Source: Trichormus sp. ATA11-4-KO1
Lineage (GTDB): Bacteria > Cyanobacteriota > Cyanobacteriia > Cyanobacteriales > Nostocaceae
Length of the DNA stretch: 64,000 nt
Assembly: GCA_019358915.1 (NCBI GenBank)
Contig: JAHHIM010000001.1
Coordinates: 1 to 64,000 of the forward strand
Direction: 5' to 3'
Shown: positions 1 through 64,000 of the stretch, in pieces
How positions within the stretch are numbered: position 1 is the first letter of the stretch
Layout: each line of letters starts with the position of its first letter
Notes under the pieces: generated by a model
What the model saw: the letters and a program-made list of their open reading frames with translations, nothing else
Told to the model about the DNA's origin: nothing
Database searches by the model: none
Position numbers and translations under genes: made by a program

Positions 1-258
1 ATCCGTTTTTATTCATCCCTTTGTACTATCAACCAAAATAGGTATCGCCCTGTGCCAGTTCCGTCACTTATGTAATACAAATGTACTTTAATTTAGCGAT
101 CGCCTGTGCCAGTTGCGTAAGTCCTGACTTTAATAAAAACATGAGTCTTTATTCTTTAATATTCTTAATCTGCTCATCTCTTAATACTAGCTGACAGAAT
201 TACCATAATCTAATAGGCTAATCTCAAGTAGTATGCCCATAAGTTTTTAATCAAGAAT

Positions 259-582
259 ATGCCTTTTAAAATTGTCCAAAACTTTGATAGTAGTTTCGTC
301 CTTGAACCACAAGCGCAAGAGAGTTTATATAAACTATTATCCAATGAATCTTTTTTGACACAAATTTGCCAACATTCGCAATGTGAAAAAGTTGAATTTA
401 CAGAGTTACTTTTTCAACCTGTTCCCTACAGCTTAACTACGCCTAAAGGAATGCCTGCAGAGTTTGAAAAATATCATGATTCTGATGAGTATGTCATCAT
501 CAACGTACCGCCAAACTTCATGTTCAAAGCTAAAATTTTTAAACCTAGTCGTCTTTGTGCAATTTATCGGAAAATTCAGTGA
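259..582 (+). CDS. hypothetical protein (107 aa)
   Basis: Clean ATG ORF, co-oriented with the next gene; no motif recognised. Confidence 0.6.
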   Translation: MPFKIVQNFDSSFVLEPQAQESLYKLLSNESFLTQICQHSQCEKVEFTELLFQPVPYSLTTPKGMPAEFEKYHDSDEYVIINVPPNFMFKAKIFKPSRLCAIYRKIQ

Positions 583-648
583 ATAGTTATTCATAGTTAA
601 TCATATTTGATGATTAATCAATTCCGGAGAAAATGGTAAATTTAAATT

Positions 649-1194
649 ATGACTACAGAAACAAATTTTCCTACTTTGGCAAATCTGGAATACTTTCCTT
701 ACATTGACGATCGCGGTCAATTACCTGAAATATTTCAAGGTAAAATTGGAGTGTATGCAATTTTTGATCAAGCAAAAGTGTTGCAATTTGTAGGATATTC
801 ACGCGATGTTTATCTGAGTTTAAAGCAGCATTTAGTTCGTCAGCCACAACAATGTTATTGGGTAAAGGTGCAAACCATTGAACGTCCTAGCCGTACTGTT
901 TTGGAAAATATTGAAAAGGCTTGGATTGCTGAAAATGGTAGTGTCCCTTTAGGAAACAGCGAAAATCAAGAAATATGGACACAGCCTATAAATGTTAAAC
1001 CATTCATGACTCCTGAAGAAAAAGCCAATTATGATCATCCAGCTAATGATGAATTGGCGCAAATTAAAAGTATTAAAAATGCTGCCCGGCGAGTAGAAAC
1101 AGAAATTTTAGCAGTGTTAAAAGACCGGGGTTTACAAGAACAATTTCGTTTCCATCCTAAGTTGAAGGAGGAAGGATTACTGGATTTAAAGTGA
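649..1194 (+). CDS. GIY-YIG nuclease-like family protein
   Basis: GVYAIFD...LQFVGYSRDVYLSLKQH matches the GIY/YIG-type hairpin of the cyanobacterial family. Confidence 0.75.
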   Translation: MTTETNFPTLANLEYFPYIDDRGQLPEIFQGKIGVYAIFDQAKVLQFVGYSRDVYLSLKQHLVRQPQQCYWVKVQTIERPSRTVLENIEKAWIAENGSVPLGNSENQEIWTQPINVKPFMTPEEKANYDHPANDELAQIKSIKNAARRVETEILAVLKDRGLQEQFRFHPKLKEEGLLDLK

Positions 1195-1302
1195 ATTGAG
1201 GAGAATGTTGAAACACAAATCACGCAGAGGTATGCAGAGTTTAGTACTGGTGACAAAATGTAAAATATATGACTATGATTGTTGTGCTGCTCGGCGCTAA
1301 GT

Positions 1303-2742
1303 ATGCAAACTCTGTTGAACGATCGCTATCAAGTTATCCGCACATTGGGTGCTGGTGGGTTTGGTGAAACCTATCTAGCTGAGGATACCTATATGCCTTC
1401 AAAACGCCGTTGTGTGGTGAAACAGCTAAGACCAATTCAAAATAATCCCCAGATTTATCAACTGGTGCAGGAACGGTTTCAACGAGAAGCAGCCATTTTA
1501 GAAACACTCGGCGGCGCAACTGACCAAATTCCGGCTTTATATGCTTATTTCGTTGCCAATGGGCAATTTTTCTTAGTTCAGGAATGGATTGAAGGCGAAA
1601 CTCTGACGACAAAAGCGCAAAAGCAAGGGTTATTTAGTGAAGGTGCTGTCCAAGAGATATTGGTAAATTTGTTACCTGTCCTAGAGTATGTCCACTCCCA
1701 GCACATTGTTCACCGCGATATCAAACCAGATAACATCATGGTGCGTCATAGTGATGGTAAATCGGTGTTAATTGATTTCGGTGCAGTGCGGGAATCAATG
1801 GGAACAGTATTCAATTCCCACGGCAATCCTACCAGTTCAATTGTCATTGGTACACCTGGGTATATGCCGAGTGAACAAGCAGCCGGCAGACCAGTCTATT
1901 CTAGTGATTTATATAGTTTAGGTTTGACAGCGATTTATTTGCTCACTGGGAAACAGCCACAACAATTAGAGTCAGATTCCCAAACAGGTGAAATTGTGTG
2001 GCGACAGTATGCTAGTCAGATCAATCCTACATTAGTAGAGGTGCTAGATCGAGCGATCGCCTACCATCCACGCGATCGCTTTGCTTCTGCTAAAGCCATG
2101 TTAGATGCTTTGCAGAGCATAGCAAACCCGATTCCACCGACGCAACCGTTCTTCTCCCACCCGCCTATCGTACAAACACCACCACCGCCAACTATTCCTG
2201 TTAATCGCCAGCCTACCACTCAAAATCATAGTCGCAATAGCATCCTCATGGGTGGTTTAATTGCAGGTGGGTTAATTGGTGCATCTGTAATTATTAGTCA
2301 GGTGTTCAGACCATCTCCTCAACCTGTAGCAGACCAAAAAGTTATACCCACAGTTACAGAAACTCCTGTTGTGGCTTCACCTCCAGTCATCCAGAAAAAT
2401 ATTACATCCCCGGTAATCCAACAAACTATATTGCCATCACCGACAGTTAGCGAAACAACAAACAATTATTTCTGGCTATCCGAAAGACCTGTAACAAATA
2501 CTGATTTGGACGACAAAGACGGTTTTGAGCTAGATATTATGCGAAATTCGATTTATGCTCGTCACGGTCGTCGCTTTGATACTCCTGGCTTACAAGCATA
2601 TTTTAATAACCAACCTTGGTATAATCCTATATACTCACCCAAAGCATTTCCTCCTAAATTATTGTCAAAATTAGAGCAGCGTAATGCTGAATATATTAGT
2701 AAATATCAAGACCGTAACAAAAGAAGACATTTTCCCAAATAA
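1303..2742 (+). CDS. Hanks-type Ser/Thr protein kinase with TM helix and C-terminal YARHG domain
   Basis: LGAGGFGETY, VVKQL, HRDIKPDN, DFG and GTPGYMPSE motifs; TM segment ILMGGLIAGGLIGASVII; RNSIYARHGRRF. ATG at 1303 preferred over TTG at 1279. Confidence 0.92.
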   Translation: MQTLLNDRYQVIRTLGAGGFGETYLAEDTYMPSKRRCVVKQLRPIQNNPQIYQLVQERFQREAAILETLGGATDQIPALYAYFVANGQFFLVQEWIEGETLTTKAQKQGLFSEGAVQEILVNLLPVLEYVHSQHIVHRDIKPDNIMVRHSDGKSVLIDFGAVRESMGTVFNSHGNPTSSIVIGTPGYMPSEQAAGRPVYSSDLYSLGLTAIYLLTGKQPQQLESDSQTGEIVWRQYASQINPTLVEVLDRAIAYHPRDRFASAKAMLDALQSIANPIPPTQPFFSHPPIVQTPPPPTIPVNRQPTTQNHSRNSILMGGLIAGGLIGASVIISQVFRPSPQPVADQKVIPTVTETPVVASPPVIQKNITSPVIQQTILPSPTVSETTNNYFWLSERPVTNTDLDDKDGFELDIMRNSIYARHGRRFDTPGLQAYFNNQPWYNPIYSPKAFPPKLLSKLEQRNAEYISKYQDRNKRRHFPK

Positions 2743-2775
2743 TGGGAAATTTTAACGCCAAGGGTACGCAGAGGT

Positions 2776-3846
2776 TTGATGTGGGTCAAGGCTAGGGAAT
2801 CAATGGGAACAGTGTTTAATTCCCAAGGTAATCCTACTAGTTCGATTGTCATTGGTACGCCTGGGTATATGCCGAGTGAGCAAGCAGCCGGCAGACCAGT
2901 TTATTCTAGTGATTTGTATAGTTTAGGTCTAACAGCGATTTATTTACTGACAGGCAAACAACCGCAAGAATTAGAGACAGATTCACGGACTGGGGAAATT
3001 ATTTGGCACAGATACGCCCTAAGTGTAAGTCCCACATTAGCAGGAGTGATAGATCGAGCGATCGCCTATCATCCACGCGATCGCTTTGCTTCTGCTAGAG
3101 AAATCCAGGAAGCTTTACAATTGGGGTCAGTCACTGTTCCACCCACAGTAGCTTATCAGTATCCACCAGTCGCAGCAGCACCGCCTCCTGCCATACCTCA
3201 AAACACAATTGCCGTTAGTCCAGGGACTTCCCCACCACCTGCTCATCCACCTAGTGGACAAAAAGGAATTTTTCTTGGCAGTCTCATTGTCGGTGGTTTG
3301 ATTGGTGGAGCTATTATCGTTGGTTTTGCCCTCAATAGACCACCACAACCAATGGTTCAATCAATCAATTCATCCAGCGAACCTTCGCCAATTCGCAACA
3401 CCCCGGAAGATATCACACCACCTGTAAATTCCCAAACTTCCACAAATTCAGCACCCTCTACATCTGAAACTCCATCTGTTAAAATACCTATTTCAACACA
3501 GCCAGCCACCGCTAGACCTTCACCAGCACAAGCTGTGCAAAATTATTATGCAGCTATTAATCAGGGTCAGTATCAAGCTGCATGGAATCAACTATCTCCC
3601 AGCCTGCAAGATAATCAACGTCTTCACCCCAATGGTTATCTTTCTTACCTTGACTGGTGGGGAGGAAAAGTAGAAAGCGTTGATGTAACACAAGTTAATG
3701 TAGTACAAGCAAGTACAGAAACAGCCACTGTCGATGCCAAATTTCAATACTTGATGAAAAATGGGAGACAAGTTCCTGGTGCTGTGCGCTTCTCACTTTT
3801 GTGGGATGCTGAAAATAGCAGATGGATTGTGAGTGCTGTTAAATAG
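2776..3846 (+). pseudogene. N-terminally truncated Ser/Thr kinase paralog (C-lobe, Pro-rich linker, TM, extracytoplasmic domain)
   Basis: Starts at RESMGTVFNSQGNPTSSIVIGTPGYMPSEQ, just after the DFG position of the upstream kinase. Gly-loop, catalytic Lys, HRD and DFG are absent, and only ~35 bp separate it from the previous stop. Confidence 0.75.
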
Positions 3847-4018
3847 CATCAAGACAATTTACCTGTGGACACTCTTACTCTCTGTGCCTGGAGCGTGAAA
3901 ATTTCACACTTCTCTTCAACCACGCCACAGATTAAGCTCAAGATAGGGGACATAAACTGTCTCTGACTCGTCAGAGTATCTGATGTACATTTGGAAAGGG
4001 TGAATACTCGTACTTTTC

Positions 4019-5749
4019 ATGACAACAACGCTGCTGAACAATCGCTATCAAGTGATTCAAGTACTCGGTGCTGGTGGGTTTGGCGAAACCTTTCTGGCAG
4101 AAGATACCCACATGCCTTCTCGCCGTCGCTGTGTCATCAAGCAACTTAAACCGATAGCTAATGACCCCAAAACCTACCAAATGATTCAACAGCGCTTTGA
4201 GAGAGAAGCTGCGACTTTGGAGTATCTGGGTGAAAGTAGTGACCAAATTCCCAAGTTATATGCCTACTTTTCCGAGAATGGGCTATTTTATCTAGTCCAG
4301 GAATGGATTCACGGTCAAACCTTGACAGATGTTATTGCAGCCAAAGGTACTGTAAATGAAACTGCTGTTAGGGAAATTCTTTTGAGTCTGCTATCAGTAT
4401 TGGATTATGTCCACAGTAAAGGCATTATTCATCGGGATATCAAACCGGATAATATAATTCTGCGTTCCCTTGATAACAAACCAGTTTTGATTGATTTTGG
4501 TGCAGTTAAGGAAACTATCCGTTCTGTAGTGAGTTCTCCCAATTATCCTACACGCTCAATGGTAATTGGTACACCTGGATATATGCCTACTGAACAAGCT
4601 GTAGGACGACCAGTCTACGCCACTGACATCTACAGCTTAGGCTTAACGGCGATTTATCTCCTGACTGGCAAACATCCATCAGAACTGCAAACACATCTAC
4701 AAACCGGAGAAATTTTGTGGCAGGAGTATGCGCCTGATATATCCGCTCATCTGACCACAGTACTCAATCAGTCCATCAAACCCCATGCAGGCGATCGCTA
4801 TAGTACTGCCAGTAAAATGCTATATGCTTTAAAGTCTGCTAGTGATATTTCTCCCCCATCTTCCATCGCTACTCCCACAATCAGCCTCAGTCCTGCCAAT
4901 GCAGCATCAACTCAGCAAACCAAAGCAATATCTTCCCCTCAAACCATTCCAGCCAGCAACTGGCAAAAGCCTACTTGGATTATCGGCAGTTTACTAGTGG
5001 GTGGCTTAGTTGGTGGGGTAGCAATTTCTAGCATTACTCGTCAACCACAATCTGAAACACCCATTACTACGTCATCGACACCCCCACCAGCGACAAACTC
5101 CACTACCCCAGAATCTCCGCCTTCGGAACCTGCTGAGACACCAGTTGCGTTACTACCTACCCCCAGGGTATCAGCACCACCCCAGATACAAACTCCAGAA
5201 ACTGAACCAGTCCTAGAGTCTAACATCCCACCACCACAGCCAGAAACTCCAGCAGCATCTTCTTCAGAGCCAGTAGTACCAGCACCAGCACCACCACAGC
5301 CAGAAGCTCCCGAACCAACCCAAGATTCAGCTCCTAGCAATACCAAAACTCCCAGTGTGCCAGCTTTTCCGACTGGCACTTCTGAAAGTGCTGTCACAGC
5401 AGCTTTGGGACAGCCTAGTAAAATCTCCCAAGGGTTATGGAATACCCGTGCTTTTCTCTATCAGTTAGAAGATAATGTTGACCTGGGGTACTTATTTGAC
5501 CGAAAAACGGGAATTCTTCGCCAAACCGAGGTAGCTTTTGACCAATCTGTTTCCCCGGAAGTCATGCAAACGACATTACAGGGAAAACTTGGTGGTAATG
5601 CTACTAGCAATATCCAGTCAGGTCTGCAAAAAGTCTACAACCGCCAAACTCGGCGATACTCTTTTAATGTTGGCAAATTAAAAGGTGTAATTGAACGCAA
5701 CAACAAGGATCGGATTTACATAGGCATCTGGGATGCTGATTTGCATTAA
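4019..5749 (+). CDS. Hanks-type Ser/Thr protein kinase, membrane anchored
   Basis: Full kinase motifs (LGAGGFGETF, HRDIKPDN, DFG), TM segment, Pro/Glu-rich linker and C-terminal domain. Confidence 0.92.
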   Translation: MTTTLLNNRYQVIQVLGAGGFGETFLAEDTHMPSRRRCVIKQLKPIANDPKTYQMIQQRFEREAATLEYLGESSDQIPKLYAYFSENGLFYLVQEWIHGQTLTDVIAAKGTVNETAVREILLSLLSVLDYVHSKGIIHRDIKPDNIILRSLDNKPVLIDFGAVKETIRSVVSSPNYPTRSMVIGTPGYMPTEQAVGRPVYATDIYSLGLTAIYLLTGKHPSELQTHLQTGEILWQEYAPDISAHLTTVLNQSIKPHAGDRYSTASKMLYALKSASDISPPSSIATPTISLSPANAASTQQTKAISSPQTIPASNWQKPTWIIGSLLVGGLVGGVAISSITRQPQSETPITTSSTPPPATNSTTPESPPSEPAETPVALLPTPRVSAPPQIQTPETEPVLESNIPPPQPETPAASSSEPVVPAPAPPQPEAPEPTQDSAPSNTKTPSVPAFPTGTSESAVTAALGQPSKISQGLWNTRAFLYQLEDNVDLGYLFDRKTGILRQTEVAFDQSVSPEVMQTTLQGKLGGNATSNIQSGLQKVYNRQTRRYSFNVGKLKGVIERNNKDRIYIGIWDADLH

Positions 5750-5777
5750 AAAAAAGCCTGCACAAGCAGGCTTTTTT
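5750..5777. terminator. bidirectional intrinsic terminator
   Basis: AAAAAAGCCTGC-ACAA-GCAGGCTTTTTT hairpin with A/T tails between the convergent kinase gene and rplL. Confidence 0.8.
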
Positions 5778-5836
5778 ATAGTCCCTAATCAAATTATGTG
5801 AATGACAAGGACTTCAAATCTGTGGCGCAATCTTGA

Positions 5837-6229
5837 TTACTTGACAGTTACTTTACCGCCAGCTTCTTCAATCCGCTTCTTGGCATCTTCAGCAGCATCC
5901 TTCGCAATAGCTTCCTTGATTGCCTTAGGCGCAGCTTCTACCATATCTTTGGCTTCTTTTAGACCTAAACCAGTCAATTCCCGGACAATCTTCAGTACGG
6001 CAATCTTCTTGTCAGCAGGAACGGATTCTAGGATAACGTCAAACTCAGTTTTCTCTTCTACTGGTTCAGCAGCAACAGCAGCAGCACCGGGAGCCATCAT
6101 CATCATACCGCCAGCAGGTGCAGCTGCGCTCACGCCAAAAGCTTCTTCAATTTGTTTGACTAATTCAGATGCTTCCAGCAAAGAAAGGGTTTTTAATTGT
6201 TCGAGAATTTGATCAGTTGTAGCAGACAT
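5837..6229 (-). CDS. rplL: 50S ribosomal protein L7/L12
   Basis: [10 protein letters not shown]...[24 protein letters not shown] signature; operon context. Confidence 0.98.
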
Positions 6230-6327
6230 TGATATAACTCCTGTAATGTTAATTTTGTTGTTGTCTACCCCAAACTTGATTTAAGGGTAAACTTCAGCCG
6301 GCAAATTCTGGTGTAGTTTGGCAGATT

Positions 6328-6879
6328 TTATTCAGCAGCACTTTCAGTGCTGTCGCCTTGCTCTTTATCAACCCTAGCTTGCAAAGCACGGGCCAAAGAA
6401 CCAGGAACTTCGTTGATACTCACGGCTAACTGAGTAGCCACAGCATTGATAGCTCCGGCAATTTGCGCGATGAGTTGTTCTTTAGATGGCAAGTCTCCCA
6501 GAGCCTTGACATCAGGTTCTTTGAGCAGGCGACCTTCCATAACGCCACCACGAAGTTCTGTCTTCTTGGTAACTTTCTGGAATTCTTGATAAGCCTTAAT
6601 TGCCGAGGAAAAATCCTCTTTAACTAGTAAAAAAGCCGAAGCACCATTGAGCAATTCTGAAAGTGGTTGCCAGTTTTCATCACCGTCAATAGCAATGCCC
6701 ATTAAGGTGTTCTTAGTTACCTTACAAACAGTGCCAGTCGGACGCAGTCGGCGGCGTAAGTCAGTGATTTGAGCAACTGTTAGCCCCTGATAGTCAATGA
6801 CTAGTGCCAAAGTTGACTCACTCAAAGTTTCTTTGAGGTCAGCTACTATCTCTTTTTTATCTTCTAGGGTTCTACCCAT
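6328..6879 (-). CDS. rplJ: 50S ribosomal protein L10
   Basis: [24 protein letters not shown] and LPSKEQL motifs; operon context. Confidence 0.97.
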
Positions 6880-7204
6880 ACTTATTTCACCTCCAAGGGC
6901 AAAATCATAAATTTTCGCTAAGTAAAACCTTCCCCAATCTATTCATTAAGACTAGAATCAGTGTTACTTCCTGCTTCAACTAGAGCCGCGCGGCGGTTTT
7001 TATCCACAGGCATAAATTCGGGAGTAGCTCTCCCTATTTTTGCTAAATTCAGCACCGGATTTAAATCTCTTTTTGGTCTTAACTTGTGTGTTTTACTCTG
7101 TTCGATTAAAAACAATAAACCCCAGCTATTTTGGCCGGGGTTTCACAAAAAGACTCATTATACCTCAGTAATCAAACCACAAAGGGTAATACTTTAGGCA
7201 ATTA

Positions 7205-7262
7205 GAGCTTTAACCTCGGCAGGATATTTAAGCCACTGGCTCCTGCTTTCTCCGGCTTTGCT
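7205..7262 (-). promoter_or_regulatory. ribosomal protein L10 leader (autoregulatory RNA element), approximate bounds
   Basis: Minus strand reads AAGCCGGAGAAAGCAGG...CTTAAATATCCTGCCGAGG in the rplA-rplJ spacer, the usual site and pattern of the L10 leader. Confidence 0.6.
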
Positions 7263-7333
7263 TATTTAGTTTTGAGTCGGGAGAATGTACTAGGTACTGA
7301 GCTTTTCTCGTCGTCTCTAGTCTCTCATCCCTA

Positions 7334-8050
7334 TTAAGCTACTTCGGTCAGTTTCAAATCCCGTAGAGCGCTGATATCGACTTTAATCGATGGCCCCATA
7401 GTAGAGGCTACATAAATTGAACGCCAATAACGACCTTTGGCTCCTGAAGGACGGTTACGGTCAATAGTTTCTTGTAACGCCTTCAAGTTTACCAACAAAT
7501 CTTCAGGGGAAAATGCAACCTTACCAAACATAACATGGACAATGCCAGTTCGATCAGCTCGGAATTCTAATTTACCAGCTTTGAATTCAGCGATCGCACT
7601 TGCTACGTCAAATGTCACGGTTCCACCTTTGGGTGATGGCATTAAACCACGAGGGCCTAATAATTTACCCAACTTTGCCACCTGTGGCATCACATCCGGT
7701 GTAGCAATCAGCTTGTCGAAATCCATCATGCCTTGTTGAATTTCGTTAATCAGCTCTTCTGAACCAACTACATCAGCACCAGCGTTACTGGCTTCTGTGA
7801 CTTTTTCACCTCTAGCAATTACCGCCACCCGTACAACTTGTCCAGTACCTTTGGGTAGTGCCACCGTTGTCCGCAGTTGTTGGTCTGTATACTTGGGGTC
7901 AATCCCTAACCGAATATGTGCTTCTGCGGCTTCAGGAAATTTAGCTGTTGCTGTCTCTTTTAACAGATTTAAAGCCTCTAAAGGCTCATAATCCTTGTCT
8001 TCTACTTTTTCTAGCAGCGCCTGCAAACGACGCGATATTTTTTTTCCCAT
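7334..8050 (-). CDS. rplA: 50S ribosomal protein L1
   Basis: [16 protein letters not shown] and STMGPS motifs. Confidence 0.98.
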
Positions 8051-8130
8051 TTTTCTCTCCTGGGGTAATTACGAAGTTTTGCTTCTCCCCCGATAAGTTT
8101 TGTTATTAGTCTTGCGTCTTTTGTCAATGA

Positions 8131-8556
8131 CTAATCGGCAATTGTCACGCCCATATTTTTGGCAGTACCTGCCACAATATTCATCGCCGCTTCTATGTCA
8201 TTGGCGTTGAGATCAGGCATTTTCGTTTGAGCAATTTCTTGCAATTGTGCTCTGGTAATTGACCCAACTTTCTTTTTATTGGGTTCATTAGAGCCTCTTT
8301 CTATTTTCGCTGCCTTGCGAATCAGTACTGATGCTGGGGGTGTTTTGAGTACAAATGTAAAACTCCGGTCTTCAAACACCGAAATTTCTACAGGTATTAC
8401 CATTCCAGCTTGGTCTGCTGTTTTGGCGTTGTACTCTTTGCAGAACATCATAATGTTCACACCGTGTTGACCCAATGCAGGCCCCACTGGTGGTGCTGGG
8501 TTGGCTTTTCCAGCATTCAGGGCCAGTTTAATGACCGCTACTACTTTCTTCGCCAT
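8131..8556 (-). CDS. rplK: 50S ribosomal protein L11
   Basis: [22 protein letters not shown] motif. Confidence 0.98.
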
Positions 8557-8561
8557 TTGTG

Positions 8562-9194
8562 TTAGCTCTGTTTCTCTACCTGATTAAATTCCAATTCTAC
8601 TGGTGTATCCCGGCCAAAAATCGAGAGCAAGGCTTTAAGTTTGCTTCGCTCTGGACTGACTTCAATCACCTCGCCTTCAAAGTCTTTAAATGGACCAGAA
8701 AGCACGACTATCTTATCACCAGTAGCCATGTCAATTTTGACAATTGGCTCCTGTTCGCTAGTCTGTTTGAATATCCGTTCTACTTCTGAGTGACCTAGGG
8801 GTACTGGCTTGACGTGACCGCGACTTTTGCTACCGCCACGTTTTTGTTCTGCTCCCACGAAGTTAATTACATGAGAGGTGTTTCGCACCACCTGCCAAGT
8901 ATCATCTTCCATTACCATCCGCACTAACACATAACCGGGAAAAACTTTTTCTTCGGTGTGTTGGCGACTACCATCCTTGCGAATTTTTACTGCTGGCGTA
9001 TGGGGAATTTCCACTTGGATAATTTTGTCAGCCACATCAAACGTTTGAATACGTTGCTCCAAGTTTGTCTTAACGCGTTTTTCACAGCCTGAGGCTACTT
9101 GTACTGCATACCAGCGTGCTTCATTCGACGCTGTTTCTGCTGTTTCCTCTGACTGCAACGCTGAGTTGTATGGTTCGTCTGTTGCAAAAGTCAT
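8562..9194 (-). CDS. nusG: transcription termination/antitermination factor NusG
   Basis: [18 protein letters not shown] and KOW motif [11 protein letters not shown] at 9194 overlaps the secE stop (TGATG). Confidence 0.96.
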
Positions 9195-9415
9195 CAGAAC
9201 ACCTGTTTTGCTACCCAAGCAAACAATCCATCGACCAAATATATCAAAGATGCGGAGAGTGTCACCATTAACAGCACAGCTGCTGATTCGCTCACTAGCT
9301 GCTTTCGACTGGGCCAAACCACTTTTTCCAGTTCTTCTCTGGTACCCTGAAAGAAGTTCGTCAAACTAAATCCATTGGTGGTTGCTGGCATTTCTGCTTC
9401 ATTTTTTTTGGCCAC
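9194..9415 (-). CDS. secE: preprotein translocase subunit SecE
   Basis: EELEKVVWPSRKQL plus a single TM helix, upstream of nusG. Confidence 0.95.
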   Translation of the reverse strand: MAKKNEAEMPATTNGFSLTNFFQGTREELEKVVWPSRKQLVSESAAVLLMVTLSASLIYLVDGLFAWVAKQVF

Positions 9416-9608
9416 TGTCGTCTATCCCCCCATTTCTTATACAGCTATACCCTGCTAATTTTCATCCAGGTCTACAGCTTCGACTCCATCATACTTATCT
9501 GGAAGCAAAAAAGCTGCAAATACAAAATAATTGTACCAAAAATAGTTAGCACTAAATGCTATCTTAGCAAAAGTGCCATTCTTTCGGGCTATGTTTTTTG
9601 TTTTCGAG

Positions 9609-9681
9609 CGCGCCCTGGAGGACTTGAACCCCCGACATCAGGTTTTGGAGACCTGCGTTCTACCAACTGAACTAAGAGCGC
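9609..9681 (-). tRNA. trnW: tRNA-Trp (CCA)
   Basis: Minus strand GCGCTCTTAGTTCAGTTGGTAGAACGCAGGTCT-CCA-AAACCTGATGTCGGGGGTTCAAGTCCTCCAGGGCGCG folds as a cloverleaf; 3' CCA is not encoded. Confidence 0.96.
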
Positions 9682-9830
9682 ACAAGCTGGGTTGGATTCA
9701 GTTATTGCGCCGAACCTTTTTTAGTGTAACGCAATTTCGACTCTTATTTTACCTGATTTTTGTCGGGGGAACAAATTAGCGGCAAATGCCGCTTGCTAGC
9801 AGAATTTTCTCCCATACTTTGAGCCGAGGT

Positions 9831-10193
9831 TTACAAAGAGCGGTCAAACCGTTGTTTGATCCGGGTGGCTTTACCTACGCGATCGCGTAGATAGTAGAGT
9901 TTAGCACGCCGGACTTTACCTCGACGCAGGACTTTGATGTTGTCAATCCGGGGAGAATGCAACAAAAACACCCGCTCTACACCAATGCCTTGAAACACGC
10001 GACGGACTGTAATAGTTTCGTTAATACCACCATTGCGTTTAGCAATGACAACGCCTTCGTAGGGCTGCACACGGTATTTCTGTCCTTCTTTGATTTTCAC
10101 GCCGACTTTCACGGTGTCACCCACATAAATAATGGGTAGATCTGATTTTAGTTGTTCCGCTTCAATGGAGCGGATGATCTCTTGAGCGCTCAT
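9831..10193 (-). CDS. rplS: 50S ribosomal protein L19
   Basis: [11 protein letters not shown] and [14 protein letters not shown] motifs. Confidence 0.98.
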
Positions 10194-10351
10194 AGCCTGT
10201 CTGCTTTAAAAACTCACAATCATTAATAATAAATCGATAATCCTCTTTCAGTCTACTTATTTTTAGATTTAAATATCGATAATTTTACCGATTACAATAG
10301 CCCAGGTATCAAAGCTATATTGCAAAAGTCTGTGCTCCAGGCATCGGATTT

Positions 10352-11296
10352 ATGAAATTTAGCGTTGTCATCACTACCTATAACCGCTTAGACTTGCTGC
10401 GTCGAGCGATTGACTCTGCCCTTAACCAAACGATTCCTTGTGAGGTAGTTGTTGCCGATGACTGTTCATCTGATGAAACTGAAACATATATTCAAAGCTT
10501 AGGTAACTCTGTTGTTTACCATCGCAATCCAGTTAACAAAGGTCATGCGGCCACGGTAAATGCTGGAGTCCAAAAAGCCAGTGGTGACTGGATTAAGTTT
10601 TTGGATGATGATGATTACCTCGCTCCTAACTGTCTAGAAGAGATGGCCAGAGCGATCGCTCTATGTCCTGGTGCTGTAATCTGCTCTTGTGTGGCAGCTC
10701 AGGTGGATAGTCATGAAGTTGAACTCAGTCGCACTCCCCGACTTGGCCCTGGTTTAGCTTTTTATATCCCGCAAGCAGATATTCACTACGGTATGCTCTT
10801 AGAACTTGTGCCTTTTGGTACACCTGCTCAAGTAGCTTGTAGCCGTGATGCTTTCTGGCAAACTTATGGTTGGGACTCCAAATTTGATGCCAACTGTGAT
10901 GATATTGATTCCTGGATTCGGATTGCCCAATTTGGTCATGCTGTTTTTATTAATCAATGCCTCGCCTACCGGACTATTTGGCCTGGCGCATATAATCATA
11001 AGTTTTCTTTATCTCGACGGCTAGATACAAATATTTTAATAAAAGAGAAAATTTACGCTTTAGTTAACGAAAAACACCGCCCTCATCTCCCGACGCTGCA
11101 AAATATCAAAAATTACCTCAAACTGCATTGGACTTTAGCTGCTCTCAAGCAAAGAAATTTTCAAACTTTTTTGTTGATGTTAGATAAGTCAGTATTTTGT
11201 CCTATTTCTTGGCAACTTTTGCTGACAGCTATTGTTTGGCGACACTCTCATTTTGACAATTTTCATCTTCGTAAATTTGTTTTAATTAAGTCTTAG
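10352..11296 (+). CDS. glycosyltransferase family 2 protein
   Basis: FSVVITTYNR, VVADDCSSD and FLDDDD (DxD) GT-A motifs. Confidence 0.9.
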   Translation: MKFSVVITTYNRLDLLRRAIDSALNQTIPCEVVVADDCSSDETETYIQSLGNSVVYHRNPVNKGHAATVNAGVQKASGDWIKFLDDDDYLAPNCLEEMARAIALCPGAVICSCVAAQVDSHEVELSRTPRLGPGLAFYIPQADIHYGMLLELVPFGTPAQVACSRDAFWQTYGWDSKFDANCDDIDSWIRIAQFGHAVFINQCLAYRTIWPGAYNHKFSLSRRLDTNILIKEKIYALVNEKHRPHLPTLQNIKNYLKLHWTLAALKQRNFQTFLLMLDKSVFCPISWQLLLTAIVWRHSHFDNFHLRKFVLIKS

Positions 11297-11533
11297 ATAT
11301 TTCCTAAAAAAATATTTTCTGAGGTGGCATCTTTGCTTGCTTGAATCCCACATTCCGCACCCCCAAGCGTCACACCACAAAGAAACCAATATATTTAGTA
11401 TAGAAGAACTAATAATAAAGAAATTTTTCGAGTCACCTGGAAAGGTATAGTTTTAAGCACACCAACAGCTAAATACAACATTTCATTAATTCGTAAAAAC
11501 ACTAATTTTGATAAATTATTTAGGATTGTCACA

Positions 11534-12448
11534 GAGGTTGTTTGAAAAGTCAGGCAGGGTGTAAAAAAGCTCTCTCAGTATAAGCTGTGAATGAATAGTA
11601 AACAGCACCGAGAGAGTGACATGATGAGTAAAGCTTACCCCAGCAATCTAACCCGTAACCAATATGAATTTCTGAGTGACCTGATTCCAGAGGCAAAACC
11701 CGGTGGACGCAAGCGTGAAGTCGATATGTGGTCAGTCATAAACGCCATTTTCTATGTCTTGGTTGAGGGAGTGCGATGGCGAGGGTTACCGGGAGACTTT
11801 CCTCCCTGGCAAACAGTGTACACATATTTCCGCAATTGGCGTAAAGATGGGACGTGGTTGCACATCCACGACAGGTTAAGAGAGTGGACGAGAATCGATA
11901 TTGAACGCCATCCGAGTCCATCCGAAGCCATAATCGACAGTCAAAGTGTGAAAACTGCGGCAATGGTGAGTCAAGAAGTTGGGTTTGATTCAGGGAAGAA
12001 AATTAAAGGACGTAAACGATTTATGACGGTTGATACCTTGGGGTTAGTGTTGCGGGTCTTGGTCACAGCAGCCAGTGTGGGTGAACGTTCTGGGGGTAAA
12101 CAAGTTCTCAAACGAGTCAAACAGTCTCATCAAAAGATATCTCGCTTGACAACGCTCTGGGTCGATGGTGGCTTTGATGGTGAACCGTTTATGCAATGGA
12201 TAATGAATTTTTGCCGTTGGATTGTGCAGGTGGTGTTGCGCCCAGAGCAAACCAAGGGCTTTATCTTGCTCAAAAAACGTTGGGTGGTTGAGCGCACTTT
12301 TGGTTGGCTTATGGGATGTCGGCGTTTGGTTAGAGACTATGAGTTATTACCCGAAACATCAGAGACGTTTATCTACCTTGCTATGATCCGCATCATGGTG
12401 AGGCGATTAGCATAAATTTTGACCGCTCAAAACTTTTCAAACATCCTC
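11534..12448 (+). mobile_element. IS5-family insertion sequence (IS1031-like), 915 bp
   Basis: 17-bp terminal inverted repeats GAGGTTGTTTGAAAAGT (11534-11550) and ACTTTTCAAACATCCTC (12432-12448), one mismatch, enclosing a single transposase ORF. Confidence 0.9.
11591..12415 (+). CDS. IS5-family DDE transposase
   Basis: YPSNLT, WRGLPGDFPPWQTVY, IIDSQSVK, GKKIKGRKR, VDGGF and KRWVVERTFGWL motifs; frame intact. Confidence 0.93.
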   Translation: MNSKQHRESDMMSKAYPSNLTRNQYEFLSDLIPEAKPGGRKREVDMWSVINAIFYVLVEGVRWRGLPGDFPPWQTVYTYFRNWRKDGTWLHIHDRLREWTRIDIERHPSPSEAIIDSQSVKTAAMVSQEVGFDSGKKIKGRKRFMTVDTLGLVLRVLVTAASVGERSGGKQVLKRVKQSHQKISRLTTLWVDGGFDGEPFMQWIMNFCRWIVQVVLRPEQTKGFILLKKRWVVERTFGWLMGCRRLVRDYELLPETSETFIYLAMIRIMVRRLA

Positions 12449-13421
12449 TAACACTGGGTTAATCATTTGACTATTTATTCATCTCAATGACTACCTTTTG
12501 ATTGGTTCGACCCTGAAATTGGTACAAATTGACAAAACTACCATTACTTCTGACTAAAGGGCGATCGCTGTTACCTAAATTGCCTTTGATTACTTGACCA
12601 TTGAGTGAAATAGTTGCAATCTGTGGTTTTTCCTGGGGATTAAATATGGTAGATGTACTAGAAATATCTCTTCTTCTGGCTGCGGTAACAAAAGAGTGAA
12701 CTTGAGAAACAGGGATGGCAAAGCTTATGCCTGTATTCAGTCTCTCACCGGTGGAAATTACTGCGGTATTCACTCCCACGACTTGACCTTGGGTATTGAG
12801 AAGTGGGCCTCCGGAGTTCCCACCCATAATGACGGCATCATGTTGAATTGCGCCATTATTTGAGTTAATCCGAGTGATGTAACCTTGGGTAAACGTATTT
12901 TGCAAGTCTGCATGGAGAGGAGTCCCAAGGGAAAAAACGCGATCGCCTACTGAAGCAGATCCAGCAGTAGCCAAAGGTAATGCAGACAAGTTTTTCTGAT
13001 TATGGATTTTAAGAACTGCTAAATCTAATCCTGCTTTGGCAAAACCCAGTACATCAGCCGCTACTCTTCTTCCATCGGCGAAAACCACTGTCACTACACT
13101 AGGAAAATCATGAGGATTATAACCTTCTGGTCTACTTGGTGGTGGTTTAATAACATGGGCGTTGGTGATAATTAACCCATCTTGACTGACAACAAAACCA
13201 CTTCCATGACCTATATCTGTTACAACTGTCACTGTAGCAGGATTAGCTTTTTGATATACTTGACGAGAAATTCGTTCCTCTGCTGTTTGCGCTAAGGCAG
13301 TATGAGAGTGCCAAACTTCCTTGTGGTTATTCAGTAGTAGCTGTTCGATGCTGGTGCCGCTAATAACGGTTAATGTTGTACAAATTGCGCAGGTGCCAAG
13401 CTGTAAAAATTGGTTTTTCAT
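12449..13421 (-). pseudogene. trypsin-like (S1C/HtrA-type) secreted serine protease, C-terminally truncated
   Basis: GSGFVV, TNAHV, DLAVL and GGNSGGPL catalytic motifs. The ORF stops at 12471 partway into a PPC-like domain; a shifted frame continues SQMINPVL up to the IS end. Confidence 0.75.
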
Positions 13422-13828
13422 CGCTTAACAAAAAGTGAATGTATAATTGAAAACTCATAAAATCTTGAATGTGGGAAATTGTCAGCGTTAAGCACAAGTT
13501 TAAAATTTTTAGAACCGTAAAAAGTTTAAAGATTGGCTAAGTTTTGCTGATATTTAGGTTATTTAACCACAAGCTTCTGTCTTAATTAGGTAAGCGATCG
13601 CTTGCTTCTATTGGGATATCGGCTTGAGCTTGTGGTTTATACGCAGATCGATAATTTAATTACAAAACTTTACTTTTAGCTGAAGGCGATCGACTTCGTA
13701 AATTACGTAAGTTCGACAAGTGGAAAAAACCTCTCCCCTGCAAGGCTACTGTGTACACACAAGTCTTAAAATCCTACCTAAGCCTTGGTTTCGTGCCCTA
13801 GCCCTCAAATTAGCGGCATAAATAGAGT

Positions 13829-13935
13829 TAGGACTGACGCACAAGTTACGGAAGAATTGTTCGCGTAGCGCATACCGCAGAGCCACAGAGAACACGGAGG
13901 AATGAGAGTTAGAGAAGTATTTTGCTTAAGTCCTA
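13829..13935. repeat. MITE-like dispersed repeat with terminal inverted repeats
   Basis: TAGGACTGACGCA ... TGCTTAAGTCCTA termini; a related terminus TGCGTAAGTCCT occurs near 114-125. Confidence 0.6.
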
Positions 13936-14075
13936 TATCTTTGTCGCTAGATTGGGAAATCCCAAATATTACCAAGTATTATTACTGAAATACAACCTAA
14001 ACTTTGTGTATAACAATTTTCAATTAAACTGCTGAAGTGAAAATTTATGCAGAGTTAAATCTAGACCCAAACATT

Positions 14076-14146
14076 AAAAAGTGCCTAGGAGTGTTGCCGT
14101 GTTTCCACCCCAGGCACTTTTTACTTTTAACTTGCTCCTCACACAC
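14076..14146 (-). ncRNA. yfr2: Yfr2-family small RNA, copy 1
   Basis: Minus strand GTGTGTGAGGAGCAAG...AAAAAGTGCCTGGGGT-GGAAACACGGCAAC-ACTCCTAGGCACTTTTT: 5' GUGAGGAG motif plus hairpin with GGAAACA loop. Confidence 0.8.
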
Positions 14147-14229
14147 AAATAGAGAATATCACCTAAAATAGGCGATGGCAAGTGTAGTGAGTGACACTTT
14201 GATAAGTGGACAATTTTTAAAAGTCAATT

Positions 14230-14300
14230 AAAAAGCGCCTGGGAGTGTTGCCGTGTTTCCACCCCAAGCGCTTTTTATTTTTAACATGCTCCTCACACAC
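14230..14300 (-). ncRNA. yfr2: Yfr2-family small RNA, copy 2
   Basis: Minus strand GTGTGTGAGGAGCATG...AAAAAGCGCTTGGGGT-GGAAACACGGCAAC-ACTCCCAGGCGCTTTTT; stem changes relative to copy 1 preserve pairing. Confidence 0.8.
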
Positions 14301-14383
14301 AATTAAAGGATACTATCGTTTTGTTAAAAACCAAGTATGGTGAGTGACAGTTTGCTAAGTGTACCATGCTTACTGACAAGAAA

Positions 14384-15904
14384 TTAGTGTAAAAAGTGAC
14401 GTACACCAGTGAACACCATGACTAAACCCAATTCATTAGCAGCTTTGATGGAATCTTGATCACGCAAACTTCCCCCTGGCTGGACGATCGCAGTAATTCC
14501 TGCGGCGGCGGCTGTTTTCACAGAATCATCGAAAGGGAAGAACCCATCGCTGGCGAGAATTGCACCCTGGGCTTTTTCCCCAGCTTGTTCTAGGGCAATT
14601 TTAACTGAGCCAACGCGATTCATTTGACCAGCACCTACACCTAAGCTAGTGCGATCGCTTGTGACGACAATGGCATTTGATTTCACGTGTTTGCAGACTT
14701 TCCAAGCAAAGAGTAATTCAGCTAATTCATCTGCGGTGGGTTGACGTTCGGTGACAATTTGCCATTGACTAGTATCTGCGATCGCATCATCGGCTGCTTG
14801 TACTAAAAACCCACCTGCGATCGCCTTGACTGTATCCTTGGCACCACTACTCAAATCTGCTAAAGTCAAAACTCGCAGGTTGGATTTCTTCGCAAGAATT
14901 TCTTGAGCTTCTGCATCGCAACCTGGTGCAACCACGCATTCTAAAAATGTCTTAGTTAACTCATTTGCCGTAGCAACGTCAATCGGACGGTTAAGTGCCA
15001 CAATTCCACCAAAGGCCGAAACTGAATCAGCGTTAAAAGCTTTTTGGTAAGCTTCCACAACGGTATTTCCCAAAGCCGTCCCGCAGGGGTTGGTATGTTT
15101 GATAATCGTTGCAGCTGGAGTATCATTGAACTCAGCAATAATCCGGCGTGCAGCTTCTAAATCAACCAGGTTATTGTAACTAAGTTCTTTACCTTGCAGT
15201 TTTGTAGCGGCTGTCCATCCCGTTGGGGTAGTCCCAGTTTGATACCAGGCGGCGCTTTGATGAGGGTTTTCACCGTAACGCAGAGATTGTAATTGTGTCC
15301 CGCTTAGAGTGTATTGCTGGGTACCAGAGAGGTAAGAGGCTATTGCTTGATCGTAACTAGCAGTATGCAAAAAACCTTTTAAAGCAGCTTTTTGGCGAAA
15401 CTCCAGGGACGCTTCCCCGTTATTTTGGCGTAATTCCTGCAAATACTCGTTATATTGTACCGGGTCACATAACACAGTGAGATGGGCAAAATTTTTCGAG
15501 GAAGCCCTAAGCATCGCCGGGCCACCGATATCAATTTGCTCAACTGCCTCAGATAATGTTACTCCTGGTTTAGCGATCGTTTCCTCAAAAGGATAAAGAT
15601 TCACTACTACTAAATCAATTGGGCGAATTTGGTTATTTTCTAAATCCGTCACATCTTGGGGAACATCTTTTCGTGCCAAAATTCCGCCATGAATGCGGGG
15701 ATGTAGCGTTTTGACTCGACCACCTAAAATTTCTGGTGAACCTGTGTAATCTGCGACTTTGGTAACAGGGAGTCCCGCATCTTTGAGAGCTTGGGCTGTT
15801 CCCCCACTGCTGATTAAATCAAAGTCAAATTCTTCGACCAAGCTCCGAGCTAAATCGATTATACCAGTCTTATTAGATACACTCAGCAGTGCTAGACGCG
15901 CCAT
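14384..15904 (-). CDS. purH: bifunctional AICAR transformylase/IMP cyclohydrolase
   Basis: ALLSVSNK, GGRVKTLHP, IDIGGP, LRYGENPHQ, SDGFFPF and GVRHFLH motifs. Confidence 0.98.
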   Translation of the reverse strand: MARLALLSVSNKTGIIDLARSLVEEFDFDLISSGGTAQALKDAGLPVTKVADYTGSPEILGGRVKTLHPRIHGGILARKDVPQDVTDLENNQIRPIDLVVVNLYPFEETIAKPGVTLSEAVEQIDIGGPAMLRASSKNFAHLTVLCDPVQYNEYLQELRQNNGEASLEFRQKAALKGFLHTASYDQAIASYLSGTQQYTLSGTQLQSLRYGENPHQSAAWYQTGTTPTGWTAATKLQGKELSYNNLVDLEAARRIIAEFNDTPAATIIKHTNPCGTALGNTVVEAYQKAFNADSVSAFGGIVALNRPIDVATANELTKTFLECVVAPGCDAEAQEILAKKSNLRVLTLADLSSGAKDTVKAIAGGFLVQAADDAIADTSQWQIVTERQPTADELAELLFAWKVCKHVKSNAIVVTSDRTSLGVGAGQMNRVGSVKIALEQAGEKAQGAILASDGFFPFDDSVKTAAAAGITAIVQPGGSLRDQDSIKAANELGLVMVFTGVRHFLH

Positions 15905-16193
15905 GTTGCAATTCCTCAAAAGTCATGAAGCCGAAAGACCCCAATTTTTACATAAGCTTTAGCTCACTTCAAGACCATGAAGAATTATTCTTCAATAAAA
16001 GTCTGGTTCATTAACCATATATTGGCAAATTTCTGAGGTGGACATTCGCAATCATTAATGGACATAACACCCAATTACGATGATGAAGCAGAAAGAAAAA
16101 TTCTGGAGCATGTCCAAAAAGCTTGTACTCAAGAAAAATGAAGATAAATAATCAATAATAGGATAATTATGTGACCATTTTTTGTTGCTATAT

Positions 16194-16715
16194 TTACCAT
16201 CTTCCTGCTTTCCAATCTTCACCACCAGGTAACTGAGTTAAGGTTTCTGCTACAACTGCTGGTAATTCTTTAGCTGAATAAGAATAAGTTAAGGCTAAAA
16301 ACTTTAAAGCATTCTCAATTAACCTAGTTCTATCTATGATGTCAGCAAGTTGAAATTGACTGTACTTCCCATTCATTACTTCCACACTGGCATCAGCTAT
16401 GGCATCTTCAATTACTTCCTCTTCTATCAAATTTTCCCATTCATCTTGATTTATATAATAAAACTTTTTATTATCTTTAATATTTAGCTTTTTAATTTCT
16501 CGGATGGAATTACGAATAGAAGCAACCCAAGAATTTGTTAATTTTTGCTCTATTTGATTTTTAATTAAATGAATTAGCAAAATGTTGACATAAGATTGGA
16601 TATTACGCAGAATTGCTTGTTTACTCATCCCCTCTAATTCATCGACAATTGCCAAAGCATCTGCATAACGTCCTTGTAAAATACTATTTCTGAGGTCGAT
16701 GAATTCCTGTGTCAT
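16194..16715 (-). CDS. DUF29-family protein
   Basis: MTQEFIDLR...ELEGMSK...LLIHLIK...SWVASIRNS resembles the cyanobacterial DUF29 family. Confidence 0.7.
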   Translation of the reverse strand: MTQEFIDLRNSILQGRYADALAIVDELEGMSKQAILRNIQSYVNILLIHLIKNQIEQKLTNSWVASIRNSIREIKKLNIKDNKKFYYINQDEWENLIEEEVIEDAIADASVEVMNGKYSQFQLADIIDRTRLIENALKFLALTYSYSAKELPAVVAETLTQLPGGEDWKAGRW

Positions 16716-16840
16716 TTGACTGTCTGCCTCCCTGACAAAGGTAATACAACAATACATACAATATTAACTGCTATTGAGGCTAGGAGTAGGTGATAAATAA
16801 AGATAAAATTGTTAGGCTTGCTGATTATAGTTCACCGCCA

Positions 16841-17881
16841 TTATTGGGGAAAAACTTTAACAGCATCATCAGCCACAGATACCTGTACCCGTGCGCCTAT
16901 AGGTAATGCCATATCAGTCATTGTCCGCGCGTGGAGTTCCTTCCCAGAGGGAGTTTTTAAACAATATAGGTACTCACGCCCTAAAAACCGCCGACTGCGA
17001 ATCACGACAGGAGAATCACTAGCAGGTTGGATGATTAAGCCTTCCTGGCGGATCATAATTTCGCCAGTATCATGGTTGTGATTAGCTGCAACCTCAAAAC
17101 AACCAACTTCTGTTTCCCATAGATTACCTTGACGACGGGCGGGAAGGAAATTGGCTTGAGTGACAAATTCGGCAACGAATCGTGATGCTGGATGAGTATA
17201 AATTTCTTCTGGTGTACCGATTTGTTCTAAGTGTCCTTGCCGCATCACACCCACAATATCCGAAATAGCTAGTGCTTCTTCTTGATCGTGGGTAACAAAA
17301 ATAGCTGAAGTCCCCGCCGCTTTCAAAATGTCTCGCACTTCTTCGCGCAACCGCAATCTCACTTGAATATCAAGATTGCTCAAAGGTTCATCCAAAAGCA
17401 TCAGTTGAGGTTGGGGTGCTAAAGCACGAGCCAGGGCCACCCGTTGCTGCTGTCCGCCAGAGAGTTCGTAAGGGTAGCGTTTTTCTAAGCCTGCGAGTCT
17501 TACTAAATCAATGACTTCGGCTGTACGTGTTTGTATTTGCTGTTTACTAAAATGTTTCAACCCAAAAGCGACATTTTCTGCCACAGTCAGATGGGGAAAT
17601 AAAGCATAATCTTGAAAAACAATGCCAATGTCACGCTGTTCAGCAGGGATATAAGTAGAGATGTTGCTAACTATCTGGCCGCCAATTGCAATTGTTCCTG
17701 CTTGCAGGCGCTCAAAACCAGCAATCAGCCGCAATAGCGTAGTTTTACCGCAACCAGACGGGCCGAGCAATCCCAATACATCTCCTGGTTGCAATGTAAA
17801 AGATACGTTATCTACTGCGGGAGAGGCATGTGCGGAAAACTGCTTGGTGACATTCTGTAAGTGAACAATTGCTTGTTGCAT
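16841..17881 (-). CDS. Fe3+ ABC transporter ATP-binding protein (FutC/FbpC-like)
   Basis: GPSGCGKT, VFQDYALFPHL, LSGGQQQRV and LLDEP motifs; C-terminal TOBE-like region; operon context. Confidence 0.9.
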   Translation of the reverse strand: MQQAIVHLQNVTKQFSAHASPAVDNVSFTLQPGDVLGLLGPSGCGKTTLLRLIAGFERLQAGTIAIGGQIVSNISTYIPAEQRDIGIVFQDYALFPHLTVAENVAFGLKHFSKQQIQTRTAEVIDLVRLAGLEKRYPYELSGGQQQRVALARALAPQPQLMLLDEPLSNLDIQVRLRLREEVRDILKAAGTSAIFVTHDQEEALAISDIVGVMRQGHLEQIGTPEEIYTHPASRFVAEFVTQANFLPARRQGNLWETEVGCFEVAANHNHDTGEIMIRQEGLIIQPASDSPVVIRSRRFLGREYLYCLKTPSGKELHARTMTDMALPIGARVQVSVADDAVKVFPQ

Positions 17882-17905
17882 AGGTAGATAACACAGGCTA
17901 GGAAA

Positions 17906-19525
17906 TTAGAATTTGGTTTGGATTTCGGCTTTACTAATTATTTGCTCTTTCTTAATGTTCTCTTGGGATAACACCAATAAAGTTGAACCCATAGAAACCA
18001 GCAGCATCGCTAATGAGGCAGATGCAGCGTCAGCAAAATCCACATTTTCTGTAGCTTGCCAAATTTGTGCGGCTAAGGTGGTAAAGCCTATGGGTGCTAA
18101 TAGCATCGTCGCCGGTAATTCTTTAATTGCTGTGAGAAACACCAACACGGCTCCACTCAACACACCAGGTCTCACTAGAGGAAGGGTGACTTCTCGTAAG
18201 GTTTGCCAAGCATTTCTCCCTAAACTGCGTGCTGATTCTTCTAGTTGGGGATTGACTTGTAAAAGACAAGTGCGTACTGTTCCTACTGATTGCGGTAAAA
18301 ATAATACTAAATATGCAAACACGAGCATTGGTAGAGTTTGGTACAAAGCTGGTAGATAGTTGGCACCAAAAAATACCAAGGATAAGGCGATAACAATTCC
18401 TGGCACACCAAATCCCACATAAGAACAGCGTTCAATAATAGCGGTGATTCTCGTGGGAAACCTGACTGATAAAATTGCCACTGGCAAGGCAAAAATTGTG
18501 GTTGCTAAAGCCGCTAGTCCAGCTGCCGAAACTGAGTTCAGGGTACTGGGTAACAAATTAGGAAAGTCGTAGCCACTGTTAAGTCCCCGAATTAGCCAAA
18601 ATAAGGTGATACCTACTGGTAGTACTACACCGAAGCTAGTGATTAGTAAGCAAAAGCCCACAGCAGGCCATTTCCAAATTCCCAACTTGACAATTTTAGG
18701 TGGACGTAGGGAAGCGGAACCACGACTGTAATATGCAGCCCGCGATCGCACTCGATACTCTAGCCATAAAATCAGCAATACTAGTGCCACCAACATTAAA
18801 GATAAAGCGGCAGCTGTGTTGCGGTTAAAACTAGCTTTGTATTGTAGAAAAATTGCCCTGGTAAAGGCATCAAACCGCATCAGCGAAGGTGTACCAAAGT
18901 CGCGTAAAGCATACAAGGCTACCAATAATCCCCCGGCAATCATTGATGGTTTTAGCTGGGGTAAAACTACCTTAAAAAAGGTTTCTCTACTGCTATAACC
19001 TAAACTACGAGCGGCTTCCTCTAAAAAAGGGTCGATACCTTGCAAGCCAGAACGTACACTGAGGAGTAGATAAGGATAGGTAAATAAAGTTATTGCTAAC
19101 ACTGTCCCCGGAAAACCATAAATAGAAGGCAATTCTTCTACGCCCAAGGGTTGCAGCAATAACTGTAAAAAGCTCCCTCTCGGTGCTAAGGTCGCAATCA
19201 AAGCAAAACTACCCACATAGCTGGGAACTGCCAAGGGCAATGTGGTCGCTACCAACCAAAAACCTCGTCCTGGTAAGTCTGTCCGCACAGTTAAAAATGC
19301 TAATGGCACAGCAATCAGCGCTGAAAATAACGTTACTGTTGCTGCCATAGCTGCACTATTGAAAAAAATCATGACGTTGCGGGGACGAGAAATTAATTCC
19401 CAGAATTCTTCCCCGCCAATACCTGCTGCACGGATGACTAAATATACTAATGGCAGGGTAATGGCTACTGCCACCACCGCCGCCGCTAAGATGAGAAATA
19501 ATGGAGGGCGAACCGAGGATTTCAA
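17906..19525 (-). CDS. Fe3+ ABC transporter permease (FutB/FbpB-like)
   Basis: Two EAA loops (LEEAARSLG, LEESARSLG) and many TM helices. Confidence 0.9.
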   Translation of the reverse strand: MKSSVRPPLFLILAAAVVAVAITLPLVYLVIRAAGIGGEEFWELISRPRNVMIFFNSAAMAATVTLFSALIAVPLAFLTVRTDLPGRGFWLVATTLPLAVPSYVGSFALIATLAPRGSFLQLLLQPLGVEELPSIYGFPGTVLAITLFTYPYLLLSVRSGLQGIDPFLEEAARSLGYSSRETFFKVVLPQLKPSMIAGGLLVALYALRDFGTPSLMRFDAFTRAIFLQYKASFNRNTAAALSLMLVALVLLILWLEYRVRSRAAYYSRGSASLRPPKIVKLGIWKWPAVGFCLLITSFGVVLPVGITLFWLIRGLNSGYDFPNLLPSTLNSVSAAGLAALATTIFALPVAILSVRFPTRITAIIERCSYVGFGVPGIVIALSLVFFGANYLPALYQTLPMLVFAYLVLFLPQSVGTVRTCLLQVNPQLEESARSLGRNAWQTLREVTLPLVRPGVLSGAVLVFLTAIKELPATMLLAPIGFTTLAAQIWQATENVDFADAASASLAMLLVSMGSTLLVLSQENIKKEQIISKAEIQTKF

Positions 19526-19528
19526 TTG

Positions 19529-20554
19529 CTACAAAACTCCTGCCTGCTGTAGTAATTCTAAAGTTCCTGGCAAATCATTCAAGTTTGTCAGGTTAATCTT
19601 GGGTGAATTGATCTGGCTCAGTGGTAATTGTTTCGCTGGCGCTGGTACTCCTGAAACTAGAGGATATTCGTTAGTTTGTTGGGCAAAATAAGTTTGTGAA
19701 CTGGGTTTGAGTAGGTAGTCAATCAATTTTTCTACTTCCGCTTTTTGTTTGGTGGAGTCTAGAATTGCGACTCCGGCGACGTTAAACATTGAGCCTGCGT
19801 CTTGTTTGGTGTAGTGATGAGCCACAGGGAAGTTAGGATTATCTTTTTGGAAGTTGGCTAAGTAGTAGTTGTTTACCAAACCAACATGAGCTTCTCCGCG
19901 TCCTAAAGCTTCGATGATCGCTGTGTTATTGCGGTAATCTTTAACTCCATTAGCTTTCATGGCTCGCAGCCATTGTAGAGTTCTTGGTTCTCCTTCCAAT
20001 ACCCGCATGGCGGTCACAAATGACTGAAATGAGCCGTTAGTTGGTGCCCAAGCAACTCTACCGCGCCAATTGGGTTTTGTTAAGTCCCAAATTGAATTTG
20101 GTAGCTCATTTTTCTTGACTAACTTGGTATTGTAGTCAATGACACGGGCACGCCCAGAGATTCCTAGCCAATGACCTTGGGGAGAGCGAAAACGCGGATC
20201 AACTTTGTTCAGCAGGTTAGGAGAAATTTGCTGTGTCCGCTTTAGTCTTTCTAATGTGCCTAAAGCACCAGCATCTTGGGCAAAAAACAAATCGGCACGG
20301 GTGTTTTTACCTTCTTCTATCAAGGCGATCGCTAATTCAGCTGTATCACCATAACGTACTTGGATATTCATACCCAAGTCCTTTTTGGCTTTTTCCAGCA
20401 ACGGCTCAATCAGCTTTTCTCCTCGACCTGAATAGATAGTCAGGGTTTTTGTTTGTGCATCTACACTTAACCCAACTCCCGAACTTAGCATAAAAGCTAA
20501 AGCTCCGGCTGAAACTTTCATTAATGGCAAAGTTTTCAATTTCCCCACTCCCAA
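19529..20554 (-). CDS. Fe3+ ABC transporter periplasmic binding protein (FutA/FbpA-like), Sec-type signal
   Basis: TIYSGR, FFAQDAGAL, VNNYY tyrosine pair and EYP motifs; true start uncertain (TTG 20554 or ATG 20521). Confidence 0.85.
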   Translation of the reverse strand: MGVGKLKTLPLMKVSAGALAFMLSSGVGLSVDAQTKTLTIYSGRGEKLIEPLLEKAKKDLGMNIQVRYGDTAELAIALIEEGKNTRADLFFAQDAGALGTLERLKRTQQISPNLLNKVDPRFRSPQGHWLGISGRARVIDYNTKLVKKNELPNSIWDLTKPNWRGRVAWAPTNGSFQSFVTAMRVLEGEPRTLQWLRAMKANGVKDYRNNTAIIEALGRGEAHVGLVNNYYLANFQKDNPNFPVAHHYTKQDAGSMFNVAGVAILDSTKQKAEVEKLIDYLLKPSSQTYFAQQTNEYPLVSGVPAPAKQLPLSQINSPKINLTNLNDLPGTLELLQQAGVL

Positions 20555-20691
20555 TTTTTCTTAACAGAAAGTTTTTGCAATAATTTTGCTATTTTTATTC
20601 ATTACCATTAACTTGTACTGATAAGCAAGAAAACTTCTCAAAAACTTGAGATTTTTTCTTACTTACCAAATTTAATGCGCTTATTAACAGC

Positions 20692-21720
20692 TTAGATAAT
20701 TTGGACTTGCTGCATTAGTTGGAGTGTTGCCTCCAAATCATTGAGATTACTCAAGTCAATTTTTTTAGTTTGTTTTTGTACTTCTTGGAGTGATTTCAAT
20801 TTCCCTTTGGGAGCAATTCCCGAAGTTAAAGGATACTCATAAGTTTGATTAGCAAAATAGTTTTGAGCATTTTCACTCAGCATGAATTCGATAAATTTTT
20901 GAGCATTATTCGGATTTTTAGCACTATTAAGAACTGCTATACCTGCGACATTTACCAAGGAACCAATATCATCTGTAAAATGATGCTCCACGGGAACTTG
21001 AGGATTTTCTTGTTTGATGCGTTCTAGATAATAGTGATTAACAAATCCCACGGCTATCTCGCTGCGGGTGAGAGCTTCTACTATTGAAGTATTATTGGGA
21101 TAAATCTTGGCATTGTTAGCTTTAATACCTTCTAACCATTGCCTAGCTCTGTCTTCTCCCTCGGCAACTCGCAAGGCTGTAACAAAAGATTGAAACGAGC
21201 CATTTGTTGGTGCCCAACCCATTTTTCCTTGCCATTTGGAGTCAGTAAAATCAAAGATGGAAGATGGTAATTCCCCTGGCTGGACTAATTTTGTATTGTA
21301 ATCTACACTACGCACTCTACCAGTAATTCCTAGCCATTTTCCCTCCGGGGAACGATAAGCACTATCTACTTGATTCAGCAATGATGTTGGTAATTCTACT
21401 GCTCTCCCGGCTTTTTGAATAGCTCCGAGCGCACCAGCATCTTGGGCAAAAAATACATCTGCGGGGCTATTTGTCCCTTCTTCTAAAATAGCTGATGCTA
21501 ACTCAGCCGTATCACCATAGCGGACTTGAACTTTTGCATTAGTTTGTGCTTCAAACTGTTTAATTAGTTCGCCGATTAGTTTCTCGTTACGTCCTGAGTA
21601 AACAACTAACTCTTTTTCTAACTCTGTAGAAGCTTGATTAGGATTCGCATCACAAGCGATCGCTAATCCACCACTAGCAGTTGCTAGTCCCACTAAATAA
21701 ATAAATTGGCGACGCTTCAT
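20692..21720 (-). CDS. second Fe3+ binding protein, predicted Tat-exported lipoprotein
   Basis: MKRRQFI twin-arginine motif and LAIAC lipobox-like site; VYSGR, FFAQDAGAL and VNHYY motifs; GGAGG SD upstream of ATG 21720. Confidence 0.85.
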   Translation of the reverse strand: MKRRQFIYLVGLATASGGLAIACDANPNQASTELEKELVVYSGRNEKLIGELIKQFEAQTNAKVQVRYGDTAELASAILEEGTNSPADVFFAQDAGALGAIQKAGRAVELPTSLLNQVDSAYRSPEGKWLGITGRVRSVDYNTKLVQPGELPSSIFDFTDSKWQGKMGWAPTNGSFQSFVTALRVAEGEDRARQWLEGIKANNAKIYPNNTSIVEALTRSEIAVGFVNHYYLERIKQENPQVPVEHHFTDDIGSLVNVAGIAVLNSAKNPNNAQKFIEFMLSENAQNYFANQTYEYPLTSGIAPKGKLKSLQEVQKQTKKIDLSNLNDLEATLQLMQQVQII

Positions 21721-21750
21721 ACTTTCCTCCACTAGACACAAAACTATTGA

Positions 21751-21951
21751 TTGAAAAATCTATTTTTTCAATTAATTTTTTATCAGAATTGCCAATGGTA
21801 TGTGACAAATTGAGATCATAAGTGATGCATCTGTGCCACTTAAATTCCAAAAATTATGCAATCTGTTGTTTATAGCAATTTTTTAGCTCATGGTATTGAC
21901 AAACTAATTGAAATTAAGTTCCAATAGATACTTGAGAATAGTTTCTATTAA
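21751..21951. promoter_or_regulatory. Fur-box-like AT-rich palindromes in the divergent promoter region
   Basis: TTGAAAAATCTATTTTTTCAA (21751-21771), TTGAAATTAAGTTCCAA (~21908) and TTGAGAATAGTTTCTATTAA (21932-21951), upstream of an iron uptake operon. Confidence 0.5.
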
Positions 21952-22030
21952 ATCAAAAAGTTTGTCTAAAAGCAATGGCATTCAGATAGGAATTGTTCTC
22001 GTGTAATATTTTGGTGTGAGGGAGATCAAG

Positions 22031-22168
22031 ATGCCATCCAATCAGATATGTCTATAGCTTTTAGTTTCTGTGACGCTGACAGTGCCAGTATTCTTGGGAA
22101 AAACAGCAAATGCCACTGAAATCATAAAAGACACCAAGACACAAAGAATATTCAAGACTGGTTTGTAG
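22031..22168 (+). pseudogene. remnant 5' end of an exported protein gene (signal-peptide-like), internal TAG
   Basis: GTGTGAGGGAG ribosome-binding region, then ATG, reading MPSNQICL*LLVSVTLTVPVFLGKTANA|TEIIKDTK... Confidence 0.4.
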
Positions 22169-22211
22169 AGATAGGATCTACTAGAAGAGCATAATTTTTA
22201 GGAGTAGACCC

Positions 22212-22832
22212 CTGTCTCTGCAATTTATTACCGTTCCCCCCTCAACTCCTCAACCACCCGCAGGTTTAATCGTAGCTTTGCACGGTTGGGGAGCTAATGC
22301 TGAAGATGTAGCTTCTTTATTACCCTTTTTAAATTTACCTAATTACCAGTTTGTATTTCCTAATGCACCTTTTCCTTATCCTCATTCCGCTACAGGTAGG
22401 GCATGGTATGACCTGAGGATGGAAAATATTTATGAAGGATTAATCACCAGTCAGCAACTGCTCATAGATTTACTGCAATCTTTAGAAAGTAGTACTGGTG
22501 TGCCTTTGTCGCGCACTATTTTGAGTGGATTTTCTCAAGGTGGGGCGATGACTTTGGATGTAGGACTCAAATTGCCTCTAGCCGGTTTAGTTGTGATGAG
22601 CGGGTATTTGCATCCTGATGTAGTCACAACCGCTAAAAGTAGTCTGCCGCCGACATTAATCATGCATGGGAGATCCGATCAAGTTGTACCACTCCCAGCC
22701 GCCTTAAAAGCACGGGAATTTTTAGAGTCTTTGGGTATGGCAGTAAATTACCACGAATTTGATATGGGGCATGAAATTAGTCCACAAATGTTAGAGGTGC
22801 TACGAAATTTTGTTGTCAATGTAATTGGCTAG
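22212..22832 (+). CDS. phospholipase/carboxylesterase (alpha/beta hydrolase)
   Basis: LHGWGAN, GFSQGG nucleophile elbow, HGRSDQVV and MGHEI motifs; frame open back to CTG at 22212, which follows an AGGAG SD. Confidence 0.88.
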   Translation: MSLQFITVPPSTPQPPAGLIVALHGWGANAEDVASLLPFLNLPNYQFVFPNAPFPYPHSATGRAWYDLRMENIYEGLITSQQLLIDLLQSLESSTGVPLSRTILSGFSQGGAMTLDVGLKLPLAGLVVMSGYLHPDVVTTAKSSLPPTLIMHGRSDQVVPLPAALKAREFLESLGMAVNYHEFDMGHEISPQMLEVLRNFVVNVIG

Positions 22833-22986
22833 TGTGGGATACCAATTTTTTGCAAATTATGCTAAAAATCCTGAAAGTTTTTACGAAATCTATGCCCTCT
22901 AATGAGTAAGATATATTGGGTGGCTGCGTCAAGCGCAACTCAAACCATGCTGGGTGAGAATTCTGCATAAGGGAGGGGCAAGCATT

Positions 22987-23199
22987 ATGAAAACTTTAAG
23001 CATTTCCAAAAAAGAAATTGCTGCCATGACTAAGGCAGATGTGGAAGAGTTGGCTAATCGTCTGGAACTAGATAATTACAGCAATGCTTTTGAGGGTTTA
23101 AATGATTGGCATCTGCTACGCGCGATCGCGTTTCAGCGTCCTGAGTTAGTTGAACCCTATATCTATCTCTTGGATTTAGAAGCCTACGACGAAGCGTAA
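22987..23199 (+). CDS. DUF2555-family protein (IsiD-like)
   Basis: LANRLELDNYSNAFEGLNDWHLLRAIAFQRPELVEPY; GGAGG SD; located just upstream of coaBC. Confidence 0.75.
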   Translation: MKTLSISKKEIAAMTKADVEELANRLELDNYSNAFEGLNDWHLLRAIAFQRPELVEPYIYLLDLEAYDEA

Positions 23200-23269
23200 C
23201 AATTGGGAATTTGAGATTTGGGATTAGGGTTAACTGGCTAAAATCAGAGTTATTAATCTGCACTCGCTC

Positions 23270-24502
23270 ATGCCATCAGCATTTAATCCCAAATCCCTAA
23301 CTTCCAATCGCAAATTGAACAGGGTTCTCATTGGTGTAGGTGGCGGTATCGCCGCCTACAAAGTTTGTCAATTAGTTTCGACGCTATTTCAAACAGGGGT
23401 GGAAGTCCGAGTGATTCTCACCCGTTCGGCACAAGAATTTATCACGCCTTTAACTTTAGCAACTTTATCCCGTCATTGTGCATACACAGATGACAGTTTT
23501 TGGCAACCAACTCACTCGCGTCCGTTACATATTGAGTTAGGTGAATGGGCAGATTTGCTGGTAATTGCGCCCTTGACGGCGAATACATTAGCCAAGCTAA
23601 CTTATGGCATGGCAGACAATTTACTCACAAATACAGTGCTGGCTTCTACTTGTCCCGTGTTGTTAGCACCAGCCATGAATACGGATATGTGGGAACAATT
23701 GGCAGTGCAGCGCAATTGGCGACAACTATTAACTGATGGCAGATATCATGGACTGGGTACAGCATCAGGATTATTGGCGTGCGATCGCATCGGTGCTGGT
23801 AGAATGGCTGAACCCCCAGAAATTCTGACTTATATCCAATCACTATTGCACACTGGTGGCAAACGAGATTTAATTGGTAAACGCGTATTAATTAGTGCTG
23901 GGGGAACCAGAGAATATCTTGACCCAGTACGGTTTATTGGCAATCCCTCCACAGGTAAAATGGGGTTAGCTTTAGCACAAGCCGCGTTGCATCGCGGGGC
24001 AAATGTGACTTTAGTACACGGCCCAGCTACTTGGGATGTACCATTGGGAGTGCAAGCAATACCTGTAGTTAGTGCAGAGGAAATGCAACAGGCAATGCAG
24101 TCAAATTTAGCCAACGCTGATGTCATTATCATGTCGGCAGCAGTAGCAGATGTGAAACCCAGAGATTATAGTACCGAGAAATTACCCAAGCGATCGCTCC
24201 CCCCAACCTTACCTTTAGAACCTGTACCAGATATCATTGCCCAATTAGCAAATCTCAAACAACCCCACCAACGTTTAATCGGGTTCGCCGCCCAGACAGG
24301 AGATATTGTTACACCCGCTTTAGAAAAGTTGCAGAATAAGAACTTAGATATTATTGTTGCGAATCCCATCGACCAACCTGAAAGTGGTTTTGGCAGTGAC
24401 AATAATCAAGCCATATTTTTAGATAAACAAGGGCATCAAGTAGAAATTGCACCTTGCTCTAAATTGCAAATGGCTCATCAATTATTTGATTTTGTCATGT
24501 AG
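23270..24502 (+). CDS. coaBC: phosphopantothenoylcysteine decarboxylase/ligase
   Basis: [37 protein letters not shown] and AAVAD motifs. Confidence 0.96.
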
Positions 24503-24668
24503 TGGCTAGGGATTAGAGATTACTTGTGTGTACACGGTAGCATCTTCCCAATACCCCCACCTTCCCACCTTAAACTTGGGCAGACTACAGACGGCGTTAT
24601 ACATTAATAAATATATCTGTAACACCTGACTAATTCGGGCTTGGTATTTCACAGCGAAGGGTTTGGAA

Positions 24669-26156
24669 ATGTTTACTTCGTCAGAGATTCCCATAATTGG
24701 GACAATTTTACTAGTAGCTTTGGGTATTTTAGGTTGGGGCTTTTATCGCGCCAGACCTTTTGGGAAACTGGGAATCTTAGCCTGGTTGCAGTCGGTGGTA
24801 TTGATGACTCCCTGGCTGCTGTTCTTTGGTTTATTTGCTGCTGGAATTTATATCAATATAGTTGGTATCTTGATTTTGGTAGTAGTTTCTGCTGGGTTGT
24901 ACGTCTATTTAGGCAGACAGCTACGCACAGCTGGGCAAGATGCCATACTCAAGCAACGGGCGACAGAAAGACTAGCTGCTGATGCTGCACAAACAGCAGA
25001 AAATACTCCGCAGGTAGTGCTTGAGGAACTCAAAATTGAAACACTGCCAATTCCCGAAGCAGACTTAACTGCAATTAAAGGCATTTTCGGCATTGACACG
25101 TTTTTTGCTACAGAAACTATCTCCTACCAAGAAGGAGCGATTTTCAAAGGTAATCTGCGGGGGGAACCAGAAGAAGTTCACAACCGCCTAACTGCCAGCT
25201 TGCAGGAACGCTTAGGGGATAAATATCGGCTATTTTTAGTGGAAAACACAGACATGAAGCCTGTGGTGATTGTCCTACCTAGCCGTAATGATCCACGTCC
25301 AATGTCGTTACCGCAAAAATCCTTTGCGGTGATTCTGCTAATTGCAACGATCGCCACTAGTCTAGAAACTGCCGGTTTACTGCTGAATTTTGATTTATTC
25401 GTTAATCCAGAACGTGTGACAGCCGCTTTGCCCATAGGTGCTGGTATTTTCGCGATTTTGGTAACTCATGAAATCGGTCATTGGTTACTCGCCCGTCGTC
25501 ACCAAGTCCGCCTTAGTTGGCCGTTCTTTTTACCTGCTGTACAAATTGGCTCTTTTGGTGCTATTACCCGCTTTGAGTCTTTATTACCTAATCGCAAGGT
25601 ACTATTTGATATTGCTTTGGCAGGGCCAGCTGCTGGCGGTATTCTTTCTTTACTAATGTTGATTACAGGCTTGGTACTTTCCCATCCAGGTAGTTTATTT
25701 CAATTGCCCAATCAGTTTTTCCAAGGCTCAATTTTAGTAGGCAGCTTAGCACGGGTTGTCCTGGGTTCGGCGTTACAATCACCTGTTGTCAGTGTCCATC
25801 CCCTGGTGGTAATTGGTTGGCTAGGGTTAGTCATCACCGCTTTAAACTTAATGCCAGCCGGACAATTAGATGGTGGTCGTATTGTCCAAGCCATTTATGG
25901 ACGCAAAACCGCAGGGAGGGCCACCATCGCCACTTTAATTCTACTTGGGCTAATTTCTCTTGGTAATGCTCTTGCTATTTACTGGGCGGTAGTAATTTTC
26001 TTTTTACAAAGAGATTTAGAACGCCCCAGTTTAAACGAAATCAGTGAACCAGATGATGCCAGAGCTGCCTTAGGTCTTTTGGCTTTATTCTTAATGATTA
26101 CTACCCTGCTGCCACTAACTCCCGGCGTAGCAGGAAGATTAGGAATCGGAGGTTAA
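24669..26156 (+). CDS. site-2 protease family (M50) membrane metalloprotease
   Basis: HEIGH zinc motif, ALAGP and NLMPAGQLDGG motifs. Confidence 0.92.
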   Translation: MFTSSEIPIIGTILLVALGILGWGFYRARPFGKLGILAWLQSVVLMTPWLLFFGLFAAGIYINIVGILILVVVSAGLYVYLGRQLRTAGQDAILKQRATERLAADAAQTAENTPQVVLEELKIETLPIPEADLTAIKGIFGIDTFFATETISYQEGAIFKGNLRGEPEEVHNRLTASLQERLGDKYRLFLVENTDMKPVVIVLPSRNDPRPMSLPQKSFAVILLIATIATSLETAGLLLNFDLFVNPERVTAALPIGAGIFAILVTHEIGHWLLARRHQVRLSWPFFLPAVQIGSFGAITRFESLLPNRKVLFDIALAGPAAGGILSLLMLITGLVLSHPGSLFQLPNQFFQGSILVGSLARVVLGSALQSPVVSVHPLVVIGWLGLVITALNLMPAGQLDGGRIVQAIYGRKTAGRATIATLILLGLISLGNALAIYWAVVIFFLQRDLERPSLNEISEPDDARAALGLLALFLMITTLLPLTPGVAGRLGIGG

Positions 26157-26160
26157 CTTT

Positions 26161-26224
26161 AAAATTAAAAATTAAAAATTAAAAATTGGATTCTTCATTT
26201 TTAATTTTTAATTTTTAATTAATT
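26161..26224. repeat. inverted heptamer tandem repeat (AAAATTA)n/(TAATTTT)n between convergent genes
   Basis: About four units on each arm form a hairpin; may act as a terminator. Confidence 0.7.
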
Positions 26225-27475
26225 CTACGGTTTCCAACCTGTGAGCAGATTCGGATAAGCCGTCGGTGTGGGAAACATTTTTTGGAAGCCAGTTTGGCGT
26301 TTTAGGGGTTGTTCTTGGCTAAGATTCCAGAGGGTTTCATAGAAAAAGAAGGAAACTCCGGCAAATTTGCGATCGCGCACTGTTTGCACTTGGGTTTTAA
26401 TCTGTTCTATGGGTACGGTTCTATTTTTCAACCCGGATAAAATACCGATACTTACGGGAATATGACTACGAGCGGCTTTGACTTCGGGATACTCTAGTTC
26501 TTGAGTAAATACTTTTAAGTCATCCCGATATATCTGCAATACCAAGTCTTCGACAATTCCCATGCGTTCCCATCTTTGCCAGTCAGCTAAATAATATTCG
26601 TAGGAGAAACGCTGGGGATTAGGCGCAACGGAAACAATGCAATCTTTTTTACTAGCTTTGATGGCTGCAAATGTCCGTTTCATGAAGTCGGTAATTTTAT
26701 TGGCTCTCCATCTTACCCATTCTGGATTTTTTGGGTCTTTGGAGGGAGCTTGACCACGATGTTCTTTTTTGTATAGTGCTACTGTGTAGGGATCGTAGCC
26801 CAATTCAGATGGTAAGCCGAAATGATCATCAAATTGAATCCCGTCAATATCGTAGTTTCGGACGATTTCAACTATTAAATCTTGGATAAATTTCTGGACT
26901 TCTGGATGAAATGGATTTAACCACACACGATTATGTATGCCTTCTTTGACAATTTTACTACCATCGCTGCGACTGGTAAGCCATTGGGGACGATTTTTAG
27001 CTAAGAGGGAATCGGCCGGAGCCATAAAGCCAAATTCAAACCAGGGGATCACTTTTAACCCCTTTTTGTGTCCCTCGGTCACGATTTCTTTGAGCATATC
27101 TCGTCCTTGCAGTCCAGGTTCGGGATCGAGCGATCGCCCAATCACTTTAGCTGCAACTCGGCTGGGATACAGTGTATATCCCCAATTCCACACCGCAGGA
27201 TAAACTGTATTGAAGTTTAATTCATCTAGGCTTTGTAAGGCATTCTTCAGGCGATCGCTCTCAAACAGTACATCACTATCAATATTTGTCAGCCAGACTC
27301 CTCTTAACTCAGATGCTAGCGATCGCGGAAGTCTAGTTTGAGCATTCAGGGGAAACGATAGCATGACTGTAGCTATTATGCTCAAGGCAACCATTACAGC
27401 AAACAATGCCTGCTTTTTATTTGGAAAAATTGTCCTCTGAAAAGACTCTACATACCACTTGACAACTTTTTTCAT
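26225..27475 (-). CDS. glycoside hydrolase family 10-like (DUF187/GHL10) secreted protein
   Basis: ELRGVWLTNIDS, IPWFEFG, WLNPFHPEVQ and YDIDGIQFDDHF motifs; signal-like N-terminus. Confidence 0.85.
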   Translation of the reverse strand: MKKVVKWYVESFQRTIFPNKKQALFAVMVALSIIATVMLSFPLNAQTRLPRSLASELRGVWLTNIDSDVLFESDRLKNALQSLDELNFNTVYPAVWNWGYTLYPSRVAAKVIGRSLDPEPGLQGRDMLKEIVTEGHKKGLKVIPWFEFGFMAPADSLLAKNRPQWLTSRSDGSKIVKEGIHNRVWLNPFHPEVQKFIQDLIVEIVRNYDIDGIQFDDHFGLPSELGYDPYTVALYKKEHRGQAPSKDPKNPEWVRWRANKITDFMKRTFAAIKASKKDCIVSVAPNPQRFSYEYYLADWQRWERMGIVEDLVLQIYRDDLKVFTQELEYPEVKAARSHIPVSIGILSGLKNRTVPIEQIKTQVQTVRDRKFAGVSFFFYETLWNLSQEQPLKRQTGFQKMFPTPTAYPNLLTGWKP

Positions 27476-27906
27476 AATTTGTTACAGGCAGAAAATCACA
27501 TGAATTATGACTAGTATATTGGGACAGAAGTTGCGTTTTTGCCACTTGTGCTAAGTTGTTATTATCACTACAAGAATCTTTATTATCGTTAAACCTCTGC
27601 GTTCCTTTGCGTTGAAAAATAAAATCATGGGAATGCTCTTGTTACCGTCACCCAGCTAATCGAGTTGAGTGAATGAGTTGACATGCGATCGCCTAACTTA
27701 GTTCAATATAAATTTATTGTAAAAATTAAGGAACAAACTATCAGTATACCAGCGTCTATTATTACATCTACATCAGAAGACAGACGCCTAATAAGTCCCA
27801 AACATTTCAGTTTTGGGATAGTTTAATATTTTGCCTTTAATTGCTAGATATTAGTTTTAAATCCTTTCCATACTGACTAAGCACTAATAAATATTGGTGT
27901 TTTATT

Positions 27907-28644
27907 ATGAAGATAATGCTGAGAAAATATTACACTACCAATCAAGCCCGAATTGTTACTGCTTTAATTTTGACTGGTATTCTATCTGTTGGTAGCGGGT
28001 TAACACCCATGAAAAGCGCCACAGCAAATTCTGCCAACTTCACTCCAGAAATAACCAATGAAGTTTTAGCAGGAAATCACAACTTAAAGCGCTTACCCCC
28101 TCCAGTAGCCAATGCGGTGCTGCGAGATTTAGCCCGCAGACAGAACATTTCCACCAGAGAACTGAAAATTATTGATTATCGTCAACAGACTTGGCGTAAT
28201 GGTTGCTTGGAACTCCCTCAACCCGATGAATTCTGCACCCAAGCATTAGTACCAGGTTGGCGAGTTGTCGTATCTAATAATAGACAAAACTGGATTTATC
28301 ATACTAATCGTAATGGGCGTTCTTTACGGTTAGCTTCAACAAATACTTCCACGAATCCCTCAGCAAATCTACCTCAATCTGTCAGAAATGCGGTTTTACA
28401 AGCAGCTTCTAAAAGTTTACAACAACCAATTTCTCGGTTAACTATTACTCAAGCTCAACAGCAGACTTGGAGAGATGGTTGTTTGGAATTGGGAAATATC
28501 AATGAATTATGTAGTGCTGCATTGGTACCAGGTTGGCGGATAGTTGTTAGCGCTGTTGATCAAACATTGGTTTATCACACCAATCAAACAGGCTCCGTAG
28601 TTAGGCTGAATGAAAAGGCTAGCCAAATCAGTTATAAAGACTAA
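27907..28644 (+). CDS. secreted hypothetical protein with two Cys-containing internal repeats
   Basis: Signal-like N-terminus; repeats LPxxVxNAVL...QQTWR[ND]GCLEL...C..ALVPGWR[VI]VVS...YHTN..G. Confidence 0.8.
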   Translation: MKIMLRKYYTTNQARIVTALILTGILSVGSGLTPMKSATANSANFTPEITNEVLAGNHNLKRLPPPVANAVLRDLARRQNISTRELKIIDYRQQTWRNGCLELPQPDEFCTQALVPGWRVVVSNNRQNWIYHTNRNGRSLRLASTNTSTNPSANLPQSVRNAVLQAASKSLQQPISRLTITQAQQQTWRDGCLELGNINELCSAALVPGWRIVVSAVDQTLVYHTNQTGSVVRLNEKASQISYKD

Positions 28645-28772
28645 GTAGGTAGGCACAAATAAAATCAACTATGTAAAGAAAAATGAATCAGCTTAAAACC
28701 CTCTTCCCTTCTGCCTCCTGCCTTCTGCCTTCTGCCTTATCCTAGCGATAAATTTTCCCACCCACCTACTTA
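28642..28772. repeat. MITE-like element enclosing a (CTGCCTT)n heptamer repeat
   Basis: Termini TAAGTAGGT... and ...ACCTACTTA are inverted repeats; internal tandem heptamers at ~28704-28738. Confidence 0.6.
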
Positions 28773-29070
28773 TATGTAGTCATGTTGCTATCAGTCAATG
28801 TATTTTCCAAGCAAATAACGGTAGCAACGAAGATTTTAATGCTTTAGTCAAATGCAATGCAGTTGCAGTTCCAACGCTTTTAATCTACACCGAATCGCAC
28901 AATCAAGGTCTACGTATTGTCGCGATCGCTCCTTTTTATCTAGATAAAAATTTATCAATTCAATGATATTACAAATTATGTTAAAAATAGTAAGGTGAAC
29001 CAAAAGTTGTCAATCACTTTCGGGAACTAGGTAAGGTTACACTTGCCACCTCCCCCAAGAGCGATCGCCC

Positions 29071-29226
29071 CTCGATGCTACTGATGGGAATATCACAAAG
29101 GTGCAGAAATTGAGCCGTCCTGCTGACCCGCGAACACTGATGATTTCTGATGACAACCGGAATAAAGACCTGTGGGAGATGTCGGAATTGTTAACGGGGA
29201 TGGGGAAATGTTACAGCAACTTGTAA
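29071..29226 (+). pseudogene. C-terminal fragment of a tyrosine recombinase/integrase
   Basis: Not in the ORF track; my translation LDATDGNITKVQKLSRPADPRTLMISDDNRNKDLWEMSELL resembles integrase box II (VQKLSRH...TLMIYDDNR) with H>P and Y>S. Confidence 0.7.
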
Positions 29227-29282
29227 AATTTATGCTCCCCGGCCCACTAATATTGAAATTAAGAGAGTAGTTAAAACCACCC

Positions 29283-31823
29283 TTGACTATGAAGGGGAAA
29301 ATAAAAAACAATCAGGAAGATAGCCCAGTGGCTAAACATCAATCCAAACAGCGCTCACAAAAACACGTCTCTAGCACAGGGACGGAGCTTACTGAAAACT
29401 CCTTTAGGATGCAACTGCAAGAATTGCTGAAGCAGCAAAAATATCGGCAGGCATTGGAAGAAATCAAAAAAATTCAACGAACGCACCCTAATATCGAATT
29501 TACTCCCAAAGCATCAGAGATTTGGTTGCTGCGGGGTCAGCAAGAATTCCAAAAACAAGATTTTAAACAGGCAGAAAAATCCTTTGCCCGCGCTCTGGAA
29601 TTTGGTTTGGTTGGAGAAGTTCACTACTGGCAAGCTAGATGTTTGCTGGAGTTGAACCAATTAGATACTGCACTGAATTTGCTCAGAAATGCTTTTGAGG
29701 CAGGCAACCTCATCAAAGACTACAGCATCTGTTATCTCAAGCTCCTATTGCTCAAAGGAGATACCGCCACAGTTGAACAGTTAATTAACGAACAATCCAA
29801 ACGATTTAGCGCTGCCCAACTCCACTGGGTACGCGGGGTGCTGGCTCTCAAGCATGGAGAACACCAAGCCGCTTTGACATCTTTTCAAAAAATTAAGCGC
29901 CCGATTACACCAGGAGATTTACCAATTGCTTGGATTATTTACAGCCAGCAAGTAAGTGGTAATTGGAACGCAGCAGCTAATCTTTTGGGGTTGCAGTCAT
30001 CTAGATATACCTTCGGCAAACCAAAGTATTTGGAACATCCAATTTTAGAGCGATTGGCAACTGCCCAACAGGCTCATACTGGAATCCCACCCCTAGAAGC
30101 CCGGAATTGGGAACGAGAAGATCCAGTTATCCAAGATGCACTATCAGCTTTGGCGATTGTACAGCTAATTGATAGTGACAACCATCATGATGCTGCCCAT
30201 GTGTTGCTACAGATGTCCAAGCGTTCAACTCGTTTCTCAGAACTAAAGAACCTGCGAAAATCACTATTTACTCTTGCAGGTCAACAAGCACTGAATCAAG
30301 GAAAAGCAGAATGTGCGGAGTTATTTTGGCAGCCTTTGTTAACAGAGAAACCCTTCAATCCTCAGTTGGCAGTCAACCTGTTAGAAGTCTTAGACGCTAA
30401 TGATTCTGACAAAGAACGCCCCCGCGTTGTCACTCAATTTTTGCGGTGGTTAGAACAGGAAGGAAAACAAAAACCGCAAGAATGGCCAGATACACGCTTA
30501 AAACCAACCTTAGCTCATCTGCACTGCTGGATGGCAGATGCCTACATGGCAATAGGTCGGGAACGCGCCGCTTTCGGAGCATTGCAACAAGCAGAACGCA
30601 TTTGTCCCACATCGCCAGAGTTACTGGGGCGTAAAGGACTAGTTGCGGCAATGGAGGAAAATTATACTGAAGCGATCTCACTGCTTACCCAAGCACTAGA
30701 AGGTGGATGTCAGTATGTCGAAGTTTACGGCATTTTGCTGCGATGTTGGGAGAAAGTAGGAGACAAACAAGCACGTAATGAAGCTCGGCGGAAATTTGGC
30801 AAGCACTTTGGCGACCTGAGTATTGAAACTGAAGTGGAAATATTGCCTTGGGTAGATGCTCTATCTACGTTAAATTATCCCTTATTTAGCCGTCTGGTGC
30901 AGACAGAAGATAAAAAAGATCCTGCTATACGTGCTTGTCAGATATTCGTGAATGCAGTCCAAAGTCCGCCCAATTCCGGCGGTCGAGTTTCATTACACCA
31001 AAAAGCAGCATTTGTTGCATGGGACACTCTCCTGAAAAAATTATCTGGTCAAGAACAAATTCCTGTATTGCAGGCAATTTCTCTTTCTATCCACCTCTTC
31101 GCCAAACGTGAAAAAGGCATCGCCGCTTTAACAAGTCAGTATCTACAAAAATTATTCAACTTATCAACAGAATACCCAGAAGCCAGAGTTGCTCATTTAG
31201 TTGTTTTAGCCGTCAAAGAAAATAATCCCCAAAAACTAGAACCTCCTCTACGTAACTACCTCGACACGATGCCACAGCCAGGAAATGCTCTGGCAAATAT
31301 TCAACTCCAGGTGCGCCGTTTTGGCGAGATTACAACCCTTGTACCTGCCCTGTCAGAAGCACTACGTCGGGAACCCCAAAATCCTTTGCTACTATTAGCT
31401 AGAGCTACTACCTACCAGGTTGATCACCCAAACTATGAACAATTCAAGCAACAGGGATTTGAATTAGCCCGTCGTTTACAAGATGTCAAAGCATTGCAAG
31501 CATTTCGGGAAGAACAGGCTTTTCTCTCCGCTCAAGAAGTAACTAACATAATGCCAGACCCAGACAATTTTGACAATTTGGATATATCAAATATTGATGA
31601 GTTATTAGAGGGGATGCTTAAAAAAATGTTGGGTAACAAAATGTCCAAAGCTGAGTTTGAACGGATGCTTCCAGAACTCAAGCAAATGATGTTAAACAGT
31701 ATGCCTAACTTCGATGAAGATGAGGAAGAAGAGCCAGACTTAGACTTTATCTTTAGAAACTTACCACCTACATCTAAGAAACGAAAGGGTAGGAGAAAAG
31801 GAGGTTTTCAAGAATTATTTTAA
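29283..31823 (+). CDS. large TPR-repeat protein (846 aa; true start may be GTG 29328)
   Basis: Multiple TPR-like units (e.g. WLLRGQQEFQKQDFKQAEKSFARALE, LLGRKGLVAAMEENYTEAISLLTQALE); acidic then basic C-terminal tail. Confidence 0.85.
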   Translation: MTMKGKIKNNQEDSPVAKHQSKQRSQKHVSSTGTELTENSFRMQLQELLKQQKYRQALEEIKKIQRTHPNIEFTPKASEIWLLRGQQEFQKQDFKQAEKSFARALEFGLVGEVHYWQARCLLELNQLDTALNLLRNAFEAGNLIKDYSICYLKLLLLKGDTATVEQLINEQSKRFSAAQLHWVRGVLALKHGEHQAALTSFQKIKRPITPGDLPIAWIIYSQQVSGNWNAAANLLGLQSSRYTFGKPKYLEHPILERLATAQQAHTGIPPLEARNWEREDPVIQDALSALAIVQLIDSDNHHDAAHVLLQMSKRSTRFSELKNLRKSLFTLAGQQALNQGKAECAELFWQPLLTEKPFNPQLAVNLLEVLDANDSDKERPRVVTQFLRWLEQEGKQKPQEWPDTRLKPTLAHLHCWMADAYMAIGRERAAFGALQQAERICPTSPELLGRKGLVAAMEENYTEAISLLTQALEGGCQYVEVYGILLRCWEKVGDKQARNEARRKFGKHFGDLSIETEVEILPWVDALSTLNYPLFSRLVQTEDKKDPAIRACQIFVNAVQSPPNSGGRVSLHQKAAFVAWDTLLKKLSGQEQIPVLQAISLSIHLFAKREKGIAALTSQYLQKLFNLSTEYPEARVAHLVVLAVKENNPQKLEPPLRNYLDTMPQPGNALANIQLQVRRFGEITTLVPALSEALRREPQNPLLLLARATTYQVDHPNYEQFKQQGFELARRLQDVKALQAFREEQAFLSAQEVTNIMPDPDNFDNLDISNIDELLEGMLKKMLGNKMSKAEFERMLPELKQMMLNSMPNFDEDEEEEPDLDFIFRNLPPTSKKRKGRRKGGFQELF

Positions 31824-31888
31824 AATTTCTTTTTAAGGGGGTTGTATTTAGTAGTGATAACCAACAAATAGTAAATTGGGAATTTTTT

Positions 31889-32185
31889 ATGACTGACCAC
31901 TACGAACAATTAGGAATTTCTCCAGGAGCAACAAGCGCCCAAATTAAAGCGGCGTATCATGCCAAGCTGCGTGAATTTCCCGCTCATACTTATCCAGAAG
32001 AGTTTAAGGCAATTCGAGGAGCTTATGAGGCAGTTCGTAAAGGAGAAACAACTCAACATGAGGATTTCTTAAAATTTCGTCCACTAGAAGCAGAACTGAA
32101 TCCAGAGATATTAAAACAGGTGCGAGAAAAAGCGCTTGCTCAACTAGAAGTTAGCCTGGATGATTTAATTCGTGCCACATTTTAA
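31889..32185 (+). CDS. minimal J-domain-like protein lacking the HPD motif
   Basis: DHYEQLGISPGATSAQIKAAY...EEFKAIRGAYEAV follows J-domain helices I-III; the HPD position reads FPA. Confidence 0.85.
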   Translation: MTDHYEQLGISPGATSAQIKAAYHAKLREFPAHTYPEEFKAIRGAYEAVRKGETTQHEDFLKFRPLEAELNPEILKQVREKALAQLEVSLDDLIRATF

Positions 32186-32296
32186 ATAATTCGTAACGGG
32201 CTACGCTCTAAGCAAAGCTATGCCGCAGGCTTTACGTAATTCGTAATTGTTAGTTACTGATTTTTCTAATGTCCGCTAACTATTGACCAATGACTA

Positions 32297-33064
32297 ATGA
32301 CTAATGACAAAGAAGCTTTATTTGCCAAATTTCTAGATTATTTACACTCAGAACAACCACTCCCTGAATATCTGGGTGAACCACCAGAATCCGCTAATTC
32401 CTTTGACCCCTATCAAATGGTGGCAGAATGGACTGCCCTGCGCCATGAAGTTAAGCAACAGGGTAAACTATTGCGTTCTACTCAAGATGCTCTTGTGCAA
32501 GCATTGGAAGTAACTCGCGCAGATAAAGAACAGTTGCAAATACGTCTGGAAGAAAGCCAAAAACAGGCATGGGGACAATTTGAGCAGCAGCAGGAGAAAC
32601 TGTTAAAAGATTTGCTGGGTATCCTGGATGCTTTAGATCAGGCTTGTACTTACTGGCAAGAGGAAATAGAAGCATTATCTGCTACCTCAAAACCAAAACC
32701 AGCAACACAAAAAAGCTTCTGGGAGAAACTAGGACAATGGTTTCCTGGCAAGGAAGCTCAGTCAATAGTGTCTGAAAAATCACTAACATCATCAGATTTA
32801 AGTGAAATTTTAACCAGCAACCAACAGGGTGTGGAGTTAATTAGGCGATCTCTTTTAGAGTTACTACAACAACGGCGTGTTGTTCCGATTACATCTATGG
32901 GAAAACCTTTTGATTCCCAGACAATGTATGCTGTGGGACGTGAGTCTAGAACAGATGTTACAGACAATACCGTAATTCAGGAAATAGTACGGGGTTATTT
33001 ATGGGGCGAACGCGTTCTGAGGGAAGCACAGGTGATTGTAGCGGCACAAGGGACTCTTGATTAG
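32297..33064 (+). CDS. GrpE-like nucleotide exchange factor
   Basis: LLKDLLGILDALDQA, GVELIRRSL, GKPFDSQTMYAV and EIVRGYLWGERVLREAQVIV motifs. Confidence 0.88.
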   Translation: MTNDKEALFAKFLDYLHSEQPLPEYLGEPPESANSFDPYQMVAEWTALRHEVKQQGKLLRSTQDALVQALEVTRADKEQLQIRLEESQKQAWGQFEQQQEKLLKDLLGILDALDQACTYWQEEIEALSATSKPKPATQKSFWEKLGQWFPGKEAQSIVSEKSLTSSDLSEILTSNQQGVELIRRSLLELLQQRRVVPITSMGKPFDSQTMYAVGRESRTDVTDNTVIQEIVRGYLWGERVLREAQVIVAAQGTLD

Positions 33065-33113
33065 GGACGCTGGGGCTGGGGAAATTAGTGCAGTTTACTT
33101 TTAATGGAATTTT

Positions 33114-34874
33114 ATGAAAGCAGTTGGTATTGACTTAGGCACAACAAATTCCGAAGTGGCGATTGTCGAAAACGGACAGGTGCGGGTATTGCCAGGCGAA
33201 GATGGCGACTTAATTTTACCTTCCTGTGTGGGATTTAGCGATACGGGAAAACTACTAGTGGGGCGTGAAGCACTCCGTCAGTATGCAGCAGCACCTGAAC
33301 GTACCGTGAAGTCAATTAAGCGGTGGATGGGAACTGACCACAAAACCACTTTAGGAGACAAAGAATACTTACCTCACGAAGTTTCTGCTATTATTCTCCG
33401 CGCCCTGAAACAACGGGCTGAAAATGCTTTGGGAGAAACAATTACCCAAGCAGTGATTACGGTTCCAGCCTACTTTACGGACGCTCAACGGCAGGCAACT
33501 AAAACTGCTGGCGAGATAGCTGGTTTGGAGGTACTGCAAATTATCAACGAACCAACGGCGGCGGCTTTAGCTTATGATTTACGCTCCGAAGAGACGGAAC
33601 GAGTTGTAGTTTATGACTTGGGAGGTGGTACTTTTGATGTGTCGGTAGTTGAAATTACGGGTGAAGTTACAGAAGTACTAGCTAGTCATGGTAATAACCG
33701 CTTAGGTGGAGACGATTTCGACAGACTTTTGCAACTGCATCTGGCAGATTTATTCCGCAAACAGCATGGTGTCGATGTGCCAGATGATGCGGCTACCCAG
33801 GTGCGTCTCCTGAGAGCAGCAGAGCAGTTAAAAATTGACCTGAGTTCCCATGCTTTTGCCACAGTCCGGGAAGCCTTTTTAGGTAGTAAAGGCAAGACGG
33901 CACTACATCTGGAGACAGAAGTAGCACGAGCAGATTTTGAAAAATTGATTCGCCCACTATTGGCAGAAACCCTAGAGGCAATTGACCGCGCACTAACAGA
34001 CGCCAGCCTAGAACCCAATGAGATTGACCGGATTATCCTAGTTGGTGGTTCTACACGCATTCCTCTAGTACAACAAATGATCCAAGAGCATCTGGGACAA
34101 AACCCCACTGATGGCATTCAACCAGACCTTTGTGTAGCATTAGGAGCAGCTTTACAAGCTGGGGTACTGGTAGGTGAATCAGTGGATGCGATTCTTGTAG
34201 ATGTGATTCCCCATTCCCTGGGCATTGCTGCGGCTGTGCCTACACCAATGGGTATTATGCCAGGTTACTTCAGTGTGATTATTCCCCGCAACAGCGTTGT
34301 TCCCGTTTCTCGCTCTCATGTTTATTCCACTTTGTTTGATGAACAAGAAGTGGTAGAAATCGAAGTTTTTCAGGGAGAAAATGCGGTTGCTGAAGAAAAT
34401 GTTCCTCTAGGTTCCTTTAGAGTAGAGAACTTACCACCCAAACCAGCCGGAGGTATTGAAGTCGAGGTTCACTTTGACTTTGACCTAAATGGCATTCTCA
34501 CTGTCACCACTACTGAGAAAGGCAAAGGGCAACAAGGAACGCTAGTAGTAAATAATGCAGGTATCAAGAAACTTTCTAGCCATGAATTGAAGCAAGCAAG
34601 GGCAGATTTAGAGGCATTGTTTGACAGTGATGAAACAATTGAAATCTCAAGCGAAGAGACAAGCTCTGTAGTAGAAATCGCTCCAGAATTAGCAGCACTT
34701 TTAGACCGCGCGGGGCAAGCACTTCTTACGGTAGACTCTGAACAAGCTCTTGAATTACAAGACTTATTAGGACAGATTGAAAATGCGATCGCTAACAATA
34801 ATCCAGAACTACCCCAGTTAAAAGAAGAACTCTCAGATTTTCTTTACTACGCAATTTCCAATGAGTCAGAGTGA
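33114..34874 (+). CDS. Hsp70-family chaperone (divergent DnaK paralog)
   Basis: GIDLGTTNS, VITVPAYF, INEPTAAALAY, YDLGGGTFDVS, LGGDDFD and LVGGSTRIP motifs; substrate-binding beta domain present; lid region divergent and short. Confidence 0.95.
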   Translation: MKAVGIDLGTTNSEVAIVENGQVRVLPGEDGDLILPSCVGFSDTGKLLVGREALRQYAAAPERTVKSIKRWMGTDHKTTLGDKEYLPHEVSAIILRALKQRAENALGETITQAVITVPAYFTDAQRQATKTAGEIAGLEVLQIINEPTAAALAYDLRSEETERVVVYDLGGGTFDVSVVEITGEVTEVLASHGNNRLGGDDFDRLLQLHLADLFRKQHGVDVPDDAATQVRLLRAAEQLKIDLSSHAFATVREAFLGSKGKTALHLETEVARADFEKLIRPLLAETLEAIDRALTDASLEPNEIDRIILVGGSTRIPLVQQMIQEHLGQNPTDGIQPDLCVALGAALQAGVLVGESVDAILVDVIPHSLGIAAAVPTPMGIMPGYFSVIIPRNSVVPVSRSHVYSTLFDEQEVVEIEVFQGENAVAEENVPLGSFRVENLPPKPAGGIEVEVHFDFDLNGILTVTTTEKGKGQQGTLVVNNAGIKKLSSHELKQARADLEALFDSDETIEISSEETSSVVEIAPELAALLDRAGQALLTVDSEQALELQDLLGQIENAIANNNPELPQLKEELSDFLYYAISNESE

Positions 34875-34880
34875 GAAATC

Positions 34881-35354
34881 ATGAAATGTCCTGTCTGTGG
34901 TGCAGTTTATCGTCCAATAAAGGGGAGCAGAGTCGGGATTGAGCAGCATAATAAGCATAATAATGATTATAAGGAAGAAACTGCTACCATATCTGCCTCA
35001 TCTTCCCCATCTCCCTTACTCAGCACTGCTTCTTCCTCCCCAACTTGCAGACGCTGCAAAGTAGACTTGTCTGACTTGTTCCGTCTGCACGACCAAGCCA
35101 TCTGGTATCACAGACAAGCAATACATTTATTGACACAAGGACGTTATCCAGAGGCTGCAGCGCACAATAATCAAGCTCTAGTTTTGTATTACAGCAATGC
35201 AGACTTCCATACCTTGGCGGGTAAATTATCGGCATTGCAAGGAAAATGGAGAGAAGCAATCTCATCTTGGCAACAAGCACTCAAGTTTGATCCACAAAAT
35301 GTCATTGCTTCTAATTGTCTGCAAATGATTGAGCTAATGACAAAAAATTGTTAA
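34881..35354 (+). CDS. zinc-ribbon plus TPR protein
   Basis: CPVC and CRRC pairs followed by two TPR-like units ending WQQALKFDPQN; starts 6 bp after the Hsp70 stop. Confidence 0.8.
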   Translation: MKCPVCGAVYRPIKGSRVGIEQHNKHNNDYKEETATISASSSPSPLLSTASSSPTCRRCKVDLSDLFRLHDQAIWYHRQAIHLLTQGRYPEAAAHNNQALVLYYSNADFHTLAGKLSALQGKWREAISSWQQALKFDPQNVIASNCLQMIELMTKNC

Positions 35355-35689
35355 TAAATGCAGGTTTCAAAATGTTACGACATAATACCGTGCGCTACAC
35401 GCAAATTTCACCGCAACGGTTTGAGTCTTTTGAGTTATTAAAGGTTTATTGTCATCGCGCTCCACTGTAATTTGTAGTACTTTGTAAGTACCATCTTTAA
35501 TATCAATGGTTGTGCGATGAATGGCACTAAGAAAAGCGAAAAGGTATGCAGGATAAGGACTACAGCTTTTAAAGCTATTGAAGAATGAAGGGAAGGGTTT
35601 TAGTCCACCGCAGGCGATCGCAAAAATTTTCGGTCTACTGAAGTTGCATTTGCGTTTTTGACAATCAACAGCCTAGAGGAGATATTGTA

Positions 35690-36199
35690 ATGACTTTTGA
35701 AAGAAAGGTAGCAGGAATCTTTAATATGAGCGAAACCACTTGGGAACGTCATGCCAATCCCTGGAGTGGGTGGACACGTATCATTACTGGGCTACCGTTT
35801 CTGATACTGGCTTTTTGGAGTCGAATTTGGCTTGGTTGGTGGGCACTGATTCCTATTGCTATCGTAGTTCTTTGGATATGGTTAAACCCACGCATCTTTC
35901 CTAAACCACGTTCAACCAACAATTGGGTTTCAAAATCGGTTCTAGGCGAACGAGTTTGGTTGAACCGTGACAAAATTTCAGTACCCCAGCATCATCGTCG
36001 TGTACCTAACATTCTCTCTGCTATTTCTGCTTTAGGTGGAGTTTTGGTGATTTGGGGCTTAGTTACTCTCAATATCTGGATTACACTGCTCGGAACCACC
36101 TCACACTACTCTGGCAAATTATGGTATCTGGATCGCATGGTTTGGCTTTATGAAGAGATGAAAGAGACAAACGCAGATTATCGGAGTTGGCTATATTAA
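35690..36199 (+). CDS. conserved membrane protein (DUF6653-like)
   Basis: WERHANPWSGWTR, WLNPRIFPKP, VLGERVWL and KLWYLDRMVWLY motifs; AGAGGAG SD. Confidence 0.7.
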   Translation: MTFERKVAGIFNMSETTWERHANPWSGWTRIITGLPFLILAFWSRIWLGWWALIPIAIVVLWIWLNPRIFPKPRSTNNWVSKSVLGERVWLNRDKISVPQHHRRVPNILSAISALGGVLVIWGLVTLNIWITLLGTTSHYSGKLWYLDRMVWLYEEMKETNADYRSWLY

Positions 36200-36262
36200 A
36201 GCGGTAGTCTAAGCTCGACTTTATCCATTTTTACGAAACGGAGAGCGATTTTTTTCGGGTGA

Positions 36263-36520
36263 ACAGTAGATATTCACTGCCAAAATCAGGTATATAACAA
36301 TGCGAGCACCTATATGGTAGTTAACAAGCTAGCAGAAGAAATTGCACCAAATGACTGGTACTTTAATGTAGTTCTGCGCGGTGCTGTCACCTGTGGACTA
36401 CCAGAGGAATATTGCTGGCATTTGTTTAATCATATGTACCAATTGCAACAGCGTCATCAAGAACAGCAAATCATGCGATCGGCTGAGCAATTATCAGTAC
36501 AACTAATTATCCAAACCTGA
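36263..36520 (+). pseudogene. 3' fragment of a gamma-glutamylcyclotransferase-family gene
   Basis: Frame reads VDIHCQNQVYNNASTYMVVNKLAEEIAPNDWYFNVVLRGAVTCGLPEEY, bounded upstream by TGA at 36260; the N-terminal YFAYGS motif is absent. Confidence 0.65.
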
Positions 36521-36650
36521 TATAAAATATCAGAAAACCCCAAGCTAGATTTAGCTGAGGTTTTAAGGCTATTTTCTATTAAATAGTCATAAGATTTAAC
36601 TTTTTTTGCTTCCTGGATTCAGGAGCCAAAAAGAATCAATCTAGACTTAT

Positions 36651-36953
36651 TTAGTAACGGCTACGGAAATTACCGCCGCCACGGTTACCACCAAAGGAAC
36701 CTCTATTATCTTCTCTGGGCTTAGCCTTATTCACTTTCAGGTCACGTCCCATCCATTCAGCACCATCAAGAGCTTCAATGGCTGCTGTTTCTTCATCATC
36801 TGTACCCATTTCAACAAATCCAAAACCGCGTAGTTGTCCTGTTTCGCGGTTAGTAGGTAGTTGAACGCGTTTTACAGAACCATATTCTGCAAAAACAGCA
36901 CTTAAAGTATCTTGTGTAACTTCGTAAGAGAGGTTGCCTACATAAACTGACAT
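36651..36953 (-). CDS. RRM RNA-binding protein (Rbp family) with Gly-rich tail
   Basis: RNP2 VYVGNL, RNP1 RGFGFVEM and WMGRDLKVNKAKPRE motifs. Confidence 0.96.
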   Translation of the reverse strand: MSVYVGNLSYEVTQDTLSAVFAEYGSVKRVQLPTNRETGQLRGFGFVEMGTDDEETAAIEALDGAEWMGRDLKVNKAKPREDNRGSFGGNRGGGNFRSRY

Positions 36954-37065
36954 AGATTTTCTCCAAAATCGTAAGAGTGTAGAGATTTCGATTTCGGGGA
37001 AAAGTCTGTAAATACCAAAAGGAAAGAGCCTGTCAATACTAAAAACAAAAGCTGTCCGCCGAATA
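36954..37065 (-). promoter_or_regulatory. conserved 5'-UTR boxes of cold-inducible cyanobacterial rbp genes
   Basis: Minus strand contains TTCGGCGG, TTTGTTTTTAGT and TCCCCGAA followed by a TTTTGGAGA SD, resembling the boxes described for Anabaena rbp leaders. Confidence 0.55.
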
Positions 37066-37341
37066 AATTCTCACTCTCCTACTATGACACAGCGGCCAAG
37101 GATTAGGGAGGAAGTGGGAAAAATTGTTATAAAAATACACATTATCCCAAGTTGCGATAATTTGCCGTCACTTGATGGCTGAAAGTACCATGAAAATAAG
37201 ATTTCCGAAAAAATCAGCCTCAAGTTATGAGCGATCGCCGAGTAAATTGGCAAAAACTCGCATGTTCACATAAATTTCGTGGTGAGTTTAATTAGCAGTA
37301 GCTACGTCCAGACCAAACACACCAGGGCAGCGAAGAAGCAA

Positions 37342-38331
37342 CTACAATGTGATCACAACTTTTCCCACTGCTTGACCAGACTCTGTGTGACGGTGAGCTT
37401 CTGCAATTTCAGCCAAACTAAATATCTGAAAATCAAGTAATGGACGTAGTTTTTTTTCATCTACCAATTGAGCTAATTTCCAGAGAATTTCTCCGTGATG
37501 GCTGCGACCTACACCGTATAGCATTGGAATCAACATGTAGACCAAGTGTAGTGTTAGTCCTTTGGCATGGAGCAATGTTAAATCCTGTTTTGAAATGGAA
37601 ACTAAAGAAACAACTGTTCCATTCAATCTTGCAGCTTTAAATGCATTCTGAAGATTATCATTACCTACAGTATCAAACACCACATCAAAACCTTGTCCAT
37701 CGGTGAATTCTGCCACAAATTCCTCAACTGGCTGTTGACGGTAGTTGATAGCGAAGTCAGCCCCAATTTTGTTGGCAATTATCGCCTTTTCATCACTAGA
37801 AATCAGTGCATATACCGTTGCACCTACCCACTTTGCCAGTTGAACCACAATGTGACCGACACCCCCGGTTGCTCCGTAAACCAAAACTTTTTGTCTAGGC
37901 TGAACCTGAGCGCGGTCAATTAATCCTTCCCAAGCCGTAATTGAAACTAAAGGTAGTGCAGCTGCTTCTGCCATAGTTAGTGACTTTGGTTTGAAAGCAA
38001 CTAAATTGTTGTCAGCAAGCATATACTCTGCTAAAGCTCCGCCCAATCCTTTTACACCACCAGCACAAGCATAGACTTCATCCCCAGCCTTGAAGCGATG
38101 AACTCCTTCTCCCACTGCTTCAATAACCCCAGCCACATCTCCATGCAGAATAGCTGGAAAATTAGGGGTAATATCCCCTAAAATGCCTTGTCGTATTTTC
38201 AAGTCAACTTGATTTACACTTGTTGCGGCCACTCGAATCAGGACATGATTAGGAAGAACTTCTGGAATAGGCAAATCTGCCTGTTGAAAAATATTTGGTT
38301 CGCCAAATTTCTCAATTACCCAAGCTTTCAT
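37342..38331 (-). CDS. MDR-family NAD(P)H:quinone oxidoreductase-like protein
   Basis: ILHGDVAGVI, AAALPLVSITAWEGL, GATGGVG and GKVVI motifs; ATG 38331. Confidence 0.88.
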   Translation of the reverse strand: MKAWVIEKFGEPNIFQQADLPIPEVLPNHVLIRVAATSVNQVDLKIRQGILGDITPNFPAILHGDVAGVIEAVGEGVHRFKAGDEVYACAGGVKGLGGALAEYMLADNNLVAFKPKSLTMAEAAALPLVSITAWEGLIDRAQVQPRQKVLVYGATGGVGHIVVQLAKWVGATVYALISSDEKAIIANKIGADFAINYRQQPVEEFVAEFTDGQGFDVVFDTVGNDNLQNAFKAARLNGTVVSLVSISKQDLTLLHAKGLTLHLVYMLIPMLYGVGRSHHGEILWKLAQLVDEKKLRPLLDFQIFSLAEIAEAHRHTESGQAVGKVVITL

Positions 38332-38432
38332 AGTCTTGCTTATCTGTAGAAACCTACATTTATTAAGTATCATTGCAGTATTCCCGCTTAAAAGGATTTA
38401 CACAAAAGTGCAATACTTACTTTTTGGTAAAC

Positions 38433-38885
38433 ATGACTCCGAATCTTGATTTCGACAACTGTCAACTGAGTTATCCACCTCAACCAGCCCTTGAGCGGAT
38501 CGCGAAAATGAACATCTTCGACACAAGTTGTGCAGGGCATCAGATGCTGGAACACATTGCCAATAAATGGACAATTTTGATTATCTATGCTTTGACACAA
38601 GGGAAGAAAAGATATAGCGAACTCAAGCAACAGATTGTGGGTGTCTCACCTAAAATGTTGATCCAAAATCTCCGAAATTTAGAGCGATGTGGACTGATTA
38701 AGAGAGAGGTCTACCCAACTATTCCTCCACGAGTCGAATACTCACTTACTCCGCTTGGTACTTCTCTTGTAGATCCATTAGCAATACTTGGTGAGTGGGC
38801 GTATCGGCACATTCAAGATGTAAAAACTGCGCTGGAACACTACAACAGCAATCCAAACGCTAATGATTATTGGCAGCCCAAGTAG
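38433..38885 (+). CDS. HxlR-family winged-helix transcriptional regulator
   Basis: IANKWTILII, KRYSELK and REVYPTIPPRVEYSLTPLG motifs; divergent from the oxidoreductase; start uncertain (38433 or 38508). Confidence 0.9.
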   Translation: MTPNLDFDNCQLSYPPQPALERIAKMNIFDTSCAGHQMLEHIANKWTILIIYALTQGKKRYSELKQQIVGVSPKMLIQNLRNLERCGLIKREVYPTIPPRVEYSLTPLGTSLVDPLAILGEWAYRHIQDVKTALEHYNSNPNANDYWQPK

Positions 38886-38958
38886 CTCACATAATGTAAT
38901 TTTTTACTTGTAGTCAAAATTACAAAACTAGAATAAACATCCTTTGATAAGTGCTGTA

Positions 38959-40356
38959 TCATCCCTTGCTAATCAAATTCGCCATTGCTTGCTGTAGATC
39001 ATTCGTCAAGTCAGCAACAGCTTGCCTGGCACCCAAACGATTCTCTTTATACATTGGGTAACGCTCAGAAACCGATATCGGCTCACCGATGGTAATGTTC
39101 ACCCGTTGCTTACCTAGTTGCGGACGCTGATCAGCTTTATCACCTTTAATCCGAGCAATCATCTTCCATAAAATTAAAGTTGTTTCAGCAAACCTTTCTA
39201 CTGTGGGTTTTTCGCGGATATAGTTGCCGGAAACTGCGACAAAACTTTCTACTAACCGCATGTGCCACATTCGGGAATTGGCTTCATCAGCCACGCGATC
39301 GCCTAACGCTTTCTCCACAGGCGACAATGCTTTGATATCTTTAAATTCTTCTCTAAATATATAATTCCAGCCAGCCTGCTCTACCCGGCGACAGCGATCG
39401 CTCAAATTACCTTTCGGCTGTAAATCAAAGTATTCCTCTGATATTTGTAGCGCTGCATTCAATAAAGCTTGCAAACGCATTGCCAAGACTTCATTGCGAT
39501 CGCTGGTTCCCCCTGCTACAGTTTTGGCATCTGGCAAATTTTGATGGTAGAACCTTGTGTAAAACTGTTCCATCAACAACAGTAAATGTTCTGCTAAATT
39601 TAATAGCCGGGGATAAAGTAACTCCAGAGTAGGACTATCCCCTTGCTTGCCTAAATTCACAGCTAAACCACTAGCGGCTTCTAATTCACTTAAAAGATTA
39701 GCGATCGCTTCCCAAGGAGCTGCAACATAATTATATTTAATCCCAACTGGTACAATTAAAACCTGTTCAGAACGTCCCAGCTTGTGCAAATCTTCCGCAC
39801 ACCAAAAGCCTAATTGGGCGATCCCAGGTTCCAGGGGACTGATAATCTCCGATAAACCATTAGTAGCACCTTCTGGCGCGGCAGCCATAGGAAATTTCCC
39901 GTTGGCGAACAAGTCCCGTGCTGAACGTAACCCTGTCCAATCAGCCTTACCTCGTTGGATGGGGGTAGCACCTAAACGCGAAGCCATCCAGCCAACGTGG
40001 GAACCAGCCCATAGAGGAATGCCGCGATCGTAGATAAAATGAGCATGAATCGGCAGTTGTAGCACTTTACCCTGTCGTGCTACTTTTGGCACGAGTTGAG
40101 AAAACAAATAGCCTAAACAAAATGGATCATCTGTTTTGGGATGGCGAAATGCTAGCAAAAAGCGAATTTTACCTGCTTGAAATTGGCGATAAAGATCCAC
40201 CAAAACTTCTAAGTTGTCTGCTTCAATTTGGGTAATAGCTGTTTGCCAACTGATCCAACTGGGTAGTAACAGATGAACAGCTCTCAGAAATACAGGATTG
40301 AGGGCTGGAGGAATGAATTCTAAAGGTGCTTGTGCTTGATAAAGCATATCTGACAA
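38959..40356 (-). CDS. phospholipid/glycerol acyltransferase family protein
   Basis: RHPKTDD (HX4D), APEG and IVPVGIKY motifs. Confidence 0.82.
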   Translation of the reverse strand: MSDMLYQAQAPLEFIPPALNPVFLRAVHLLLPSWISWQTAITQIEADNLEVLVDLYRQFQAGKIRFLLAFRHPKTDDPFCLGYLFSQLVPKVARQGKVLQLPIHAHFIYDRGIPLWAGSHVGWMASRLGATPIQRGKADWTGLRSARDLFANGKFPMAAAPEGATNGLSEIISPLEPGIAQLGFWCAEDLHKLGRSEQVLIVPVGIKYNYVAAPWEAIANLLSELEAASGLAVNLGKQGDSPTLELLYPRLLNLAEHLLLLMEQFYTRFYHQNLPDAKTVAGGTSDRNEVLAMRLQALLNAALQISEEYFDLQPKGNLSDRCRRVEQAGWNYIFREEFKDIKALSPVEKALGDRVADEANSRMWHMRLVESFVAVSGNYIREKPTVERFAETTLILWKMIARIKGDKADQRPQLGKQRVNITIGEPISVSERYPMYKENRLGARQAVADLTNDLQQAMANLISKG

Positions 40357-40509
40357 GGTTATTTTCTCCTAAAGTTCTAGTAAAAACAGGCAGAAAGCTG
40401 AAGACTATCAGTAACAATGAACAATAAATCACAATTTATACTTACTTCATACTTCATCCTTAATACTTCATACTTGAGAAATTAGCAATTTTGGAAAGGT
40501 AATATAACG

Positions 40510-42318
40510 ATGCGACTGTCACACATGTTATTCGTCACACTCCGGGATGATCCAGCTGATGCGGAGATTCCCAGCCATAAATTGTTACTCCGTGCAGGTT
40601 ATATTCGTCGCATCGGTAGCGGTATTTATGCTTATTTACCCTTGATGTGGCGGGTACTACAAAAAGTTTCCCAAGTTGTCCGGGAAGAAATGAACGCCAC
40701 AGGCGCACAAGAATGTCTTTTACCGCAGTTACAACCAGCTGACTTATGGAAGGAGTCGGGACGCTGGGATACCTACACTAAAGCTGAGGGCATTATGTTC
40801 TCCCTCATCGACCGCCGTGAACAACAATTAGGATTAGGGCCAACTCATGAAGAAGTAATTACGACAGTTGCTCGTGATATGATTCGCTCTTATCGTCAAT
40901 TGCCTTTACATCTCTACCAAATTCAAACCAAATTCCGTGATGAAATTCGTCCCCGCTTTGGTTTAATGCGCGGACGAGAATTTATCATGAAGGACGGCTA
41001 CTCTTTCCATGTCGATGAAGCTAGCCTCAAAGAAACTTACCAAGATATGTACCAAGCTTATACCAATATGCTGCGGCGTTCTGGTTTAGCTTTTCGAGCA
41101 GTGGAAGCTGATTCTGGTGCAATAGGTGGTTCTGGTTCTACAGAATTTATGGTGTTGGCGGAAGCTGGTGAAGACGAAGTTCTGTACACCGAAGATGGCA
41201 AATATGCTGCCAACGTAGAAAAAGCAGTTTCTTTACCAATTGATGCAGAATCTTCACGGTTCACAACTTATGAGAAACTCGATACACCTGGAACAGAGAC
41301 GATTGAAAAGCTCTGTCAATTCCTCCAGTGTTCTCCCACCCAAGTGGTGAAAAACGTCCTTTACCAAACAGTTTATGACAATGGGATAACGGTGCTGGTT
41401 CTGGTGAGTATTCGAGGTGATCAGGAAGTAAACGAGGTCAAGTTACAGAATGAATTGACTAAATTAGCTGCTAATTATGGTGCTAAAACTATCATTGCCT
41501 TAAATGTACCAAATGCCGAAACCCAACAAACATGGGCAGCTAAATCTCTACCTCTAGGTTACATTGCGCCTGATATTGCAGATGAGTATATTGCTGCCAA
41601 TAAACAGTTCTATTCCCAGTTTGTCCGGTTAGTTGACCAAACAACTGTTGATTTAAAAAACTTCGTGACAGGCGCAAATGAAACTGGCTATCACGTAGTT
41701 GGTGCTAATTGGGGTGAGCAATTTAAACTACCAGGACTAATAGTAGATGTGCGGAAAGCAAGGCCAGGCGATCGCGCTATGCATAACCCCGAACAAACCC
41801 TTGCAACCGCCCGTGGAATAGAAGTTGGGCATATATTTCAACTGGGTACAAAATATTCCCAAGCTATGGGTGCAACGTATACCAATGAACAAGGTGAAGA
41901 AAAACCCCTATTCATGGGTTGCTATGGAGTAGGTGTATCTAGGTTGGCACAATCGGCTGTGGAGCAATCTTACGACAAAGACGGCATTATATGGCCAGTT
42001 GCGATCGCACCTTATCACGCGATCGTCACAATTCCTAACATTAATGATGCTCAACAAGTCACAATTGCCGAAAAACTCTACACTGAACTTAACAAAGCAG
42101 GTGTAGAAACATTACTTGATGACCGTGATGAACGGGCGGGAGTAAAATTCAAAGATGCCGATTTAATTGGTATACCTTACCGAATAGTTACAGGTAGGGC
42201 GATTAACAATGGTAAAGTCGAAGTAGTCAAACGCGCCACCCGTGAAATCCAAGAAATAGCCATTGAGGCAGTTATCAATACACTGCAACAATGGATTAAA
42301 GAAGCAATAGAAGCATAA
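40510..42318 (+). CDS. proS: prolyl-tRNA synthetase
   Basis: [35 protein letters not shown] and GCYGVGVSR motifs. Confidence 0.98.
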
Positions 42319-42554
42319 AACACAACTCTTGTGAGGCAGGCAGCATATGGCTACGCCACGCGAGCTATCGACTAAGCTCACGCCAAGTCTTGCCTGCCAT
42401 AAATACGCCTTAGGGACTGGGTTTTTATCACTCACCCTGATAGAGATAGAATTATACCGATTTTTCATCCTTAAGTTTCTGGTTTTGCGAAGTTAATTTT
42501 TTCATAATAGCAACAGCTTTTCCGCAGTCAAGGAATGAAAACACAAGGAGAAAG

Positions 42555-43085
42555 ATGATTATGGGTCTGTTTGACCAAATTATTGGTGCTGTTAGCAATC
42601 CCAATCAACAAGCTAGTCTAGGTCAACTGGGCAGTATTATTAACACTGTTAATCAGCTGAGTAATGCCACTGGTACAAATCCTGCAACCATGCAATCTGT
42701 TGTCGGTGTAGTAGGTAACTATGTACGTTCTGCTTTACAACAGAAGCAAGCCACAGAGGGTAATGAAGCAACCCAAGCATTGGTTAATCAATATGCTGGG
42801 ACTTCTTCTAACCCTCAAGCCGTCAGTTCCTTGTTTCCCCCTCAAATCCAACAGCAGGTAGCACAGGTAGCTTCCCAATATACAGGACTAGATGCTGGTA
42901 CAGTTATGCAATTATTACCTGTGATTGTGCCTCTAGTATTGAATTTATTGCAATCTGGTGCTAATGCCCAAAATCCCCGATCTGGTGGAAATTCTGTATT
43001 GAATTCTTTCTTAGATGCCAACGGGGATGGAGATGTCAATATTGCCGACGCTATTCAACTGTTTAGTAGATATGTTGGTAGGTAG
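42555..43085 (+). CDS. DUF937-like protein with C-terminal EF-hand-like loop
   Basis: MGLFDQIIGA start and LDANGDGDVNIAD loop. Confidence 0.7.
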   Translation: MIMGLFDQIIGAVSNPNQQASLGQLGSIINTVNQLSNATGTNPATMQSVVGVVGNYVRSALQQKQATEGNEATQALVNQYAGTSSNPQAVSSLFPPQIQQQVAQVASQYTGLDAGTVMQLLPVIVPLVLNLLQSGANAQNPRSGGNSVLNSFLDANGDGDVNIADAIQLFSRYVGR

Positions 43086-43930
43086 TCAGGAAAAATTGTA
43101 ATTTACTCCAATACCTTTGCCAATTTACGAGGGTTGAACAGATGTAGAGCATTGTGAATGTTAACCCTGATAGTTTAATTGGGGTTAACTGTAAAGCAAG
43201 AATTTTTCCCTTAAAATGCAGTTTTCAGGTAGGAATTACCAGGTAATCTTATGGGTTGAAGCACTGATCACCATAGCAACCACAAATGAGCAATTAATTA
43301 TTAATATAATATAATTTCTAGATTAGTAATTAGTTCAACCTCAAGACATATAATACTAAATTGGAAATCCTGGGAATATGTAGAATCGATAAATTAAACT
43401 TAGAAAATTGGCATTTTTTACTATAAATTTTTGTAAAATATATTTCAGATTTTGGCTATCTCAGGAACTTCTCAATGAGAATTTGATTTCTATCTGAAAA
43501 GAGTAGATTTAAAGAGCAAGCAAAAGTATACAGAAGTTTAGATACTTCATACCTATGGATATTTAATTTCACCAACTAAGGAGGATGTGTAAAACTTACC
43601 GAAAGCCTTCTAGTATCAATATTTCCAGAAACGATTATATTTACATTAAGATTCAGATGACGGAATATAACTGTCAACTTAAAATTAAAGATGAGATAAA
43701 GTTACTATGGATGCAAGATGACAAATTGCTAAAATAGCTTAATCAAGAAGAGTCCTATCTAAAGAATCCAAGATTGGTATTGAATTAAACAAAATATCAA
43801 GTGAGAAAAATTTTCACAAATCAAGGCATCTCTGGATTTTAAGAAACTCCCCACGCATCAATATCGTCTTTAACCAGGCTGCTCCTCTGAACCACACTAT
43901 TTCAGTCCTCAGTCAAGTAAGGTTTTAAAT

Positions 43931-44542
43931 ATGAAAGACCAACAAGGATCTAACCGTATTTCTTCAGGTGTAATTGCAGCCGTTTCCGCAGCAGTTGTCG
44001 CGGTGGGTGGTGGCGTAGCTTGGCTGACTGCCAACACTAACCAGTCTCCTACACCAACCAGCCCCTCTCAAACCATCAAACCCCCCAGCCAGCCATCAAC
44101 GACCCAGCCAGGTCAAGAGCAAACTGCTAATATTTATTGGCTCAAACCAAGGGCACAAAATATTGATTTGGTTCCTCAGCCAGTTCAAATCGCTGCTACA
44201 CAGCCCAACCAAGTTTTGGAAAAGGCTTTCCAAGCTTTATTAGCAGGGCCAACAGAAGGGACAGATTCTACAACCATTCCCCAAGGAACCAAGTTGCTGG
44301 GGCTGAAAGTAGAAAATGATGAAGTTCACGTTGATTTATCTGAAGATTTTACTCAGGGTGGTGGTAGTACCTCAATGGTTGCCCGTATCGGACAAGTTGT
44401 TTATACCGCGACAACTTTAGATCCCAATGCCAAAGTTTACATTGATGTCAATGGGCAACAATTGGACGTTTTAGGTGGTGAAGGCGTAGAGTTGCAACAG
44501 CCATTGACTCGTAAAAGCTTTGAGCAAAACTATCCGCTTTGA
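43931..44542 (+). CDS. GerMN-domain protein
   Basis: TM anchor; LLAGPT, TTIPQGTKLL, VDLSEDF and GGGSTS..ARIGQVVYTAT motifs. Confidence 0.88.
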   Translation: MKDQQGSNRISSGVIAAVSAAVVAVGGGVAWLTANTNQSPTPTSPSQTIKPPSQPSTTQPGQEQTANIYWLKPRAQNIDLVPQPVQIAATQPNQVLEKAFQALLAGPTEGTDSTTIPQGTKLLGLKVENDEVHVDLSEDFTQGGGSTSMVARIGQVVYTATTLDPNAKVYIDVNGQQLDVLGGEGVELQQPLTRKSFEQNYPL

Positions 44543-44588
44543 TACAGTTATCAGTTATCAGTAGACAAACTGATAACTGGTAACTGAC

Positions 44589-44957
44589 TTAGTTTTTGTT
44601 ACTCAGCACGCGAAAACTGCGGGCTTGTTTTTCTAGCCTTGTGGCCAGGCGATCGCATACCCGATTACATAATTCAAAAATCATTTGATCTTCTACCCGG
44701 TAGTAAGCGCAAGTCCCTTCACTGCGGCGGCTAAGAATTCCTGCTTGCCACATTACCTTCAGGTGTTTAGACACATTTGCTTGCGAAGTCTGTGTTGCCT
44801 CTACCAATTCTTGCACACATTTTTCTTCTCTACGAGACGCTGCGCGAACATCCCGTAATAAGTGCAGTAGCCGTAGACGCATTGGTTCACTTAACAGGCT
44901 AAAGTATTCGGCCACTTGTTACACCACTTCCGGTGGTACAGGCAACGCTTGTTTCAT
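44589..44957 (-). pseudogene. ArsR/SmtB-family regulator with premature stop and 21-bp insertion
   Basis: ATG 44957 reads MKQALPVPPEVV*QVAEYFSLLSEPMRLRLL with TAA at 44919-44921; HTH SQANVSKHLK; could restart at GTG 44915. Confidence 0.75.
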
Positions 44958-45038
44958 CAGGATTGACCCGCAAGAACAGACAGTTTGACCAATGACTCAT
45001 TTTGATCACAATGACTCATTTGATATATAGATTAATAC

Positions 45039-45596
45039 TTAATCAGGGTTAATTCGCATCAAAGGCTGACCATATTCTACCGGTTCGCCATTTTGGAGGA
45101 GAATTTCCATTACTTGTCCAGATACCTCAGCTTCAATTTCATTCATCAGCTTCATAGCTTCAATGATACAGACTGTTTGACCACTGCGGACGCGATCGCC
45201 CACTTCCACAAATGGTGCTTCACCTGGTGCAGGAGCGCGATAAAACGTTCCTACCATCGGGGAAGGCACTTCCACAAGTCTTTTATCAATCGTTGATGGC
45301 GGATTGGCTGATAACTGCACACTAGAACTAGTTAGGGCATTATCCGAGGTGCGACTTGTTCCCACCTCCATTGCCTGATTTGGTGCTGCTTGGGTTCCCA
45401 TTGGGGAAACCGATGTCAATCCCGAACCAACCACACCGCTTAAAGCTGCTTGACTAACTGACACCATATGATTGCTGAAACTAACAGATTTACGTACCGT
45501 TAGTTCAAAGTCATCACTTTTGAGCGTTACTTCTGCAATATCTGTTTGTGCAATAGTTGCCAGCAGTTGGCGAATTTCATTAAAGTCCAATGACAC
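45039..45596 (-). CDS. accB: acetyl-CoA carboxylase biotin carboxyl carrier protein
   Basis: SPMVGTFYRAP and EAMKLMNEI biotinylation motif. Confidence 0.96.
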   Translation of the reverse strand: MSLDFNEIRQLLATIAQTDIAEVTLKSDDFELTVRKSVSFSNHMVSVSQAALSGVVGSGLTSVSPMGTQAAPNQAMEVGTSRTSDNALTSSSVQLSANPPSTIDKRLVEVPSPMVGTFYRAPAPGEAPFVEVGDRVRSGQTVCIIEAMKLMNEIEAEVSGQVMEILLQNGEPVEYGQPLMRINPD

Positions 45597-45706
45597 AGTT
45601 TTTATTACCTCGACCTAACCGTAAATTAATAATTTTTAAGTGTGGCAGGGATTTAATCCCTAATACAGGGACTGAATCGGAATTTGCTCTGAGATTGAGA
45701 TCAAAC

Positions 45707-46264
45707 TTATTCCCTACCTAAGTATTTGTCTTCACGGGTATCAATACGAATACGTTCCCCTTGAGCAACAAATAATGGAACCATCACAGTTGCTCCGGTT
45801 TCCAGAATAGCTGGTTTAGTCCCACCTGTAGCTGTATCACCTTTGATACCTGGATCTGTTTCTACAATTTCCAAAACTACAGAGTTGGGCAGTTCCACTT
45901 CTAGCACTTGCTCACCCCAACGAATCACGTTGGCTTCCATGCCTTCTTTGAGATATTTAACGCGATCGCCAATTTGGGCTGCGCTTAATCTGTTTTCTTC
46001 GTAGGTTTCCATATCCATAAAGACAAACTCATCGCCTTCTTTATAGGTATGCTGCATCGTGCTTTTTTCCAGAGTAGCTTGTGGCACAGTTTCTCCGGCT
46101 CGGAACGTTTTTTCGACAACGCTCCCTGTTTGGACACTTTTCAGTTTTGTCCGCACAAAAGCAGAGCCTTTACCTGGCTTAACGTGGAGGAATTCCACCA
46201 CTCGCCATACAGACCCATCTAATACAATTGAGACACCGGGTCGAAAGTCGTTACTAGAAATCAT
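45707..46264 (-). CDS. efp: elongation factor P
   Basis: [14 protein letters not shown] and [11 protein letters not shown] motifs; ATG 46264. Confidence 0.97.
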
Positions 46265-46566
46265 GAAGCTTTCAAATTTTGGAAGACAATCGGCATTTAT
46301 TGTACCCTTCAAGGGTCGTAATTAGTCATTAATCATCAAGGAATTAGTCAAGTGATTGGGGACTGAGGACTGGAGACTGGGGACTGGTTGGGAATTTGGG
46401 GTTTTCTCATCCCAAATCCTTAATTTTTAGATTACTCAGGAAATAAGAAAGCACGGGCTATAAGTGCAGCTGTGCCCGCAGGGCTTTACAGCACTCGTAC
46501 TGTGGGAAGATGATTGATGGGTTACGCCTAGTGAACAATTTGATGCTGCATTTGAGCCATCCCACC

Positions 46567-47673
46567 ATGTTGAACATATTAAAATCCTGGCTGAAGAACA
46601 GCCTCATGGCAATACTGTTGGTAACAATATTTTTAGGCATAAATACAGCTAGCTGGACTCCCTCCAGTAACGCTGCTCTACCATCTGGAAATGCAATTAC
46701 CGATGGCAAAGCCTTGTTACGTTATGCACTCCCGATAGAGAATCAACCAGTACGGCAACTGCAAGCCAGTTTAGAAGACATTTCCACCCAACTGCGGGCG
46801 AATCGGCGGTGGGGTGCTATCTCCAAAGACCTCAGTAAAGCATCCCGCCTACTCGATAAACCTTCCCAAATCCTAGCAAGCGTTCCCGCAGAACGCCAAC
46901 CTCAAGCCGAAGCTTGGATTGCTGAGTTAAAATCCGGCGTCGATTCATTGCAAGAATCGGTAAAAGCCAAAGACAAAGAACAAATTCTTGAAGGTAGAAA
47001 TAAACTCCTGAATCTCGTCACCCAGTTGGAAGAGTCGATGGTGACAGAATTTCCCTTTGAAGTGCCTGCTGAATACAGTAACCTGCCACAACTCAAAGGT
47101 CGTGCCACTGTGGAAATTAAAACTAATAAAGGCGACCTAACCGTTGTGGTAGATGGTTATAGTGCCCCTGTCACAGCTGGTAATTTTGTAGATTTAGTCC
47201 AAAGAGGTTTTTATAACGGCTTAGAATTCACCCGTTCAGAAGAATCTTATGTACTGCAAACTGGAGATCCACCAGGAAAGGAAGTAGGTTTTATTGATCC
47301 AAAAACTGGCAAATACCGTGCCATTCCTTTAGAAGTTTTAGTTGAAGGCGACACAGAGCCTACTTATGGTATTACCCTCGAACAAGCTGGCCGCTATCTT
47401 GATATGCCAGTTCTGCCTTTTTCTTCCTTCGGTGCATTGGCAATGGCTCGTCCCGAAACAGAAGTAAATGGGGGTTCCTCACAATTTTTCTTTTTTCTCT
47501 TTGAGCCAGAACTCACCCCCGCAGGACGCAACCTATTGGATGGTCGTTATGCCGTTTTTGGCTATCTCACCGAGGGCAAAGAAATTTTGGATAAGTTGAA
47601 GGAAGGTGACAAAATCGAATCGGCAACTGTAGTTCAGGGAATAGAAAATTTAGTTGCACCGCCAGCAGTGTAA
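46567..47673 (+). CDS. cyclophilin-type peptidyl-prolyl isomerase (TLP40/CYP38-like)
   Basis: ALLRYALPI, DGYSAPVTAGNFVDLV, SSQFF and LDGRYAVFGY motifs. Confidence 0.9.
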   Translation: MLNILKSWLKNSLMAILLVTIFLGINTASWTPSSNAALPSGNAITDGKALLRYALPIENQPVRQLQASLEDISTQLRANRRWGAISKDLSKASRLLDKPSQILASVPAERQPQAEAWIAELKSGVDSLQESVKAKDKEQILEGRNKLLNLVTQLEESMVTEFPFEVPAEYSNLPQLKGRATVEIKTNKGDLTVVVDGYSAPVTAGNFVDLVQRGFYNGLEFTRSEESYVLQTGDPPGKEVGFIDPKTGKYRAIPLEVLVEGDTEPTYGITLEQAGRYLDMPVLPFSSFGALAMARPETEVNGGSSQFFFFLFEPELTPAGRNLLDGRYAVFGYLTEGKEILDKLKEGDKIESATVVQGIENLVAPPAV

Positions 47674-47681
47674 AATTTAGT

Positions 47682-47731
47682 TCGTAGTAAGCACTTTAGT
47701 GCTGAATAAGGCGCTAAAGCACCTACTACGA
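47682..47731. repeat. palindromic intergenic element between convergent genes
   Basis: TCGTAGTAAGCACTTTAGTGC ... GCGCTAAAGCACCTACTACGA imperfect inverted repeat. Confidence 0.6.
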
Positions 47732-47743
47732 GCTAAGATTAAA

Positions 47744-48316
47744 TTAGCCAAGATTACCTGCGTCTAAAACCTGTGTAACAGCGATCGCTAGTTCTGGAAA
47801 AGTTCGCGATATAATTAACTGGCTGGCAGTAAAAACCATTTCTTCGTACAGTCCCTCCTCCAGCAACAAAACAGAAATCTTTGCTGCTTGAGGGTCTACA
47901 ATCCAATATTCAGGAACTTCCAAAGCTGCATATTCAGACCGCTTATAGCGATAGTCCCGTTTTACCGACTCTGGATTGACCACCTCTACAATTAATAAGG
48001 GAGGTGACAGAAATACTGCGGAAACATTCATCAATTCTCGCGCCTGCTCCAGCGTCACTACACACAAGTCAGTCAACCGAGATTTATTTCTACCCGTTCT
48101 TACACCACTTTCCCGAAGACACAGCCAAGGTAAGCTACAACGTTTGATTTCTGCTTTCAGCGCAGTGTCTAAGAAATCAACAATCAGAAAATGTTGAATA
48201 GTTGGTGGATTCATTAACTCTAACCTGCCATCCACCAATTCATCATGAGAACCGTTACCATCATCATAAGTTAAATACTCCTCAAACTTGATGCTGGTTA
48301 CTGGTGTAGTGACCAT
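47744..48316 (-). CDS. Uma2-family (DUF820) putative endonuclease
   Basis: ELVDGRL, PLLIVEVVNP, DYRYKRSEYA and EYWIVDP motifs. Confidence 0.9.
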   Translation of the reverse strand: MVTTPVTSIKFEEYLTYDDGNGSHDELVDGRLELMNPPTIQHFLIVDFLDTALKAEIKRCSLPWLCLRESGVRTGRNKSRLTDLCVVTLEQARELMNVSAVFLSPPLLIVEVVNPESVKRDYRYKRSEYAALEVPEYWIVDPQAAKISVLLLEEGLYEEMVFTASQLIISRTFPELAIAVTQVLDAGNLG

Positions 48317-48388
48317 CCCAACTGACTCCTAGACGATACCTTTATCCTAACTTGGGGGAGTGGGGAGATGAGGGAGTGAGGGAAATAA

Positions 48389-48422
48389 CCAATGCCCAAT
48401 GCCCAATGCCCAATGCCCAATG
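48389..48422. repeat. STRR heptamer tandem repeat (CCAATGC)n
   Basis: Four to five units directly before the thiL ATG. Similar heptamer arrays occur at ~32285, ~44545, ~46358, ~54312 and ~54815. Confidence 0.8.
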
Positions 48423-49430
48423 ACTAAAGTTCAAGATATTGGCGAACAAGGTCTTTTAGAAAGATTGCAGCGCTTTTGTCCCCCAGAGATGATTGGGGAT
48501 GATGCAGCAGTACTTTCAACTTCACCAGGGCAATCTTTGGTGGTGACAACAGATGTGTTGGTGGATGGAGTGCATTTTAGTCATGTCACTACATCTCCAG
48601 AAGATGCTGGTTGGCGAGCTGCGGCTGCTAATTTATCCGATTTGGCAGCAATGGGGGCTTCGCCTTTGGGAATTACCGTCGGGTTGGGACTTCCTGGAGA
48701 AGTTAGCGTCAGTTGGGTGGAATGCTTATACCAGGGAATGACAGAATGCCTGCAAAAATACCATACCCCAATACTTGGTGGTGATGTCGTGCGATCGCCT
48801 GTGACGACTTTAGCAATCACCGCTTTTGGTCAAGCGCATCCTCATCAGATTATCCGCCGCTCTACGGCTCAAGTAGGAGATGCGATCGTCATCACAGGTG
48901 TGCATGGAGCCTCCCATGCTGGGTTACAACTGCTCTTGCATCCCGAATTCAAGCAAAACCTCACTGATGCAGAACAAACCACTTTAATCAAAGCCCACCA
49001 GCGCCCAAAACCAAGATTAGATGTCCTACCTATCCTCTGGCAAATTCTAGAATACCCCCCATCTCCCCACTTCCCCATCGCCGGTATGGATAGCAGCGAT
49101 GGTTTAGCAGATGCTATTTGCCAAATCTGCCGTGCCAGTGGTGTTGGTGCTATCTTAGAATTTAACCAAATTCCTTTACCAGAAAGTTTTCATCACTGGC
49201 TGACACCAGAAACAGCATTAAAATATGCCCTCTACGGTGGCGAAGACTTTGAATTAGTGCTTTGTTTACCAGAATCACCAGCCATTACTCTAGTTCAACA
49301 ATTAGGTCAAGGCGCAGCTATTATTGGTACCATCACAGATAGTTCACAAGTACTATTAAAAGATAGAAATACAAAATTCCCCGACCAAGTTTTAAATCTT
49401 AGTCAGGGATTCCAACATTTTGGCCAATAG
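48420..49430 (+). CDS. thiL: thiamine-monophosphate kinase
   Basis: IGDDAA, NLSDLAAMGA, GGD, MDSSDGL and GGEDFEL motifs. Confidence 0.95.
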   Translation: MTKVQDIGEQGLLERLQRFCPPEMIGDDAAVLSTSPGQSLVVTTDVLVDGVHFSHVTTSPEDAGWRAAAANLSDLAAMGASPLGITVGLGLPGEVSVSWVECLYQGMTECLQKYHTPILGGDVVRSPVTTLAITAFGQAHPHQIIRRSTAQVGDAIVITGVHGASHAGLQLLLHPEFKQNLTDAEQTTLIKAHQRPKPRLDVLPILWQILEYPPSPHFPIAGMDSSDGLADAICQICRASGVGAILEFNQIPLPESFHHWLTPETALKYALYGGEDFELVLCLPESPAITLVQQLGQGAAIIGTITDSSQVLLKDRNTKFPDQVLNLSQGFQHFGQ

Positions 49431-49530
49431 CTAAGAAAAACCAGAGCTATAAGTTAAGCTTCCTAGCTGAAGGCGACTGGCTTTGAAAAGTCAACAGATT
49501 ACTTTATCGTTCTTGACTAATGACTAATAA

Positions 49531-50544
49531 TTAAGCCCACTTCTCGGCTACTAGTTCTGCTAAATCTAGAACTCGCTGGCTATAACCCCACTCGTTGTCA
49601 TACCATGCCATGACTTTCACTAGGTCATTACCCATAACCAAAGTCAAGCTGGCATCAACAATAGAAGAAGCGTCAGTACCTTGATAATCGGATGATACAA
49701 GTTGTAATTCGCTGTAGTCCAAAATGCCTTTGAGTGTACCTTGAGAAGCATCTTTGAGGGCTTGATTAACTTCTTCAGTAATAGTACGCTTCTCAACTTG
49801 AACTACGAAATCTACCATTGAAACGTTCGGGGTAGGTACACGTAAAGCAACACCATTCAGCTTGCCTTTGAGGTCTGGGATTACCAGAGCCACAGCTTTT
49901 GCCGCACCAGTGGAGGTGGGAACAATGTTGATGGCTGCTGCTCTTGCCCGACGCAAATCCCGGTGAGAAGCATCTAGCAAACGCTGGTCACCAGTGTAAC
50001 TGTGGGTGGTGGTCATCGTGCCTTTGATGATCCCGAATTTATCGTTCAACACTTTGGCTATAGGAGCCAAGCAGTTGGTAGTACAGCTAGCGTTACTAAT
50101 AACATGGTGCTTGTTGTGGTCATAGTCGTAATGATTTACGCCCATGACAAAAGTACCATCTTCATTTTTACCAGGAGCGGTGATCAGCACCTTCTTGGCT
50201 CCAGCATTCAAATGCTTTTGTGCCCCTTCTCTGCTGGTAAACACGCCTGTTGATTCGATAATCAGGTCAATTTCCCACTCTTTCCAGGGCAAGTTTTCTG
50301 GGTTGCGATCAGATACGCATTTAATGGTCTTGCCGTTAACGATGATCGAGTTATCATCGGCTGTAATGTCAGCATCCTTTAACTTCCCTAGCATTGAGTC
50401 ATACTTGAGGAGGTGAGCATTGGTTGTAGGGTCTGATGTGTCATTGACAGCAACAAGGTCAATGTTGCTATTTTCTCTACCCACCCAGCAGCGTGCAAAG
50501 TTACGTCCAATTCGCCCGAAACCGTTGATTGCGACTCTAATCAC
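49531..50544 (-). CDS. gap2: NAD(P)-dependent glyceraldehyde-3-phosphate dehydrogenase (Calvin-cycle type)
   Basis: GTG start [26 protein letters not shown]-loop [19 protein letters not shown] typical of Gap2. Confidence 0.93.
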
Positions 50545-50661
50545 AGTGTCTTGCCCTCTGTATTTATGCCTATAAATTGATATCTTTGACCCCAATCATA
50601 TCGCAAAGGGGGGGGGTATTAATAACCATAAAGTGTTATATCCATAAAAAAAAAACATATT

Positions 50662-51288
50662 TTATTCAGATTTATCTGAGTAGAGGTTGTGGACAGTGAT
50701 GTACGATCTAGTCGGTTCCGGGACTAAATAGCGAATTGACTTATGTTCGCGGCAAAGTTTACGAATTAGACTTGACGAAACTCCTACTAAGGGTATATCC
50801 AAGAATTGCCAGCGAATGGTAGATGACTGGTTTCTCAGTATTTGTTCCACTTGCTTGCAGATTAACTCACTTTGAGCTATAGTCTCACCACCTAGCTGTC
50901 GGGGTGCGATTAACCAATCACACATTTGTGCTAGTTCGTGTCCACGGTACCAACGAGGTAAGGTTTGGAATGTATCCAAGCCCACAATCCAGTACCAGTG
51001 AGTATTTGAGTAAAAAGTAGATAAGTCGATCAAGGTGTTGATGGCATAGGAAGTCCCAGAGCGATTTGTCTCTACTAGGGAGACAGTAAATGCTGGGTTT
51101 TCTCTTGTAGCTAATTGCAGCATTTCCAAGCGATGCTCAAACAAAGCCGCTTTTTTATGGGGAGGATTTAGTGATGGCACCCAAATTACCTTTTCTAGGG
51201 GTACTTGATACAAAGCTGTCTGAGCTATGAGCAAGTGTCCCCAATGAATGGGATCAAATGTGCCACCAAAGATTGCTATTTGCTGCAT
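50662..51288 (-). CDS. nadD: nicotinate-nucleotide adenylyltransferase
   Basis: FGGTFDPIHWGH and VSSSLIR motifs. Confidence 0.93.
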   Translation of the reverse strand: MQQIAIFGGTFDPIHWGHLLIAQTALYQVPLEKVIWVPSLNPPHKKAALFEHRLEMLQLATRENPAFTVSLVETNRSGTSYAINTLIDLSTFYSNTHWYWIVGLDTFQTLPRWYRGHELAQMCDWLIAPRQLGGETIAQSELICKQVEQILRNQSSTIRWQFLDIPLVGVSSSLIRKLCREHKSIRYLVPEPTRSYITVHNLYSDKSE

Positions 51289-51685
51289 TCAGTCATGCCT
51301 AAACTTTCATTCAATTGAAAATACTTTTAATACCAATGTACTATTGTACTCAATTTGCGCCTGAGCTTGATGCAATTTAAAAGCAGTTTCACTGTCAATG
51401 TATTACTGTAGCCAACACCAGTAAGGAATTTAGAAAGATGTATTTGAAACTACAAGAATTTCTGTCCCGATGCAGCAGAAATTTTGAGAATAATCTTAAG
51501 AACAGTTCAGAAATAGCAAAAACCTCCAACAAAGGTAAAATCATTCTCAATCAGCAAAACAACAGAGGAAAATAATCCAAACATCAGGTATAAACAAGAT
51601 GCAAGCGCAGTTACGGTAAAAATCAAATTCCTGTTATGATACGCGTGTCATTTGTGATTATGGTGTGGTGTAAGAGGAGCAATCA

Positions 51686-53173
51686 ATGAATAATTCTGTA
51701 GATTTTGGCGGCAGACCATTTCATTTCATTGGAATTGGTGGTATTGGTATGTCTGCCTTGGCATACGTTTTGGCAAAGCGTCAATTGCCAGTATCAGGTT
51801 CCGATCTTCGTCCAAATCATATTACGTGCAAGTTGGAATCTATCGGAACACATATTTTTGGTAGACAAGAGGCAAGTAATCTCGAATTCTTTCTTCCTAG
51901 TGAATCAGCTAATAGAGTATTATTAAACCCACAAGAACTATCACCTAATGCTACCAAGTCAACACTGCCTCAAGTTATTTGTTCAACAGCAATTAATGCC
52001 AATAATTTGGAATACAAAGCAGCATTGGAATTAGGTTGCCCAATTTTACATCGTTCAGATGTACTAGCTGCTTTAATCGCAGATTACTATAGCATTGCAG
52101 TTGCAGGAACCCACGGTAAAACTACAACCAGTAGCATGATTGGCTATATGCTGTTACAAGCTGGTTTAGACCCAACAATTCTTGTAGGTGGTGAAGTTAA
52201 TGCTTGGGAAGGAAATGCTCGATTAGGGCAGAGTCAGTATTTGGTAGCTGAAGCGGATGAATCGGATGGTTCTCTGGTGAAACACGCCCCTGAGATTGGC
52301 ATTATTACTAATATTGAACTAGATCATCCTGACCACTACGACACATTAGAAGAAGTAGTTGACATCTTCCAAAAGTTTGCGGCAGGTTGTAAAACTCTTA
52401 TAGGTAGCATTGATTGTGAAACAGTACGCGAGTTGCTACGCAACCCCTCCGGCGATCGCCTCAAACCAACAATCACTTACAGTCTAAATCCAGACACTGA
52501 TGCTGACTATAGCGTTACCAATATTGATTATCGCGCTGATGGTACCACAGCCCTAGTTTGGGAAAAAGGTAAAGCCTTAGGCGTATTGAAATTGCGGCTA
52601 CTTAGTCGGCATAATCTGAGTAATGCTCTAGCTGCGGTAGCTGTTGGTAGAGCCTTAGGTTTAGAATTCGGAGCAATTGCCAAAGGCATTGCTACCTTTG
52701 AAGGAGCAAGACGCCGCTTTGAATTCCGAGGAGAAGTCAATGGTATTACCTTCATTGATGACTATGCTCATCACCCCAGCGAAATTCGTGCTACTCTTGC
52801 TGCTGCTCGCCTCCAGGCAAGACCAGGGCAAAGAGTAGTTGCCATTTTTCAACCCCATCGCTATAGCCGCACACTGACATTTTTAGCAGAATTTGCCGAG
52901 TCATTTACTTACGCTGATTTAGTTGTGCTGACAGATATTTACAGTGCAGGCGAACCCAATTTAGGGCAAATTAGCGGTGAACAACTAGCAGTAAAAATCG
53001 CTAAACATCACCCACAGGTAGTTTATCAACCAACTCTGCCCTTAATAAGTGAGTTCTTGCTGCAAACGCTGCACCCCGGAGATTTGGCACTCTTTCTTGG
53101 TGCTGGGAATTTGAATCAGGTGATTCCTGACGTAATTACTACGCTTTGCGAACCAGCTACAGCCACATCTTAG
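51686..53173 (+). CDS. murC: UDP-N-acetylmuramate--L-alanine ligase
   Basis: HFIGIGGIGMS, AGTHGKTTTS, EADESD, DDYAHHPSEI and FQPHRYSR motifs. Confidence 0.97.
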   Translation: MNNSVDFGGRPFHFIGIGGIGMSALAYVLAKRQLPVSGSDLRPNHITCKLESIGTHIFGRQEASNLEFFLPSESANRVLLNPQELSPNATKSTLPQVICSTAINANNLEYKAALELGCPILHRSDVLAALIADYYSIAVAGTHGKTTTSSMIGYMLLQAGLDPTILVGGEVNAWEGNARLGQSQYLVAEADESDGSLVKHAPEIGIITNIELDHPDHYDTLEEVVDIFQKFAAGCKTLIGSIDCETVRELLRNPSGDRLKPTITYSLNPDTDADYSVTNIDYRADGTTALVWEKGKALGVLKLRLLSRHNLSNALAAVAVGRALGLEFGAIAKGIATFEGARRRFEFRGEVNGITFIDDYAHHPSEIRATLAAARLQARPGQRVVAIFQPHRYSRTLTFLAEFAESFTYADLVVLTDIYSAGEPNLGQISGEQLAVKIAKHHPQVVYQPTLPLISEFLLQTLHPGDLALFLGAGNLNQVIPDVITTLCEPATATS

Positions 53174-53281
53174 GTGAGGAAACTTAAGTAAAGTTTTCTT
53201 CTAGCAACGAATTTATCGATTCACACTATTGCTGTATTTTTACGGCAGATAAATGTAAAAATTTCACAAATTGACGTAAAG

Positions 53282-54280
53282 ATGAAAATCTCCCAGGCAG
53301 CTGGAAATGTCTGCACGATTTCTGCTTCAACTACACAGAAGCAGAAAACAGAAAAATCAAGTGATAGTAAAATAATTTACTTAAAAGACACTGATTGTGT
53401 GATCCATTCACATGCTTCCTTATCCGCGTTTACTTCTTATAGAGTTGGTGGAGATGCTGAATGGTACGTTGCCCCTCGGAACTTAGAAGCGCTGCAAGCT
53501 AGTGTTGAATATGCAAAAGAACATGAGTTAACAGTAACAACACTGGGAGCAGGTTCTAACTTATTAGTGAGCGATCGCGGTATTCCCGGCCTAGTAATCT
53601 CCACTCGTCATCTGCGCCATAGCTATTTTGACCCCCAAACAGGTCAATTAACCGTCGCCGCAGGTGAATCAATTCCCAGTTTGGCATGGGAAGCAGCAAA
53701 ATTGGGTTGGCAAGGATTAGAGTGGGCTGTGGGTATCCCGGGGACTGTTGGGGGTGCCGTTGTCATGAATGCCGGGGCACATAATAGCTGTATCGCAGAT
53801 ATGTTAGTCAATGCCCAAGTACTGTCACCTGATGGTACATTAGAAACCCTAACCCCCGCCGAAATAGGGTACAGCTACCGAACTTCATCACTGCAAGGTA
53901 GCGAGCGCATAGTCACCCAAGCCACCTTCCAACTCCAACCAGGTATCGATCCGGCATTAGTGTTAGCAGTTACCAAGCAACACAAAAAACATCGGCTAAC
54001 CACCCAACCCTACAATTTTCCTAGCTGTGGCAGTGTATTCCGTAATCCCAAACCTTATGCTGCTGGATGGTTAATCGAACAAACAGGTCTAAAAGGCTAC
54101 CAAATTGGTGGAGCGCAAGTAGCATTATTACATGCTAATTTTATCGTCAATCGTGGTGGAGCAAAGGCTAGCGATATTTTCTGTCTCATTCGTTATATCC
54201 AGCAACAAGTACAAGAACGTTGGTCAATTTGCTTAGAACCAGAAGTCAAAATGATCGGCGAATTTCAAGCAGCTTGTTGA
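53282..54280 (+). CDS. murB: UDP-N-acetylenolpyruvoylglucosamine reductase
   Basis: [37 protein letters not shown] and LEPEV motifs. Confidence 0.96.
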
Positions 54281-54435
54281 TGAAGTGGGGAGATGGGGGA
54301 CAAGGGAAATAACCAATGTCTAATGCCCCATGCCCCATGCCAGCATTAATTATTGGTAATAAAAGAGGCAAATTGCCGACCGCATCTATAATTGAATTTG
54401 ATTTTGTTATTCAACGCACACGCGGACAATCAGTT

Positions 54436-54783
54436 ATGACAGGAAAAGGACAGGGATTTGGTTTTGGTTTAGGCAAAATGAAAGAACTAGCCGACGCTTT
54501 CAAAAAAGCGCAGCAAGTTCAAGAAGGTGCAAAACGACTCCAAGAAGAATTGGAGCAAATGGAGATTCAAGGGGAGTCTGGCGGTGGTCTGGTTAAGGTG
54601 ATTGTTAGTGGTAACCAAGAACCCAAACGAGTGGAAATTTCTCCAGATGCCCTAGCACAAGGAGCAGAATTACTTTCTGATCTCGTGACAGTGGCAATGA
54701 AAGATGCCTACAACAAGTCCACAGCCACAATGCGGGAACGAATGGAAGATTTGACAAGTGGTCTGGAACTACCTGGATTTTAG
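54436..54783 (+). CDS. YbaB/EbfC nucleoid-associated protein
   Basis: KKAQQVQE...[21 protein letters not shown] 54436. Confidence 0.9.
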
Positions 54784-54899
54784 TCATTGGTCTTTCGACT
54801 GCGCTCAGGATAAATCATTAGTCATTAGTCATTAGTCATCAACCATTAGACTGATGACTGGAGACTTTTGACCTTTGATGGGTACTAAGTGAAATATTT

Positions 54900-55385
54900 A
54901 TGCCTTATAAGTTGCTGTTTGTCTGTCTAGGTAACATCTGTCGTTCACCATCGGCAGAAAACATTATGAATCATCTAATCGACCGGGCGGGTTTGAGTGA
55001 TTGCATCCTCTGTGACTCTGCTGGTACATCTAGCTATCACATTGGTAGCCCACCTGACCGACGCATGAGTACTGCTGCTACTGCAAAGTTGGGAATTAAA
55101 CTGCGTGGTCAGGCTCGCCAATTTCAAAAATTAGACTTTCAGGACTTTGATATGATTTTGGCAATGGATCAAGAGAATTATCAGAATATCCTCGCTCTTG
55201 ATCCCATTGGGCAATATCACGACAAAGTTTACTTAATGTGTAAATTTTGCTCTCAGCATACCTTGAAGGAAGTTCCAGATCCTTACTACGGTGGAGTAGA
55301 AGGCTTTAATCAGGTAATTGATTTACTTGTTGATGCTTGTGAAGGTTTGCTCGAATACATTACTAACCAGCAACTAAAAGCATAA
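54900..55385 (+). CDS. low-molecular-weight protein-tyrosine phosphatase
   Basis: VCLGNICRSP and VPDPYYG motifs. Confidence 0.94.
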   Translation: MPYKLLFVCLGNICRSPSAENIMNHLIDRAGLSDCILCDSAGTSSYHIGSPPDRRMSTAATAKLGIKLRGQARQFQKLDFQDFDMILAMDQENYQNILALDPIGQYHDKVYLMCKFCSQHTLKEVPDPYYGGVEGFNQVIDLLVDACEGLLEYITNQQLKA

Positions 55386-55388
55386 ATG

Positions 55389-56072
55389 CTATTCTACTAA
55401 GCCATGCTTAATAGCAAAACGCACCAGCTCCGCTCGGTTGCTGGTGGCAGTTTTTCTTAATAAACTACTAACGTATTTTTCTACTGTTCTCGGACTCAGG
55501 TGTAGTTGATTACCCATATCCGCATTAGAAAGTCCGTGAGTCAACAATTCTAAGACTTCCTGTTCTCTGGGAGTCAAGGAAGAGAACAAATGGGATTGCT
55601 GAATATGAGTAGACAGAGAGTTGTGGGTGTCTACCTCTTTTGTGGGGAGGAAACTGCCTAAATTCTCTTTGTGAGAGAAGCGATACTCAGATTGAATAAT
55701 TTGCGATCGCTCCAGAAGATTGCGAATCGCTGCTGCTAACTCTTCTAGTTCAAAAGGCTTAGGTAAGTATAAATCGCACCCTGATTGGTATCCCAAAATT
55801 CTCTCCTGGGTCTTAGTACGTGCTGTTAATAAAATGACAGGTAATAACCGGAATGCTGGTTGTTGACGTACCCGGCGGACCAGTTCATAACCGTTCATCC
55901 GTGGCATGACAATATCAGTGACTATCAAATCAGGATGGTAATTATCTACCATTGCCAAAGCTTCTTGACCGTCATTAGCCGTGACCACTGAGTAGCCAGA
56001 CAGTTCAAGATAATCACTAATAGATAGACGAGTGCCCAGGTCATCATCTACAACAAGAATCGTCAAGGGCAT
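55389..56072 (-). CDS. NarL/LuxR-family response regulator (Ycf29-like)
   Basis: Receiver VVDDD...TDIVMP...KPF; HTH LTPREQEVL...GLSN...LHLSPRTVEKY. Confidence 0.92.
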   Translation of the reverse strand: MPLTILVVDDDLGTRLSISDYLELSGYSVVTANDGQEALAMVDNYHPDLIVTDIVMPRMNGYELVRRVRQQPAFRLLPVILLTARTKTQERILGYQSGCDLYLPKPFELEELAAAIRNLLERSQIIQSEYRFSHKENLGSFLPTKEVDTHNSLSTHIQQSHLFSSLTPREQEVLELLTHGLSNADMGNQLHLSPRTVEKYVSSLLRKTATSNRAELVRFAIKHGLVE

Positions 56073-56540
56073 GGATAATACACCCCTAGCATTTTTTTAC
56101 TCAGAAATTTGCTTCTACGAGCTACATCAGTGAACACAAGTAAAAATAGTGTTCTTCTGTTTCATACTATGACAGGATTACTAGCTAATGACTGCCTAAA
56201 GGTTGATTTATGAAGAAAGTCTTAAATCCTTAGGAATAGTTAAAGAAGTGTAACGCAATTAGATTGTTATTGCTGAAAAGACACAAATAGTTTTGTATTT
56301 CTTAACAATAAGCCAATATAATAGTGCATAGGTACTAAATAATCTCATGTAAATTAATATTTAATTTAAACTCATTATCCAGTAAATTTGGATCTGGAAA
56401 ACTTTTAATAGAGAACTTAGAAAAGCTAAATTAATAGAATAACGCTGATATCACATTTATAGAGGTATAACATCTCCGGAGAAATTCACAAGCTAGTCCA
56501 AAAAAATTTTGCAGCACATTTAAAGCACGAAAAATTTTCA

Positions 56541-57008
56541 ATGAGCGAAAAGAGCGAAAGTTACAAAGTTATTAGTGACAACCGTCAAGCCCGTTATTTG
56601 TATGAAATCCTGGAAACTTATGAAGCCGGAGTTGAATTAACAGGAACAGAGGTCAAGTCTATCCGCGCCGGTAAAGTCAATCTCCAAGACGGCTATGCTT
56701 TAATTCGTAATGGCGAAGCATGGCTAATTAACGTGCATATTTCTCCTTACAATGCTAGTGGGCAATATTTTAATCATGAACCGCGTCGCACGCGTAAGCT
56801 GTTGCTGCATCGCCAAGAAATCCGTAAGTTAATTGGCAAGGTAGAACAGGAGGGTTTAACATTAGTACCTTTGAAGATGTACCTCAAAAGAGGCTGGGTG
56901 AAAGTGAGTATAGCCCTTGGCAAAGGTAAGAAGCTCCATGATAAAAGAGAATCCCTAAAACGACGCCAAGATCAACGTGATATGCAACGGGCAATGAAAA
57001 ATTATTAA
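56541..57008 (+). CDS. smpB: SsrA-binding protein
   Basis: EAGVELTGTEVKSIR, RTRKLLLH and KGKKLHDKR motifs. Confidence 0.98.
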   Translation: MSEKSESYKVISDNRQARYLYEILETYEAGVELTGTEVKSIRAGKVNLQDGYALIRNGEAWLINVHISPYNASGQYFNHEPRRTRKLLLHRQEIRKLIGKVEQEGLTLVPLKMYLKRGWVKVSIALGKGKKLHDKRESLKRRQDQRDMQRAMKNY

Positions 57009-57185
57009 GCATGAGTATGGCCTCAATACCACACTAGAGTGAAAACCTGATGCAATTAGAAAGCAAATTGTATATCTTCAGTGTGAGTTGAGACAAAGCC
57101 TAGTTTATAGCTGGAGATTGATTTGGCTGGTTGTGAGACTCGATACAGTGGTGAGTAACGTTGGCAGGGATGAGGAATTTTTACT

Positions 57186-57461
57186 ATGACACGTAACTTG
57201 ACTAAGGTAGTTGGTGCTGGTTTTTTGACTTTGAGTATGGCAATGTTGCCTTTAACTCTACCTGTAAATGCTCAGGTGACTGACCCCAGAGTTGAAACTA
57301 CTCCAAGGACAACAGTTTACGATCGCCAAGACTTTGATTGGGGTTGGTTAGGATTAATTGGTTTATTTGGTCTAGCTGGTTTGGCAGGCAGAAAGCGTAG
57401 CGATGAACCAACTCGTTATCGCGACCCTAGTGCGCCAGGAGCCACTACCTACAGGGACTAA
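57186..57461 (+). CDS. small secreted WGxxGxxG-CTERM protein
   Basis: Signal peptide, then FDWGWLGLIGLFGLAGLAGRKR. Confidence 0.85.
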   Translation: MTRNLTKVVGAGFLTLSMAMLPLTLPVNAQVTDPRVETTPRTTVYDRQDFDWGWLGLIGLFGLAGLAGRKRSDEPTRYRDPSAPGATTYRD

Positions 57462-57621
57462 ATGCAAGAGTTAGCACTCAAAGCAACCCCACTGACCAAT
57501 CAGCTAGTTTTGCAATTTTGATTCTCTATTCAGGAGCCGGAATTTATTATAGATTTATAGCTCCTGAATTTTGAATTTTTTGGCTTGGTACTTTTCTTAA
57601 TGAATCACTACCAGATTAATG

Positions 57622-59067
57622 TTAATTTGCCGCAGGTTCTGGATGAGGTGAATTGACTTGTTGAGTCTGACCTTGATTTAAGGGTTTCCAGTAGCTAGCA
57701 ATCAACGCCATCATGAGCCACCAAAGGCTATTGACTTCAGGGCGAAACCAGATTGTATCCACAGTACCGTGAGCCAGCATCCCCGACACAGTAGCGATCG
57801 CTCCAATTAACCAAAATCCTTCCGCACTTCTGGACTGGCGCAATCGTTGCATTTGCGCCCATGCATGATTGAATGTCACAATCATCAGCCAGAGAAAACA
57901 GGCTAAACCAACTAAACCAGTTTCTACAGCCACCTCCAAAAAAATCGAATAAGCACTCAAAGCAGTATAACGAGGACGTTGATAGAGTGGGTAGATTTTA
58001 TTAAAAGCATTGTGACCAGGGCCAATTCCAATAATCGGGCGATCGCGAATCATCTCGAAGACAGCATCCCAAACGTTTCGCCGAAAATTATTACTGCTAT
58101 CTTGGCGATCAGCAAAAATACTAAAAATCCGCAGACGTACTGGCTCTACAAATATTACTGCTAGTAACAAGAAACCAATCATACCTGCCAACATCATTGG
58201 CAGCGACCAAGTGCGCCAAAAAGGAGGCATACGCACACTCCACCAATAAATTAGCAAAGCGATCGCAGTGAAAACTGCCACCACCAGACCAATCCAACCA
58301 CCACGACTAAAAGTCAGAACCAAACAAGCCGTATTCACAATAAACATCGTTAACGCTAGAGCTTTTTTGATCCAGCTTTGCCAGGCAAAAATTGCCACCA
58401 AGCTTAGAGCTACCGCCGGCACCAGATATCCAGCCAATAAGTTGGGATTCCCCAAATAACTATAAACTCTGGTTGTCTTAGCCAGAGGAGATTGTGGGTC
58501 TACCCAAGTCGCCAGTGCTGTGGCACCAAAAAACCATTGCCGCAAGCCGTATATACTAATAATTAGCGATACATGCAGGTACAGGGTAATTATCCAAGAG
58601 CGCCAGCGAGGCGATCGCAGCACCCTAGCACAAAGGGCAAACAACAATAGATAAAGTGTCAATACTATCAAGTCTCTCAATGCTGCCTGTTTGACTGGTG
58701 ATAATGCTGTTGCGATTACAGCAATTCCCCAGTAAAGCAACACCAGTAGGTGAATTGGGGTAAACAACGGCGTATTTGCTGGTGCTGATTCATCAGATAA
58801 AGTCAACAGCAGCCAAAATCCTACACAAGCTACTAACAACACTCCTACTAAGGAGCTAGATACAAAAGGGGCAAGAGCATACACCAAGCTAAGTAAAGCA
58901 ACCGCTATTGCGTCTCCCCACTTTATGAGAACGCTACTTTGCCGCCAAGAGTGTAATAGACCAACCGAATAACGGTGTAGATAGCTGGTAGCAAGATATT
59001 CTTTGATCGGTAAATAAGATAAATTAAATCGTTGCCAAACTAAATTTATCAGCCAGACTAAATTCAT
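57622..59067 (-). CDS. ictB: IctB family / O-antigen ligase-like membrane protein
   Basis: RVYSYLGNPNLLAGYL, LTFSRGGW, DSSNNFRRNVW and GIGPGHNAF motifs. Confidence 0.9.
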   Translation of the reverse strand: MNLVWLINLVWQRFNLSYLPIKEYLATSYLHRYSVGLLHSWRQSSVLIKWGDAIAVALLSLVYALAPFVSSSLVGVLLVACVGFWLLLTLSDESAPANTPLFTPIHLLVLLYWGIAVIATALSPVKQAALRDLIVLTLYLLLFALCARVLRSPRWRSWIITLYLHVSLIISIYGLRQWFFGATALATWVDPQSPLAKTTRVYSYLGNPNLLAGYLVPAVALSLVAIFAWQSWIKKALALTMFIVNTACLVLTFSRGGWIGLVVAVFTAIALLIYWWSVRMPPFWRTWSLPMMLAGMIGFLLLAVIFVEPVRLRIFSIFADRQDSSNNFRRNVWDAVFEMIRDRPIIGIGPGHNAFNKIYPLYQRPRYTALSAYSIFLEVAVETGLVGLACFLWLMIVTFNHAWAQMQRLRQSRSAEGFWLIGAIATVSGMLAHGTVDTIWFRPEVNSLWWLMMALIASYWKPLNQGQTQQVNSPHPEPAAN

Positions 59068-59308
59068 AAAACACGCTGTGATCAACTAGCACGCCCGCGC
59101 GGAACCTGAATTTAATCATAATGCGGGTCACATAAATAATGTAATAACGCAGATTGTAAATTGGTAATTACTTTCTTGTTAAAAAGTATTTCTACTAGAT
59201 GCTAATTGAAGACAGCCATTTTGCACAAGCATCAAGACAGATAAAGCGCCCACAGCGATAGTTAATAAATGTTTATTTTCGAGACGCTGCGAGGTAGTAT
59301 GAGCCAAA

Positions 59309-60853
59309 TCAATCGCTAATTGCCTCTGAAGAATTAGCTAGTTGTAGTGGCAAAGAAAGTACATAGCGGCGTCCTGATTCTGATGAACCTTGAATTGCAA
59401 TCTGTCCACTATGCAATTCTGCTAGCTGACAGCTAAGCAACAAACCCAAGCTTTCGCGTGACAAATTACCATGTCCCTCCGCTAAATCTTTACCAGGACT
59501 CATAGTAAACATATCTGAGGGAGAATCAGTCAAATTTGGCGATTTGTCTAGTAATACTGGCATCCCTGGTTCCTCATAAGTGCCATAGGTTGCTCCTTCG
59601 CCTGTAAGTTCAAGCAATGATAAGGAGTTAAGGCGGAAATAAGGATCAACCTCAGTTATGCCATCTCCTAGCCAAGGATGAGAAACCCAAATAGTAATAT
59701 TCAGCGTATTTTCCTTGTAAGAAACATGAATCCGCACAATACTGCCTGTAGCAGACAGTTGAATTACGCTGAACACCAAGTGATATAGAATTTGCCGCAC
59801 TTTGTCTTTATCCAAAAGCCAAATGCGACTGTGCCCTGGTTCTATCGATAGGCGAATATCTTGCTCACGGCGGTTAGCTGCTTCTTCTAGGGTATTAATA
59901 GCTTGTTGACATAGCATTTCAATATCTACAGGAGCTAGATTTAACACAGATGTGTTTTCATCCATAGCTCCCAGTTCGGTAATTTCATTAACCAAAGAAA
60001 GTAAGTACCGACCACTATGTTGAATAATCTCCAGATACTCTCTCTGCTTCGTTGTCAAAGGCCCATAAATTTCGCGTCCTAAGACGCTAGCCATGCCTAA
60101 CACAGATGTTAACGGTGTACGCAACTCCTGAGTGAGATGTCCTAAAAGTTCTAGTTTCAGTTCCTTAGTAGAAACCGATTCTTTTCCTAAATTAGGTGGA
60201 GTGACTCTGATGCCACTTGTGGGTTCGTCATTGACAGATAAGAGAGGAGTGCCATTGAAAGTAGCTTTTTGTGGCTTTGCTTGTAGTAGCAATCGGTTGC
60301 GCTCAAATTCACTCATACTCCAACGAGCTATTATCTGTAAAAACTCAATGTCGCGAGTTGTGAAGTTACGCGGCACTAAATCCATCACTGACAATGCACC
60401 TAAACAATTTCCCGCAGCATCAATCAGTGGTGCTCCCAAGTAAGCACGAATGCCATAATCCTGCACTAATTTACTAGTAATAAGTACTGAGTCTGTCAGT
60501 TTACGAGTATCATTTATAGCGACAATTTGTAAATTTTCTACCACTTGGGTACAAAAGGATTCCCGGCGTGACAATTGACGATTTTGTGCCAGATGATTCA
60601 TTAGTCCCAGCCTAGATAAGCCTACTGCTGACTTAAACCAATGACGTTCTTGATCCACAAATCCCAAAATGGAAATTGGCGCTTCTAAAAAGTGAGCAGC
60701 AGTTTGAGTGGCTTCTTCAAAGACTGGAATCGTTTCTGGTTGCCGCAAACCTAATTCAGACAATGCTTCCAGGCGTTGTTGCTCCCTTGCTTCCTGAGAA
60801 ACCCAACCATCCTTGAAGCCAAATAATTTGTTTTCAGGCTCTACCATTGCCAC
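59309..60853 (-). CDS. GAF-domain histidine-kinase-like protein with degenerate catalytic motifs
   Basis: GAF (RAYLGAPL...LGALSVMD..PR); H-box reads LTQELRTPL; N-box reads QILYHLVFSVIQLS. Confidence 0.85.
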   Translation of the reverse strand: MAMVEPENKLFGFKDGWVSQEAREQQRLEALSELGLRQPETIPVFEEATQTAAHFLEAPISILGFVDQERHWFKSAVGLSRLGLMNHLAQNRQLSRRESFCTQVVENLQIVAINDTRKLTDSVLITSKLVQDYGIRAYLGAPLIDAAGNCLGALSVMDLVPRNFTTRDIEFLQIIARWSMSEFERNRLLLQAKPQKATFNGTPLLSVNDEPTSGIRVTPPNLGKESVSTKELKLELLGHLTQELRTPLTSVLGMASVLGREIYGPLTTKQREYLEIIQHSGRYLLSLVNEITELGAMDENTSVLNLAPVDIEMLCQQAINTLEEAANRREQDIRLSIEPGHSRIWLLDKDKVRQILYHLVFSVIQLSATGSIVRIHVSYKENTLNITIWVSHPWLGDGITEVDPYFRLNSLSLLELTGEGATYGTYEEPGMPVLLDKSPNLTDSPSDMFTMSPGKDLAEGHGNLSRESLGLLLSCQLAELHSGQIAIQGSSESGRRYVLSLPLQLANSSEAISD

Positions 60854-61520
60854 CGCTACCTTGATAATTGCTCGATCTTGTAATTTATATAACCACTGTT
60901 TCCGGGTTATGGTTTTCTATTTTTAAGCATTCCCCAAATTGACTGCTGACAAACAAGATGGGAGGATAAATTTTACAACTCTTTCATAAACAAAGTGTGT
61001 AATCACGCTTACTTAAGGTTTTGTTGCCAGACAGCGTTAGTTTCAGATTCGATGAGGGTAATATAACGCTAAGAATCAAATAAAAAACTGACCTAATTTT
61101 TAACTTAGATTTCCTATCATATAGCCGTAAATCTGGCGCTTACATAAGATAAGTTCTGTCAGTGTTCAGGTAACTGTTGAGAACTATTTTTTACTTGCGA
61201 ACATATGTTGTCAAAATAGACAGCAATTTTAAATGCTTTTCACCACGAGTATCAAATTTAAATTAAAAGATGTGCTTAATTTATGAAAATTCCGATATAG
61301 CTCCTATTTTTTCAGTATTTTTACATATAGCTTGTTAATTAAAGTATTTTTTATACAAAAAATACTTGTGGTTCTATAAACAATTACTTGCTTGATTCCA
61401 TGAGATTTATCAAATAAATAAATATCTTATTCAGACTTTACTATTAATTCATCAGTAGAGGCTTGTATTGATAGGCAAAAATTTGCTATGTGTTTCTCAG
61501 GATAACTAAATATAAATAAA

Positions 61521-62678
61521 ATGAGTCTTAAAATTCCTTTTGTAGACCTTAATTTACAACATCAGCCAATTCAACATCAATTACAACAGGCAATCCAGTC
61601 TGTATTGGACCAGGGAGATTTTATTTTAGGGAAAGCACTGGCAAAGTTTGAAACAGCTTTTGCAGCAGCATCTGGCGCAGAATATGGTGTAGGTGTTGCA
61701 TCAGGAACCGATGCGATCGCCCTCGGTTTGCAAGCGTGTAATATTGGTGCTGGAGATGAGGTAATTTTACCAGCTAATACCTTTGTGGCTACGTTGATTG
61801 GAGTTTTACGGGCTGGAGCCAAACCCATTCTCGTGGACTGCGATCCCCAAACCGCTTTAATTGACTTGGAAGCAGCAGCAAAAGTGATTACGCCATCAAC
61901 CAAGGCAATTATTCCCGTACATCTTTATGGTCAAATGGTATCCCCAAGGCAGCTATTAGACTTGGCTGATACTTACAAACTACTAATTTTTGAAGATGCA
62001 GCACAAGCACATTTAGCCGAAAGAGAAGGATATCGCGCAGGTTCTGTGGGGACAGCAGCAGCTTTTAGTTTCTATCCCAGCAAAAATTTGGGAGCATTTG
62101 GGGATGGGGGAATGCTGGTGACACAAGATGAGGATGTAGCCCAAAAGATGGAGCGCTTGCGAAATTATGGTGCATCTCAAAAATACTTTCATGTGGAATC
62201 AGGGACGAATAGTCGCTTAGATACTCTGCAAGCAGCAGTGTTGCTAGAAAAACTACCACATTTACCCCAGTGGAATCGCGATCGCTTAAAGATTGCTCAA
62301 CAGTATGATCTGGAACTAGCACCATTAGCCTCTGCGGGAATTATCCCCATGCAAAATCAAAGTGGTACAGGACACGTGTATCACCTATATGTGATCAAAA
62401 TTGATGATACTTGTGCCCTAGAACGCCAGCAAATCCAGGATAAACTGTCAGCATCGGGAATTCAAACTGGTATTCACTACCCAATTCCCTGCCATTTGCA
62501 ACCAGCATTCACCAACTTAGGCTATCAACTGGGAGACTTTCCCCAAGCAGAACAGCTAGCAAAGCAAATATTATCGTTACCCATGTACCCTGGTTTGAGC
62601 CATAGCCAAATTCAACAAGTTGTTACCGCGATCGCCTCAGCTCTCAGTGGTGAACAACAACAGTTATTGTGCATTTAA
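61521..62678 (+). CDS. DegT/DnrJ/EryC1/StrS-family sugar aminotransferase
   Basis: SGTDA, PVHLYGQ, EDAAQAH and FSFYPSKNLGAFGDGG motifs. Confidence 0.95.
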   Translation: MSLKIPFVDLNLQHQPIQHQLQQAIQSVLDQGDFILGKALAKFETAFAAASGAEYGVGVASGTDAIALGLQACNIGAGDEVILPANTFVATLIGVLRAGAKPILVDCDPQTALIDLEAAAKVITPSTKAIIPVHLYGQMVSPRQLLDLADTYKLLIFEDAAQAHLAEREGYRAGSVGTAAAFSFYPSKNLGAFGDGGMLVTQDEDVAQKMERLRNYGASQKYFHVESGTNSRLDTLQAAVLLEKLPHLPQWNRDRLKIAQQYDLELAPLASAGIIPMQNQSGTGHVYHLYVIKIDDTCALERQQIQDKLSASGIQTGIHYPIPCHLQPAFTNLGYQLGDFPQAEQLAKQILSLPMYPGLSHSQIQQVVTAIASALSGEQQQLLCI

Positions 62679-62761
62679 TTTACAGTATTTAAGTAGACAA
62701 ATAACTAACATCGGTTCATGGAAACACTTTGTAAATTATCAATGGGAAATTATTTAAAATC

Positions 62762-63661
62762 ATGGCACTTCAGCAACAGATTAAACACAGAAACTCAGTA
62801 CAATTACTCAGCGTAGGGATTTTTGGTATTTTAGTACTGCTTTATGCTCCTGTGTTATTACATTGGTTAGATGGTTGGCTTAACAAAAGCATCAGTATAG
62901 AACACGAATATTTTAGTCACGGTATTATTGGTCTACCATTTGCCGCTTACCTCATTTGGATGAATCGGAAAAAGTGGCGACGTCTGCAAGATACAGCCCA
63001 TCCTTTGGGTGCTGTTTTGCTTGTAACAGGGGGAATACTTTATCTTAGCGGTATTCCAGAGTGGGTCAATGTGTCCTTTCCCGCTATCTTGGCAGGGTTG
63101 TGCTTGTGGTTTAAGGGCATAGCAGGCTTCCGATTACAAGCATTTCCTCTGCTATTAATATTTTTAGCAACTCCAACAGCAATACCTTACCTCCTCGTTC
63201 CCTACACCTTGCCTCTGCAAAGCTTCATTGCAGGTACAGCAGGCTTTATCCTCAATCAAGTGGGGATGGAAGTAATTGTTGATGAGATAAACATATACGT
63301 AGGTGGCAAGATTGTGGAAGTTGCACCCTATTGTGCAGGGCTAAAAATGTTATTTACCACTCTTTATGTCAGCTTAATGCTGCTTTATTGGACAGGTGCA
63401 TTATCCTCACGCCGCACTACCACTTGGTTTTTATCTTGTGCGATCTTTATTAGCATTACTGCCAATATTATTCGTAACACTTTACTCAGCTTCTTTCATG
63501 GCACAGGACGCGAGGCAGCTTTTAAATGGCTGCATGACAGTTGGGGCGGCGACCTCTACTCTGCTTGTATGCTGCTGTTATTAATTCCTTTGCTGAATTG
63601 GATGAATGATTATTTTTCCACAGATGTAGAACCTCAGCAACAAGGAGAAACCCAAAGTTAA
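62762..63661 (+). CDS. cyanoexosortase B
   Basis: Multi-TM protein with YFSHG, VAPYCAGLKM (catalytic Cys), NIIRN (Arg) and WLHD (His) motifs. Confidence 0.85.
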   Translation: MALQQQIKHRNSVQLLSVGIFGILVLLYAPVLLHWLDGWLNKSISIEHEYFSHGIIGLPFAAYLIWMNRKKWRRLQDTAHPLGAVLLVTGGILYLSGIPEWVNVSFPAILAGLCLWFKGIAGFRLQAFPLLLIFLATPTAIPYLLVPYTLPLQSFIAGTAGFILNQVGMEVIVDEINIYVGGKIVEVAPYCAGLKMLFTTLYVSLMLLYWTGALSSRRTTTWFLSCAIFISITANIIRNTLLSFFHGTGREAAFKWLHDSWGGDLYSACMLLLLIPLLNWMNDYFSTDVEPQQQGETQS

Positions 63662-63858
63662 AAAGTATGCAGAATAGTGGAGAGATAGTGAAAAAGCAAA
63701 GAGGAAAGACTCGCAAACACTTCCCCTTTACTCACCATTTTTAAATACATTTCCCCTGAGTTTCTAATCTGATACTCAGGGGAAGAAATGTAAAATTTAC
63801 TGAACTTACGTGTCATTTTTTCAAGTAGAATTTTGCGTAAATACAGCAATTTTTACTA

Positions 63859-64000
63859 ATGATTTCCTTATCTAAATTTTTCAAAGAAAAGCAATTGGCT
63901 CATGCTGTAGTGCTTTTGTTGTTACTACTGCTATTGCTAATAGGAGGCGTTCCTGGATATATAACAGGACGTTGGCAATGGAAACAGCCGCCACCTGTGG
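63859..64000 (+). CDS. cyanoexosortase B system-associated protein (5' part, runs off the window)
   Basis: MISLSKFFKEKQLAHAVVLLLLLLLLLIGGVPGYITGRWQWKQPPPV..., open to the window end, directly after the exosortase. Confidence 0.7.
   Translation, partial: MISLSKFFKEKQLAHAVVLLLLLLLLLIGGVPGYITGRWQWKQPPPV

Follow-up and report, generated by a model that had tools for sequence, protein, structure and literature searches.

The window, i.e., the stretch of 64,000 nucleotides of Trichormus sp. ATA11-4-KO1 analyzed here (contig JAHHIM010000001.1, positions 1 to 64,000), carries five co-oriented ORFs on the + strand, separated by gaps of 65, 111, 49, and 6 bp, as the preliminary description had stated. 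These genes and the features that accompany them are the following:

29289..31823, + strand (the ORF opens at TTG 29283): putative TPR scaffold gene, 844 aa from the ATG, matching Pfam TPR families
31889..32185, + strand: J-like gene, 98 aa, matching Pfam DnaJ, with PAH in place of HPD
32297..33064, + strand: GrpE-like gene, 255 aa, matching Pfam GrpE, with a divergent N-terminal half
33114..34874, + strand: HscC-type Hsp70 gene, 586 aa, assigned by Pfam HSP70 and by phylogenetic trees
34881..35354, + strand: Zn-ribbon/TPR gene, 157 aa, with CPVC...CRRC cysteines and a Pfam TPR match
35690..36199, + strand: DUF6653 gene (Pfam DUF6653, 224.8 bits), in the island but outside the module
~28639..36261, no strand: inserted island of ~7.6 kb, delimited by comparison with the same-genus genome G401
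28637..28774, no strand: dispersed repeat of 133 bp at the island's left edge

The proposal that the five genes lie on an island has been confirmed. Contig C29 of G401 corresponds to positions 24600-28638 plus 36262-40400 of the window, with 95-97% nucleotide identity, and there ~990 bp devoid of the module separate the two flanks, so that the insert could be placed at ~28639-36261. Neither module DNA nor a mini-J could be detected in G401, where the only DnaJ matches are ordinary ones. The island contains the dispersed repeat, of which six more copies with 99-100% identity are found on other contigs of the same genome, the five-gene module, and the DUF6653 gene, which accompanies the module in no other locus examined. 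The module had also been placed between two gene remnants. A downstream one does exist, an AIG2-like C-terminal fragment of 68 aa (36314-36520) that lies beyond the DUF6653 gene and outside the island, but no remnant was recognized upstream.

The fourth gene encodes a complete Hsp70, with ATPase, linker, and substrate-binding domain (Pfam HSP70, PF00012; 528.4 bits against a cut-off of 20.6). Its ATPase motifs (GIDLGTTNS, DLGGGTFD, and VGGSTRIP) are intact, it keeps the equivalents of Lys70 and Glu171 together with a hydrophobic linker (AILVDV), and its short lid ends in ELSDFLYY, followed by an acidic tail. The strings DAILVDVIPHSLG and AVPTPMGIMPGYF, previously quoted from this protein, are present at residues 358 and 374, respectively. 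The extended loop and short lid pointed out before are there, but they are traits of the HscC-type family and not special to this module.

This protein is not DnaK proper, since it scores 567.8 against 648 (NF001413) and 564 against 822.55 (TIGR02350) with the NCBIfam models, nor is it a DnaK1-3 paralogue, since it falls outside the clade of E. coli DnaK and the four canonical DnaKs of its own genome, which also encodes a housekeeping GrpE and has a grpE-dnaK pair on contig C9. In a FastTree phylogeny of 166 Hsp70s, those five DnaKs are found in a 53-row clade (support 99), and the window Hsp70 groups with E. coli HscC in an 80-row clade (support 95) that also holds many short Hsp70s. An IQ-TREE phylogeny of 45 rows recovered the DnaKs as an 11-row clade (SH-aLRT 97) and placed the window Hsp70 in a 33-row clade (SH-aLRT 99), together with E. 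coli HscC and with 12 Hsp70s of Chloroflexota and metagenome loci that are linked to the module. The two phylogenies bear out the expectation that this is a self-contained Hsp70 system, dedicated and separate from the DnaK1-3 clades.

According to the available part of the work that defines the HscC type (PMC8215388), these proteins have 550-580 residues, a deletion in lobe I of the nucleotide-binding domain (DnaK 76-101), and an insertion of 4-8 residues in L1,2, and they lack the GrpE signature loop, an exchange factor being unneeded. The window Hsp70 shows a lobe I deletion of ~24 residues and an L1,2 insertion of 6 residues, both in alignment with the corresponding indels of E. coli HscC, and its orthologues range from 506 to 592 aa. 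A loop missing from E. coli HscC keeps the DnaK length in the window Hsp70, which departs in this from the GrpE-free character of the type. The pairwise identity is 39-43% to DnaKs and 37% to E. coli HscC; thus, it is the trees and the shared indels, not the identity values, that suggest the link with HscC.

The third gene encodes a GrpE-like protein, a putative nucleotide exchange factor. Residues 164-249 match Pfam GrpE (PF01025) with 89.1 bits, against a cut-off of 25.8, covering profile positions 79-164 only, and the protein stays under all NCBIfam GrpE equivalog cut-offs (best, 63.9 against 137). Its C-terminal beta domain is conserved in 20 module GrpEs. In the product of the fifth gene, the CPVC...CRRC cysteines are invariant and are followed by TPRs. 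This gene is always directly 3' of the Hsp70 gene in Nostocaceae, and genes of 95-99 aa with CPVC/CRRC also come directly after Hsp70 in three metagenome loci (L076, L078, and L082).

The J-like protein lies barely above the Pfam DnaJ cut-off (PF00226; 28.6 bits against 27.8), with relatives that score 31-47.5 bits. It comprises a J-domain (residues 1-56), whose loop lacks 6 residues in comparison with E. coli DnaJ, and a conserved C-terminal tail (57-98) that ends in SLDDLIRATF. The HPD position is occupied by PAH, as in the window protein, in 12 of the 13 cyanobacterial-type sequences, the remaining one having RCH, and by [PSTR]-P-[ED] in the other 19 module J proteins. The Hsp70 residue that matches DnaK R167 is Q142, and this Q is found only in the PAH lineage. 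In fact, the Arg167 position has Q whenever the Asp35 position has H (13/13 pairs), and R whenever the latter has E or D (17/17 pairs), two further pairs being unreadable. Since the Q/H co-substitution is confined to a single clade, it counts as one evolutionary event. The R167H change of DnaK is a suppressor of DnaJ D35N (Suh 1998, as cited in the consulted part of PMC5519331).

In canonical systems, loss of the His and Asp of HPD abolishes the ATPase stimulation, and changes other than HPE kill the J-domain function, according to excerpts of a review (PMC13254874), for which it "remains enigmatic" whether HPD-less J proteins are an accident or have been selected. Since both residues are missing here, the J-like protein may be a pseudo-J that serves for tethering only.

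The first ORF has 846 aa from TTG 29283, but the true start is probably ATG 29289, which yields 844 aa, because the homologues align from residue 5-6. We found 288 homologues of this TPR protein, and 60 columns are invariant across 49 sequences. Its AF2 model is an all-alpha solenoid (residues 32-805; mean pLDDT 83.7, pTM 0.47), for which Foldseek retrieved long TPR scaffolds such as Ctr9, Ski3, Naa15, and TTC7B. When modeled as a complex, the C-terminal tail of the J-like protein (57-98) lies inside the TPR groove and contacts TPR residues 116-411, with an ipSAE of 0.76 (0.75, 0.77, and 0.76 in individual runs) against 0.00 for the best control, a partner pLDDT of 76, and at least 95% of the contacts agreeing between runs. 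At this ipSAE mark, 116 of 157 solved complexes are recovered and 2 of 215 mismatched pairs also pass, a calibration that is only rough here because own alignments were used. The binding of the two proteins is thus a prediction drawn from one model score. The 846-aa protein had been regarded as a client or an adaptor of the Hsp70. Given the position of the J tail in the model and the J-TPR fusions found in relatives, it seems to hold the J-like tail as a scaffold or adaptor rather than to be a client.

The module is rare and its distribution is patchy, as had been anticipated: it was found in 11-12 of 401 cyanobacterial and in 6 of 301 Chloroflexota genomes. Within the former, the TPR protein is present in 12 and the Hsp70 orthologue in 11, the one TPR protein without it (in G065) being only a deletion relic. 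Both proteins co-occur even when their genes are unlinked, 24 kb or 475 kb apart or on separate contigs, and in G122 the module is complete though split three ways. The TPR, J, and GrpE genes are adjacent in 9/10 cyanobacterial loci, and the Hsp70 gene is followed by the Zn-ribbon/TPR gene in 10 of the 12 cyanobacterial loci with Hsp70. The exceptions, G038 and G392, have Hsp70s with truncated lids (538 and 506 aa, respectively) and lack the Zn-ribbon/TPR gene, which indicates that the fifth gene is not universal. The gene order of the window is also that of three Chloroflexota MAG loci (L044, L046, and L047). Among the 22 metagenome loci scanned, a J protein is adjacent in 18 and a GrpE in 16; the order large ORF, small J, GrpE, Hsp70 occurs in nine and the order GrpE, Hsp70, TPR, J in two; J and TPR are fused in three, with a fourth case (L103) showing a weak, sub-threshold J match. 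The gene set is therefore conserved elsewhere, as had been predicted, namely in cyanobacteria, Chloroflexota, and metagenome contigs. A hint that the genes are expressed is given by RNA-library contigs from three studies, which may contain DNA but span all five genes in relatives. Our literature search found no paper that describes the five-gene module, in agreement with its initial presentation as a candidate undescribed system.

A 40-kb plasmid of Nostoc carries the whole cassette, next to genes for a tyrosine recombinase and an IS607 transposase; the cassette is the largest recognizable cargo of this plasmid, which also encodes ParM/StbA, ParA, a MobF relaxase, and a DUF5906 protein. Further copies are carried by four Acaryochloris plasmids, two of the copies examined being frameshifted, and in the locus L025 the module is inserted between ureF and ureG. 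Between genera, the module shows 80-87% nucleotide identity and a flanking housekeeping gene 78%. Since both divergences are similar, much of the patchiness could be due to loss rather than to transfer.

We consider it likely that the five genes constitute a self-contained, private, and horizontally mobile HscC-type Hsp70 machine with a split TPR-J adaptor, whose J-like protein lacks HPD and whose gene set is conserved across phyla. According to this proposal, the 844-aa TPR superhelix would bind residues 57-98 of the J-like protein to form a split "TPR-J" co-chaperone, leaving the J-like domain free to dock at the usual J site of its cognate Hsp70. This site would have been re-wired, with PAH on the J side and Q for Arg167 on the Hsp70 side, and the re-wired pair would probably be insulated from the DnaK/DnaJ network of the host. 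The dedicated GrpE would reset the Hsp70. TPR residues ~412-805 and the Zn-ribbon/TPR protein would choose the client or the place of action, and they may also bind the C-terminal ELxDFLYY/acidic tail of the Hsp70. The most likely role is to use ATP for the remodeling of a single conserved cellular protein or of a few such proteins, and the module would be an accessory trait, of use only in some conditions.

It is unlikely that the module is instead a broad-spectrum accessory stress chaperone, i.e., a transmissible proteostasis booster that deals with many unfolded clients under heat, desiccation, or metal stress. The complete ATPase, linker, and substrate-binding domain of the Hsp70 and the mobile, accessory nature of the module would fit such a role, and so would the retention of an exchange factor, since these factors have been argued to matter for diverse clients in the available sections of PMC8215388, where E. 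coli HscC is also reported to bind a broad range of peptides and its loss to cause sensitivity to Cd2+ and UV. However, the sole J-type partner lacks HPD and a class A/B client-binding domain and is predicted to be locked into the TPR scaffold, neither a heat-shock regulator nor heat-shock genes recur beside the module in the loci examined, and the four canonical DnaKs and the housekeeping GrpE are already present in the genome.

The stress- or phage-sensing defense switch contemplated in the preliminary description found no support in our tests. An anti-phage or conflict system, in which the TPR proteins would sense a protein of foreign origin and the Hsp70 would respond by holding, unfolding, or releasing something, seems to us quite unlikely, although it could account for the patchiness (12/401 and 6/301 genomes) and for the carriage on an island and on plasmids. 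Moreover, genes of the defense or toxin-antitoxin type (Uma2/PDC-S03, a HEC-01-like pair, YhaV/PrlF, and a SNF2 helicase) occur in insertions that split the operon in three loci (L024, L026, and L028), excerpts of PMC7159879 place Hsp70, GrpE, and DnaJ- or TPR-fused proteins in predicted GTPase-centered conflict systems, and a published abstract reports that DnaJ mediates phage sensing by bNACHT25. Against this, four of the five proteins match no PADLOC-DB v2.0.0 family, and the only match of the Hsp70 is to the candidate PDC-M61B (33.5 bits, over a 190-residue stretch of the nucleotide-binding domain). In the window, 0/8 flank ORFs match PADLOC, and the ~8 defense-like ORFs among 100 flank ORFs overall lie within insertions and not around the module. 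Among the 92 flank ORFs surveyed in 12 loci and the 95 ORFs surveyed in 22 metagenome loci, we saw no recurrent effector, be it a nuclease, a protease, an NTPase, or another kind, and the outer flanks consist of housekeeping genes (ure genes, a PBP, ferrochelatase, and a murein ligase). The Hsp70, with 91-96% identity across genera, and the TPR protein, with its invariant columns, are unlike fast-evolving sensors, and phage records hold no orthologue-level copy, all 39 matching records being below 60% identity.

We also find it improbable that the module is a portable, toxin-free, insulated Hsp70 device whose TPR protein captures a foreign or stress-exposed protein, e.g., from a phage or plasmid, and whose Hsp70, triggered solely by its own HPD-less J protein through the PAH/Gln142 pair, unfolds or sequesters the captive. 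If this were true, a chaperone would act as an immune or surveillance effector, and a natural Hsp70/J pair would work without His-Pro-Asp. Finally, a role for the mobile element itself, such as activating or remodeling a protein for plasmid replication or partition, in the way that DnaK acts on some plasmid initiators, is very improbable, since, despite the prominence of the cassette on the 40-kb plasmid and the four Acaryochloris plasmids, most copies are chromosomal, near housekeeping genes and without plasmid genes, no replication or partition gene recurs at the module in the loci examined, and two of the Acaryochloris plasmid copies are frameshifted.

The module provides a natural test case for HPD-less J proteins, one family of which is kept under selection across phyla and genetically linked to an Hsp70, a GrpE, and a TPR scaffold of its own. 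In one of its lineages, both sides of the classic Asp35-Arg167 contact have changed, and the question of HPD-less J proteins can thereby be put to the test with a set of four or five purified proteins. The locus also illustrates that a complete Hsp70 system can move as one cassette on plasmids and islands, which bears on the evolution of proteostasis capacity and chaperone specificity.

Two described systems were considered and rejected. The GAP1-N2 GTPase conflict systems (Kaur et al. 2020) also have a paralogous Hsp70, a GrpE, and J or TPR modules, fused there to FNIII-repeat proteins, outside the housekeeping operon, and excerpts of that work report those with Hsp70/GrpE from actinobacteria and firmicutes (PMC7159879). 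However, neither such a GTPase nor an FNIII protein is encoded among the flank ORFs surveyed (92 from 12 loci and 95 from 22 metagenome loci), where the only P-loop GTPase matches are CobW/UreG-type housekeeping genes. The pilus/polysaccharide system described in Nostoc punctiforme (PMC9239167) has a canonical DnaK, the gene of which, dnaK1, is flanked by the housekeeping grpE and a dnaJ gene. The module is not this DnaK1-DnaJ3-GrpE system, since the grpE-dnaK pair of our genome is on contig C9 and its DnaK falls in the canonical clade and not with the window Hsp70. By its arrangement, the module can be likened to Myxococcus xanthus, where the gene of a second, dedicated GrpE-like protein, MXAN_6672, lies directly upstream of that of MxDnaK2 (MXAN_6671), a specialized paralogue of DnaK, in one operon; the available part of the report mentions no TPR or J-like partner (PMC11019930).

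With the housekeeping DnaK-DnaJ-GrpE system the module shares the three protein families, the ATPase motifs, and the linker, and presumably the same ATP cycle. Nevertheless, its Hsp70 forms a separate clade, its proteins fall below the DnaK, DnaJ, and GrpE equivalog cut-offs, and its J-like protein lacks not only HPD but also a G/F region, a zinc finger, and domains that bind clients. The module also differs in its two additional TPR proteins and in being accessory and mobile. The eukaryotic DNAJC7/TPR2 and DNAJC3/p58IPK also combine TPR and J in one co-chaperone, and the TPR and J proteins of the module are likewise predicted to form one unit, being fused in relatives. The action of the J-domain of DNAJC7 needs contact of its TPR with the C-terminal EEVD tail of Hsp70, as stated in excerpts of PMC13254874, and the module Hsp70 ends in a conserved acidic/aromatic tail. 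In contrast with the eukaryotic proteins, the unit of the module is split into two genes, its TPR part is far larger, HPD has been lost, and no homology is detectable past the repeats.

The closest parallel is found in E. coli HscC, which belongs to the same Hsp70 super-clade (support 95; SH-aLRT 99), the window Hsp70 being placed in a sister sub-clade of 23 rows (SH-aLRT 99). The module differs in having its own GrpE, the loop deleted in HscC, and Q, not R, at the position of DnaK R167. Its J protein is a soluble one of 98 aa with PAH and not a tail-anchored one of 480 aa with HPE like DjlB/DjlC, and an 844-aa TPR scaffold takes the place of short Sel1 proteins and DUF1266. Even so, DjlB and DjlC are likewise exclusive non-HPD J partners, with HPE, of their Hsp70 (excerpts of PMC10410713 and PMC13254874), and the locus ybeQ-ybeR-djlB-ybeT-ybeU-djlC-hscC contains TPR-like (Sel1) repeat genes, as the window contains TPR genes. 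In addition, as far as the available part of PMC8215388 describes it, HscC shares with the window Hsp70 the lobe I deletion, an L1,2 insertion of 4-8 aa, a short lid, and an acidic/aliphatic tail, and its distribution is sporadic, like that of the module.

Five genes on the forward strand make up the module, and their common orientation and intergenic gaps (65, 111, 49 and 6 bp, in gene order) agree with those given in the preliminary description:

29283-31823, + strand: large TPR gene, with Pfam TPR repeats
31889-32185, + strand: J-like gene (mini-J), with a Pfam J domain scoring 28.6 bits, barely above the threshold of 27.8
32297-33064, + strand: GrpE-like gene, with Pfam GrpE at 89.1 bits over the C-terminal part only
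33114-34874, + strand: Hsp70 gene, with Pfam HSP70 at 528 bits
34881-35354, + strand: Zn-ribbon/TPR gene, with Pfam TPR repeats
about 28639-36261: island holding a 133-bp repeat, the five module genes and a DUF6653 gene

The TPR gene is likely to start at the ATG at 29289, since its homologues begin at residue 5-6 of the ORF. The GrpE-like protein scores below all the NCBIfam GrpE equivalog cut-offs, and the Hsp70 below those for DnaK and HscA; the motif strings previously quoted for this Hsp70 are found at residues 358 and 374. The CPVC...CRRC cysteines of the Zn-ribbon/TPR protein, located N-terminal to its TPRs, are invariant. Promoter and terminator scans of 28600-36300 yielded counts of 12 (13.5±3.8 expected by chance) and 7 (8.3±2.7 expected), respectively, and because these are at chance level, operon boundaries cannot be claimed from them. 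All five genes are covered by RNA-library contigs of relatives at 80-99% identity from three studies, including one 4130-nt contig that spans the GrpE-like, Hsp70 and Zn-ribbon/TPR genes; such contigs may include DNA, their depth can neither rank the genes nor reveal operon structure, and uncovered parts are uninformative. The relatives' contigs break at 32200-32300. Short dispersed repeats, copied in part at other places in the genome, lie in the spacers at 32186-32296 (between the mini-J and GrpE-like genes) and 35355-35689 (after the fifth gene).

The limits of the island were obtained from G401, a relative of the same genus, in which a single contig matches positions 24600-28638 and 36262-40400 of the window at 95-97% nucleotide identity, the two matches being separated by just ~990 bp. 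Neither the module DNA nor a mini-J gene was found in G401, and thus the insert corresponds to about 28639-36261, in line with the earlier proposal that the module lies on an island. The GC content of the island (0.40-0.48) is not distinct from that of the rest of the window. The idea that the module sits between two gene remnants held only in part: no remnant was recognised upstream, and the AIG2-like fragment at 36314-36520 belongs to the shared flank, outside the island. This 68-aa ORF in the conserved flank is a gene remnant that aligns to no more than the final 31 positions of the profile for AIG2-like (gamma-glutamylcyclotransferase-type) proteins. At the left edge there is a 133-bp dispersed repeat (28637-28774) that resembles a miniature mobile element and has six more copies, 99-100% identical, spread over other contigs of this genome. 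The neighboring gene (27907-28644) encodes a 245-aa protein without Pfam family that is formed by two similar halves (QTWRNGCLEL...LVPGWR twice) and whose hydrophobic N-terminal stretch resembles, by eye, a signal peptide; G401 carries an extra partial copy of the 3' end of this gene at the site of the island.

The genome encodes four canonical DnaKs, the Hsp70 of the window as a fifth member, and a relative consisting of the nucleotide-binding domain (NBD) only; the housekeeping GrpE gene adjoins one of the DnaK genes. To place the window Hsp70, a FastTree phylogeny was built from 166 rows, comprising the 150 best library representatives, 8 orthologues, 4 own paralogues, the window protein, and DnaK, HscA and HscC from E. 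coli. Canonical DnaKs formed a 53-row clade (support 99), and the window Hsp70 fell together with E. coli HscC in one 80-row clade (support 95). IQ-TREE on 45 chosen rows gave the same split, placing 11 rows in a DnaK clade (SH-aLRT 97) and 33 in a clade that unites HscC with the module proteins (SH-aLRT 99). The latter contains a 23-row sub-clade (99) with the window Hsp70 and all the modules having a separate small J, and a 10-row sub-clade (93) with E. coli HscC and the loci having fused J-TPR proteins. In the alignment, the ATPase motifs are intact, an HscC-type deletion in NBD lobe I and an L1,2 insertion are both shared with HscC, and the lid is short, with a C-terminus formed by ELxDFLYY plus acidic residues. 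These indels and a short acidic-ended lid are given as traits of HscC-type Hsp70s in passages of a review (PMC8215388). Sequence identity speaks against the HscC label, the window Hsp70 being 37% identical to E. coli HscC and 39-43% to DnaKs. Two further points against it are that this Hsp70, in contrast to HscC, retains the loop of the GrpE-signature region and is accompanied by its own GrpE.

Two other genes of this genome encode unusual derivatives of these families. The NBD-only relative (L006:811-2406, contig C36) is a 531-aa protein with an Hsp70-type NBD (101.9 bits), whose gene adjoins a UvdE UV-endonuclease gene. The second (L011:1195-1884, contig C19) encodes a 229-aa protein in which a Cro/C1-type HTH (HTH_26) is fused to a GrpE-like domain, an unusual architecture for GrpE, with a ferritin/Dps gene adjacent.

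In cyanobacteria, the TPR, mini-J and GrpE-like genes are contiguous in 9 of 10 loci; in the tenth genome (G122) the mini-J and GrpE-like genes are kept together on a different contig. The Hsp70 gene directly follows this block in three loci, is separated from it by insertions of 2 or 5 kb in two, and is 24 kb or 475 kb off, or on another contig, in five genomes. The Zn-ribbon/TPR gene lies directly 3' of the Hsp70 gene in 10 of the 12 loci holding Hsp70, and the two exceptions (G038 and G392) both have truncated lids. None of the flank genes of the window was found beside the module in any other locus compared. In G306, the five-gene module (L025:6610-14779) interrupts a urease accessory gene cluster, as it is placed between ureE-ureF and a UreG-type gene. 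The junction between the GrpE-like and Hsp70 genes, where the set divides into two sub-operons, is a repeated landing site in three loci (L024, L026 and L028); genes for Uma2 nucleases, PIN proteins, YhaV/PrlF, an SNF2 helicase and a HEC-01-like AAA_21+DUF4276 pair are among the inserts. At L038:9736-11496, a displaced Hsp70 gene has a group II intron reverse transcriptase gene immediately upstream.

The gene set is also found in Chloroflexota. Three loci in Caldilineaceae-type MAGs have the same order of TPR (755-877 aa), small J (121-126 aa), GrpE (339-352 aa, long) and Hsp70 (584-593 aa), with reading frames that overlap or abut; one of these genomes (that of L047) is flagged as unpublished, and the claim rests on L044 and L046 as well. 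A scan of genome contigs (P0127) confirmed at least seven loci, and a metagenome scan yielded 68, of which 37 have a near-whole Hsp70; 95 ORFs from 22 of these were examined. The order big ORF, small J, GrpE, Hsp70 appeared in 9 of the 22 loci, with Pfam TPR matches in 7 of those 9 big ORFs, and the order GrpE, Hsp70, TPR, small J in 2. In 3 of the 22, GrpE and Hsp70 are followed by a fused J+TPR(+SEC-C) protein, and a fourth candidate fusion locus (L103) has a weak J match; no J was seen in 4 of the 22. The metagenome loci range in GC from 0.27 to 0.65. Three of them (L076, L078 and L082) carry after Hsp70 a 95-99-aa gene with the same CPVC/CRRC signature, and in three others (L062, L065 and L090) the TPR protein after Hsp70 has, C-terminal to its TPRs, a hydrophobic stretch that is likely a membrane anchor. 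A protein search with the mini-J alignment is uninformative on other phyla because only the best 120 of 1494 matches, all cyanobacterial, were considered.

The His of HPD is absent from all the module J proteins. Most have [PSTR]-P-[ED] at this place and the cyanobacterial type has PAH (RCH in one), and the loop after the motif has 6 residues fewer than that of DnaJ. The Hsp70 has Q at the DnaK Arg167 position (Q142 in the window protein) whenever its J has His at the Asp35 position (13 of 13 pairs), and R whenever its J has E or D there (17 of 17 pairs), two further pairs being unreadable; because it is confined to one clade, the Q/H co-substitution counts as one event. The same residue pair is altered in the suppression of DnaJ D35N by DnaK R167H, as extracts of PMC5519331 describe.

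AF2 models the TPR protein as an all-alpha solenoid (mean pLDDT 83.7, pTM 0.47). Foldseek matched this model only to generic long scaffold TPR proteins (TM about 0.2), and for the protein itself the ESM Atlas returned only generic TPR clusters. Complex prediction with the J-like protein scored 0.76 (runs 0.75, 0.77 and 0.76) against 0.00 for the best control, with a partner pLDDT of 76 and at least 95% of contacts agreeing between runs. Of 157 solved complexes, 116 scored at least this high, as did 2 of 215 mismatched pairs, counts that hold only roughly here because our own alignments were used. In the predicted interface, J-like residues 57-98 lie in TPR residues 116-411, leaving the J-like domain free. 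This model supports binding of the J-like protein by the TPR protein, and the fused J-TPR relatives and the overlapping TPR/J frames of Chloroflexota agree with such a pairing.

The module is mobile and accessory. Of 401 genomes sampled from the phylum, 12 encode the TPR protein, as do 8 of 45 from the window's family; an Hsp70 orthologue (E ≤ 1e-170) is present in 11 of the same 401, every one of which also has the TPR protein. Orthologue-level Hsp70 was found in 6 of 301 sampled Chloroflexota genomes. The remaining TPR-positive genome, G065, retains only a relic and no orthologous Hsp70 was found there. On its 3.4-kb contig (L023), TPR residues 429-649 run straight into residues 23-251 of the GrpE-like protein, and therefore the deletion removed the end of the TPR gene, all of the mini-J gene and the start of the GrpE-like gene. 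The whole cassette is also present, at 86% nucleotide identity, on a 40-kb Nostoc plasmid, where it adjoins genes for a tyrosine recombinase and for an IS607 transposase. Annotation assigns the closest homologue of the TPR protein (97% identity) to a plasmid as well. Four Acaryochloris plasmids carry module copies, two of those examined with frameshifts or stops, and one strain has copies on three plasmids. In pMB02 and pMB03 (L119 and L120) the four-gene core is decaying, with Hsp70 in 2-3 frames, GrpE split in one copy, and a TPR stop plus frameshift in the other. The identity of the module to other genera (77-87% at the nucleotide level, versus 77-78% for the flanking M50 protease gene) is close to that of its neighbor, which counts against recent transfer everywhere.

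A stress- or phage-sensing defence role, raised as a speculation in the preliminary description, is not supported by PADLOC, the flanks or the phage records. PADLOC returned nothing for four module proteins and a weak candidate match for the Hsp70. Matches at E ≤ 1e-8 were obtained for 18 of 100 flank ORFs, about 10 of them generic domains and about 8 defence-like, the latter in insertions between the two sub-operons or beside a displaced Hsp70 gene; none of the 8 flank ORFs of the window matched. No recurring effector gene was found beside the module in cyanobacterial or metagenome flanks. The 39 phage-labelled records contain DnaK-like genes only, with 41-46% identity to the window Hsp70 (hits H9-H23) and all below 60%. 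Several of these records are very short and unannotated and may be bacterial DNA.

No published description of the module was found in the literature searched, which covered conflict systems with Hsp70, GrpE and TPR proteins, DnaK paralogues of cyanobacteria, HscC and its J-domain partners, Hsp70 and HscC in phage defence, and the DnaK of Nostoc flagelliforme. DnaK derivatives are called unexplored in a portion of PMC13580251. The DnaK1/DnaJ3/GrpE set of N. punctiforme involves a different, canonical DnaK, according to excerpts of PMC9239167, and Hsp70, GrpE, J and TPR genes appear only within GTPase systems in sections of Kaur et al. (PMC7159879). HPE is the only known tolerated replacement of HPD, and HPD-less J proteins are regarded as enigmatic, in the part of PMC13254874 dealing with them. 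As modelled here, the module is a self-contained HscC-type Hsp70 machine with a predicted split TPR-J adaptor.

Follow-up and report, generated by a model that had tools for sequence, protein, structure and literature searches.

A Cyanobacterial Branch of a Five-Gene Accessory Hsp70 Module in Which Both Partners of the J-Domain Asp35–Hsp70 Arg167 Contact Are Replaced

Introduction

To our knowledge, the contact between the HPD motif of J proteins and R167 of Hsp70 is held to be the defining and indispensable trigger of every Hsp70 cycle. In the E. coli DnaK–DnaJ–GrpE system, of which 5NRO is the J-domain/DnaK complex, D35 of DnaJ is described as bonding R167 and Q378 of DnaK, H33 as bonding the backbone of L391, and P34 as contacting P419 (PMC8215388). 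The DnaJ mutation D35N is suppressed in an allele-specific way by DnaK R167H, according to Suh et al. 1998 as cited in two later papers (PMC5519331, PMC8215388), and R167 also works inside the Hsp70 itself, through a clamp from D481 to R167/I168 (PMC8215388).

Several specialised systems lie close to the one presented here. E. coli HscC, which is a short and specialised Hsp70, carries a deletion in lobe I and pairs with J proteins of its own, DjlC and DjlB; it is thought to work without GrpE (PMC8215388). In cyanobacteria, the DnaK1-DnaJ3-GrpE system serves type IV pili (McDonald et al. 2022; PMC12288463), its Hsp70 having a dedicated grpE neighbour and a J partner described as a TPR-containing DnaJ homologue. 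The HSP70/GrpE theme of the GAP1-N2 GTPase conflict systems, as described by Kaur et al. 2020 (PMC7159879), also joins Hsp70 and GrpE with TPR or DnaJ-fused partners in accessory, patchy loci, and is defined by a GAP1-N2 GTPase together with FNIII-repeat proteins. Large surveys drop the J domains lacking HPD (PMC10410713), and a 2026 review refers to bacterial DnaK derivatives as “dark matter” (PMC13580251).

Here, we describe a locus of Trichormus sp., a Nostoc-type cyanobacterium, found in the window, i.e., the whole stretch of 64,000 nucleotides that was analysed. The original prediction, made from this DNA alone, held that HPD and R167 had been lost in a matched way, giving a putative orthogonal J/Hsp70 pair. 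A literature search of openly available full texts found no published description of the five-gene module or of its FPAH/Gln pair.

Results

The locus represents the cyanobacterial branch of a five-gene accessory Hsp70 module, with all genes on one strand in the order large TPR protein, J-like protein, GrpE-like protein, Hsp70, and Zn-ribbon/TPR protein (Table 1). The length of the large TPR protein is counted from a TTG codon and its true start is uncertain, with orthologues aligning from about residue 16; its C-terminal tail is basic and aromatic and is preceded by an acidic stretch. The Zn-ribbon/TPR gene starts 7 nt past the Hsp70 stop codon. The TPR, J-like, GrpE-like, and Hsp70 genes are all present in 12 of the 14 closest genome loci, a count that takes in the partial TPR copies of L012 and L016; the exceptions are L015, which ends with its contig, and L019, which has no upstream genes. 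In the 11 of the 14 with a full-length or partial TPR copy detected, this gene is directly upstream of the J-like gene. The Zn-ribbon/TPR gene follows the Hsp70 gene in 9 of the 14, and its protein gave no BLAST match in the loci with a shorter Hsp70 (L020–L024). The position of the GrpE-like gene is conserved across the loci compared, the metagenome loci show the identical gene order, and both the TPR and the Zn-ribbon/TPR genes also occur in loci of other phyla.

Table 1. Coordinates of the module genes and key sites in the window
Feature	Position	Strand	Basis
Large TPR protein, 846 aa	29283..31823	+	Pfam TPR_16, TPR_2, TPR_14
J-like protein, 98 aa	31889..32185	+	Pfam DnaJ
Loop F30-P31-A32-H33 in place of Y-H-P-D	31976..31987	+	Codons, homologue alignments
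GrpE-like protein, 255 aa	32297..33064	+	Pfam GrpE
Divergent Hsp70, 586 aa	33114..34874	+	Pfam HSP70, alignment, trees
Codon CAA, Gln142, at the DnaK R167 position	33537..33539	+	Direct reading and alignment
Interdomain linker A359-I-L-V-D363 (DnaK V389-L-L-L-D393)	34188..34202	+	Alignment; part of the modelled J contact
Zn-ribbon (CxxC...CxxC) and TPR protein, 157 aa	34881..35354	+	Pfam TPR_11, TPR_2

The distribution of the module is patchy: of 400 other genomes sampled from the phylum, 10 have a full-length J-like match, as do 7 of 45 within its own family. A profile search with the TPR protein collected 68 representatives below 1e-30, none of which BLAST-matched the TPR protein of the outgroup genome G022; a metagenome scan with the TPR alignment A1, whose first row is G022, gave 180 pattern matches and 0 confirmed ones, and was repeated with alignment A4. 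For the operon, RNA-library contigs 90–99% alike covered all 30 bins in X1, X2, and X4, and 18 of the 30 in X6; these contigs stem from relatives and DNA may be present, so that transcription is not counted as shown and the uncovered bins of X6 are uninformative.

Compared with E. coli DnaK–DnaJ–GrpE, the locus likewise encodes the three protein types, and its Hsp70 keeps the catalytic and allosteric residues except R167, while the J-like protein is predicted to dock on the surface equivalent to the J site of DnaK. The differences are FPAH for YHPD in the loop, Gln for R167, and AILVD for VLLLD in the linker; a 24-residue deletion in NBD lobe I and an altered GrpE-signature region in the Hsp70; the lack of G/F, zinc-finger, and client-binding domains in the J-like protein; and the two TPR proteins of the operon, which suggest a specific client. 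The Hsp70 matches its general profile PF00012 with 528 bits and shows the NBD–linker–SBD architecture, but falls under the NCBIfam DnaK equivalog cut-offs (NF001413, 567.8 vs. 648; TIGR02350, 564 vs. 822.55). In parallel, the GrpE-like protein scores 89.1 bits against a cut-off of 25.8 with Pfam GrpE (PF01025; best stretch, residues 164–249), the domain occupying the C-terminal 90 residues after a long and divergent N-terminal part, and it stays under all 23 NCBIfam GrpE equivalog cut-offs listed. Away from this locus, the genome has a canonical grpE on contig C9, adjoining a dnaK.

The module's Hsp70 resembles HscC in being short and specialised, in its lobe I deletion, and in having a dedicated J partner; however, HscC keeps R167 and DjlC keeps YHPD, the window's operon includes a GrpE-like gene, and the neighbours at the HscC locus encode Sel1 and DUF1266 proteins. 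The Hsp70 tree places HscC with the module (SH-aLRT 90), a weak grouping in a quick LG+G4 tree with an open fork and an HscC branch of 2.03. The cyanobacterial DnaK1 system resembles the module in its dedicated grpE neighbour, in contrast to its J partner, which carries TPRs (PMC12288463), the window's being a 98 aa protein without HPD. Identity with this pilus system was rejected, given that its grpE-dnaK pair lies on contig C9 and that its DnaK has R167. The GAP1-N2 theme was also rejected, since Pfam detected neither a GAP1-N2 GTPase nor an FNIII-repeat protein among the five genes. An anti-phage defence system was rejected as well, PADLOC giving only one weak Hsp70-type match (PDC-M61B, 33.5 bits).

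The loop of the J-like protein reads TTT CCC GCT CAT, or F30-P31-A32-H33, and direct reading therefore confirms the predicted absence of HPD. Among the 120 homologues listed of 196 matches, 118 have FPAH, 2 have YPAH, and 0 have HPD; H33 never varies in the 65 rows of alignment A3, with F30, P31, and A32 conserved at 90% or more. For comparison, HPD is present in 12 of the 14 Pfam DnaJ matches of the genome. The register was the point to be corrected, as F30-P31-A32 had been placed on HPD. HMMER comparison with solved J domains allows two options, one gapless (F30=Y32, P31=H33, A32=P34, H33=D35) and one with a 1-residue gap (P31=P34, A32=D35). Because MAFFT alignment with the module relatives from other phyla gives the gapless register, and because the complex model sets H33, not A32, against Q142, the equivalent of Asp35 is most likely H33, so that P31-A32-H33 would lie on H33-P34-D35.

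The N-terminal half of this protein, residues ~3–60, is J-domain-like. The Pfam DnaJ profile (PF00226) barely passes its cut-off (28.6 vs. 27.8 bits, residues 3–51), and phmmer against PDB J domains gave E values of 0.0018–0.8. The AF2 model (pLDDT 78.1) has helices at 4–8, 16–29, and 36–60, with the helix II–loop–helix III hairpin present and no equivalent of helix IV identified, and its top PDB matches in Foldseek were all J domains, including 5nro_B (probability ~1.0, E 0.02–0.3, TM by target 0.49–0.68). Residues ~60–98 form a conserved, family-specific non-J extension with an invariant Phe at its end.

On the other side of the interface, the Hsp70 reads GLEVLQIINEPTAA, with Gln142 at the R167 position, as originally read, where E. 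coli DnaK (L092) reads GLEVKRIINEPTAA. Gln is found in 119 and Arg in 1 of the 120 homologues listed (8000 scored), vs. Arg in all 4 canonical DnaK paralogues of the genome and in 66 of 66 Hsp70s of loci L026–L091. The claim that the reading frames and ATPase motifs are intact also held: K70, P143, D148, R151, N170, E171, T173, D194, T199, and D201, and likewise D326, Q378, D393, and P419 (E. coli numbering), are all kept, R167 being the sole changed one among the ATPase/allostery residues checked. The linker is DAILVDV or EAILVDV in 116 of the 120 homologues listed. Both genes are under purifying selection, with a dN/dS of 0.13–0.28 for the J-like gene and 0.08–0.13 for the Hsp70 gene.

Both genes are readable in 24 cyanobacterial-type loci (the window, a set of 12 loci, L100, L101, L103, and 8 further loci), with His at the Asp35 position in 24/24 and Gln at the R167 position in 23/24. 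These replacement residues are found without variation in Nostocales, Leptolyngbya-like lineages, and one Gloeobacterales MAG. The FPAH/Gln pattern is far above chance or strain-level noise. As outgroups, the five-gene module was found in 10 loci (nine records) from Pseudomonadota, Binatota, Thermodesulfobacteriota, Myxococcota, Bacillota, and Spirochaetales MAGs, and from one non-photosynthetic-looking member of the phylum; within the class of G022, module relatives occurred in 1 of 47 genomes, G022 itself, which added no further outgroups. The outgroup loops read HPPD, HPPE, HTPE, YTPE, HPPG, and HPPS, the canonical His being absent, and the position of H33 holds Asp or Glu in 5/10 and Gly or Ser in the other 5/10, with Arg at the R167 position in 10/10. 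The PAH loop with Gln is thus confined to the cyanobacterial branch, vs. PPD, PPE, TPE, PPG, or PPS with Arg in the outgroups, and the window's pair departs from the outgroup-type pattern of an x-P-[DE] loop with Arg.

The Gln clade of the Hsp70 tree has 22 rows and an SH-aLRT of 100; its sister group comprises the module Hsp70s from other phyla, which carry Arg, and the two form a joint module clade with a support of 95 that stands apart from the canonical DnaKs, the window's Hsp70 being separate in the trees from E. coli DnaK and from the 4 DnaK paralogues of the genome. The tree needs a minimum of 2 R/Q changes. Arg-to-Gln falls on the same stem branch as the change of the Asp35 position to His, and further interface positions changed on this stem, namely, DnaK 212 to Thr, 417 to Val, and 390 to Ile. 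One lineage of the Gln clade carries Arg: it comprises L143 (codon CGG), where the FPAH loop is unchanged, and P0233, whose Hsp70 is 92% identical to that of L143. This lineage has gone back to Arg while keeping FPAH. L143 also has Ser at the D481 position, vs. Asn in the other clade members.

Since the modules of other phyla lack the canonical His and still keep Arg, the loss of HPD is older than that of R167, and the “matched” loss of both motifs does not stand. What remains of the joint change is that Asp/Glu-to-His and Arg-to-Gln coincide on one stem, as a single evolutionary event, at two positions modelled in contact. The expected covariation across homologous operons was found only to this extent: being a single event, the co-change has no statistical weight; the Arg of L143 and P0233 beside FPAH means that Gln is not obligatory with this loop; and Gly/Ser together with Arg in half of the outgroup loci means that the two sites are not strictly coupled and can vary independently.

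The complex of the J-like protein with its Hsp70 was modelled with an ipSAE of 0.70 in three runs, vs. 0.00 for the best of 3 controls. Of 157 solved complexes, 116 attain this level, as do 2 of 215 mismatched pairs; these counts serve only as a rough benchmark here, as our own alignments were supplied and ATP and Mg were included. The pLDDT of the partner was modest (at least 64), and contact agreement between runs was at least 32%. In the model, the J-like protein occupies the canonical J site and makes the contacts P31–I360, A32–P397, and H33–Q142/L352; the H33–Q142 pair has an expected error of 2.9 Å. The modelled interface comprises Hsp70 residues 141–142, 182, 185, 351–352, 360–362, 395–399, and 457–458, equivalent to DnaK 166–167, 212, 215, 381–382, 390–392, 417–421, and 479–480. 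The score may reflect memory of solved J–Hsp70 complexes, such as 5NRO.

Discussion

The explanation that we favour, to which we give about an even chance, is that one contact was re-paired in this lineage, within an Hsp70/J-like/GrpE-like cycle that was dedicated beforehand. The J-like protein, keeping its helix II–loop–helix III hairpin, would most likely dock on its own Hsp70 where J proteins normally bind, at the surface made up of NBD lobe IIA, the interdomain linker, and SBD-β. The canonical His of HPD is lost in the whole module family, and the cyanobacterial branch alone has swapped the remaining polar contact, Asp/Glu vs. Arg167, on both sides to give His33 vs. Gln142, a neutral imidazole–amide pair in place of a carboxylate–guanidinium pair. 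The cycle would probably serve a special client recruited via the two TPR proteins. We do not see the H33/Q142 swap as the event separating the system from DnaK/DnaJ; insulation from these housekeeping chaperones, if real, more likely arose in the whole module family than through Q142.

A somewhat unlikely alternative is that Arg-to-Gln and Asp/Glu-to-His were fixed independently on the long cyanobacterial stem, their modelled closeness having no functional meaning; possibly Gln tunes the internal NBD–SBD clamp and His serves another contact. The single event on the tree, the Arg with FPAH of L143 and P0233, the Gly/Ser beside Arg in half of the outgroup loci, and the further changes at DnaK positions 212, 417, and 390 on the same stem all agree with it. 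So does the role of R167 with D481 within Hsp70 (PMC8215388), because of which Gln142 could tune allostery instead of the J contact, and L143 differs at the D481 position as well. Against uncoupled changes stand the near-invariance of both replacements afterwards, the fact that precisely the two residues known as mutual contacts were replaced, their contact in the complex model, and a chemistry that mirrors the D35N/R167H suppressor pair (PMC5519331). In that laboratory pair and in the window, the identical two positions are changed and the salt bridge gives way to an amide plus an imidazole; however, the sides are swapped in the window, where the J-like protein contributes the imidazole and the Hsp70 the amide, and its pair is natural, fixed in a clade, and set in a loop also lacking His33 and Pro34. 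The parallel is our inference. H33 and Q142 may be functionally coupled.

The stronger proposal, that this is a working, orthogonal J/Hsp70 pair in which hydrolysis is triggered without the HPD residues or R167, through a His–Gln contact incompatible with housekeeping DnaJ/DnaK, we regard as unlikely.

Still less probable, in our opinion, is a J-like partner that sits on the J site or binds a TPR protein and triggers no ATP hydrolysis, serving instead as scaffold or lock or excluding housekeeping J proteins by competition, with the client or the TPR proteins driving the cycle. The reasoning is that neither the His nor the Pro of HPD is present in the protein; the canonical His is missing throughout the module family, and half of the protein is the conserved non-J extension. 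Known HPD-less J-like proteins, such as Pam16, are regulators, not stimulators. Moreover, HPD changes are reported to abolish stimulation in every system tested (PMC8215388). Nonetheless, the modelled contacts match the stimulatory geometry, including the linker and SBD-β, the dedicated GrpE-like gene implies an Hsp70 cycling via ADP states that need exchange, and the catalytic and signal-transmission residues are all kept. The J-like protein may stimulate the ATPase of its Hsp70.

Finally, a degenerating dnaK/dnaJ duplicate that lost its co-chaperone interface has practically no chance of being correct, and strain-specific decay was rejected, as the original prediction had argued: the absence of both HPD and R167 and the patchy distribution would suit decay, but the reading frames are intact, dN/dS is 0.08–0.28, the changes are ancient and fixed, with the same residues from Nostocales to the Gloeobacterales MAG, and the five-gene order is kept across phyla.

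Conclusions

In summary, the canonical His of HPD is missing from a whole conserved module, and one branch of it has also swapped both partners of the Asp–Arg contact, with natural intermediates of the swap at hand. An old question, namely, what signalling requires of the J/Hsp70 interface and what in it determines partner specificity alone, becomes testable with a few proteins and point mutants. If the pair were orthogonal, it could be used in engineering as an insulated chaperone part; the “universal” HPD–R167 trigger would then be only one solution among several, and the Arg revertants L143 and P0233, together with the HPPD/Arg relatives, would be its natural intermediates.

Organization of the operon

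Five open reading frames stand at close spacing on the forward strand of the window, encoding the proteins listed in the table below. The Hsp70 does not qualify as a DnaK equivalog, since it scores under both of the corresponding NCBIfam cut-offs (567.8 against 648, and 564 against 822.55), and the GrpE-like protein likewise scores under every NCBIfam GrpE equivalog cut-off.

Features of the five-gene operon and its surroundings in the window
Feature	Position	Strand	Match or observation
245-aa protein	27907-28644	+	Signal-like N-terminus; two ~90-residue Cys-containing units (...W R x G C L E L ... A L V P G W R ... Y H T N ...); Pfam search, no match
TPR protein, 846 aa	29283-31823	+	Pfam TPR repeats
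C-terminus of the TPR protein	31700-31823		Acidic run, then Lys/Arg cluster, then short aromatic-hydrophobic end
J-like protein, 98 aa	31889-32185	+	Pfam DnaJ 28.6 bits, cut-off 27.8
Codons F30 P31 A32 H33	31976-31987		TTT CCC GCT CAT
Spacer, J-like to GrpE-like gene	32186-32296		Dispersed repeat sequence
GrpE-like protein	32297-33064	+	Pfam GrpE 89.1 bits
Hsp70, 586 aa	33114-34874	+	Pfam HSP70 528 bits
Codon Q142 of the Hsp70	33537-33539		CAA
Zn-ribbon/TPR protein	34881-35354	+	Pfam TPR; start 7 nt past the Hsp70 stop
Membrane protein, 3' of the operon	35690-36199	+	DUF6653, Pfam 224.8 bits

The acidic-basic-aromatic tail of the TPR protein also ends most full-length members of its family (e.g., ...RRTFMDL and ...KKRKPWYKL), as well as the corresponding protein of G022, another genome of the phylum sample; this tail resembles an Hsp70 client-type peptide and, speculatively, might anchor the scaffold on the Hsp70. 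Around the repeat-bearing spacer, contigs of RNA libraries, which come from relatives 90-99% alike and may include DNA, reach depths of 3135 (X1), 2520 (X2), 166 (X4), and 677 (X6) in the bin 32125-32327, with 15-100 in the adjacent bins, and many loose contig ends fall at 32187-32317. A short tandem run of TGACTAA-like heptamers lies at about 32283-32305.

Residues and register of the J-like loop

Direct reading confirmed exactly the residues named in the original prediction, that is, FPA in the J-like protein and Gln142 in the Hsp70. The latter falls within GLEVLQIINEPTAA, and E. coli DnaK (L092) carries GLEVKRIINEPTAA, which includes R167, while the HPD motif of E. coli DnaJ occupies residues 33-35. 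HMMER alignment to solved J domains gave two solutions, one gapless (F30=Y32, P31=H33, A32=P34, and H33=D35) and the other with a one-residue gap (P31=P34 and A32=D35). We prefer the gapless register because MAFFT left the loop region gapless when the J-like protein was aligned with module relatives from other phyla, because the H33 column is invariant in the 65-row J-like alignment, with F30, P31, and A32 nearly invariant only, and because the complex model sets H33, not A32, against Q142. From these three observations, the loop is therefore read as a change from Y-H-P-D to F-P-A-H, with His at the place of Asp35. Thus, the prediction of FPA at the HPD position was right about a loop devoid of HPD, but the favored register aligns P31-A32-H33, and not F30-P31-A32, with H33-P34-D35.

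Conservation within the cyanobacterial branch

Orthologues of the Hsp70 were found in 14 of 80 returned loci, with 69-97% identity, and these are spread over Nostocales, Leptolyngbya-like lineages, and a Gloeobacterales MAG. All 14 carry Gln, and FPAH is present in each of the 12 loci where the J-like gene was found; the contig of L015 ends 1 kb upstream of the Hsp70 gene, and the 7 kb preceding the Hsp70 gene contain no TPR, J-like, or GrpE-like gene in L019 (Cyanobacteria bacterium RI_101). The latter locus (1-7000) retains a Gln-type orthologous Hsp70 together with the Zn-ribbon/TPR gene. Among the 120 J-like homologues listed of 196, the loop is FPAH in 118, YPAH in 2, and HPD in none, and among the 120 Hsp70 matches listed, 119 have Gln and only one, P0233, has Arg. 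The dN/dS ratios are 0.13-0.28 for the J-like gene (against five orthologues) and 0.08-0.13 for the Hsp70 gene (against three), and all the catalytic and allosteric residues checked in the Hsp70 are retained except for R167. This conservation, together with the low dN/dS, bears out the view that the pair is not decaying and rules out strain-specific decay. The Hsp70 clade is also marked by a 24-residue deletion in lobe I of the NBD, an altered GrpE-signature region, and the linker A-I-L-V-D.

The source genome itself contains four full-length canonical DnaK paralogues, all of them with Arg, and 14 Pfam DnaJ matches, 12 of which have HPD. The two matches devoid of HPD are the J-like protein and a 765-aa frame (G000:C50:15947-16132, L158), whose loop reads ...QLPRREY..., and which may be a cyanobacterial division protein of the ZipN/Ftn2 type.

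Searching with a profile of the TPR protein returned 68 representatives below 1e-30, diverged lineages included, and a metagenome scan seeded with these diverged lineages gave 18 loci, 8 of them with both the J-like and Hsp70 genes. Seven of these pairs combine FPAH or YPAH with Gln, and the eighth, L143, combines FPAH with Arg (codon CGG). The Hsp70 of L143 is 92% identical to P0233, and therefore the Arg genuinely characterizes a lineage. On the tree, which requires a minimum of two R/Q changes, L143 falls inside the Gln clade. This Arg lineage (the L143 Hsp70, 9674-11446, and P0233) has Ser at the position of DnaK D481, where all other clade members have Asn. Taking together the 24 loci with both genes readable (the window, 12 orthologue loci, L100, L101, L103, and the 8 metagenome loci), His occupies the Asp35 position in all 24 and Gln the R167 position in 23. 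Variants of the loop are FRCH (L103) and FPSH (L136, J-like gene only).

Relatives in other phyla

In G022, which first appeared as a weak J-like match in the 400-genome sample, the same five-gene operon is present, with the J-like loop H-P-P-D and an Hsp70 that reads GLEVVRI, hence Arg. Right after these codons, its locus (L123, G022:C201) has two N's (7067-7068), at which the Hsp70 lacks some 55 residues, among them NEPTAA and the second phosphate-binding loop; this gap may stem from a join in the assembly or from a true deletion, and the contig has other single N's.

In a tree of 46 Hsp70 sequences, the Gln clade (22 rows) has an SH-aLRT support of 100, and its sister (support 97) is formed by G022 and six Hsp70s of Pseudomonadota, Binatota, Thermodesulfobacteriota, and Myxococcota. 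The joint clade has a support of 95, with a Neomoorella sequence as the next branch, and the other side of the tree holds E. coli DnaK, the four DnaK paralogues of the source genome, and Bacillota DnaKs. The five-gene set was found in every one of the inspected loci of these outgroup Hsp70s. A J-like HMM search, which added one further module locus, L029, gave 9 loci above 100 bits over the 66 loci L026-L091, the other 55 matches being at or below 46 bits; Arg is present in all 66 Hsp70s.

The resulting ten outgroup loci, of which L061 and L075 share one record, all have Arg at the R167 position. Their loops are HPPD (G022), HPPG (L026), HTPE (L027 and L051), HPPE (L028), YTPE (L047), and HPPS (L029, L044, L061, and L075), and therefore Pro or Thr takes the place of the canonical His in all ten when the loops are read without a gap. 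At the Asp35 position, Asp or Glu is found in five of the ten, Ser in four, and Gly in one.

Predicted fold and docking

AF2 on the 65-row alignment modeled the J-like protein with a pLDDT of 78.1 and helices at 4-8, 16-29, 36-60, 72-86, and 90-97, and its top Foldseek matches in the PDB are all J domains, that of 5NRO included, with E-values of only 0.02-0.3. The complex with the Hsp70, predicted from the Hsp70 and J-like alignments with ATP and Mg, reached an ipSAE of 0.70 each time over three runs, with the best of three controls at 0.00, a pass that may reflect memory of solved J-Hsp70 complexes. Of the solved complexes, 116 of 157 score this high, as do 2 of 215 mismatched pairs, counts that are rough with custom alignments and ligands. 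The partner had a pLDDT of no less than 64, and at least 32% of the contacts agreed between runs.

The confident predicted interface covers DnaK positions 166-167, 212, 215, 381-382, 390-392, 417-421, and 479-480, and the predicted contact pairs include P31-I360, A32-P397, H33-Q142, and H33-L352. The available text of the Mayer 2021 review (PMC8215388) describes D35 as bonding R167 and Q378, H33 as bonding the L391 backbone, and P34 as contacting P419; the interface predicted by the model is this same J-site surface.

Matched loss, coupling, and insulation

As worded, the original prediction that HPD and R167 were lost in a matched way is not borne out, given that the canonical His is absent from the whole module family while the outgroup loci keep Arg167. 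What the paired comparison of homologous operons does preserve is narrower: at the Asp35 position, the acidic residue gave way to His on the one stem branch where Gln replaced Arg167, and both replacements are almost frozen from then on. In the laboratory suppressor pair DnaJ D35N/DnaK R167H (Suh et al. 1998, as cited in the available text of PMC5519331), an amide and an imidazole also face each other, although with the sides swapped relative to His33/Gln142, and by this precedent a re-paired H33-Q142 contact is chemically plausible.

Four observations argue against strict coupling of H33 and Q142: the co-change is a single event; the Arg-revertant lineage (L143) retains FPAH; Gly or Ser stands opposite Arg in five outgroup loci; and R167 also acts inside the Hsp70, where D481 clamps onto it, according to the available text of PMC8215388. 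Several further interface positions changed on the same stem of the Gln clade.

Distribution and relation to known systems

Of 400 other genomes in an even phylum sample, 10 have strong, full-length J-like matches (E below 1e-20), and 7 of these 10 belong to the window's own family, for which the sample contains 45 genomes; the numerous weak matches are ordinary J domains. One J-like/Hsp70 homologue pair (P0007/P0125) lies on a Nostoc plasmid according to its annotation. Given these patchy counts and the plasmid annotation, the module looks accessory and possibly mobile. In two close relatives, the GrpE-like and Hsp70 genes are separated by inserts. That of L012 (3210-7000) is 3.8 kb long and encodes a caspase (Peptidase_C14)-TPR protein (646 aa) on the operon strand and a Uma2 endonuclease on the other strand. 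That of L016 (1816-7000) is 5.2 kb long, and its opposite-strand genes comprise DUF4276 and an AAA_21 ATPase as well as weak matches of HSDR_N-like type. Genes of the conflict type are landing inside the operon.

A kinship of the Hsp70 with E. coli HscC is tentative: in a tree, HscC falls on the module side with an SH-aLRT of 90 and an end branch of 2.03. HscC retains Arg and DjlC retains HPD, in contrast to Gln and FPAH here. The module is neither the DnaK1/DnaJ3/GrpE pilus system nor the GAP1-N2 HSP70/GrpE conflict theme; in the source genome, the canonical grpE lies on contig C9, beside one of the four dnaK paralogues. A PADLOC defense search on the module gave no relevant match, and our literature search found no paper on the five-gene module or the FPAH/Gln pair. 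A large J-protein survey discarded every sequence without a full HPD, as its available text describes (PMC10410713).

In summary, the proposed insulation from the housekeeping DnaK/DnaJ network is plausible for the module family, which may be orthogonal to that network, as it brings a GrpE-like factor of its own, lacks the canonical His, and has a variant linker; in the cyanobacterial branch, we rate the module as an Hsp70/J/GrpE system whose trigger contact has been rewired.
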